41,468 nt of DNA from Chloroflexota bacterium. Its GTDB lineage: Bacteria; Chloroflexota; Limnocylindria; P2-11E. Made by a program: the position numbers and the translations under genes. Location: NCBI GenBank assembly GCA_005883775.1, contig VBEU01000056.1:1-41468 (forward strand). The letters run 5' to 3'. Of the stretch, positions 1 through 41,468 are shown piece by piece. Within the stretch, counting starts at the first letter, position 1. The number at the start of each line of letters is the position of its first letter. The notes below the pieces were generated by a model that saw only the letters and a list, made by a program, of their open reading frames with translations, did not search any database and was not told where the DNA came from.

Positions 1-83
1 TTCTCCTGCGCTGCTGCACCGGCCAAGCAGCCAACTCCCAAGCAGGGCTGGCCTGCCCTGCGCCCGCCTACGCTTCGTCGCCC

Positions 84-1418
84 ATGCGCTTCGGACTTGA
101 CTTTGGCACTTCCAACACTTCTCTCGCTGTCAATGACGGCACATCGACCCGTGTACTCCCCATCGACGCGGTGGCTGGCGAGACGATGCCGACCGTCCTT
201 TACATCAGGCGGGATGGGACTCCCATCGTCGGACGAGCGGCCATCGATGCATATCTTGAGGACAACCGGACCCGCGGGCCTCTCCGGCGGGAGGTTCAGC
301 TGCTCGGCATACGCCTGCCGTCAACGGACCCCACGCACAAGAGCCTCGAGGCGTACATCCTCGCCGACACGAGCGCCCCCGGCCGGCTCTTTCAGGCGCT
401 TAAGACCTTTCTCGGTGATCCGCTCGCGACCCGGACGAACGTTTTCGGCGACGCCAAGGGTCTCGAGGACCTGATCGCGCTCATCCTCGGGCACGTCCGA
501 AACCGCGCGCAGGAGCTCACCGGAATCGCACCGGAAGCGATCACGCTCGGCCGGCCCGTCCGCTTCATTGGCGGTGACGACGCCGAGGCTCGCGCGACGG
601 GAAGGCTTCGGGCGGCAGCCGAGCTCGCGGGCTTTCGCGAGGTCCGCTTCGTTCCCGAACCGATCGCCGCCGCGCACGCCGCGAACGTCGAGGCGGGGAC
701 GAGCCTCGTGTTCGACTTCGGGGGCGGCACCCTCGACCTGTGCGTCGTTCGGCGCGACGACCGCGGGAGACTCGCGGTCCTCGCGACCGCGGGCGGTCCG
801 ATCGGCGGCGACCGCGCGACCGAGCTTGTCATCGAGGATGCCGTCGCGCCACGCCTCGGCTCGCGGGCCGAATGGGGACCCAAACGCTTGCGGCTGCCTC
901 GCTACATCGTCAACGCGCTGCGCGACTGGCACGCGCTCTCGGCACTCAACGAGAAGCCGCTCCTCGACGCGCTCGACGACCTCGTGCGCGCCGGTGCGCC
1001 GCGACGCGAGCTCGCGGCGCTGCGCAGCGCGATCGAGCTCCAGCTCGGCTACGAGATCTTCCAGACGACGGACGCGACCAAGATCGACCTCTCGACCGTC
1101 CCCGCGGCGATCCTCACCTATCACCACGCCGAGGTGGACGTCGACGCGCGCGTCACGCGCGGGCGCTTCGAGCATCTGATCCGGCCGCTGCTCGACGAGA
1201 CCGCGACCCTCGTTCGAGGGGTGACCGACGACGCGGGCCTCTCGGCGGCCGAGATCGCGGCGGTCGTCTACACCGGCGGATCGAGCGCGATCCCGGTGTT
1301 CCGCGCTCTCATGCGTGAGCTCGTTCCGAACGCCGTCGCACGTGACGCGGCGGCGTTCACGAGCGTCGCCGCCGGGCTTGCCATGCCCGGCGTGACGGAG
1401 GCGGCGGTCACCGGCTAG
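84..1418 (+). CDS. Hsp70-family ATPase (YegD-like, no substrate-binding domain)
   Basis: GLDFGTSNT, FVPEPIAAA, VFDFGGGTLD and VYTGGSS actin/Hsp70 motifs; 444 aa, NBD only. Confidence 0.88.
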   Translation: MRFGLDFGTSNTSLAVNDGTSTRVLPIDAVAGETMPTVLYIRRDGTPIVGRAAIDAYLEDNRTRGPLRREVQLLGIRLPSTDPTHKSLEAYILADTSAPGRLFQALKTFLGDPLATRTNVFGDAKGLEDLIALILGHVRNRAQELTGIAPEAITLGRPVRFIGGDDAEARATGRLRAAAELAGFREVRFVPEPIAAAHAANVEAGTSLVFDFGGGTLDLCVVRRDDRGRLAVLATAGGPIGGDRATELVIEDAVAPRLGSRAEWGPKRLRLPRYIVNALRDWHALSALNEKPLLDALDDLVRAGAPRRELAALRSAIELQLGYEIFQTTDATKIDLSTVPAAILTYHHAEVDVDARVTRGRFEHLIRPLLDETATLVRGVTDDAGLSAAEIAAVVYTGGSSAIPVFRALMRELVPNAVARDAAAFTSVAAGLAMPGVTEAAVTG

Positions 1419-1435
1419 GGGACAATCGTGGGCTG

Positions 1436-2832
1436 ATGCGTCGTCTGATCCCGTATGCCGGCGCGGCAGCGGCCGTGGCGATCACCACCGCGCTCATCGA
1501 CTTCGTCGTCGGGCGCGCTCAGATCGCGAACATCTCGATGCTCTATCTCGTGGCGGTGCTTGTCGTCGCGGTGGCCTTCGGTCGGGCCGCCGCGATCGTC
1601 GCGAGCGTCCTCGCCTTTGTCACCTTCGACTGGTTCTTCGTGCCGCCGACCCACCAGCTGGTCGTGGCCGACGCGCAGGAGCTCTTCTCGCTGGCGCTCT
1701 TCCTCATCACCGCGGTCGTCACCGGAACGCTCGCGGCACGCGAGCGAGCGCGCGCGCAGGAGGCCGAGCACCGCGAACACGACGCCAAGGTCCTCTACGA
1801 GGCGGCCTTCCTCATGGCGGAGCCGCTCGCGACGAGTCGGCGCGCGCCAGCCTGCGCGCGACCGGCAGTGAGCTCCGGCTGATGAACCCGGCGGGCCCCT
1901 CCCGCACCGTCCGGCTCGTCGGACCTACGACGGCCCGCGCCGGCCGCCGGGCTCGCCTGGTGCCGATCGTCGCGGCGGGCACGCGGGTGGGTCGCCTTGC
2001 GGTGCTGCCCCGAGCGGGAGCCGCAGCGCTCGAAGCGGCCGACGAACGCGTGCTCGCGATCGCCGCCGCGCAGCTGGGACTGACGATCGAGCGTGCGCGA
2101 TTCCGACAGGAGGCCACCGAGTCTGAGGTCCTCCGGCGCTCGGATGATCTCAAGACCGAGCTCCTTCACGCCGTGTCGCACGAGCTCCGCACGCCGCTCG
2201 CGTCGATCCTTGCCTCGGCCGGCAGCCTTCGGCAACACGATGTCGAGTGGACCGAGCGCGAGCGCGACGAGTTCGCGACCGCGATCCAGGACGAGGCCGT
2301 GCGGCTCGACCGCCTCGTGGGCAGCCTTCTCGATCTCTCACGTATCGAGAATGGGAGACTCGTGCCTCACAAGGCCTGGCACGACGTCGGCGCGCTCGTC
2401 GAGGACGTCGCCGGCCGGATGCGACCAGTCACCGCGGGGCACCCCGTGCACCTCGATGTGCCGGAGGACCTTCCGCCGATCGAACTCGACTACGTCGAAA
2501 TCCAGCAGGTCCTCTCGAACCTGGTCGAGAACGCCGCGAAGTTCTCTCCGGCAGGGTCCGAGATCGGAATCAGCGTTGGGCGCGACGACGGAAACGTTCG
2601 CTTCGCCGTTCGCGACCACGGTCCTGGGATCGCGCCGGGTGATGCGGAACGCGTTTTCGAGCCGTTCGTTCGCCTCGCGCGCGCCGGACAGGGGCCGCGC
2701 GGCGTGGGCCTCGGCCTCGCCATCGCCAAGCGTCTCGTCGAAGCGCACGCCGGAACGATCTGGATCGATCGCGGTGTAAGCGACGGAACACGGATCGTCT
2801 TCACGCTCCCGGGCCGCGCCGGTGTCAACTAA
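1436..2832 (+). CDS. kdpD: KdpD-like sensor kinase (DUF4118 4-TM + partial GAF + HisKA/HATPase), split by a frameshift near 1825
   Basis: ORF 1436-1882 has the KdpD TM domain (NISMLYLVAV, FDWFFVPP). ORF 1882-2832 has VSHELRTPL, NLVENAAKF, DHGPGI and GLGLAI. The kinase frame is open upstream of its ATG. Confidence 0.82.
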
Positions 2833-3544
2833 TACCGTGCGCGCGGAGCCGTCGGGGGCGCGTCTTCTCGTGGTCGACGACGAACCATCGATGATCCGGA
2901 CGCTGCGCACGAACCTACGGGGCCACGGCTTCCAGGTCGAAACGGCGGAGACAGCCGGTGATGCGATCGCGAGCTATGAGCGCAAGCAGCCGGATCTCGT
3001 CGTGCTCGACCTCAACCTGCCGGATGGAGATGGGTTCGAGGTGGTCCGTCGCATCCGCGAGCACTCCGGGACGCCGATCATCGTGCTCTCGGCTCGCGGC
3101 GGCGAGACCGACAAAGTGAACGCGCTCGACCTCGGCGCCGACGACTACATGACCAAGCCGTTCGGGATCGATGAGCTCCTGGCGCGAATCCGTGTTGCGC
3201 TCCGCCACGTCGCGCGGCCCGGGACGGGAGCTGAGCCGCGCATCACGAGCGGCGAGCTCGTGGTCGACCTCGAGCTCAGGGAAGTCACCGTTGGGGGCCG
3301 CACGATCCACCTGACGCCCACCGAGTACGACCTCCTCAAGGTCTTCGTCACCAATCCGAACAAAGTGCTGACGGACCGGATGCTCCTGCAGCAGGTCTGG
3401 GGACCGGACTACGGTGATGAATCGCATTACCTGCACGTCTACGTCGCCCGGCTGCGTCGCAAGATCGAGAGCGATCCACAGGACCCCGCGTATCTGGTGA
3501 CCGAACCCGGCGTCGGTTACCGCTTCCGCTCCGAAGAGCTGTAA
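2822..3544 (+). CDS. kdpE: KdpE-like OmpR-family response regulator
   Basis: LVVDDE, VLDLNLPD, DYMTKPF; winged helix ending LRRKIESDPQDPAYLVTEPGVGYRF, typical of KdpE. Confidence 0.88.
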   Translation: MSTNTVRAEPSGARLLVVDDEPSMIRTLRTNLRGHGFQVETAETAGDAIASYERKQPDLVVLDLNLPDGDGFEVVRRIREHSGTPIIVLSARGGETDKVNALDLGADDYMTKPFGIDELLARIRVALRHVARPGTGAEPRITSGELVVDLELREVTVGGRTIHLTPTEYDLLKVFVTNPNKVLTDRMLLQQVWGPDYGDESHYLHVYVARLRRKIESDPQDPAYLVTEPGVGYRFRSEEL

Positions 3545-3550
3545 CCCGCC

Positions 3551-3600
3551 TTTGAGCCGCCGTTGAGGAGGCGGCGGTGTTCATTGACACGCTGTTGAGC
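3551..3600 (+). promoter_or_regulatory. Putative KdpE/OmpR-type tandem direct-repeat binding sites
   Basis: TTGA at 3552, 3563, 3584 and 3595: two pairs with 11-bp period upstream of the kimA-like gene. Confidence 0.5.
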
Positions 3601-3623
3601 GATTTGGGACGAACCTCCTTGGG

Positions 3624-5642
3624 ATGGACTCTCACGGCGAGCGCGGGGATCTTCCGGGGCTTGAACAGCTCGTCCCAAAGCAGGGCCGACGGCCAGGCGA
3701 TCGCTACGTGCGGATCGTTTCGCCCCGGCGCGAATTCCGTCGGGCGGAGGGGCACTACGTAGCGACCGACGCCGCTATTCTCCCGCCCGGTCAGACGGGT
3801 CGAATCCTGGCTGGCATCAGGCACAAGCTTTTTGGGAGGCCGCTTGCGACCGAGGCCGAGGGCTCCGAGCGCCTCACGGTCGCGACCGGCTACGCCATCC
3901 TCGCGTCGGACAACATTTCGTCGTCCGCGTATGCGACCGAGGAGGCGATGCGGGTCCTCGCCCTCGCCGGTGTCGCGGCCCTCTCGCTCACCATGCCGAT
4001 CGCACTCGCGATCGTCGGGGTGCTTGCGGTTGTTGTCCTCTCCCAGCTGCAGGTGATCAAGGCGTATCCGAACGGCGGCGGCAGCTACGTCGTCACGAGC
4101 GACAACCTTGGCCGAGTGCCCGGCCTGATCGCGGCCTCCTCGCTCCTGATCGACTACGTCCTCACGGTCGCGGTCTCGACCGCGGCGGGCGTTGCGGCGA
4201 TCACCTCGTTCGCCCCGGCGCTTCACGACATGCGCGTGCCGCTCGGGCTCGCGTTCATCGCTCTGCTCGCGATCGGGAACCTCCGCGGCATTCGCGAAGC
4301 GGGGATGATCTTCGCGATCCCGACGTACGTCTACGTCCTTTCGCTCGCGGGCCTGATCGGGTATGGCCTGTTCCGAGTGATCGCGGGCGACGTGCCGCCG
4401 CCGGCCATCCCGCCTGACCCTGTTCCGTCGACCGGCATTGCCGCGCTGTCGGTGCTCCTCATCCTCCGCGCGTTCGCGTCTGGCTCGGTCGCGCTCACCG
4501 GTGCGGAGGCGGTCGCGAATGGCGTTCCGAGCATGAAAGCCCCCGAGACGCGGAACGCCTCGATGACTCTCATCCTTATGGCGATCACGTTCGGCACGAT
4601 CTTCCTGGGTCTCACGTTCCTCGCCCAGGCCATCGGGGTCGTGCCGGATCAGCGAGAGCAGGAGACCCTCAACAGCCTCGTAACACGGTCACTGGTCGGC
4701 GACGGTTTCCCCTACTACCTCGTGCAGGTGTCGACCGCGGTCATCCTCGCGCTCGCCGCAAACACCGGGTTCACCGGATTCCCGCGTCTCGCGGCGGTGC
4801 TCGCGAACGATCGCTTCATGCCGCGGCACTTCGCCGATCGCGGCGAGCGCCTCGCCTTCTCCTTCGGCATCCTGGTACTCGCGGCACTTGCGAGCCTCGT
4901 GCTTATCGCGTTTGGCGGGAGCGTCACGGCGCTCATCCCGCTGTACACGATCGGTGTGTTCCTCGCGTTCACCCTTTCGCAGACCGGCCTGGTGCGACGT
5001 TGGCTCCGCCTACGGCCGGGCGGCTGGAAGGTCACGGCGGGGATCAACGGCGTCGGGGCTGTGGTCACCGGTGTCGTGCTGGTCATCACCACGGTCACGA
5101 AGTTCGAGCACGGCGCGTGGATGGTCCTCATCGTCATGCCGTTGCTCGTGCTGCTGCTGCATGGCATCAGCACGCATTACACGGCCGCCCAGGACTCCCT
5201 TGTCGTCGAGGATCTCCGGCAGGACCTGCCGAAGCTCCCGCAGCCAATGGTCATCGTCCCAGTCGCCCGACTCGACCGAACCGCCGTGCACGCGCTGACG
5301 TTCGCATCCTCGATCTCGGATCACGTGCGGGCCGTACACATCGCGACGAGCCACGAGACCGCCGCGGCGTTCCAGCTCCGTTGGGAGGCCTGGGCAGCCG
5401 ACGTCCCGCTCGAGGTGATCGTGTCGCCGTACCGTTCGCTGGTGCCACCGCTGCTCACCTATATCGAGAGGGTCGGGTCGAACTCTGACCGGCCCCTCAC
5501 GATCGTGGTGAGCCAGTTCGTGCCGAGGCACTGGTGGGAGTTTTTCCTGCACAGTCAGACGGCTTTCCGCCTGAAGCTCGCGCTGCTCTTCCGGCCGGAC
5601 ACGATCGTGATCGATGTGCCGTACCACCCGCGCGAGAGCTAG
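3624..5642 (+). CDS. kimA: APC-superfamily KimA/YdaO-like K+ transporter, copy 1
   Basis: ASDNISSSAYATEE, AYPNGGGSY, LTGAEAVANGV, ANTGFTGFPRL; C-terminal cytoplasmic domain (SPYRSL, VPRHWWE..LHSQTA). Confidence 0.85.
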   Translation: MDSHGERGDLPGLEQLVPKQGRRPGDRYVRIVSPRREFRRAEGHYVATDAAILPPGQTGRILAGIRHKLFGRPLATEAEGSERLTVATGYAILASDNISSSAYATEEAMRVLALAGVAALSLTMPIALAIVGVLAVVVLSQLQVIKAYPNGGGSYVVTSDNLGRVPGLIAASSLLIDYVLTVAVSTAAGVAAITSFAPALHDMRVPLGLAFIALLAIGNLRGIREAGMIFAIPTYVYVLSLAGLIGYGLFRVIAGDVPPPAIPPDPVPSTGIAALSVLLILRAFASGSVALTGAEAVANGVPSMKAPETRNASMTLILMAITFGTIFLGLTFLAQAIGVVPDQREQETLNSLVTRSLVGDGFPYYLVQVSTAVILALAANTGFTGFPRLAAVLANDRFMPRHFADRGERLAFSFGILVLAALASLVLIAFGGSVTALIPLYTIGVFLAFTLSQTGLVRRWLRLRPGGWKVTAGINGVGAVVTGVVLVITTVTKFEHGAWMVLIVMPLLVLLLHGISTHYTAAQDSLVVEDLRQDLPKLPQPMVIVPVARLDRTAVHALTFASSISDHVRAVHIATSHETAAAFQLRWEAWAADVPLEVIVSPYRSLVPPLLTYIERVGSNSDRPLTIVVSQFVPRHWWEFFLHSQTAFRLKLALLFRPDTIVIDVPYHPRES

Positions 5643-6295
5643 CCCATCAGGGCTTTGCGGACCTCGCTCTCGGACGCCGTCGGCGAGAAGACCATGACAC
5701 GATCGCCGACCTCCAGCTTGGTGTCGTCGTCAGCATGCATGAGCTTGCCTTTGCGAATGATCCCGCCCACAAGCGCGCCGCTCGGTAAGCGCAGACTCCC
5801 GACGCTCTTTCCCGCGGGCGGCGTCCCGATGGCGATCTCCGCCTCGATCAACTCGTTCGCGGAACCGGCGAGTGACATGAGCGGCATGAAGCCTCCCGAC
5901 GGGAGCTCCTGTTCGATGACGTTCATGAGTACGCGCGTCGATGAGATGGTCTCGTCGATGCCGAGCGTCTTGAAGACGATCTCGTTCTTCGGGTTGTTGA
6001 CGCGCGCGATCACGCGGGGCGTGCGGCAACGTATCTTCGCCAGCTGACAGATCACAAGATTCTTCGCATCGTCGCCAGTAACAGCGATGAGCGCGTCGGC
6101 GCGGCTGCAGCCGGCCTCCATCTGCGCGCGTCCCTCGTCCGCCGGGGCATTCATGACGATCGAGCCGAGCCGCTCCTGGACGAAATTGGCGCGGCGTCGA
6201 TCGGCTTCGATGATCGTGACCTCGTGTCCTGACTCGAGGAGAGCCTGCGAGAGATGGAACCCCACCTCGCCCGCGCCAGCCACGACGAAGTACAT
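5639..6295 (-). CDS. trkA: TrkA/KtrA-family RCK protein (RCK_N + RCK_C)
   Basis: GAGEVG Rossmann motif, AVTGDDAKNL, C-terminal RCK_C (GGIIRKG..LEVGDRV). Confidence 0.88.
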   Translation of the reverse strand: MYFVVAGAGEVGFHLSQALLESGHEVTIIEADRRRANFVQERLGSIVMNAPADEGRAQMEAGCSRADALIAVTGDDAKNLVICQLAKIRCRTPRVIARVNNPKNEIVFKTLGIDETISSTRVLMNVIEQELPSGGFMPLMSLAGSANELIEAEIAIGTPPAGKSVGSLRLPSGALVGGIIRKGKLMHADDDTKLEVGDRVMVFSPTASESEVRKALMG

Positions 6296-6311
6296 CTTTA
6301 CAGCACCATCC

Positions 6312-6827
6312 TTATCGGGCCTTCACCGGGGCCTTCAAGGGCTCGTTGACCATGTCGGCCTCATGCGCCAGCGCTTTCCGCATGAGGACCTCCCCGACCT
6401 CGCGGTCTTCCTGCAGCATCGCGTGAAGGAGCGTACCGAGGATCGTCGTCCGGGAGAACGTGTTGATCCCCATCTCGCGATAGGTCTGCGCGCGCACGGG
6501 GTCGTTCACCTTGGCAATCACCTGTTTTACCCCGAAGATCTTCTGAGCGATCTGCGCCGCCATCAGATTGCGGTTGTCCCCTTCAGTGAGCGCCAGAAGA
6601 GCATCGGCCCGTTCGATCCCAGCTTGGCGAAGGACTTCGAGATCCGTGCCGTCACCCAGGATCGTTTCGCCTTTGAACGACGTGGGAAGATGCTGGAACC
6701 AGGCGCGCTCCGCGCGCGCTGGACTCGTCGACGCGATGTCAACGACGCTCACGCGATGGCCCTCGGAGTCGAGGAGTCCCGCGAGAAACCCACCCACCCG
6801 GCCGCAGCCGACGATGATGACGTTCAC
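6312..6827 (-). CDS. TrkA-family RCK_N-only protein
   Basis: GTG start overlapping usp stop with strong SD (AGGAGGAG); GCGRVG, GDGTD, ALTEGDNRN; no RCK_C. Confidence 0.85.
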   Translation of the reverse strand: MNVIIVGCGRVGGFLAGLLDSEGHRVSVVDIASTSPARAERAWFQHLPTSFKGETILGDGTDLEVLRQAGIERADALLALTEGDNRNLMAAQIAQKIFGVKQVIAKVNDPVRAQTYREMGINTFSRTTILGTLLHAMLQEDREVGEVLMRKALAHEADMVNEPLKAPVKAR

Positions 6828-7252
6828 CTGGTCTCCTCCTGACGATACGCGAGCACCGCACACGGCGCGTTGACGTACACGTTCTGCACGGTTCGCCCCA
6901 CGTACACCCTTCCTAGTCGCTTTCGAAAGGGCATCGCAACGACGATCAGGTCTGACTTCCGTTCCACCGCCGTATCGACGATCGCCGCCGCCGCGTCGCG
7001 CGCCTGGAGGAGCTCGGTGTCGAGCTCGAACCCCGCCTGGTCGGCAACTTTCTTAGCGCTCGCCAGGAGCTCCTCGCCGCGGTCGAGCTCGGGCTCGAGA
7101 ACCGCATCAAGAGGAAGGTTCCACCGCACTTCGATCACGTGGATCCCGATCACTTCAGCCTTCGCGGATTTTGCGATGGGCGACACAAGACGAAGCATGT
7201 CCGGATCCGCGCTCGTCCCCGCGAGGGCGACCAGGATCCGTTTCGGTTGCAT
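6824..7252 (-). CDS. Universal stress protein (USP domain)
   Basis: KRILVAL, IHVIEV, DLIVVA, GRTVQNV..NAPCAVL; 142 aa. Confidence 0.85.
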   Translation of the reverse strand: MQPKRILVALAGTSADPDMLRLVSPIAKSAKAEVIGIHVIEVRWNLPLDAVLEPELDRGEELLASAKKVADQAGFELDTELLQARDAAAAIVDTAVERKSDLIVVAMPFRKRLGRVYVGRTVQNVYVNAPCAVLAYRQEETR

Positions 7253-7265
7253 GAATTGCGCGAGT

Positions 7266-9292
7266 CTAGCGTCGTCGGGTCAGATTCGATGTGTCTTCAA
7301 AGTGGTAAGGGACGTCGATCACGATCGTGTTCGGCCGGAAGAGAAGGGCCGCCTTGAGACGGAACGCGGTCTGGCTGTGCAGGAGCCATTCCCACCAATG
7401 ACGGGGGACGAACTCGCTCAGCACGACCGTGATCGGTCGGTCGTCGGGCTTGCCCATGGCGTCGATGTATTTGAGGAGCGGCGCCAGCAACGATCGGTAG
7501 GGCGAGACGACGATATCCAGCTTGATGTCCGTGTCGAGCTGCTCCCAACGCCGACGGAATTCCTCGGCACTCGTATTGGAAGTCGAGATGTGGACGGCTT
7601 TCACGGTCGGCGAGACGGATCGGGCGAACGCCAGCGCTTGGAGGGCGGCGCGGTCAAGGCGGGCGATGGGCACGATCACGACCGGAGCCGGCAAGAGTAG
7701 AGCAGCGCCGTGATGAGGGGGATGAGCACGAGGACCATCCACGCGCCGTACAGGAACTTGGTGTAAGCGACGACGAGAAGCACCGTGCCGGTCACGACGG
7801 TCCCAAATATGTTGATGACCATGGAAACGCGCCAGCCGCGATTGCGCAGGCGCCGCCAACGGCGCACGAGGCCCGACTGCGAGAGTGTGAAGGCGAGGAA
7901 CACACCGATCGTGTAGAGCGGGACGAGGTTGGTCACGCTCCCGCCGAAAGCCGTCAGGATCAGGCCCGCCAGCAGGGCGAGCACGATGATCCCGAAGTTG
8001 AAGGCCAGGCGCGACCCGACGTCCGCAAAATGGCGTGGCATAAAGCGGTCGTTGGCGAGGACCGACGCCAAACGCGGGAACCCGGTGAATCCGGTATTCG
8101 CGGCCAGCAACAGGATGATGGCCGTCGTGACCTGAACGGCGTAGTAGAACGGTGTGCCCGCACCCACGATCGCACGGGTCATCATGCTGTTGACGGTCTC
8201 CTGCTCGTTCAGATCCGGCTGTATGCCGATGGTCGTGGTGAGGTACGTGATCGCGAGGAAGATGGTCGAGAAGATCGTCCCCATGAGTACGAGGGTGATC
8301 ACCGCATTCTTCCTCTCGGGACGGCGGAAGCTGGGGACGCCATTGGCGACGGCCTCGCTTCCGGTGAGGCCGACCGACCCTGACGCGAACGCGCGAAGGA
8401 CCAATAGCAGAGTCAGGGGCGCGGTCCCCTCCGACGGAAAGGGATTCGGTGGTGCGGCCGGAGCGGGCATGTCGCCCGTCGCGATCCGAAAGAGGCCGAA
8501 GCCCACGAGCCCGTACATCGCGATCATGTACGCGTAGGTTGGAGCCGCAAACAGCAATCCAGCTTCGCGCACACCGCGCAGGTTACCGATGACCAGCAGC
8601 GCGATGAGAACCAGACCAGCTACGACGCGGTAGTCGTGCAACTCAGGTACGAAGCTCGAGATCGCGGCAACGCCCGCGGCGGTCGAGACGGCGACGGTCA
8701 ACACGTAGTCGATGAGCAGAGCCGACGCGGCGACAAGACCGGCGATCACGCCGTGGTTCTCGCGGGCGACCAGATAGCTGCCACCGCCGTTGGGATATGC
8801 CCAGATCACCCGGGACTCCGAAAGAATGACGATCGCAAGAACGAAGACGACCGCGATCGCGATGGGCATCGTGAGCGACAGGGCAGCGACTCCGGCGAGG
8901 ACGAGGATGCGCATCGCTTCCTCGGTCGCGTAGGCCGACGACGAGATGTTGTCGGAGGCCAGGATCGGCAAACCGGTAGCGACGCTGACGCGCTCCTCGC
9001 CCTCGGCTTCAGTCTCGAGGCGTTTGCCGATGAGGAACCGTAAGGTCGCATCCCACGCACGCCCGAGCCGGCCGGTGCGTTCCATGGTCTCCTCGGTGGC
9101 GACCCACCGGCCTCCGTGACCGCGAAGCCCACTGCCGGTTGGCCGGACGATCCGGACGTAGCGGTCGCCGACGTGCCGTCCCGGTTTGCTTACCCGCTTT
9201 TCGAGTGAAGGCGACTCCGGTCGGTCATTCACGCTCGGTGGGTCGGGTGGTCGATCCTTGGGAGTGTCGTCCTCGCCTTCGTCGTCGGTCAC
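7266..9292 (-). CDS. kimA: KimA/YdaO-like APC K+ transporter, copy 2, frameshifted near 7698
   Basis: TM part (7676-9292) is a clear paralog of copy 1. The cytoplasmic domain continues in another frame to 7266, with about 23 codons missing relative to copy 1. Confidence 0.82.
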
Positions 9293-9293
9293 G

Positions 9294-9764
9294 TCAGGGT
9301 TGGGATTGTGGCACGGGACCGCGGGCCCGCTCTGCCGCCGATTGGTCGAGGAGCACGACCTCGCGGGCGGATGCGGCCGCCCGCCGGTCTATCGAGACAA
9401 GATGCGCGGGTGACGTCAGCACCTGGATGGTGAGTGCATCGGGCGGCGGCACCGTGAACATCGCGCGGACGGTGAGCGTGTTGCCGAAGCGATCTACCCG
9501 CGCAATGCGGATGTCATACCCGCCGGTGCGCTGCGAGCCGGCAAAGGCGGCGAGGTAGAAGCGGGTGGCGTCTGGGGTGGCAAGCCGACCAAGCCCGGTG
9601 AGTCCGAGATCGCTCGCGGCGACGACGCGGGGCCCGCCCTCGTACCCCGACTGCTGCGTAGCGCCGTGATCGGTGAACGGAATGTTCTGAGCGTCGGTCA
9701 CGTCTGCCCCCGGTCCACCGCACCCGATCGTGGCGACAAGCAGGAGCTCACAGGCCGAACGCAA
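9294..9764 (-). CDS. Putative lipoprotein with PrcB C-terminal-like domain
   Basis: LLLVATIGC lipobox-like; GSQRTGGYDIRI..P...TIQVLTSPAHLV motif; start uncertain. Confidence 0.65.
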   Translation of the reverse strand: MRSACELLLVATIGCGGPGADVTDAQNIPFTDHGATQQSGYEGGPRVVAASDLGLTGLGRLATPDATRFYLAAFAGSQRTGGYDIRIARVDRFGNTLTVRAMFTVPPPDALTIQVLTSPAHLVSIDRRAAASAREVVLLDQSAAERARGPVPQSQP

Positions 9765-10464
9765 GGCGATCCGCGAAGATCGAGGGAAGGCCTCGTTCCC
9801 GGATCCGGCGCTGCGTCTCGTCCAACCGATACGGTGAACGATGGAAGGTCACCGTGCCCGGCGCAAGGTCCAAGACCGCGTACGCGGCACGCGGATCTCC
9901 ATCGCGTGGCTGACCCACGCTGCCAGGGTTCACAAACGCGCGGGGGGCGAGCGCGTAGGGAGTGTCGTACCTCACGCGGCCGGGCTGTCCCTTGGCGTCG
10001 CCCCGGAAGAGCGAGGGGACGTGGGTATGGCCGGCGCAGCAGTGCGATGTGCTCGCAAGCCCGAGCGAAGCGGCCGCGCTCCTTGGATTCGTGACGTACT
10101 CCCACAGCGGATCGCGGAGGCTTCCGTGGCACAACGTCACGTCGCTCGTCTCGAGCGTGCGCGGAAGAGCCGCCAGCATGTCGCGCTCGGCCGAGGAGAG
10201 CCAGCTCTGATGCATCTTCGCGGCGACAGCTGCCGGCGGATTGAAGAAGTCGAGATCCTCGCCCCTGGCGACCGCTCGGTCGTGATTGCCCGCGACGATC
10301 GTGGCCTTCCGCTCGACGAGCAGCGCGAGGACGTCGGAGGGGTCAGGGCCGTAGCCGACCGTGTCGCCGCAGACCCAAAGAGCGTCGACCGGTCCCATCT
10401 GCGCGAGCACGGCCTCGAGCGCGACGAGGTTGGCGTGCACGTCGCTGATGAGGCCGACCTTCAC
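9748..10464 (-). CDS. Calcineurin-like metallophosphoesterase
   Basis: SDVHAN, GDTVGYG, GNHD, HGS, GHTH, NPGSVGQPRDG motifs. Confidence 0.92.
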   Translation of the reverse strand: MKVGLISDVHANLVALEAVLAQMGPVDALWVCGDTVGYGPDPSDVLALLVERKATIVAGNHDRAVARGEDLDFFNPPAAVAAKMHQSWLSSAERDMLAALPRTLETSDVTLCHGSLRDPLWEYVTNPRSAAASLGLASTSHCCAGHTHVPSLFRGDAKGQPGRVRYDTPYALAPRAFVNPGSVGQPRDGDPRAAYAVLDLAPGTVTFHRSPYRLDETQRRIRERGLPSIFADRLAFGL

Positions 10465-11162
10465 GCCTTCGACGCCTGCTGCGCAGCGCGGATCGTGAAC
10501 CGCTTCTCAGCGAGGGCGCGACCGATCACGACCGATGAGACGCCACGCGATGCGAGCGCGCGAATGTCGTCGAGGTCGCGGACGCCGCCACCGGCATGCA
10601 GCGCAACGCGGTCGCGGACCACCCCTCGCACCGCATCGACCAAGGCGAGAGGTGGGCCCGCGAGCCGACCTTCCGCCGTCAGATCGATGAGATACAGGCC
10701 GCGCACGCCGGCGAGCAGTGCGGCGCGCGCCGCCGCGAGCGCGCCCCGTCCGGTCGCGACCGCGACCAGACCCGGATCACCGCCGCGTGGTGCGAGGAAT
10801 CCGGCGCGCGCCTCGATCTCGACGATGCCGCGATCGCCGAGCGCGGCGATCTCTCTCAGGAGCTCGTCGTCGCCGAACACGGCGCTCGAGAAGAGCACTC
10901 CCGCGAATCCGCGATCGATCGCCCGGCGCGCCTCGCCCACCCGCGAGATGCCGCCCGCCAGACGGCAGGGCACACCCGCGGTGCGCGCGATCCCCGCGAG
11001 GAGCTCGAGATTTGTCGACTCCCCGGTCTCCGCGCGATCCAGGTCGACGAAGTGCAGCTCCTCGGCACCCTCGACGACCAGATCCCGCGCTCGCGCGACA
11101 ACGGTCTGTCCCAAACCGTCGGAGAGTCGCGCGGCGCGGACGTCGAGTGACGGCACGATCAC
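10461..11162 (-). CDS. Divergent HisA/HisF-like TIM-barrel protein
   Basis: IVPSLD, LHFVDLD, AGGI, AGGGVRDLDDI, VVIGRAL; GTGA overlap with rsmG stop. Confidence 0.75.
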   Translation of the reverse strand: MIVPSLDVRAARLSDGLGQTVVARARDLVVEGAEELHFVDLDRAETGESTNLELLAGIARTAGVPCRLAGGISRVGEARRAIDRGFAGVLFSSAVFGDDELLREIAALGDRGIVEIEARAGFLAPRGGDPGLVAVATGRGALAAARAALLAGVRGLYLIDLTAEGRLAGPPLALVDAVRGVVRDRVALHAGGGVRDLDDIRALASRGVSSVVIGRALAEKRFTIRAAQQASKA

Positions 11163-11800
11163 CATGGGTGGCGCTTGGCTTCGGCCGGGGAGCGGGGGTA
11201 GCGCGACGGCGTGGCGCGCAGCTTCCGAATGACGACGAGCGATCGGCCCGGCAGCACCGCGCCGAGCCCGAGCTCCGCGGTCGGCGTGATCTTCACGATC
11301 TCGCCGCCGACGGCCGCACATGCTTTTTTCGCGCCGGCGAGCTCCGCGTCGAGCCTGCCTTTCCACGCGATCGCGTCGCCACCGATCCGAAGGAAAGGGA
11401 GGAGGTACTCGACGATCGCGCCGAGCGTACCGACAGCCCGCGCCGTCCCGACGTCGTAACGTTCGCGCCGCGCGTGCGCGAGCGCTTCCGCGCGTTCGTT
11501 CCTCACCTCGACACTGTCGAGCGCGAGTGTGCTCGTGACCTCTTCGAGAAAGCGGGCCTTCTTGCCCATCGACTCGACGAGCGTGAGGCTGGTTCCGGGG
11601 AACACCAGACGCAGGGCGATACCTGGGAATCCGGCACCGCTACCGATGTCGATGATCCGCTCGCGGCCGCTCCATTTGCGCACTCCGACGGCGGTGAACG
11701 AGTCCAGGAAATGTTTGGTCGCAATGTCGGCCGGCGTTGTGATCGCAGTGAGGTTCGTCGTCGTATTGCGTTCGATGAGGAGATCCTCGCTGGACGGCAC
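11159..11800 (-). CDS. rsmG: 16S rRNA m7G527 methyltransferase RsmG (N-terminus appears short)
   Basis: NLTAI, KHFLDS, DIGSGAGFPG, RAE, TARAV, TPSRYPR. Confidence 0.92.
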   Translation of the reverse strand: MPSSEDLLIERNTTTNLTAITTPADIATKHFLDSFTAVGVRKWSGRERIIDIGSGAGFPGIALRLVFPGTSLTLVESMGKKARFLEEVTSTLALDSVEVRNERAEALAHARRERYDVGTARAVGTLGAIVEYLLPFLRIGGDAIAWKGRLDAELAGAKKACAAVGGEIVKITPTAELGLGAVLPGRSLVVIRKLRATPSRYPRSPAEAKRHPW

Positions 11801-11818
11801 GGGCCGTAAAGTATGGCC
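11801..11818. promoter_or_regulatory. Putative bidirectional leaderless promoter (overlapping -10 hexamers)
   Basis: TAAAGT (+, 11807-11812) lies 6 nt before GTG 11819; TACTTT (-, 11808-11813) lies 7 nt before GTG 11800. Confidence 0.55.
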
Positions 11819-12463
11819 GTGAGGCGCGCCGTGGTCGTCTGGGCCGCGGCCGTTGTGATCTCGTGCGGATTGCTCGCCCTGCCGCTGATCGCGCTTGCCG
11901 CCACGAGCTCGGTGAACATCCAGGGCTCAGCGTTCGTCCCTCCGACGACCACGGTGCGCGTCGGCGACACGGTGTCGTGGACCAACCGCGACGCGTTCAG
12001 CCACACGTCCACATCGGACACGGGGGCCTGGAACTCCGACGTGATCAGAGCCGGGAGCTCGTTCTCGTTCACGTTCAGGGCCGCGGGGACGTTCGCATAT
12101 CACTGCGCGATCCATGCATTCATGCACGGCACGATCGAGGTCCAGGCGGTGACCACGCCACAGCCGACCGCACCACCCACGGCGCCGCCAACCCCCGTAC
12201 GCACCGCGCCGCCGACGATCGCGCCCACGGCCCCGCCGACGCCCGCGCCGACCGAAGCTCCGACTCCGCAGCCGACGAGCGCGACGCCGTCACCGGCTGC
12301 CACGTCTTCCGAGACCGCATCTCCATCGCCGAGCGCGGCCGCCGCGCAGCTCACGCCCGCTCCGAACGCGAGCGGTGGAGTCGCACCACTCCTCATCGGC
12401 GCCGCCGCGCTCGCCGTTGTCGTTCTCGGCGCGATCGCGCTCTTCCTCGCGCGGCGCTCCTAG
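11813..12463 (+). CDS. Secreted plastocyanin-like cupredoxin with Pro/Thr stalk and C-terminal membrane anchor
   Basis: Signal peptide; VGDTVSWTN, HTST and YHCAIHAFM type-1 Cu ligands; PTAP repeats; TM + RRS tail; start may be GTG 11819. Confidence 0.85.
   Translation: MAVRRAVVVWAAAVVISCGLLALPLIALAATSSVNIQGSAFVPPTTTVRVGDTVSWTNRDAFSHTSTSDTGAWNSDVIRAGSSFSFTFRAAGTFAYHCAIHAFMHGTIEVQAVTTPQPTAPPTAPPTPVRTAPPTIAPTAPPTPAPTEAPTPQPTSATPSPAATSSETASPSPSAAAAQLTPAPNASGGVAPLLIGAAALAVVVLGAIALFLARRS
12150..12300 (+). repeat. Low-complexity Pro/Thr/Ala coding repeat (PTAP-like)
   Basis: TTPQPTAPPTAPPTPVRTAPPTIAPTAPPTPAPTEAPTPQPT. Confidence 0.7.
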
Positions 12464-12523
12464 CGCGACCGCTCGAAAGAGCGTCTGCCCCGCTCGCCCG
12501 ATGACCTGCGACAATTGGTCCTG

Positions 12524-13093
12524 ATGACCGTCGTGGCGCGCACTGGGCAGAGCGACGACGTGGCCGAGATCCTCGTCACCGCCGAGCAGATCGCCGCGAA
12601 GGTCCGGGAGCTCGGCGCCCGCATCGCGACGGATTACCAGAGCAAGGACCTCGTGCTCGTCTCCATCCTCAAAGGTGCGCTCCCGTTCCTCGCCGACCTC
12701 ATGCGCGCGACGCCGATACCGCTCTCGCTCGACTTCCTCGAGGTGTCGTCGTACGGCGCGGGCACTGAATCGACCGGAGCGGTCCGGATCCTGAAGGACC
12801 TCGCGAACCCCATCGAGGGCAGGCACGTGCTGGTCGTCGAGGACATCCTCGACACGGGCCACACGCTCTCCTACGTCTTCGATCACCTTCGAGCGCAGCG
12901 GCCCGAGTCGGTCCGCCTCTGCGTGCTCCTCGACAAGCCCGCACGCCGCGTGATCCCGATCGAGATCGACTACCGCGGCTTCGAGATCGCCGACAAGTTC
13001 GTCGTCGGCTACGGGCTTGACTACGCCGAGCACTATCGGAACCTGCCGTTCGTCGGTGTGCTCAAGCCGGAGGTGTACGCGAGGAGATCGTGA
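12524..13093 (+). CDS. hpt: Hypoxanthine phosphoribosyltransferase
   Basis: ILKGA, VSSYG, VLVVEDILDTGHTL, LLDKP, FVVGYGLDY. Confidence 0.95.
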   Translation: MTVVARTGQSDDVAEILVTAEQIAAKVRELGARIATDYQSKDLVLVSILKGALPFLADLMRATPIPLSLDFLEVSSYGAGTESTGAVRILKDLANPIEGRHVLVVEDILDTGHTLSYVFDHLRAQRPESVRLCVLLDKPARRVIPIEIDYRGFEIADKFVVGYGLDYAEHYRNLPFVGVLKPEVYARRS

Positions 13094-14535
13094 TGATCTG
13101 GCTCGCGCGGATCGTCATCGTCGCGCTGCTCTTTGCCGCGATACCGCAACGCGCCGCCGCGAGCTCGCCACTCGCCCCGCTGCCGGCAACGATACGTGTG
13201 AACATTTCCCTTCTCGGTACGAGCTACGCGAAGATCGGCTCCACGGGATCGTTGAGTGTCACGCGAGACGACGGCGCGGTGCTCTACCAGGGCCCGAAAT
13301 ACACGATCGCGCGGCGCGGTGTGCGCCGGCTTGCCGATCCGACCCAGACCGCGGTCAGCGTCCGCGACCCCGACGAGCGGCGCAGCCTTGCGCAGCAGTT
13401 CCGCCAGGCGCGCCTCCGCGCGCAGGTCGAGGACATTCCGATCGTGACCATCCCGTTCGAGTTCGCGATCGAGGGCGATGGCTCGGACCCACTCGCGGCG
13501 CCGCTTTTCTCGGCGCCACAGATCACGCCACTCCACTACATAGCGAGCGGCGGGCTTCTCACGTTCAACGGGCGCGCGTATCGCGGCACGCTGGACCTCA
13601 CTCGCGATGACGACGGTGACATGATCGTGGTGAACCAGGTCGACACGGCCGCGTACCTGGCGTCGGTCGTCGGGTCCGAGGAGCCCACGACCTGGATGCC
13701 GGAGGCGCTCGCGGCGCAGGCCATCGCGGCGCGCACATACCTCTCGACCCACCTGGCGCGCCACGACAACTACGACCTCGAAGGCGACACGCGCGACCAG
13801 GAGTACGACGGCCTCGCCGGCGAGTCGACCTCGACGGTCAGGGCCGTCGACCGGACCGCGGGCATGATCGCCACGTACGGCGGCCGCCCGATCGAGGCGC
13901 TCTATTCCGCGAACGCGGGCGGCATCACCGAAGATAGCGAGAACGTCTACGCGAACGCGCTGCCGTATCTCCGCTCGGTCCCGTCGCCGGCCGACGACAT
14001 CGCGAAGGCCTCATCGTGGGGTCACACGAGCTGGGAGTGGACGACGGAGTTCACGGCGCCGCAGCTCCGCAGCTACATCGGCGCGCGCGGCATCGACGTT
14101 GGGGACCCGCAACGGATCGACATCACGGGAGTGACCGCGACCGGACGCGTGACCTCAGCGAAGGTCATCGGGTCGACGGGAACGCGCGACATCGGCAAGG
14201 ATCGGGCGCGGTATTATTTCGGCCTCCGCAGCACGCTCTTCACCGTCGCGACGCGTCCCGAAGAGACCGAGTACGTCGAGGCCGCGAACGCCGATCGCGT
14301 ACGTCAGCTCGACCTTCTCGGCGCGTCCATCGAGCGGACGTTCACGGTAAGCGTCAAGGATCCCGACCGCACGATCCACACGCTCCGCGTCCTCGGGTGG
14401 CAATACCGCCTTCCGGCTCGTTTCGTGTTCACCGGCAAGGGATACGGACATGGTGTTGGAATGTCGCAGTGGGGCGCTCAGGGAATGGCACTCGGCGGCA
14501 AGTCGGCGGAGGAGATCCTGAAGCACTACTACCCC
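13090..14535 (+). CDS. SpoIID/LytB-domain peptidoglycan lytic transglycosylase (no stop; runs into the GT87 part)
   Basis: Signal peptide; YRG, YLASVVGSE, EALAAQAIAARTY, DQEYDG, PYLRSVP, GYGHGVGMSQWGA..EILKHYY. Confidence 0.85.
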
Positions 14536-15579
14536 GCGGGCGCGCTCCTGGCGGTCGCGGCCTGGGCCATCGCGTTCCTGACCTGGTCCAGCGAGCCCGC
14601 CGGATATGACTTCGTCGCGCTGTATTCGGCCGCACGACTCGTCGCGACGGGCGCGGCTTCGTCGGTGACCGACGCCGACGCGCTGCTCGCGATGGAGCAC
14701 GCGACCCTGCCCCAGCGCACGGTCCTGCTCAACGACCCCAACCCCCCGGCACTCGCGCTGCTCATGGCGCCGCTCGGTGCCCTGCCCCTCGTGCCCGCCT
14801 ACGCGATCTGGGCGGCGCTCGGCGCGGCGGCCCTGGCGACGGCGGCATATCTGCTCGGCCGGCTCGCAGATCCGCGGCAGCGCACGCGCCTTCTCCCGTT
14901 CGCCATCCTCGCCCCGCCTTCACTCATCGCGCTCGCCGAAGGACAGACGACGCCGTTCGTGCTGCTCGCGGTCGCGGCGTCGCTCCGGACGCCGCCGCTC
15001 TGGTCGGGAGCGCTCCTCGGTCTTGCCGCATTCCGCCCGCAGCTTCTACCGCTCTTCGCGCTGGTCGCGCTGACCGAGCGTCGTCGCGCGATCGGGCTCC
15101 TCGCGATGACCGTCGGCGTCGCCCTCGTGTCGCTCGCAACCGTCGGCTTCGAGGGAATGGCGCGCTACCCCGATCTGCTCACGCGGATCGCCACCGAGCT
15201 CCGCCCGGGCGAGCTGGGCCTCGCTGCGCTCGTGCGCCGAGTCGCAGGAGGCGAGGACCTGGTCTTGAACACCGCGCTCGCCGCTGTGATCTACGCGCTC
15301 GGCGCGATCGTCGTGCTCGCGCGCTCGCGGATGTTCACGACGCGCGCTGTCGATGCGTCGACCTGGTCGATCCTCGCGGCGCCGCACGCGCTCCTGCACG
15401 ACGGCGTCATGGCATATCCCGCAGTGGCGCGAGCCGCGACAACGACAGGCACGACCCTTCTCTGGGTCGGCTCGGGCATCGCCGTCGCGTTGATCCAACA
15501 GGCGGGAATTCCGGTCGCGCCGCTGTGGCTGCTCGCTTTGTGGCTCTCAGCCGCGAATGTGGCGGATACCGTCGATTAG
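14533..15579 (+). CDS. GT87/DUF2029-like membrane glycosyltransferase (GT-C fold), in frame with SpoIID
   Basis: DFVALYSAARL, NPPALALLMAPL, GQ, FRPQL, PH..LHD; multiple TM helices. Confidence 0.75.
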   Translation, partial: PAGALLAVAAWAIAFLTWSSEPAGYDFVALYSAARLVATGAASSVTDADALLAMEHATLPQRTVLLNDPNPPALALLMAPLGALPLVPAYAIWAALGAAALATAAYLLGRLADPRQRTRLLPFAILAPPSLIALAEGQTTPFVLLAVAASLRTPPLWSGALLGLAAFRPQLLPLFALVALTERRRAIGLLAMTVGVALVSLATVGFEGMARYPDLLTRIATELRPGELGLAALVRRVAGGEDLVLNTALAAVIYALGAIVVLARSRMFTTRAVDASTWSILAAPHALLHDGVMAYPAVARAATTTGTTLLWVGSGIAVALIQQAGIPVAPLWLLALWLSAANVADTVD

Positions 15580-15878
15580 TCCTCGTCGCTTCGGTTTCGC
15601 TCTGTTATTCGTCGGAGCTGCCGTATCGGGTCCCAGCCGGATGGTGGTCGCCTGCTGGGGGAGAACCACGGATAGCCAGCTGCCATCCACTTTTCACGCA
15701 GGACTAGGTATCGGGCGGGCCGCGCAAGTACGTCCCCGCCCGCGGCGTCCTCGTATCCGAAGTGCGTTCCACACGATGAGCAGATTTCGAACGAGCCTGA
15801 GTCGCCGCGCCATGGTGGCTGCCTGAGGTCCGGGTAGCCACAGACCGGGCACACGTGGCTTGGCCGATCGAACGCCAG
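15576..15878 (-). CDS. Small Cys-rich (CPxCG...CxxCG) hypothetical protein
   Basis: CPVCGY...EICSSCGTHFGYED...W..PPSGWDP..QL; start uncertain (15854-15887). Confidence 0.65.
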   Translation of the reverse strand: MAFDRPSHVCPVCGYPDLRQPPWRGDSGSFEICSSCGTHFGYEDAAGGDVLARPARYLVLREKWMAAGYPWFSPSRRPPSGWDPIRQLRRITERNRSDED

Positions 15879-15883
15879 GGCGA

Positions 15884-16402
15884 CTACTCGCCCTTGAACT
15901 TCTGCGAGTTCCCCATGTGCGGCCAAACCCGCTCTTGCGCGATCGCCAGCAGCTGCTTGGTGTGATTCCGATCGTGAGAGACCCACTCATGGAGTAGGTC
16001 GCGCACGGTGAGGCGCCCGGCCATCGGATGCTCGATGCCCTTGGCGAGATCCGGCGGTTTCAGCGAACGAACGAGATTGATGCTGTCGTTGCGGACACCC
16101 ATGAACTCCATCCAGAGGCTCTGGCCTATCCGCGCGCAATCGTTCCGTTGCCTCGCAACCTCAGCCTGGTCCCACGAGCTGGTCTTCTCTTTGCCGGCCA
16201 GGATCTCGCGGATGCGGCCGGCGAATCCACGCTTCTCGGCCTCGACCAGGTGGCCGACGACCTGGTTGGCGCACCACTCCTTTTCGTCGAAGTGCCAGCC
16301 GCTGTCGGCGTCAAGGGCTGCGAGCTCGGCCTCGATGAGCGCACACGTCGCCTCGAGATACTCGGCGACCTGATCGGTCGTGAGCTCGGACGTCGTGGTC
16401 AT
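15884..16402 (-). CDS. DinB/YfiT-family protein
   Basis: WCANQVVGHL and HDRNHTKQL His triad. Confidence 0.85.
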   Translation of the reverse strand: MTTTSELTTDQVAEYLEATCALIEAELAALDADSGWHFDEKEWCANQVVGHLVEAEKRGFAGRIREILAGKEKTSSWDQAEVARQRNDCARIGQSLWMEFMGVRNDSINLVRSLKPPDLAKGIEHPMAGRLTVRDLLHEWVSHDRNHTKQLLAIAQERVWPHMGNSQKFKGE

Positions 16403-17433
16403 GTGACGAGCTGTGGTGCGCTCCGGATGGGGATCTTCACCTTGAGCACGACGTTACCGTCCGCGCGCGACTCGTGCGTCGACTCACCGTGGAGGAGCTC
16501 GAGACGCTCGCTGCGCCGAATGCCCGACTGGAGCTCGCCGTCGGGCGGCAGCTCCTTGCCGTCGCTCTGAAGGAGAACGTCGAGGGTGTCCTCCTTCCAC
16601 TGGAGGCCAAGGACGATCTCTTTCGCCTGGGCCTTGTCGATCCGCTCGACGAGCGAGTCTTGGATCAGGCGGAAGATCGCGACCTCGTCGTCGGACGGCA
16701 GGCGGCGGTCGCGGCCGGTGCTGGAGAAATCGATGCGTACACCGTGCTTGTCGATGAGCGTCTGGACATAGCGACGCAGTGTGGGAACGAGACCGAGGTC
16801 GTCGAGGATCATCGGCCTGAGCTCGAAGATGAAGCCGCGCAGCTCCTGCAGCGTCTTGTTGACCATCTGCCGGAGCGAGGCGAGCTCGCCCCGCGACTTC
16901 TGCGCATCGACATCGAAGAGACGCTCGCTGATCTCCGACTGGAGGACGACGTTCGCCATCGCTTGCGCCGGGCCGTCGTGCACCTGGCGCGCGATGCGCT
17001 TGCGTTCTTCTTCCTGCGTGTCGACGACGGCCTGAAGAAGACGGCTCTCGTCGATGAGCGGCGCGGTGTCAGGCGGAAGCGGCGGAGCCGTGTACTCGGA
17101 GAGCTGACGCTGCGCCGCGGCGAGGATCTGGGCACTGCGGTCGATGAGCTTGCGCTTCGACTGGAGGGAGTTGAGCTGACCTTCCATGGTCATGCGGCGG
17201 GCCATCGCGGCGGCGTGCTCGTCCGTCGCGCCGAAGATCTCCTCGCGCTGGAAATTCCCCGGATTCCTGCGAACCTCCTCGACCTTGGCCTTCATCTGGT
17301 CTTCGCGCGACTTGAGGCGGTTTACCTCGGTCTGCGTCGACTCGACGAGAAGATCGAGCTCGCGGATCTCGGCGGTCACCTTCTGCTGCTCGGTCGCGAT
17401 CTCCGCGAGGACGCTGGGTGGTGCCATGGTCAA
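16399..17433 (-). CDS. DegS-like soluble HisKA_3 protein with degenerate ATPase domain (probable pseudokinase)
   Basis: Coiled-coil N-terminus; EEERKRIARQVHDGPAQ and ELRPMILDDLGL intact; N, G1 and G2 boxes eroded. Confidence 0.8.
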   Translation of the reverse strand: MTMAPPSVLAEIATEQQKVTAEIRELDLLVESTQTEVNRLKSREDQMKAKVEEVRRNPGNFQREEIFGATDEHAAAMARRMTMEGQLNSLQSKRKLIDRSAQILAAAQRQLSEYTAPPLPPDTAPLIDESRLLQAVVDTQEEERKRIARQVHDGPAQAMANVVLQSEISERLFDVDAQKSRGELASLRQMVNKTLQELRGFIFELRPMILDDLGLVPTLRRYVQTLIDKHGVRIDFSSTGRDRRLPSDDEVAIFRLIQDSLVERIDKAQAKEIVLGLQWKEDTLDVLLQSDGKELPPDGELQSGIRRSERLELLHGESTHESRADGNVVLKVKIPIRSAPQLVT

Positions 17434-18134
17434 TTACCGATCTCCGGTCCCTTGATCCAACCTTGCCGGATCGCGTACACGACAGCCTGCGTGCGGTCGT
17501 TCACCGACAGCTTGCGCAGGATGCTCGACATGTGATTCTTCACCGTCTGCTCGGAGATAGCCAGCGCGTAAGCCACCTCCTTGTTCGTCATGCCTTGAGC
17601 GATGTTGTCCAGGATCTGCACCTCACGGGGCGAAAGCGGCGCGAAGACGTGCGTCGAACCTGGACCATACACGGAAAGCTCGCGGAACTCAGCGAGGACC
17701 TTGGACGCGACCGCCGGCCTGCTGAAGATCTTCTCGTTGATGATGAACTGGCCGGCCCGCACCTTGCGGATGGCGTCGATGAGCTCGGTCGGCTCGCAGT
17801 CCTTGTGGAGGTAGGCGGCCGCACCGGCTCGGATCGCCTCGAAGAGGATCTGCTCCTGATCCTGGGCGGTCAGGATGACGACGCCCACGGCCGGGAGCTC
17901 GCGGCGCACCCGCTGCGTGGCCTTGATGCCGGATAAGCGTGGAAGATCCACCTCGATGACGAGCACGTCCGGCTCGAGCTCGTTCGTCTTCGCGACCGCC
18001 TCTTCACCGTCGGAAGCGACGGCGACGATCTCCATGTCCGGTTCCTTCTCGATGACCTGCCGGATTCCCATTGTCGTGATCCGACTCGCGTCGGCCAGAA
18101 GGATCCGGATCGCGCGCTCGGGCCTCTCGCTCAT
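17430..18134 (-). CDS. NarL/DegU-family regulator with atypical receiver (Glu at phosphoacceptor site)
   Basis: REC domain with LLADA and PDVLVIEVDLP; LuxR HTH LSPRE..GMTNKEVA..SEQTVKNH. Confidence 0.88.
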   Translation of the reverse strand: MSERPERAIRILLADASRITTMGIRQVIEKEPDMEIVAVASDGEEAVAKTNELEPDVLVIEVDLPRLSGIKATQRVRRELPAVGVVILTAQDQEQILFEAIRAGAAAYLHKDCEPTELIDAIRKVRAGQFIINEKIFSRPAVASKVLAEFRELSVYGPGSTHVFAPLSPREVQILDNIAQGMTNKEVAYALAISEQTVKNHMSSILRKLSVNDRTQAVVYAIRQGWIKGPEIGN

Positions 18135-19144
18135 TCCTGCTCCTTAGTCCGCTCGTTGCGACGTGGGCGGAGCGGCTCGACCTTCTTTTCGACGGGCAGG
18201 AGCAGCGTGACCGCCGTTCCCTTGCCCGGTGTTGACTGGATCTGAAGCGAGCCCCCGATGAGCTCGGCGCGCTCTCGCATCGAGAGGAGGCCGACTGACT
18301 TCTTGTGACGGGCGGCCTTCACGAGGTCGAAGCCCATTCCATCGTCGGTCACGTGCAGCACCCAACTCTCATTCGCGCGCGACCAGGCAAGCCCGACGGT
18401 GCTGGCGTGCGCGTGTTTGTGGACGTTCTGCAGCGCCTCCTGCATGACCCGGTAGACGGCGAGCTCTTCCATCGGGGAGAGCCCGGTGTCCTTGAGATCG
18501 AGCTGGCTACCGACCTTGATGCCGCAGCGGGCTTCCCACTCCGAGGCGTAGTTGCGGATCGCCTCCGCGAGGCCGAGCTCGGTGAGCTCGGGAGGACGAA
18601 GGTCGTAGATCATCGCGCGCACCGAGTCGAGCGATCCACGGAACTGGCCCTTGAGATTCGCAAGCTCGGTCTTCAGGGTCTGACGGACCTCGGCCGGAGC
18701 GCGCTCCGTGATGCGCTCGAGGTACTCGACTTCGAAGATCGCGTTCGCAAGCACCTGGGCCGGACCGTCGTGGACGTCCCGGTAGAGACGCTCGCGCTCG
18801 GCCTCGAGGCTGCCGAGCACGCGCTGGGCGACCTCGACCGACACGTCGTCGCTGTCCGACGACGGATCGATGCCCGAGCCGAGCAAATAGGCAGCGCTCG
18901 ACTCGATGTGCTGGATCACGAGCTGCAGCTGCTTGAGACGACGGTAGTCACGCTGGGTCTCCTCATCGAGCTCCCCGTGCGTCGTCTCGCGCGAGCGGTC
19001 CTCGGCGTGTTTCTGATAGGTGCGACCGTACTTTTCGACCTGCTGCCGGAGAGTCCGGACGTCACGCCGCAGCGCGTCGACGATCGCGTCGAATTGCTCA
19101 TCGAGATCGTCGGATGCTCGCGCAACGCGGACTGGATCGCTCAT
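18131..19144 (-). CDS. DegS-like soluble HisKA_3 histidine kinase (intact)
   Basis: ERERLYRDVHDGPAQ, QEALQNVHKHA, DDGMGF, GLLSMRERA, STPGKGT; no TM. Confidence 0.9.
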   Translation of the reverse strand: MSDPVRVARASDDLDEQFDAIVDALRRDVRTLRQQVEKYGRTYQKHAEDRSRETTHGELDEETQRDYRRLKQLQLVIQHIESSAAYLLGSGIDPSSDSDDVSVEVAQRVLGSLEAERERLYRDVHDGPAQVLANAIFEVEYLERITERAPAEVRQTLKTELANLKGQFRGSLDSVRAMIYDLRPPELTELGLAEAIRNYASEWEARCGIKVGSQLDLKDTGLSPMEELAVYRVMQEALQNVHKHAHASTVGLAWSRANESWVLHVTDDGMGFDLVKAARHKKSVGLLSMRERAELIGGSLQIQSTPGKGTAVTLLLPVEKKVEPLRPRRNERTKEQE

Positions 19145-19165
19145 CGGCGGTCAGTCTAGCGGCGC

Positions 19166-20593
19166 TCAGCGCGAATTCGGGACGATGAAGAGCACGTATG
19201 ACGCGCTCTCGGTGACGATCGACCATCCCAGATCGCGTGCGCGTACCGCGAGGGGCGAGCCGGGCTTGACCAGAAGCGCTCGCGCACCGCGCCGTGCGAG
19301 AACATCACGCCAAGTGGGACCAAGAGAGACGAGGGTCTCGTAGTCGCGGAGGGCATCACCGGTGTATGGGAAGAGTCGGCCATCGATAAAGACCGGAGTT
19401 GCAGGCGCGTACCAAATCAGGAAACCGCCCCAGTCGTAGTCGTTCACGACGCCTGGGCCGGGCGGCAGAGACGAAAGCGCGCCGGCCGGATACGCCGTGA
19501 GGTTCGGCTCGCCACGCGCCACAAGACCCGCACCCACGATCGCCGCGAGCGCGACGACGAGCGTCGCGACGTCGATACGGGGCGATGGGACACGCGGGGC
19601 GAAGTCGGGGAGGCGCACGTTGATGCGAAAGTGCGCCGCGATCGCACCAATGGCCGCGGGCGCGTGCGCCGCGAGATATGGAGCGGAGGCGACCGCGAAG
19701 AAAGGCGTGTGACGCGCGGCGGTCATGGAAACGAAGAGCACCGGGACGAGAAGCGCGACATCGCGCAGTCCCGCCGGACGCGAGAGCTGCGCAGTCACGA
19801 GAACGGCGAGGACGATGAAGGCGAACAGGAAGCCGTATGGCTGTGTCACGTCGGGCACGCCCTCCTCCTGGATGACCCGAGGCGGCGAAAGGAAGTGGCC
19901 GCTTGCGGAGGTCCAGATGGAGATGCCCGACGGCGTGAGGAGCGTCACCGCGATGCAGGCGGCCACGACACCGACCGCAACGCGGCGCGCATCCGGTCGG
20001 CGAAGCCAGAGCTCGGCGCAGGCTATCGCCGTCACGGCGAGGCCGAGAGCGAACGAGGCGTGGAGATTCGCCCATACCAGGATGAGCGCCGGCGCGGCGA
20101 TGAGGACGCGCGGTCGCTCGGCCGACATCCGCAAGAGAAAGATGAGGACAGCGAAGCAGCAGAGGCCCATGAGCTGCGGGCGCTCGGTCCACGCGAAGCG
20201 CGTCAGCGCGATCGCGGGGAGTGCCGCCATCGCGGCGACGATCGGCCGGCGCTGCGCGTGGAGCGCCGTGGCGACGATGAGCGTCACGATCGCGGCGACG
20301 AGGACAGCGCGCAGCACGATGATCCCGTTCCAGCCGAGAGCCGCGTACGCCTCATACCAAAGGACCTGACCCAGCCACTGATCCGTGAGTACCGGCAATC
20401 CGTTCACCGACCACGAAAACGTGTCGACCCGGGCGAGACCGTCGGTCAAGGTCTGACGCCCCTGCGCGAGGTGCCAGAAGAGATCGGGATCGCCGACGGT
20501 CGCGAGAGTGGATAGCGCGCCGAAGATCCCGCCCGAGAGGAGCGGCAGCGACCACGAGAACGCGCGGGTCACGGCCGTGCCAGGACGATCCAT
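19166..20593 (-). CDS. Multi-TM GT-C-like membrane protein, paralog A
   Basis: DPDLFWHLAQGR, ERPQ, WANLHA, NDYDWGGFL, VFIDGR; start may be GTG 20572. Confidence 0.7.
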   Translation of the reverse strand: MDRPGTAVTRAFSWSLPLLSGGIFGALSTLATVGDPDLFWHLAQGRQTLTDGLARVDTFSWSVNGLPVLTDQWLGQVLWYEAYAALGWNGIIVLRAVLVAAIVTLIVATALHAQRRPIVAAMAALPAIALTRFAWTERPQLMGLCCFAVLIFLLRMSAERPRVLIAAPALILVWANLHASFALGLAVTAIACAELWLRRPDARRVAVGVVAACIAVTLLTPSGISIWTSASGHFLSPPRVIQEEGVPDVTQPYGFLFAFIVLAVLVTAQLSRPAGLRDVALLVPVLFVSMTAARHTPFFAVASAPYLAAHAPAAIGAIAAHFRINVRLPDFAPRVPSPRIDVATLVVALAAIVGAGLVARGEPNLTAYPAGALSSLPPGPGVVNDYDWGGFLIWYAPATPVFIDGRLFPYTGDALRDYETLVSLGPTWRDVLARRGARALLVKPGSPLAVRARDLGWSIVTESASYVLFIVPNSR

Positions 20594-21963
20594 CGACCAG
20601 CGCTATCTGTGGAACGCACCCGCCAGCCGTCCTCACGCAACGCGACCGCGAGCGGACGCTCTGGGCGGAGGAGCAGCTCGCTCACCTTGTATTTGTCGAG
20701 AAGGTCGCGCCAGCCCGGCCGGAGCGAGACAAGCGCGCGATAGTCGTCGAGCACACCGCCGAGGTACGGCACGTAGCGTCCATCGATGAACACCGGGCGC
20801 TCCGGCAGATTGAAGATGAGGTAGCCGCCCCAGTCGTACTCGTTCAGGAGAACGCCGTGTTCCTCGCGGAGTGCATCGAGCGCCGCGGCGGGATACGCGC
20901 GCGCGTCGGGATGAGTCGGGGCCGCGAGCGCGCTCGCGAGTGCGGCGATGACGAGCACGACAGCAATGGGCAGGCGCACCGGTGCCGGCAGCTCGTATCC
21001 GCGCCACCGTGGCACGAGCGCGGTGAGGCGCGCGCCGAGAAAGGCCGTCGCCGCGAAACAGAAGAAGAGCATCTGTCGCTGGGCGGTGAAGGCGAGATAG
21101 AGGAGGGGCGCCAACAGCATCGCCTCGAGGAGCGAACCACCGCGGAGGAGCGCGCTCCCGATCACGAGCAACACGAACCCGGCGAACAGGGCGCCCGCCG
21201 GCGTCACGACGTCCGGCGGAAGGAACTCGGTCAGGAAGCGCGGCGGGTTCAGGAAGTCCTCGCGCGCCGCGCCAGCGAGCTCCAGCGGCGCGGGGTTGAG
21301 GAACGTGACCGCGACGCACGCGATCGCCGTCAGAACGAGTGGGAGCCCGCGCCGTCCTTTCGTGAGGAGGCCCTCGGCCGCGAAGATCGCGACGACCGCG
21401 AGGCCGAGGAGATACCCACCATGCAGATTCGTCCACACGAGAAAAAGCGGCGGGAGGATGAGCAACCGTCGCGAGAAGCCAACGGGCAACGAAAGGAGGA
21501 GATCGAGGAGCGCGGGAAAAAGGGCCAGCGTGAAGAGCTGCGGCCGGTCGGTCCACGTGATCTTGGAGACGAGCAGGGCCGCGGCGACGAGTGGCAGCGA
21601 GATCCACCAGGCGGCTCCACCCCGGCGCGCGAGTCGCACGACAAAGAAGGCCGCGAGCGCGATGAGCGTCGCGCGGAGGACCGCGACACCGGCCCACCCC
21701 GCCGCCGTAAACGAGCCCGCGAAGGCGAGCTGCCCGAGCCATTCCCCGACCCCGAAGTGCATGCCCGCGACCGTCGAGGAGAAGATGTCCTGCCGGAGGA
21801 ACGCGTGGTGGTCGAGCATCCACCGGCCCATCGCGAGCTGCCAGTACGTATCGGAGTCGGTCGACGGCAGGCCCACCGCGATGATGAAGGCCGCACCCGC
21901 AACCGCGAGCGGGTACGCGCTCGCCGAGAGGTTCGCGGCTAGCGGTCGCGGCGCAGTAGCCAT
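20569..21963 (-). CDS. Multi-TM GT-C-like membrane protein, paralog B
   Basis: DSDTYWQLAMGR, DRPQ, WTNLHGG, NEYDWGGYL, VFIDGR. Confidence 0.7.
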   Translation of the reverse strand: MATAPRPLAANLSASAYPLAVAGAAFIIAVGLPSTDSDTYWQLAMGRWMLDHHAFLRQDIFSSTVAGMHFGVGEWLGQLAFAGSFTAAGWAGVAVLRATLIALAAFFVVRLARRGGAAWWISLPLVAAALLVSKITWTDRPQLFTLALFPALLDLLLSLPVGFSRRLLILPPLFLVWTNLHGGYLLGLAVVAIFAAEGLLTKGRRGLPLVLTAIACVAVTFLNPAPLELAGAAREDFLNPPRFLTEFLPPDVVTPAGALFAGFVLLVIGSALLRGGSLLEAMLLAPLLYLAFTAQRQMLFFCFAATAFLGARLTALVPRWRGYELPAPVRLPIAVVLVIAALASALAAPTHPDARAYPAAALDALREEHGVLLNEYDWGGYLIFNLPERPVFIDGRYVPYLGGVLDDYRALVSLRPGWRDLLDKYKVSELLLRPERPLAVALREDGWRVRSTDSAGRWIVLARP

Positions 21964-22634
21964 CGGACCGTGAACGCCGCGACGTCGCGCATCGCGAGGA
22001 ACGCTCCGGCCGGCGTGACGCCCTCCGCGATGCCCGCGATGCGCGGCCGGTGAGGGATATCGATCTCGCGGACGACGCGGCGGCGCGAACAGAGGGTGAT
22101 CAGTATCTCGGCCTCGGAGAAGTTCGACTCGCTGCGCGGCGGAGCGGACCGCAGCTCCTCCGCGCGGTAGAGCTTCACGCTGTCGATGTCGTGCACGGGC
22201 AACCGGAAGATGCGACGCAGCAGACCCGAGTACAGCTGTGCGATGACCACACGGCTTGCGGGATCGCGTCGCGGGACGCGGCGACCGACGACGAGCGCGG
22301 CGCCATCGCGGATCCCCCACATCGGTTCGAGCGCCGCGGCCGGCACCTGACCATCACCGGGAGTGAAGTAGATCCATTCGCCACGTGCCTCGGCGTAGAG
22401 GCGTTTCATCGTGAGAGGGATGCCCTCTCGCGACGGATTGCGCAGGAGTCTGAGCTCCGCTACTTCCGCGCAGGAGCGCTGGAGCTCGGCCCAGGTGCCG
22501 TCCGTGCTGCCGTCGTCGCACACGATCAGCTCGAAGCTCGAGGCGAGAGCGCGCGCGGCGTCGCGGTGGCCTCTCACGACCCCGGCCACCGTGACCTCCT
22601 CGTTGTGGGCAGGGATCACGATCGAGAGCTGGAT
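21939..22634 (-). CDS. GT2 glycosyltransferase (polyprenol-phosphate sugar synthase-like)
   Basis: LSIVIPAHNEE, DDGSTDGT, GRR..RRD; DxD motif altered (TPGDGQ); first canonical start at 22619 truncates strand 1. Confidence 0.85.
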   Translation of the reverse strand: MQLSIVIPAHNEEVTVAGVVRGHRDAARALASSFELIVCDDGSTDGTWAELQRSCAEVAELRLLRNPSREGIPLTMKRLYAEARGEWIYFTPGDGQVPAAALEPMWGIRDGAALVVGRRVPRRDPASRVVIAQLYSGLLRRIFRLPVHDIDSVKLYRAEELRSAPPRSESNFSEAEILITLCSRRRVVREIDIPHRPRIAGIAEGVTPAGAFLAMRDVAAFTVRWLLRRDR

Positions 22635-22643
22635 TGCGTCACC

Positions 22644-24164
22644 CTAGGGCACGGCGGCTGCGCCGCCGGTGTCCGGCGAGGCGCGAATCAGGCAAAAGAT
22701 GTTGCCGCGGACCGCGTAGATCCGGAGCGTCCCGCGCTCGATGGGCGGGGCGAGCCATGACACCGGATCGCCTCGATAGAGCCCGTCGTACGCCGAAAAA
22801 TGCGCTGCCTCCAGGACGATGCTTTTCGCGCCGTAACGCATGGCCACGCACGCCGCGGTGTCCAGGCCGTCCGCGGGGGTGACAACGACGGGCCGCTCCG
22901 CGATCCAGCGCCAGGCCGCGCCGTCGATCGCGAGGAACGATCCGGCCGGGATCGCGTCCAGCGCGGCGACCCGCGCGCGATACCCCTCATTGAACGTCGC
23001 GTCCCACGTCGTGAGTCCGACCACGGCAAGCGCGACCGCGGCGGCGACCGTGCCGCCGACGGCGAGGCGACGAGTCGCCGCATCGCGACGCTCGAGCCAG
23101 CGCTCGCCGCCGAGCGCGACGAGACCCATCGCGAATGGATAGAACGCCGCCAGCGAGTGGAAGTACGAGCCCCGCGTCGCGTGGAGCGGCCACACGAAGC
23201 TCTCCGCCACATAGATAAGGAGTGCGAGACCGGCGAACGCGCGCACGGAGGGGCGCTGCCAGCCGCCCTTCAGCCCGAGCGCCAGCGGGAATGCAAGGAA
23301 CGCCATGAGTCCGAACAGCGCAACCATGAAGTCCGACCAGAGCGCGCCGAGCCGCGTCGTAACGATCGTGGCCAGCTCGGCGGTGCCGGTCGGCGTGATC
23401 GCGAAGAAGTCCTCGTACCGCGCGAGGAACAGAGTGCGCGCGAGAAGGTCGGGCGATCCACCGAGGGCGACTCCGCGCAGGAGCCACGCGGCGCCGATCG
23501 CGAGCGCGACGGCGCTGCCCGCGACGCCGGCCGCGCGAGAGGATGGCCGCATTGCGAGGGCCAGAAGCGCGACGCCGAAGAGCGCGCCCTCGGCCCGGGC
23601 GAGGAACAGAAGTCCGACCAGAAGGCCACATATCGCGCCGGCACGCAGGTCACCCGTCGCCGCGCGTGCGAACACGATGAAGAACATCGTCCCGATGAGG
23701 GCCGCGATGGCGAACGAATCGAGCGTGACCCACGCGGGCGCGAACGCGCCTCCGCTGAGGCCCGCCAGGGCCGCGGCCACCAGCGCGGCGCGGGACGAGG
23801 CTCCGATCGACCGTGCCGCGGCGTACGCCACCGCGGGAACGAAGGCCGCGACGGCGACGATCGCGGCCTGAGCCGAGCGGAATGTTCCGAGGAGCGGCTC
23901 CAGGACTGCGATGCCGGTGGCCTGCACGACGGTGGCAAGCGGCATCCAGAAGCGGTGGCTCGCGATCGGAAGCGGGTCCAGGTGCGGCGCTTCGAGAAAG
24001 TTCCAGATGAAATCGGCGGTGAGACCTTGACCGTGAGCGAGCCGGCGCGCGACGTCGACGTAGTAGAAGGCGTCGGTAAAGCCTGGTTGGATCACGACGA
24101 ACGCCGCGGAGAGCACGCGGAACGCGACGAACGCGAGCGAAAGGCCGATGAGCCCGCGGCTCAC
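22644..24164 (-). CDS. ArnT/PMT-like GT-C membrane glycosyltransferase
   Basis: DAFYYVDVARRLAHGQG, FWMPL, LARAEG; many TM helices; GTGA overlap start. Confidence 0.7.
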   Translation of the reverse strand: MSRGLIGLSLAFVAFRVLSAAFVVIQPGFTDAFYYVDVARRLAHGQGLTADFIWNFLEAPHLDPLPIASHRFWMPLATVVQATGIAVLEPLLGTFRSAQAAIVAVAAFVPAVAYAAARSIGASSRAALVAAALAGLSGGAFAPAWVTLDSFAIAALIGTMFFIVFARAATGDLRAGAICGLLVGLLFLARAEGALFGVALLALAMRPSSRAAGVAGSAVALAIGAAWLLRGVALGGSPDLLARTLFLARYEDFFAITPTGTAELATIVTTRLGALWSDFMVALFGLMAFLAFPLALGLKGGWQRPSVRAFAGLALLIYVAESFVWPLHATRGSYFHSLAAFYPFAMGLVALGGERWLERRDAATRRLAVGGTVAAAVALAVVGLTTWDATFNEGYRARVAALDAIPAGSFLAIDGAAWRWIAERPVVVTPADGLDTAACVAMRYGAKSIVLEAAHFSAYDGLYRGDPVSWLAPPIERGTLRIYAVRGNIFCLIRASPDTGGAAAVP

Positions 24165-25201
24165 GCGGCCGCACCGATGCGTTCGGCGCGTTGCGTGCGG
24201 AGGTAGAGCACGCCACCGACGACGATCACCGAGAAGACGCTGACCGCTCGGTCGAGCACGGCGACGGCGACCGCGTCGTTCTGGGCGAGACCGAATCCGG
24301 TCGTCAACACATACACCATCGCGATCTCGACGAACCCGAAGCCCGCCGGAGTGAGCGGCACGGTCGTGAGGAGCGAGGACGAGACGGCCACAAAGATCAC
24401 CTGCGACGGCGGAAGGTAGAGCCCGAGCGCGAGGAGAACGAGCAGCAGACGGCTCGTCTCGAGGAACCAAACGAGGAGCGTCATCGGCCCGGCGACGGGC
24501 AGTGCGCGAAAGCTATGAAGGACTCCCTCTCGGAAGAGCCGTCCGATGCGGCGGACCTCCGCGGGAAAGAACCGCCCGAGCCGCGGACCGATCGCGTACA
24601 GCCCGACCAGGCCGATCAGGATGACCAGGCCGAGCGCGCTACCCGTGACATAGAGGACGTTCAGGTCCGGCAAGATCGTGCGTCCGAACGCCACGTAGCC
24701 GTCGACGACAAGCAGGCCGAACACCACAAAAAGGTCGAGAAGCCGCTCCGCGACCACCACTCCGACCGTGCGCGAGAGCGATATGCCGAACCGGCGCTTC
24801 ACCAGATAGCTCCGGTACAGATCGCCGAGCTTTGCGGGCACCAGACAGTTCACGAACCACCCGAGGAGGAGGATTTCGAGCAGGTCGCGCCCGAAGATCC
24901 GCGTGCCGCCCTCGCGCAGCAGTCGGGCCCATCGGATGGCGCGCACCGGGAACGACAGGTAATACACGACGAGCGCCGCGACGACGAACACCGGATCCGC
25001 CCGTCGCAAGGTGCCGAACGCTTCCGACCAGTCGACGTTCCGGGCGAAGTAGGCGATGAGCGCGATCGGGATCACGGTCGAGATCAGCTCGCGCCAGCCG
25101 AACAGCTGGCGTCGAACGGCCAGCTCGTCGGTGCGCCCCGCCGCGGCGGCAAGCTGCTCGATCGTCGGGTCCTCGACGTGCGTCGAGGGCCGCTCTTTCA
25201 A
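24161..25201 (-). CDS. UPF0104/lysylphosphatidylglycerol-synthase TM domain (flippase-like) protein
   Basis: RAIRW, NCLVPAKLGDLYR, ERLLD, PLTPAGFGFVE, DRAVS; TTG start overlapping PHP stop. Confidence 0.82.
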   Translation of the reverse strand: MKERPSTHVEDPTIEQLAAAAGRTDELAVRRQLFGWRELISTVIPIALIAYFARNVDWSEAFGTLRRADPVFVVAALVVYYLSFPVRAIRWARLLREGGTRIFGRDLLEILLLGWFVNCLVPAKLGDLYRSYLVKRRFGISLSRTVGVVVAERLLDLFVVFGLLVVDGYVAFGRTILPDLNVLYVTGSALGLVILIGLVGLYAIGPRLGRFFPAEVRRIGRLFREGVLHSFRALPVAGPMTLLVWFLETSRLLLVLLALGLYLPPSQVIFVAVSSSLLTTVPLTPAGFGFVEIAMVYVLTTGFGLAQNDAVAVAVLDRAVSVFSVIVVGGVLYLRTQRAERIGAAA

Positions 25202-25890
25202 CGAGTCGGGCTCGAGCTCTTTCGTCCGAGCCACTTCCGCAATCGGTCGTACCGGGTGAAGACGTGGACCCCGCCTCCGGAGAGCCGCCCTTCGGCGACG
25301 CCCTGACGGAGCGAGTCCAGGAAATCGGCGCGCCCCGCAAAGTCGGGCATCTCCACGAAGGCACGCCCGATCTCCACGGCGCGGTGCGCGTCGCTCCCGG
25401 CCGTGCCGACGATGCCGTGCGTCTTCGCGTACGCGGCGGCCGAGCGGTTGTTCAGGAAGATCGCCTCGCGAGCGTTGAAGATCTCGAGCGCGTCGATCTG
25501 CGAACGGAGTCGGTCCAGCGCGGGGCGGCGCATGTGATAGCGCCGATTGATGCTGAAGGGGTGCGGAACGATGGCGAGTCCGCCCTGATCGTGGATGCGG
25601 GCGATCGTCTCTTCCCCGGTCAGGTCACGCGGTATCGCGCGGTCGAGGAACAATCCGATGATCTCACCGTCGCGCGAGCTGATCTCTTCGCCGATGATGA
25701 CGCGAAAGCCATCCGCCAGCTCCCGCAGCCGAAGGCCGCCCTCGATGGTGTTGTGGTCGGTCGCGCAGATGACGTCGATGCGCGACGCGCGCACGGCGCG
25801 AGCCTGCTCGGCGATAGGAGTGCGGCTGTCCGGCGAAGCCTCGCAGTGCGTGTGCATGTCCACGCGAACCCGCTTGGCCTCGGTTCCTAT
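25198..25890 (-). CDS. PHP-domain phosphoesterase
   Basis: DMHTH..SPDS, TDHN, GEE, PHPF, GSDAH; start between 25863 and 25890. Confidence 0.88.
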   Translation of the reverse strand: MGTEAKRVRVDMHTHCEASPDSRTPIAEQARAVRASRIDVICATDHNTIEGGLRLRELADGFRVIIGEEISSRDGEIIGLFLDRAIPRDLTGEETIARIHDQGGLAIVPHPFSINRRYHMRRPALDRLRSQIDALEIFNAREAIFLNNRSAAAYAKTHGIVGTAGSDAHRAVEIGRAFVEMPDFAGRADFLDSLRQGVAEGRLSGGGVHVFTRYDRLRKWLGRKSSSPTR

Positions 25891-26990
25891 GTGACCCTTC
25901 CTTTTTCGTGCGCATCCTCGACGACGGCGCGCACGCGCTGGCGAAATCGTGACACATCGAAGCGGCGCGACGAGTCGCGAAGGGCTTTCGGTTGGAAACG
26001 CGCGCGCTCCGCGCGGAGCACACCCTCGGCGAAGGCCCGCGGCTCGGGCACGTCGACCAGGACGCCCTCCTCGCCATCGCGGACGATGTCGAAAACCCCG
26101 CCGGCGGCCAGGGCGACGACCGGCGCGCCCGAGGCAAGGGCTTCGGCGCAGACGATCCCGAAGTCGTCCTCGGCCGGGAATACGAGGCCGCGCGCAGACG
26201 CCAGCAGCGAACGGAGGGTCGCGTCGTCGGCCCGTCCGGTGAATACGACGTTCTCGCCGGCCATGCGCTCGAGGGCTCCGCGCTCGCGGCCTTCGCCGAC
26301 GACGAGCAGGCGCAATCCGATCTCGTTGAATGCACGAACCGCGACGTCGGCGCGCTTGTACGACGAGAGTCGGCCGACGAAGAGCCAGAAGTCACCGCGT
26401 TCGTCGTTCGCCGCGAACGAAGCGACGTCGACCGGGGGATGGACGATCTCGATGGTGTTGGCCGCTACGCCGTAATACCTCTCGATCCGACCCCGCACCA
26501 CGGTCGAGTTCGCCATCCATCGATCGAAGCGTCGCGCCGCTCTCTGGTCATCGTCCCGCAGCCGGCCGAGCAGCTCGCGCACGAGCGGCACGAGCGGTTG
26601 TGGGACTTCCTCCTGTAGGTACCGTTCGCTCCAGTCGTACAGGTAACGCGTCGGGGAGTGGCAGTACGCCACCGCAACGGTGCGATCCGCGAGGCCAATC
26701 TCCTTTATGAACGCGCTCGTGGAGACGAGAGCGACGTCGGTCTCGGGCGGCACACGCAGCGCGCGGGCGGCGTTCGGATAGAGCGGCAGCAGCAGGCGAT
26801 GGCTCTCCCCAAGCAGGAGCCATTGGAGATAGCTCGTTCGAAGATTCCAACCGGGCAGATCCCCATAGCGCCGACGATCGTGGAAGAACGTGTAGACGGG
26901 GGCCGCGGGCCACATCTCGTGAAAGGTCTCGACCACGCGCTCCGCGCCCCCGTGCGCGACGAAATACTCGTGCGCCAGGGCGAGCCTCAT
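25887..26990 (-). CDS. GT4 glycosyltransferase
   Basis: HEY..GGAERV, YCHSPTRYLYD, GRLSSYKR, EDDFGIVCAEALASGAPV. Confidence 0.9.
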   Translation of the reverse strand: MRLALAHEYFVAHGGAERVVETFHEMWPAAPVYTFFHDRRRYGDLPGWNLRTSYLQWLLLGESHRLLLPLYPNAARALRVPPETDVALVSTSAFIKEIGLADRTVAVAYCHSPTRYLYDWSERYLQEEVPQPLVPLVRELLGRLRDDDQRAARRFDRWMANSTVVRGRIERYYGVAANTIEIVHPPVDVASFAANDERGDFWLFVGRLSSYKRADVAVRAFNEIGLRLLVVGEGRERGALERMAGENVVFTGRADDATLRSLLASARGLVFPAEDDFGIVCAEALASGAPVVALAAGGVFDIVRDGEEGVLVDVPEPRAFAEGVLRAERARFQPKALRDSSRRFDVSRFRQRVRAVVEDAHEKGRVT

Positions 26991-27718
26991 CGGCCAAAAA
27001 TGCGCTGCCGCGCGACGAGCGCCGCGAAGACCGGCAGGACGCGCTGGCGACGCCAGCGGTGCGGCTCGAAGGCGAGCCGCCAGAGCCACTCGAAGCCGAT
27101 GGCGTGGACGATGCGCGGTGGCACGCGCACGCGCCCCGCCAGCTGATCGAAGACCCCTCCGACCCCGATGGCGGTCCGAACCGATGGGAGGAGCGGCAGA
27201 TTCCGGGCGATCCAGCGCTCCTGCGCCGGCATGCCGTAGGCGACGAGGAGGACGCGCGCACCGGTGTCCTCGATCCGCCGGCGGATCGATTCGTCGCTCT
27301 CCGGCGCAGGCGACCCCGCATACGTGCCCGCTACGCGGAGCGACGGGATCCGCCGCACCAGCGTCGCGGCCGCGCGGTCGGCAACGCCCGGCGCCGCGCC
27401 GAGCAGGAAGACTGGCCCGCTCGCGAGCTGAAGGACGGCGGGCACGAGCAGACGGCCGGGGACTCGACCGGGCAGAGGATCGCGCAGGACGCGCGAGGCG
27501 ACGAGGACCCCGGTCCCATCGGCGACGACCAGCTCGGACGCTAAAGCGATCTTCGCGAGCTCGGTATCGCGGCGAGCGAGCATGACGAACTCGGGATTCG
27601 CCGTTATCGCGAAGGTCCGTTGGCCGGCGGCATGACGTTCGATGATCCGTTCCGCTGCTGCGGCAAGGTCGACACGGTCGAAGCCCACGCCAAGGATGTC
27701 GACGCGCCGCGGCGCCAA
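26987..27718 (-). CDS. WecB/TagA/CpsF (GT26) glycosyltransferase
   Basis: TANPE, ADGTG, RVPG, FLLGAAPGVA, GMPAQE, GVGGVFD, EWLWRL..EP.RWRRQ. Confidence 0.92.
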   Translation of the reverse strand: MAPRRVDILGVGFDRVDLAAAAERIIERHAAGQRTFAITANPEFVMLARRDTELAKIALASELVVADGTGVLVASRVLRDPLPGRVPGRLLVPAVLQLASGPVFLLGAAPGVADRAAATLVRRIPSLRVAGTYAGSPAPESDESIRRRIEDTGARVLLVAYGMPAQERWIARNLPLLPSVRTAIGVGGVFDQLAGRVRVPPRIVHAIGFEWLWRLAFEPHRWRRQRVLPVFAALVARQRIFGR

Positions 27719-27728
27719 GGCTCGCTCG

Positions 27729-28682
27729 CTAGTGGACTGCGACGAGGCTTCTGCGGAAGAAGTCGAGATGCTCGAGCGCGAGACCCGTGCCCTTGGCGAC
27801 GCAGTAGAGCGGGTTCTCGGCTACGTAGCAGGCGACGCCGGTAACCTGCGTCAAGAGCTTGTCCATGTTGCGTAGGAGCGCGCCGCCGCCGGACAGGACC
27901 ATTCCCTTGTCGATGACGTCGGACGCGAGCTCGGGCGGCGTTTCCTCGAGAACGGCCTTCACCGCACCCATGATCTGCTGAAGAACGGGATCCATCGCTT
28001 CGGAGATCTCGTTCGACCCGATCGTGATCGTTCGCGGCAGACCGGCGATGAGGTCCCGCCCGCGCACCTCCATGGTGAGCTCGGGATCCATCGGCAGCGC
28101 CGAGCCGATCTGGATCTTCACGTCCTCGGCGGTGCGCTCGCCGATCATCAGGTTGTAGCGCTTGCGAACGAAGTTCGCGATCGCTTCGTCGAGCTTGTTC
28201 CCGGCGGCGCGGACGCTCCGCGACACCACGATGCCGCCTAGGGAGATGACCGCGATCTCAGCGGTCCCGCCGCCGATGTCGATGATGAGATTCCCGGATG
28301 GCCCCGATATCGGGATGTTCGCGCCGATCGCGGCGGCGAGCGGCTCCTCGATGAGATGCGCCTCGCGCGCGCCGGCTCGGATCGCGGCATCCTTGACGGC
28401 GCGCCGCTCGACGCTCGTGACGCCGGATGGAACGCAGATCATGAGCTGGGGCTGGAAGATGCGGACCTGGCCACACACCTTGTTGATGAAGTACCTGAGC
28501 ATGTACTCGGTGCCGAGCATGAGCCTCGCCTCCTCGCCTACGGCGACGATCCGGGGCCGGTTCGAGCCATCCTCCTTCGCCAGCGCGACGACTGATGGCT
28601 CGGTGAGCACGATCCCCTTCCCACGGACGTAAACGATGACGTTGGCGGTGCCGAGGTCGATGCCGATCTGGCGGGAGAACAC
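27729..28682 (-). CDS. mreB: Rod shape-determining protein MreB, with in-frame loss of about 22 codons
   Basis: [53 protein letters not shown]. Confidence 0.93.
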
Positions 28683-28689
28683 GCGGTGA

Positions 28690-28695
28690 ACTCTA
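28690..28695 (-). promoter_or_regulatory. Putative -10 hexamer for leaderless mreB transcript
   Basis: TAGAGT 7 nt upstream of GTG; no SD. Confidence 0.5.
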
Positions 28696-28728
28696 ACGGG
28701 CTAAAAGACCGAAAGGTGCGCTAACTCG

Positions 28729-29574
28729 TTACGCACCGACCGCTGTGAGAACGAAGTCGGTTGCAAATCCAAGGAGGAGCCCGGCCAGGATGCCCCACGT
28801 CGTCATGTCTTTGTGACCGAGCTTTCGTGCGACGGCGAGCAGCTCGATCACGACATACAGGATGGATCCTGCGGCGAGTGCCAGGAATGCCGCGAAGACC
28901 GACTCGTTCTGAAAGGACTGACCGATGATCGTCCCGACGAAAGTCGGACCGCCCGCGATCAGGCCGAGCGCCCCTAGGAAACGCCAGCTTGGGAGGTGCG
29001 TTTCGCCGGCGAGGGGCCCGACGATGCCGAAGCCCTCCGTCGCGTTGTGGAGCGCGAACCCGATGACCAGGACCAGGGCCAAACGAAGCTGTCCGCCAGC
29101 CGCGGACTGGCCGATCGCGAGACCCTCTGAGAGATTGTGGAAACCGATCCCAAGCGCAATGAAGAAGGCAAGGCGCTCGGCGGGCCGTAACCGTGCGATC
29201 GGGCCGGTCCGAAGCTCACGAACGTCCGCCGCGCCCGGTCCAAAGCGCACCGTCGCGCGGGCACGGCGCGCGAGCCACAGGTCGTAGTACACGAGGCTCA
29301 TCAATCCGACGGTCAAAGACACCGCAAAGACAACGGCGAGCCAGCCAAAGTGGAGCCAGGCTCCGCCGCCCTTGGCCTCCGCGAGCGCCGCCTCAACCGG
29401 CTCGATCCCCTTTGCGAGGACGTCCCAGAAGAGAAAAAGGAGAATGCCCGTTGCGCCGGCGTTCAAAAGCGACCGCATACGGTTGGATGCGCCGCGCAGA
29501 CGGCCGAGCGGCAGGCCCAGGAAAACGGTGAAGCCGGCGATCGCGCCGAGCGCGAGGATCTCGCCCATCGACAT
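28729..29574 (-). CDS. ZIP-family divalent metal transporter
   Basis: GIGFHNLSEGLAIG and GFALHNATEGFGI signature helices. Confidence 0.88.
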   Translation of the reverse strand: MSMGEILALGAIAGFTVFLGLPLGRLRGASNRMRSLLNAGATGILLFLFWDVLAKGIEPVEAALAEAKGGGAWLHFGWLAVVFAVSLTVGLMSLVYYDLWLARRARATVRFGPGAADVRELRTGPIARLRPAERLAFFIALGIGFHNLSEGLAIGQSAAGGQLRLALVLVIGFALHNATEGFGIVGPLAGETHLPSWRFLGALGLIAGGPTFVGTIIGQSFQNESVFAAFLALAAGSILYVVIELLAVARKLGHKDMTTWGILAGLLLGFATDFVLTAVGA

Positions 29575-29643
29575 CGCGGCTCTCTTCCACTCCCGGTGCG
29601 ATACTCGCCGCGGGGGCGCTCCTCTTTTGGTCGCCCTAACGGC

Positions 29644-29662
29644 TAAGGTGAGCCTAACGATT
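29644..29662. promoter_or_regulatory. DtxR/IdeR/MntR-type operator
   Basis: TAAGGTGAGCCTAACGATT matches TWAGGTWAGSCTWACCTWA at 15/19, between divergent ZIP and DtxR-family genes. Confidence 0.75.
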
Positions 29663-29682
29663 TCCGACTGCGGAGGTCAACA

Positions 29683-30330
29683 ATTACCACCTCGCCCGCC
29701 GTGGAGGAGTATCTCCAGGCTATTTACACGCTCGCCGATGAGAACGGGCACGTCGTCTCGGCGCGCCTCGCGGAATTCCTAGGCTTCTCAGCTCCGGCCG
29801 TTTCGGAGATGGTCCACCGGCTCGAGCGCGAGGGTCTGATCGCCCTCGACGACCGTAAAGAAGTGCATCTTACCAAGACAGGAAAGCGGCACGCCGACTC
29901 GGTCGTCCGTCGCCACCGCCTCGCCGAACGGTTCCTCGTCGAGGTGCTCGGCTTTGAGTGGTGGAAGACCCACGAAGAGGCGGAGCGCCTCGAGCATGCG
30001 ATGTCGCCAGAAATGGAGCAGCGCATCCAGAACGTGCTCGGCGATCCGCAGACCTGTCCGCACGGAAATCCGATGCCGGGCGTGATGGGGCGCCCGACGA
30101 AGCCGCTCGAGCGCGTGATCCCGGGGACCACGGCCACCGTCGAGCGCATCCCCGATCAGTTCGAGCACGAACCCGGCTTCCTCGAGTACCTCGACTCGCA
30201 AGGGCTTCGGCCCGGCGTCGACATCATGGTCATCGACCTGCGGCACGGCGAGCCGATCCGTGTCATGGTCGATGGGACCGAGCGGACGATCCGCGCGGAC
30301 TGCGGCCAGAAGGTTTGGGTACGAGCATGA
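29683..30330 (+). CDS. DtxR/MntR-family metal-dependent repressor with FeoA/SH3 domain
   Basis: EEYLQAIY, SAPAVSEMV, RRHRLAERFL, EAERLEH, CPHGNP; start ATT 29683 or GTG 29701. Confidence 0.92.
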   Translation: MTTSPAVEEYLQAIYTLADENGHVVSARLAEFLGFSAPAVSEMVHRLEREGLIALDDRKEVHLTKTGKRHADSVVRRHRLAERFLVEVLGFEWWKTHEEAERLEHAMSPEMEQRIQNVLGDPQTCPHGNPMPGVMGRPTKPLERVIPGTTATVERIPDQFEHEPGFLEYLDSQGLRPGVDIMVIDLRHGEPIRVMVDGTERTIRADCGQKVWVRA

Positions 30331-30995
30331 AAGAGACGCCCGCGATATACGTTCAGGGCGAGGGCAGCTACTGGCTCGCGCACGTTCCGGTGCTCCGTGG
30401 ATGCATTGCCTCGGGGACGACGCGCGACGGAGCGATCACGAATGCGCGGCGCGCTTTCCGCGCGTACCTCGAGCTCCTCGACGCGCGTGGTGTGTCGATC
30501 GAGCACTGGAAAGACCTGGACCCCGCGACCTTCGAGGTGCGCGAGCTGCCAGCCGATCGCGTCGTGCCCGAAGACATCGGGCTGCTCGAGGAGCACGAGC
30601 TCCGCGACTTCCTGCACCAGTTCGAGGCCTCGCGCGCCGCGCTCATGTCTCTGGTCCGCGAGATCTCACCCGAGGAGATCGAGCGGAAACCGACCGAGAC
30701 GATGTGGAGCGTGCGCGAAGCACTGGAGCACGTGATGCTCACCGAAGCCGATTTCTTGTCGCGGCTCGAGAAGTGGCCGGCCGACCCGTACAACACGCTG
30801 CAGGCCGTCCATCGCCTGGTCTTCCAGCGATTCACCGTGATGGAGCCAGCAGACACCGCGCTCGATCACGTGGTGATGGGACGGCGGTGGACGACGCGGA
30901 AAGTGATGCGGCGGATGCTCGAGCACGAGTTCGAGCATTTCGGGCACATCAAGGAGATCGTCGCCGCGCTTGGAGCGAACCGCCCGCCGGAATGA
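30327..30995 (+). CDS. HicB-like N-terminal domain fused to DinB-like domain
   Basis: ATGA overlap; AHVPVLRGCIASGTTRDGA (HicB-like); WSVREALEH and EHEFEH (DinB-like). Confidence 0.75.
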   Translation: MKETPAIYVQGEGSYWLAHVPVLRGCIASGTTRDGAITNARRAFRAYLELLDARGVSIEHWKDLDPATFEVRELPADRVVPEDIGLLEEHELRDFLHQFEASRAALMSLVREISPEEIERKPTETMWSVREALEHVMLTEADFLSRLEKWPADPYNTLQAVHRLVFQRFTVMEPADTALDHVVMGRRWTTRKVMRRMLEHEFEHFGHIKEIVAALGANRPPE

Positions 30996-30996
30996 G

Positions 30997-31863
30997 CTAC
31001 CGAAGTGCGTCGCGAAGGAACGCGAGCACGCGCGCGCGGTACTCGTCCGGGAACGCGTTGATCGCACCGACGTGGCCGCCGCGCGGCGCGACCCACAGGT
31101 CCTTCGGTTCTCCGGCGGCCGCGAACAGCCGGCGGGCTCCATCGAGCGGCGTCGTCGCGTTGTCGTCGTCCGCGGAATGGATGAGCAGGATCGGTCGGGG
31201 CGATATCCGTGAGATCGCATCGAGCGGGCGGGCCTTCGTTACGTCCACCCCGACCATCGCGTTCACCGCCGGGACGCCGAGCGGCGGAACTGGCAGTCGA
31301 AAGGGCCCGACATCAATGACACCGAGACGTGCGAGCTGGAAGTCCTGGTCGGTCCACGCACTATCCGCGACGACCGCCGCGATCCGCGGATCCAGAGCGG
31401 CCGCGAGGATCGCTGCGCCGGCGCCCAGCGAGATCCCGAGCACCGCCACGTGGTCCGTGCGGAACACTTCGCCCGCGGTCTGTACGGCTGCCACGATGTC
31501 GCGCGGCTCCGTCGCCCCCAGTCCGATCGTGGCACCGCCGCTTCGCCCTGCGCCGCGCAGATCGAGGAGCAGCGCGTTGTAACCGGCGTCATGGAGGAAT
31601 CGCGCCCACGGCACCATCTCCGCCCGCGAGGTCTTGAAGCCGTGGACGAGAACGATCGCCGGCGCGCCGACTTTCGCGAGCGCGAGCCACGCCCGGATCG
31701 GCGTGCCGTCGGTCGATTCGAAGGTGACGTCCGCGACGCTGAGGCCGGCCGGCACGCTCGGCTCCGAGTGCTGTGCCGAGACAAGCGAGTACGCACGAGC
31801 GACCGGGAGAAGCACCCAGGCAAGGATCGCAAGGACGATGAGGACGGCGGAGACACGCTTTAC
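30997..31863 (-). CDS. Membrane-anchored alpha/beta hydrolase
   Basis: HGF, DLRGAGRS, GISLG nucleophile elbow, GGH; N-terminal TM extends upstream of first canonical start (31815). Confidence 0.85.
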   Translation of the reverse strand, partial: VKRVSAVLIVLAILAWVLLPVARAYSLVSAQHSEPSVPAGLSVADVTFESTDGTPIRAWLALAKVGAPAIVLVHGFKTSRAEMVPWARFLHDAGYNALLLDLRGAGRSGGATIGLGATEPRDIVAAVQTAGEVFRTDHVAVLGISLGAGAAILAAALDPRIAAVVADSAWTDQDFQLARLGVIDVGPFRLPVPPLGVPAVNAMVGVDVTKARPLDAISRISPRPILLIHSADDDNATTPLDGARRLFAAAGEPKDLWVAPRGGHVGAINAFPDEYRARVLAFLRDALR

Positions 31864-32336
31864 CGCTTTGATTTCGCCCAGCCCGCCGCAGAAGCCGCAC
31901 GCCGTTCGATGATCCCGCGCTGGTCCGCGCGGACGTCCGGAAGATCCGCCGGGTCGAAGGCGCGGAGCTCGACGAGCTCGCTCGACAACCGCTCAATGCC
32001 TCCGACCGGCCGGTACGCATACACGATCTCGACGCGTTGCCAGCGATAGCCCTGATTTGCTTCGAGGATCGGCCCGACCTCGATGTCGATACCGGTCTCC
32101 TCGCGGACCTCTCGCGCCAGCGCCTCTTCCAGCCGCTCGCGCGGCGAGAGGAACCCACCCAGGAAACGCCACTCCGGGGCACCAAAGCGATGGCGCGCCA
32201 GGATCACGTGGCCGTTTGGATCGACGCCAAGCCCAACGACACCGACGAGAAATCGCGCCTGCGTGCGGTCCAAGATGCGCCGCTGCCAGCGCACGGGAAG
32301 GGCGTTATAGAAAAGGGCGAGGAGCCGAAAGAGCAC
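31860..32336 (-). CDS. NUDIX hydrolase
   Basis: GG....E...EALAREVREETG Nudix box. Confidence 0.88.
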   Translation of the reverse strand: MLFRLLALFYNALPVRWQRRILDRTQARFLVGVVGLGVDPNGHVILARHRFGAPEWRFLGGFLSPRERLEEALAREVREETGIDIEVGPILEANQGYRWQRVEIVYAYRPVGGIERLSSELVELRAFDPADLPDVRADQRGIIERRAASAAGWAKSKR

Positions 32337-32408
32337 GGAGACAGACTATGTTCGCTGGCTACAGATGGTCGGCTGCATTGAGATGGTCACCTCCGCCGAG
32401 ATAGACCG

Positions 32409-32750
32409 TTGGTGATCGCTGTGTTTTTCGCGGCGGTAATCATCAGCGCGCTCACGTTCATGTGGTCGCTGCGTTCTCGCATCCGATACCTGCGCCTGCG
32501 GCAGAGATCCGGCGATGTGCCGCCCTTTGCGAAACGGGAGGTCATTGAAGAAGCCTACCGGCGACCATGGACATTCCCGATCAGGGTCGGCGCGCTTTGG
32601 CGCGCGCAGACAGCTTGGGATCGGGTGACCCACGCTGACCCGGTGCTCGCGGCCGCCAAGCGCGAATCTGAGCGGCACCAAAAGCTCGCGTTGGTCGTCT
32701 ACGTCGCCTGTTTAGCGGCCATCTTTCTCGCGGCAGAAATCGGCCGATGA
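32409..32750 (+). CDS. Hypothetical two-TM membrane protein
   Basis: Only plausible ORF in the gap; hydrophobic N- and C-terminal segments. Confidence 0.45.
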   Translation: MVIAVFFAAVIISALTFMWSLRSRIRYLRLRQRSGDVPPFAKREVIEEAYRRPWTFPIRVGALWRAQTAWDRVTHADPVLAAAKRESERHQKLALVVYVACLAAIFLAAEIGR

Positions 32751-32774
32751 GGGCTGGCCGGATTCGTCTGGTTA

Positions 32775-33905
32775 TTACGGCCCACCTATCGGCACCGCCC
32801 CTATTCCATGCGCCTTCGGCACTGGGATCTTCTGCGTGACTGCGCGCGTCTTCACGTCGATCACATTCACCATGCCGTCGACGTTCGTGGTCGTGAGGAG
32901 TCGATCGCCCTCGGGGTCGTACGTCGTGTGAAACGGCTGCTGACCGAGCTTTGTCTCCGAGAGGACCCGACGGTCCTTCCAATCGACCCAGAGGAGGCCT
33001 GGTCCGAGGTGGTCCGAGATGACCATGAGCGATTTGTCCGCCATGAAAAAGACTCCGTCCTGGTCGACCTTCTCGGTGTGGAAGGGATAGGTACCCGGGA
33101 GATGGATCTCTTTCTTCACCGTCTTCGTGACCGGGTCGTAGATGACCATCCGGTCGGACGGCTTATCGAGGAACCCCGAGGAGCTCGACCAGACTTCACT
33201 CTGATCGGGTGTGAAGTACGCATCGTGAACGTCGCTGACCTTGATCTGCGTGATCTTGTTCGTGTCGAGGTCGTACACGCGAAGAACGTCGGCTTGCGAC
33301 GTGTTCGTGAGCGTGAACCAGAGCTCGTTCGGGCGGCTCGGCGCGATCGTGAGCACGTGCTGCGGCACGCCGACCATGAGCGGAGGAAGGGACTTCCAGG
33401 TGCCGGCCTCGAAGCGCGCGATGTAGGTGTCGTGCTCATGACCGACGAAAAGCGTCTTGCCGTCGGGGGACCACGTGATCCCGTGGGGCTGCTTCCCCAC
33501 CATCAGGCGGACGACCTCTTTCATCGAGAGGGGATCGATCACCGAGGTGGTGTTGCCCATGCGGTTGTTGACCGCGACCCACTTCCCATCGGGGGAGACT
33601 CCGAGCTGGTGCGGGAGCTTGCCGACCGCGATCTTTCCGACGAGGGCGTACGGCTCGCCGGGTCTTCCGTCGAGCACCCAGACCTGGTCGGTGCTTTCGG
33701 AGGCAACGAAGATGCGGAGCTTCGAATACAGCGGTGCGGGCGATGGCGCGGGGATCGGCGTCGGCGTGGCAGTCGGGGTCGCGACAGGTTGGACCGCGAC
33801 ACTGTCATCGATGATCGGCGCATAAGCGAGCGTCGAACCGCACGCTGCGACGACGATCGTCCCGATGATCGCGAGCGCAAAGGCGCGAACCACTTTTACC
33901 GCCAC
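32775..33905 (-). CDS. YVTN/YncE-like beta-propeller lipoprotein
   Basis: VVAAC lipobox, PT linker, repeats VGKLPHQLGVSPDGK / VGKQPHGITWSPDGK / QPFHTTYDP. Confidence 0.8.
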   Translation of the reverse strand: MAVKVVRAFALAIIGTIVVAACGSTLAYAPIIDDSVAVQPVATPTATPTPIPAPSPAPLYSKLRIFVASESTDQVWVLDGRPGEPYALVGKIAVGKLPHQLGVSPDGKWVAVNNRMGNTTSVIDPLSMKEVVRLMVGKQPHGITWSPDGKTLFVGHEHDTYIARFEAGTWKSLPPLMVGVPQHVLTIAPSRPNELWFTLTNTSQADVLRVYDLDTNKITQIKVSDVHDAYFTPDQSEVWSSSSGFLDKPSDRMVIYDPVTKTVKKEIHLPGTYPFHTEKVDQDGVFFMADKSLMVISDHLGPGLLWVDWKDRRVLSETKLGQQPFHTTYDPEGDRLLTTTNVDGMVNVIDVKTRAVTQKIPVPKAHGIGAVPIGGP

Positions 33906-33972
33906 TCCACCCCACGTCCCCAGCGGCACACAGCCTAGCGGGTCAGCGAGCGCAGGTGTGTCTAACTCGCCG

Positions 33973-34386
33973 TCATCTGCGTCGGCGCCGACCCTCGCTG
34001 ACGCGCAAGCGGACCAGCGCCCGCTGGAGCTCGGCCCTGGCGCGTTGCTCGTCCGCGGCGGACGCCGGGCCCGCGGCGAGGACCTCCTGAGCGCGGTCAC
34101 GCGCCTGCTGCGCTCGACTCGCGTCGATCTCCTCAGCGTGTTCGGCCGCGTCGGTCAGCACGACCACGCGGTCACTCCGAACGTCCATGAATCCACCGAA
34201 CACGGCGAGCACTTCTTCGACGCCGCCGCGCTTCACCTTGAACTCACCCGGACCCAGGGTGGTGAAGAGCGGCGCGTGGTGCGGGAGGATCCCGACGTAG
34301 CCCTCGGTCGCCGGAGCGACGACCATGTCGACATCCTCCTCGTACACCTTGCGCTCGGGTGTGATCACTTCGAGGTGAAGAGGCAC
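33973..34386 (-). CDS. atpC: F1 epsilon subunit
   Basis: LEVITPER, GILPHHAP, GGFMDV. Confidence 0.95.
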   Translation of the reverse strand: MPLHLEVITPERKVYEEDVDMVVAPATEGYVGILPHHAPLFTTLGPGEFKVKRGGVEEVLAVFGGFMDVRSDRVVVLTDAAEHAEEIDASRAQQARDRAQEVLAAGPASAADEQRARAELQRALVRLRVSEGRRRRR

Positions 34387-34390
34387 TAGC

Positions 34391-36698
<2,308 letters not shown>

Positions 36699-36701
36699 GG
36701 G

Positions 36702-38318
<1,617 letters not shown>

Positions 38319-38329
38319 GTGTATCCCCC

Positions 38330-38860
38330 TTATGAGGCGAGCTGCCGCCCGAGTGCGACGAGCTTGGCATGCACGGATGAATCGATCAGATGGTCGCCGA
38401 CCTGGACTTTCGCGCCCGCGATCAGCGTCGGGTCGACGGCGAACGTCGCGCGAAGCTTCGTCCCGGACTCGCGCTCGAGACGGCTGACGAGCTCGCGGCG
38501 CGCCGGCTCGTCAAGCGCCACGGCTGTCGTGATGCGCGCCTTGGCGATCCCTTCACGCCGGTCGACGAGATCACCGAACGCGATGGCGATCTGTGGCACG
38601 AGGGCGATCCGATCGCTCTCGAGCAGAAGGATCAGAAGCGAGCGGACGATGTCGGGCTCATCGCCAAGCGCGGAGCTGAGCGCATCGACGCGCTGCTTCA
38701 TCGGAACGGACGGGTCGCGGAGTCCCGCGATGGTGAATCGGTCGAAGACCGGAGCGAGCCTTTCGAGCGACGCGCGAAAGTCGCCGACCGTGCGTTCGTC
38801 CGACCCGAGAGCAAGAAGCGCCTCCGCGTAGCGCCGCGCCGCGGATCCGGAGAGCGCCAA
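38330..38860 (-). CDS. atpH: F1 delta subunit
   Basis: [24 protein letters not shown]; position in operon. Confidence 0.92.
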
Positions 38861-39397
38861 TTAGCCCTGTTCCACAAGGTTCGCGGCGGCTTCGTCGAGA
38901 GACTGCTCGATCAGGGCGCGATGCTGCTCGGCGTCGACCTCGCGGCCCAGCACGCGGCTCGCCGCGAGGACGACCATGCCCGCGAGCTCCGATCGGAGCT
39001 GCGCGAGCGCCTGGTCATGGAGCTGGTTCGCATCTTCGCGGCCGCGTTCGCGGATGCGATCGGCCTCGGTTTTCGCCTGCGTGCGAATATCGTCCGCCGC
39101 GACCTCGGCGGCCTGCGTCGTCCGCTCGGCGATCGCCTGCGCCTCTCGCCGGGCCTCCGCGAGGAGACGCTCGATCTCGGCCTTGAGCTTCTCGCGATCG
39201 GCCTTCGCCTGCTCGGCCAGCGCCAGACCCTCACGGATCCTGCTGGCGCGGGTCGCGAGCATCGTCGTGATCGGGCCCCACAGCAGTCGTCGCATGAAGT
39301 AGAGGAGCAAGAGGAAATTGACGACCGAGACCAGCACCCAGAACGGGTGCACGGTCGGTACGAAGACCTCTTCCTGGAATCCGGGGCTGAACAGCAC
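38861..39397 (-). CDS. atpF: F0 b subunit
   Basis: VVNFLLL..LLWGPI TM followed by coiled coil; SD GGAGG. Confidence 0.92.
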   Translation of the reverse strand: MLFSPGFQEEVFVPTVHPFWVLVSVVNFLLLLYFMRRLLWGPITTMLATRASRIREGLALAEQAKADREKLKAEIERLLAEARREAQAIAERTTQAAEVAADDIRTQAKTEADRIRERGREDANQLHDQALAQLRSELAGMVVLAASRVLGREVDAEQHRALIEQSLDEAAANLVEQG

Positions 39398-39402
39398 TTA
39401 CA

Positions 39403-39422
39403 GCACCTCCGCCAGGAGGTGC
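39403..39422 (-). promoter_or_regulatory. 8-bp hairpin occluding atpF Shine-Dalgarno
   Basis: GCACCTCC-TGGC-GGAGGTGC on the mRNA, 5 nt before the GTG. Confidence 0.6.
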
Positions 39423-39459
39423 ACGTATTGGTTCCGACGAGTGGAACGAGACGGACCCA

Positions 39460-39687
39460 TTACGGGTGCGTCAGGAAGATGAGCAGGATCCCCACGACGA
39501 GCGAGAGCACGCCGAGCCCTTCGGCCAGGCCCGCACCGAGGATGAGGTTATTCCGAATGAGGGGCGCCGCATCCGGATTGCGGCCGATCGCCTCGGACGA
39601 CTTCGCTGTCGCGATGCCCAGACCGATACCCACCCCAAGGACCGCGAAGCCGACGGCGATGCCGGCGGCCAGCCAACCGAGATTCAT
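39460..39687 (-). CDS. atpE: F0 c subunit (H+-type)
   Basis: GVGIGLG, IGRNP loop, LAEG carboxylate; lacks the Q/E/S-T Na+ signature. Confidence 0.95.
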   Translation of the reverse strand: MNLGWLAAGIAVGFAVLGVGIGLGIATAKSSEAIGRNPDAAPLIRNNLILGAGLAEGLGVLSLVVGILLIFLTHP

Positions 39688-40613
39688 GCGTGCGATTCCT
39701 CCTTTGTCGTTGTCGCGTGGTTTTCGCCCGATTCGCCATGCGCTTCGTGGGATTCCGTCGCGAGGACGAAGTAGAGCAGCGTCAGTATCGAGAAGATGAC
39801 GGCTTGGAGCAGACCGATGAACATCTCGAACCCGGCGAACAGGAGAAGAACGGGAATCGCGACCACGTAGAGCACTGCGGCCATCACCACGAGCATCACC
39901 TCGCCGCCAAAGACATTTCCCCAGAGTCGCGCGGTGAGCGTCAGGATCCGGATGACCTCAGCGAGGAACTCGATGAAGCCAACGAATATCAGCAGCCCTC
40001 CCAGAAAGGGACCCTCCTTGAGCGATTCGAGGTTCAGCCAGCGCTTGAAGTAGCCTCGACCGAGCGTTCGAATGCCCTCTGCCTGATAGCCAACGAAGGC
40101 GACGATGGCGAGACCGAGCGTGATGTGGTAGTCGGCTGTGGGCGCATGCAACAGAGGGATCTGCCCGACGAGGGGCACCACGCTCAACCAGTTTGAAAGA
40201 AGGATGAAGAGAAAGAGCGTCCCAACCAGGGGGACGTACTTCGCCGCTGCTCGCCCGCCGGTGTCAACGACGAAGTCGTGAAGCGTTTGAACGGTGACTT
40301 CTAGGGCTCCCTGGAGTCCGCTGGGTACCAGCGTCAACCTTCGGGTGCCGACGAAGGAGAGGGCAATAAGGAGCGCCATAACGATCCACATCGTGAGGTG
40401 CGAGTTCGAGATCGAAAGGTCCTCACCAAATGGGTGGAAGAGGGGCTCGCCGGACAGCATGCGGAGAATCCGCTGGGGCGTGATGTCTGGCCAGGTGGGT
40501 AGTCCAAAGACGATCCAGCCGACGCCGACCATGACCAAGTCGATGGCGACTAGGCCCGCGAGAAGGGTCATGGGCGGAAGTGACATGAGCGACCTATCGA
40601 TCGTCCGCATCAA
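39684..40613 (-). CDS. atpB: F0 a subunit
   Basis: FILLSNW, PTAD, RLWGN (conserved Arg), LQAVIF. Confidence 0.93.
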   Translation of the reverse strand: MMRTIDRSLMSLPPMTLLAGLVAIDLVMVGVGWIVFGLPTWPDITPQRILRMLSGEPLFHPFGEDLSISNSHLTMWIVMALLIALSFVGTRRLTLVPSGLQGALEVTVQTLHDFVVDTGGRAAAKYVPLVGTLFLFILLSNWLSVVPLVGQIPLLHAPTADYHITLGLAIVAFVGYQAEGIRTLGRGYFKRWLNLESLKEGPFLGGLLIFVGFIEFLAEVIRILTLTARLWGNVFGGEVMLVVMAAVLYVVAIPVLLLFAGFEMFIGLLQAVIFSILTLLYFVLATESHEAHGESGENHATTTKEESHA

Positions 40614-40906
40614 CGATCTTCCTCATCCTCACCGCTCTCGCGGCGCCGCTCACGCTCTTGTATCTCGCTGTCCCAGCGCTGGCCTGCCGCCCGAGCCGAC
40701 TCTGTCGCCGTTCCCATTGGGCGCGAGAGGTAGTCGCGCAGCAAAGCGGCCATCGCGCCGGCGCCGACGATGAGGCCGAGGAGGATTCCGATCAGGAGTC
40801 CCCAGGGCTTGCTGCCGAGACGATCGTCGATCGCGTTGCCGCCGAACGTACCGGCAAGCAGAGGAACACCGATCGCCACTGCGACCTGCAGCCCCATCTT
40901 GAGCAC
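40610..40906 (-). CDS. AtpZ/AtpI-type (ATPase gene 1) small membrane protein
   Basis: G..IDDRLGSKPWGLLIGILLG; first gene of atp operon. Confidence 0.75.
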   Translation of the reverse strand: MLKMGLQVAVAIGVPLLAGTFGGNAIDDRLGSKPWGLLIGILLGLIVGAGAMAALLRDYLSRPMGTATESARAAGQRWDSEIQERERRRESGEDEEDR

Positions 40907-41068
40907 GTCACCAGTTGCGATACGTCACGCTCCGCCCAACGCCGCGATTTTCTGGATCCGACCTGGCCCAGGATCGCCGCGTTGCGAGCGCGCTCCACCC
41001 GGGGTTGCGGGGTGCGGCCAGGGGCACGGTCAGTTTAGCCGAGGAACTTCGGGTAGGCGAACCGAGCG

Positions 41069-41468
41069 CTAGAGCCAGCCGCGGCGCCGGAAGTACATCA
41101 CCAGGCCGACCGCGATCAGACCCGTGACCGCCATCGACACCCAGAACAGAGGGAGCGACCCGTACGGAATGAAGCTCCAGTTCTGGCCGAAGAAGCCGGT
41201 GACGACGGTGAGGACGAGAAGAACGGTGGCGATGCTGGTGAGGACCTTCATCACCTCGTTCAGCCGGTTCGAAGCGGCCGCGAGGTACGCGTCGATCACG
41301 TTCGAGGTGAGCTCGCGAAAGGTGTCGATCTCGTCGGTGACGCGAAGGATGTGGTCGTAGACGTCCTGAAAGTACGCGCGCTTCCCGATCTCGCGCAGCT
41401 CGCGGAGGTCGCCGCGGACGAGCACCTGCAGCACATCGCGCTCAGGGGCGATCGTCTTCCGCAGCTGC
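41069..41468 (-). CDS. corA: CorA-family Mg2+/Co2+ transporter, C-terminal part (runs off window)
   Basis: YFQDVYDH, NRLNEVMKVLT, GFFGQN, FRRRGWL. Confidence 0.85.
   Translation of the reverse strand, partial: QLRKTIAPERDVLQVLVRGDLRELREIGKRAYFQDVYDHILRVTDEIDTFRELTSNVIDAYLAAASNRLNEVMKVLTSIATVLLVLTVVTGFFGQNWSFIPYGSLPLFWVSMAVTGLIAVGLVMYFRRRGWL

Follow-up and report, generated by a model that had tools for sequence, protein, structure and literature searches.

DegS-DegU of Bacillus subtilis pairs a cytoplasmic HisKA_3 kinase, which carries the DegS N-domain, with DegU, a NarL-family regulator that is active in its unphosphorylated form as well. Proteins with a kinase fold can act by binding and not by phosphotransfer, as is the case for RetS acting on GacS and for DivL of Caulobacter, in which the histidine is missing and the ATPase domain is present. 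In a second B. subtilis system, DesK activates DesR in vivo without phosphorylation, and the dimerisation of DesR and its binding by DesK use a common alpha1-alpha5 surface, according to the available text of PMC4251995.

How are regulators controlled when the acceptor aspartate itself is missing? In the part of PMC4395418 that was accessible, glutamate is the commonest acceptor substitution among aspartate-less receivers (26% of cases); the first acid of the pocket is mostly kept and the second is mostly lost, an acid being found there in 29%. The available portion of a 2025 minireview calls the switching on and off of bacterial pseudo-receivers a mystery, and it describes nearly all characterised examples as orphans (PMC12632262). 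The same source mentions CmrRST of Clostridioides difficile, where one kinase is encoded in one operon with typical and atypical regulators, the atypical one presumably working with parts of its own operon (PMC12632262). In the literature on DegS, DegU or response regulators found by a non-exhaustive search, Limnocylindria is not named.

A coupled gene cassette in Limnocylindria

The window, meaning the whole stretch of 41,468 nucleotides of Limnocylindria DNA that was analysed, comes from an uncultured Chloroflexota bacterium of soil and encodes on its minus strand a kinase (gene A, 18131-19144, 337 aa, Pfam HisKA_3 and HATPase_c), a regulator (gene B, 17430-18134, 234 aa, Response_reg and GerE), a second kinase-type protein (gene C, 16399-17433, 344 aa, HisKA_3 only) and a protein assigned by Pfam to the DinB_2 family (15884-16402, 172 aa). 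Read from the DNA, the A/B junction is an ATGA overlap, and the B/C junction is a TTGA overlap if TTG is the start codon of C; an alternative ATG lies 2 nt past the stop codon of B. The ATG of the DinB_2 gene likewise overlaps the stop codon of C as ATGA, so that the coupled genes number four. The original prediction of three genes joined by 4-nt overlaps thus stands for the A/B junction and, given the TTG start, for B/C, but its count was one gene short. The DinB_2 gene is also found 3' of C in the related loci L048 and L054, as the fourth member of the coupled cassette in this clade. None of the proteins A, B and C has a transmembrane segment, the top Kyte-Doolittle mean over 19 residues being 1.07.

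A scan of positions 15400-20800 returned no promoter-like site, and its two terminator-like sites lie opposite to the genes, on the plus strand; it is uninformative, because shuffled sequences averaged 2.0. Metatranscriptome contigs from two libraries of one study span both the B/C and the A/B junctions: those of X16 lie over 17316-17645, 17733-17883 and 18711-18907, and those of X17 over 17843-18041 and 18040-18190, while stretches without contig cover carry no information. They are a weak hint that A-B-C is expressed, since the libraries may contain DNA and the contigs give neither strand nor level.

Gene A was described in the original prediction as an intact HisKA_3 kinase without transmembrane segments, and the domain searches bear this out. 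The soluble protein has a charged, helical N-terminus, followed by a DHp (helical dimerisation) domain with its histidine in an H-D-x-x-x-Q context (PF07730, 48.7 bits against a cut-off of 24) and by an ATPase domain (PF02518, 46.2 bits). The H-box VHDGPAQ (18755-18775, minus strand), the N box QEALQNVHKHA (18410-18442, minus) and the G1 box DDGMGF (18329-18346, minus) are intact in every ortholog examined, and N, G1, G2 and G3 are intact in all aligned A orthologs.

Gene B is a receiver with a LuxR/GerE helix-turn-helix (PF00072, 82.5 bits; PF00196, 78.8 bits), the latter presumably resembling that of DegU. Among solved proteins, VraR and NarL match it best, and database sources label it only as a 'NarL/FixJ family response regulator'. 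Aligned to solved VraR with HMMER, B has 'laDAsr' under 'fvDDhe', and 'lviEvdlp' under 'ilmDllme'. Together with the ortholog alignments, this places the pocket residues D15-A16 at 18087-18092, the acceptor position E61 at 17952-17954, D63 at the D+2 position at 17946-17948, and the switch residues T89 and K111 at 17868-17870 and 17802-17804, all on the minus strand. B is therefore an aspartate-less receiver, recognised by PF00072, in which the acceptor aspartate is absent and the DD metal pocket reads DA. The GAG glutamate codon, the DA pocket and the retained Thr and Lys are as predicted from the sequence at the outset.

Gene C consists of an N-terminal helical hairpin, a DHp domain and an ATPase-like domain. 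Its H-box VHDGPAQ (16963-16983, minus) lies in a DHp recognised by Pfam HisKA_3 (PF07730, 55.3 bits), in which H152, D153 and Q157 never vary; 30 of 30 aligned orthologs keep both HDGPAQ and the DHp signature. By comparison with its paralog A and with solved DesK, the N box (QDSLVERIDKA, 16630-16662, minus) and the G1 box (QSDGKEL, 16549-16569, minus) are degenerate: C has glutamate under the N-box asparagine, and SDGKE under the DDGxG of A. The G2 box is absent, and C gives no PF02518 match at E values up to 1. The claim that C keeps the H-box and lacks N, G1 and G2 was accurate. In an AlphaFold2 model, the alpha/beta domain of C superposes on the ATP-binding domains of VraS and DesK (TM 0.75-0.78, rmsd 3.2-3.6 A), and DesK is the best solved match both by sequence (E 3e-6) and by fold (E 5e-11). 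C has lost its ATP-binding motifs, and the model indicates that it has retained the ATPase-like fold. Because ATP binding is lost, C is predicted not to autophosphorylate.

Conservation of the triad

Are these unusual residues peculiar to one genome? An alignment of 99 regulators of this ortholog family, as the original prediction had called for, finds glutamate at the acceptor position in all 26 regulators of the window's clade (the Glu clade). Every one of the 26 has an acidic D+2 residue and lacks the second pocket aspartate; K111 is kept in 25 and T89 in 24, and the D+2 residue is itself glutamate (EAE) in two. The order A-B-C is retained in 18 of 19 Glu-clade loci (L041-L059), the contig of the nineteenth stopping 159 nt after B. 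Of the 90%-identity clusters of Glu-type regulators, the two looked up contain 199 and 547 sequences, and the A-B-C module is abundant in soil. The C family numbers roughly 3,000 proteins.

The change from Asp to Glu needs a single third-position codon change, which would suit a sequencing error at the glutamate codon combined with a pseudogenised second kinase. Such private decay or error is scarcely credible and is ruled out by three lines of evidence. Glutamate is encoded at each of the 44 loci matched by the Glu motif, drawn from many assemblies (GAG at 43, GAA at one), and the D+2 codon varies synonymously across relatives (GAC 28, GAT 15). C orthologs are uninterrupted open reading frames of about 344 aa without internal stops in the 20 same-genus places listed. 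Finally, dN/dS lies between 0.02 and 0.37 over A, B and C, and all three genes are under purifying selection. Independent soil-metagenome contigs also match the window across this region; contig X1 (record 7, 17725-18587) spans the glutamate codon, its seven listed differences all lying elsewhere. The outcome that the original prediction had named as fatal to itself is thus the reverse of what is seen within the family, where orthologs keep both the glutamate and an ATP-blind C with eroded boxes.

A probable ancestral module with two kinases

Which of the two kinases is the DegS-type protein? Sequence comparison points to C and not to A, an assignment that is new here, since full-length C homologs have both the DegS N-domain and an intact ATPase domain, while A-type kinases lack the N-domain. 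Among C-type homologs in other Chloroflexota classes, the N, G1, G2 and G3 boxes are present in 20 of 20, and the Pfam DegS N-domain (PF05384) scores above its cut-off in five of the seven tested (29.7-60.3 bits). None of ten A-type kinases exceeds this cut-off, one giving a faint match (E 0.094) in another register. The window's own C reaches 13.8-16.5 bits, under the cut-off of 27.6, in the same register as its relatives, and its N-terminus is the sole, sub-threshold PF05384 match in the genome (E 0.005). It aligns end to end with the intact kinases of other classes, N-terminus included (hhalign, probability 100%, E 7e-75, 347 columns), and JGI labels proteins of the C family 'DegS'. The description of the unit as DegS/DegU-like holds, with C as its DegS-type member. 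The idea that C is a recent duplicate of A was rejected: by the kinase tree and the DHp signature, C falls among the downstream kinases of DegS type, and A belongs to the upstream type, with modest tree support (SH-aLRT 84 and 80).

The regulators adjoining intact C-type kinases have a canonical aspartate pocket in nine of ten cases, the tenth having DE instead of DD. Because the C homologs of other classes have intact ATP-binding domains and their regulators canonical pockets, the A-B-C triad appears to be a derived form of a two-kinase, one-regulator module that is phylum-wide in Chloroflexota and ordinary elsewhere. The original prediction had put the triad forward as a candidate for an undescribed system, a view that gives way to descent from this module of intact kinases and aspartate regulators. 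In other Limnocylindria families, pseudokinase C occurs with aspartate-bearing regulators. This co-occurrence suggests that the loss of ATP binding by C, within Limnocylindria, preceded the change from Asp to Glu, which would have taken place in one order. Other states seen among relatives are two live kinases with a canonical regulator, and an absent DegS-type kinase with a regulator lacking the second pocket aspartate. Loci L124 and L138 are triads in which neither kinase has lost its boxes. A reciprocal case is found in one other genome (L128), where it is the upstream kinase that has lost both its histidine and its N box.

The phylum-wide module comprises an upstream A-type HisKA_3 kinase, a DegU-like NarL-family regulator and a downstream C-type DegS kinase, all cytoplasmic. 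In Limnocylindria, the DegS-type kinase would have lost ATP binding and kept its N-terminal helical domain, the DHp histidine with D-x-x-x-Q, and an ATPase-like domain that still folds. The regulator of the window's order, its second pocket aspartate already gone, would then have exchanged the phosphorylated aspartate for glutamate and gained an acidic D+2 residue, keeping Thr and Lys.

Possible control of a regulator without its aspartate

In the preferred reading, to which we give a probability of about 0.4, B acts as a phosphomimetic pseudo-receiver, and its binding to the DHp domains of the two kinase-type proteins controls it. In favour of this reading, median dN/dS over 36 Glu-clade pairs is 0.08 for the DHp of C and 0.17 for its ATPase-like domain. 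Glutamate may mimic phospho-aspartate through contact with the conserved Thr and Lys, as the available text of PMC12632262 has it. B would not be switchable by canonical phosphotransfer, and its output would depend on protein-protein binding. Each DHp domain, that of A as well as that of C, would either compete with or promote receiver dimerisation through the alpha1-alpha5 face, as DesK does with DesR. Inputs would come from the ATP-driven state of A and from the N-terminal domain that A and C each have of their own, with C most likely acting on the regulator through its DHp, as a phosphatase or a binding partner. Sequestration, a heterodimer of A and C and transphosphorylation of the histidine, all put forward in the original prediction, are hypothetical means of such control. 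A complex prediction with two copies of C residues 136-344 and the B receiver (residues 1-130), run without controls, scored 0.00 (mark 0.32) and is silent on binding either way.

Must B be coupled to these kinases at all? It may be constitutive or controlled by its expression, with A and C serving other NarL-type regulators or other roles and the gene order being historical. The window's genome does encode further NarL-type regulators with canonical pockets, and its assembly, 72% complete, has 18 GerE matches and four HisKA_3 domains; in five genomes of the same genus with at least 90% completeness, there are four to six other NarL-type regulators each. Moreover, most characterised atypical regulators act without a kinase, according to the portion of PMC12632262 available. 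However, such uncoupling is unlikely given the retained start/stop overlaps and gene order of A, B and C. It also fits poorly with the DHp domains, on which constraint is stronger in the Glu clade than it is in the Asp clades: median dN/dS is 0.11 vs 0.30-0.36 for A, and 0.08 (36 pairs) vs 0.24 for C. A close aspartate-bearing paralog of B, which might have been the true substrate, was ruled out, as there is none in the five genomes at least 90% complete, where the next regulator is at most 42% identical.

Several observations run against the pseudo-receiver reading. The change from Asp to Glu by itself often does not activate regulators, according to the text available of PMC4395418. Every catalytic box of A, VHDGPAQ included, is intact in 19 of 19 complete Glu-clade orthologs. 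The median dN/dS of the A ATPase domain is 0.27 in the Glu clade vs 0.30 and 0.25 in the Asp clades; this lack of relaxation is unexpected if ATP-driven phosphotransfer were useless. C keeps His and D-x-x-x-Q though, on this reading, no phospho-aspartate remains to be hydrolysed, with HDGPAQ present in 18 of 18 complete Glu-clade orthologs. The alpha1 helix of the regulator, the usual docking helix for kinases, reads SRITT in the Glu clade and H.LFR in the remainder, while the DHp of C hardly changes.

Could phosphorylation have moved instead of disappearing? The pocket may be permuted to D15/E61/D63, with A phosphorylating the D+2 carboxylate or Glu61 and C serving as a dedicated phosphatase. 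The intact boxes and constrained ATPase domain of A are in keeping with a shifted acceptor, as are the conserved HDGPAQ of C and the pocket of the Glu-type regulators, which has three acidic residues in all of them and Thr and Lys in nearly all. The coupling of Glu with an acidic D+2 is perfect within the ortholog family: the acidic residue is found in 26 of 26 Glu-type rows and in none of 73 Asp-type rows. A shifted acceptor nevertheless seems improbable, perhaps decidedly so. We know of no receiver that uses D+2 as its acceptor, and CheY D57N is phosphorylated only weakly, on a neighbouring serine. In the two EAE regulators, the acceptor would not even be an aspartate. Several further regulators encoded in the window's genome also have an acidic D+2 next to a canonical aspartate (DVDM, DSDM, DDEM and DIDM among them), and pseudo-receivers are generally enriched in negative charge in this loop, as stated in the accessible part of PMC12632262.

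Significance and comparison with known systems

The A-B-C module is not an orphan: the genes of a live kinase and of a dead one are translationally coupled to that of its Glu-type pseudo-receiver, and the states of the module's relatives are ready-made controls for the earlier evolutionary steps. The series makes testable the control of a regulator by kinase binding alone, the action of an ATP-blind kinase as a pure phosphatase as against a sequestering partner, and the shift of an acceptor site. If the acceptor has shifted, B would be the first case in nature of a receiver domain whose acceptor has been relocated and, with C as the phosphatase, the module would be a natural split of kinase and phosphatase over two proteins.

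Like DegS of B. subtilis, the kinases of this module are soluble. In contrast to DegS-DegU, the DegS-type protein C lacks ATP-binding motifs and the regulator has glutamate for the acceptor aspartate; there is an extra, non-DegS kinase upstream, and the regulator precedes the DegS-type gene. DesK-DesR also combines a HisKA_3 kinase, the best solved match of C, with a NarL-family regulator, but DesK, a thermosensor in the membrane, is catalytically fully active, and the aspartate of DesR is canonical.

ChxR of Chlamydia and the plant pseudo-response regulators are receivers with glutamate at the acceptor position, as is B, whose pocket has exactly the pattern of aspartate-less receivers, with the first acid kept and the second lost. 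Unlike other such receivers, B has an intact kinase on one side and a pseudokinase on the other, with translational coupling to each. CmrRST resembles the module in having an atypical regulator inside a two-component operon, although it combines two OmpR-family regulators with one kinase, whereas here two kinase-type proteins accompany one NarL-family regulator. Finally, C reverses the losses of DivL: it keeps the histidine and D-x-x-x-Q and has lost the ATP-binding motifs, and it is soluble and encoded beside its presumed partner regulator.

Organization of the Gene Cassette

The three signaling genes lie on the minus strand and encode an intact histidine kinase (gene A, 18131-19144; 337 aa; Pfam HisKA_3 and HATPase_c), a NarL-type regulator (gene B, 17430-18134; 234 aa; Response_reg and GerE), and a second kinase-like protein with HisKA_3 only (gene C, 16399-17433; 344 aa). 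No transmembrane segment was found in any of the three proteins. Among NCBIfam models, A and C fall near MctS, UhpB, LiaS, and NarX, and B near NarL and NarP, with scores far under the equivalog cut-offs. In the DNA, an ATGA is common to the stop codon of A and the start codon of B, and a TTGA is common to B and C if C starts at TTG; an alternative ATG lies 2 nt past the stop codon of B. The overlaps between A, B, and C are thus as originally predicted, but coupling does not end with C. A further ATGA is shared with a downstream gene of the DinB_2 family (15884-16402, minus), whose ATG overlaps the stop codon of C. A DinB_2 gene is also found 3' of C in at least two further loci (L048 and L054) of the Glu clade, the order to which the window belongs and in which the regulator has Glu at the acceptor position. 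Therefore, the coupled cassette consists of four genes, not three.

HMMER alignment to solved VraR places D15-A16 of B under the acidic metal pocket (DD) and E61 under the acceptor Asp; the switch Thr and Lys are retained, and the Glu is encoded by GAG at 17952-17954 (minus). When C is aligned to DesK and to its paralog A, it retains the H-box VHDGPAQ, has Glu in place of the N-box Asn and SDGKE in place of the DDGxG of A, and lacks G2. The original prediction of an intact A, a Glu-bearing B, and a C without ATP-binding boxes proved right in every detail, as judged from the ORFs, Pfam matches, and alignments.

An AlphaFold2 model of C, built on 30 orthologs (mean pLDDT 79.6), shows high confidence for a helical hairpin at the N-terminus (residues 8-113) and for an alpha/beta domain (residues 215-335), and lower confidence for the two helices of the dimerization (DHp) domain, as would be expected when a dimerization domain is modeled as a monomer. 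Foldseek ranks the cytoplasmic domains of DesK first (E 5e-11), and the C-terminal domain superposes on the isolated ATP-binding domains of VraS (TM 0.75) and DesK (TM 0.78). C has kept the ATPase-like fold and lost its nucleotide-binding motifs.

Genomic Neighborhood

Upstream of A, on the same strand, is a series of cell-envelope genes (19166-28682, minus), the last of which ends 21 nt before A. They encode MreB, a WecG/TagA-type glycosyltransferase, GT4, a PHP protein, LPG_synthase_TM, and GT2, together with three large polytopic membrane proteins without a Pfam match. The signaling genes may form the end of one long envelope operon. Convergent to the cassette is an 829-aa ORF (13090-15579, plus) in which a SpoIID domain is joined to a membrane glycosyltransferase region of the GT87 type; L048 and L057 have SpoIID-containing genes in the corresponding position.

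In clade II, one of two deep clades of the Limnocylindria regulators and the one in which all have Asp, a PMT-like membrane glycosyltransferase gene lies upstream of the module, and the downstream region (L063, L081, L100, and L105) contains a Tad pilus locus with CpaB/RcpC and a receiver-ParA (TadZ-like) gene. In the three Glu-clade genomes searched, CpaB genes are on other contigs; thus, the link between the module and the Tad locus seems to have been broken in the clade of the window.

Conservation in the Glu Clade

Has the triad arisen by private decay? This was rejected, as the Glu and the box states of C are kept across relatives and dN/dS is low. In an alignment of 99 regulators (the window, 18 loci from the numbered comparison genomes, and 80 loci from genome contigs), the Glu is fixed in 26 clade members. 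All 26 have an acidic residue two positions past the acceptor (D+2; EVD in 13, EAD in 10, EPD in 1, and EAE in 2), which is found in none of the 73 Asp-type rows. The second pocket Asp is missing from all 26, with 25 reading DA, DS, or DP; the regulator of L058 has a gap in the column of the first pocket Asp. In a codon count of 44 loci, which includes some genomes fetched twice and L006 and L009 from unpublished genomes, the Glu is GAG in 43 and GAA in one, and the D+2 codon alternates between GAC (28) and GAT (15).

The H, N, G1, G2, and G3 boxes of A are all retained in 19 of 19 complete Glu-clade orthologs. The eroded boxes of C are likewise kept in their own degenerate form (QDSLVERI[DE]K, QSDGKEL, and RRSERL[ED]LL), and C as a query found a match in 40 of 41 genomes related to the MAG in which the window lies, a tally that takes in the unpublished G011 and G021, on neither of which a conclusion hangs. 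When orthologs are paired with the window, dN/dS ranges from 0.09 to 0.27 in A, from 0.02 to 0.21 in B, and from 0.02 to 0.37 in C. Among 36 Glu-clade pairs, the DHp domain has a median of 0.11 in A and 0.08 in C, the ATPase domain of A one of 0.27, and the ATPase-like domain of C one of 0.17. The ATPase domain of A is not more relaxed here than in the Asp clades (medians 0.30 and 0.25).

Ancestry of C

At E 1e-35, the C profile found a match in 119 of 301 Chloroflexota genomes, including the unpublished G200, G253, and G298, on which nothing hangs. The comparison set outside the class comprised 20 loci. Their C-like proteins have the DHp signature of C (MHDGPAQ... and FIFDLRPMxLDDLGLxPTLRRY), and the N, G1, G2, and G3 boxes are intact in all 20. 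Of seven tested in Pfam, all have HATPase_c and five have the DegS N-domain above cut-off (29.7-60.3 bits). In a profile-profile comparison, the C family of Limnocylindria aligns with these kinases over 347 columns, including the N-terminus (probability 100%, E 7e-75). The DegS match of the window's C is below threshold, in the same register as in its relatives, and is the only PF05384 match in its own genome, while none of 10 A-type kinases tested has a DegS domain above cut-off. A kinase tree gives the same split with modest support. The join of C to kinases with a DegS domain, and the absence of this domain from A-type kinases, argue that C descends from a DegS-type kinase and that A is a second kinase, of a different type.

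Outside the class, full triads with both kinases intact are found at L124 and L138. At seven loci a DegS-type kinase follows the regulator and A is absent, and at 10 a DegS-type kinase has no adjacent regulator. The reverse of the window's case is encountered at L128 (5186-5926, minus, in genome G236), where the A-type kinase upstream no longer has the His (LSDGPGQ) or the N box and matches HisKA_3 only, while the regulator and the DegS-type kinase downstream of it are intact. Regulators beside the other-class kinases have DD (one DE), Asp, Thr, and Lys, with D+2 usually Asn. In the whole-genome search with the C profile, two of the matches (G037:C2:34364-35515 and G039:C4:375898-377055) contain one in-frame TGA each, which may be a real interruption or a match overrunning the stop codon.

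Order of Events within Limnocylindria

The regulator tree splits deeply into two clades, both with SH-aLRT support of 100%. Clade I consists of 28 rows, of which 26 are Glu-type and two belong to a sister family that reads DA ... DAH and has kept the Asp; this pair is on a long branch, weakly nested within the Glu rows. As drawn, the tree requires two changes, though the Glu may have arisen only once. All 71 rows of clade II have Asp. An ATP-blind C adjoins regulators with Asp both in the sister family and in one lineage of clade II, and the two clade-II C proteins tested in Pfam match HisKA_3 only. C is therefore older than the Asp-to-Glu change. In Asp-bearing relatives, C would most plausibly be a phosphatase-only or sequestering partner; it retains the H-D-x-x-x-Q context, the phosphatase motif of HisKA_3 kinases.

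At the 33 clade-II loci with C, the regulator pocket is mostly DD. At another 26 loci, which show no C in the flank (as judged on flanks of varying length, one of them ending at the regulator), the pocket reads D followed by G, T, S, or A. In clade-II regulators without C (e.g., L030-L035 and L060-L090), Gly, Thr, Ser, Glu, or Ala stands in place of the second pocket Asp, and the acceptor Asp is kept. Whole-genome searches agree with this absence: in five genomes of the C-less family (95-99% complete), the C profile had no match above the A orthologs, and at E 1e-35 it matched 0 of 15 in that family versus 14 of 15 in the C-carrying family.

Clade-II C proteins (L026-L029 and L069-L120) have a variable Pro/Ala/Glu-rich insert of about 40-60 residues at the would-be G1 and ATP lid. 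Their ATPase-like region evolves faster (median dN/dS 0.53 vs. 0.17 in the Glu clade), though saturation may affect the NG86 estimates among the deeper pairs of clade II. ATP binding may have been lost by different routes in clade II and the Glu clade.

Possible Mechanism

How might B be controlled? We infer that it would act as a phosphomimetic pseudo-receiver in which the Thr and Lys still present hold the Glu, and that its activity would depend on binding to the DHp domains of the two kinase-type proteins, A and C. A general proposal for pseudo-receivers, as set out in the minireview PMC12632262, has the Glu bound by Thr and Lys as a phosphomimic. For the related pair DesK-DesR, PMC4251995 describes an alpha1-alpha5 face that serves both kinase binding and regulator dimerization, and activation of DesR by DesK without phosphorylation.

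The full conservation of the catalytic machinery of A, the conserved His of C, and the perfect coupling of the Glu to an acidic D+2 weigh against this phosphomimetic reading. All would suit phosphotransfer that continues to a shifted acceptor in B. That idea is tempered by other regulators of the same genome, which pair an acidic D+2 with a canonical Asp, and by the negative charge that PMC12632262 describes as enriched in this loop of pseudo-receivers generally. The same features fit equally well with A and C serving regulators other than B. We consider these two alternatives improbable to the same degree. A phosphomimetic B controlled by DHp binding is still the reading that we prefer.

Comparison with Known Systems

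Each element of the triad is of an already known kind. Pseudo-histidine kinases, DivL among them, are a recognized kind, as also in the work of Collins and Childers cited in a passage of PMC12632262. In aspartate-less receivers, according to part of PMC4395418, the acceptor Asp is most often replaced by Glu, and the second acid of the pocket is usually missing. What is unusual is a non-orphan pseudo-receiver flanked by one live kinase and one dead kinase of the DegS type, in a combination that is stable throughout an order of bacteria abundant in soil and whose relatives provide a natural series of intermediate states.
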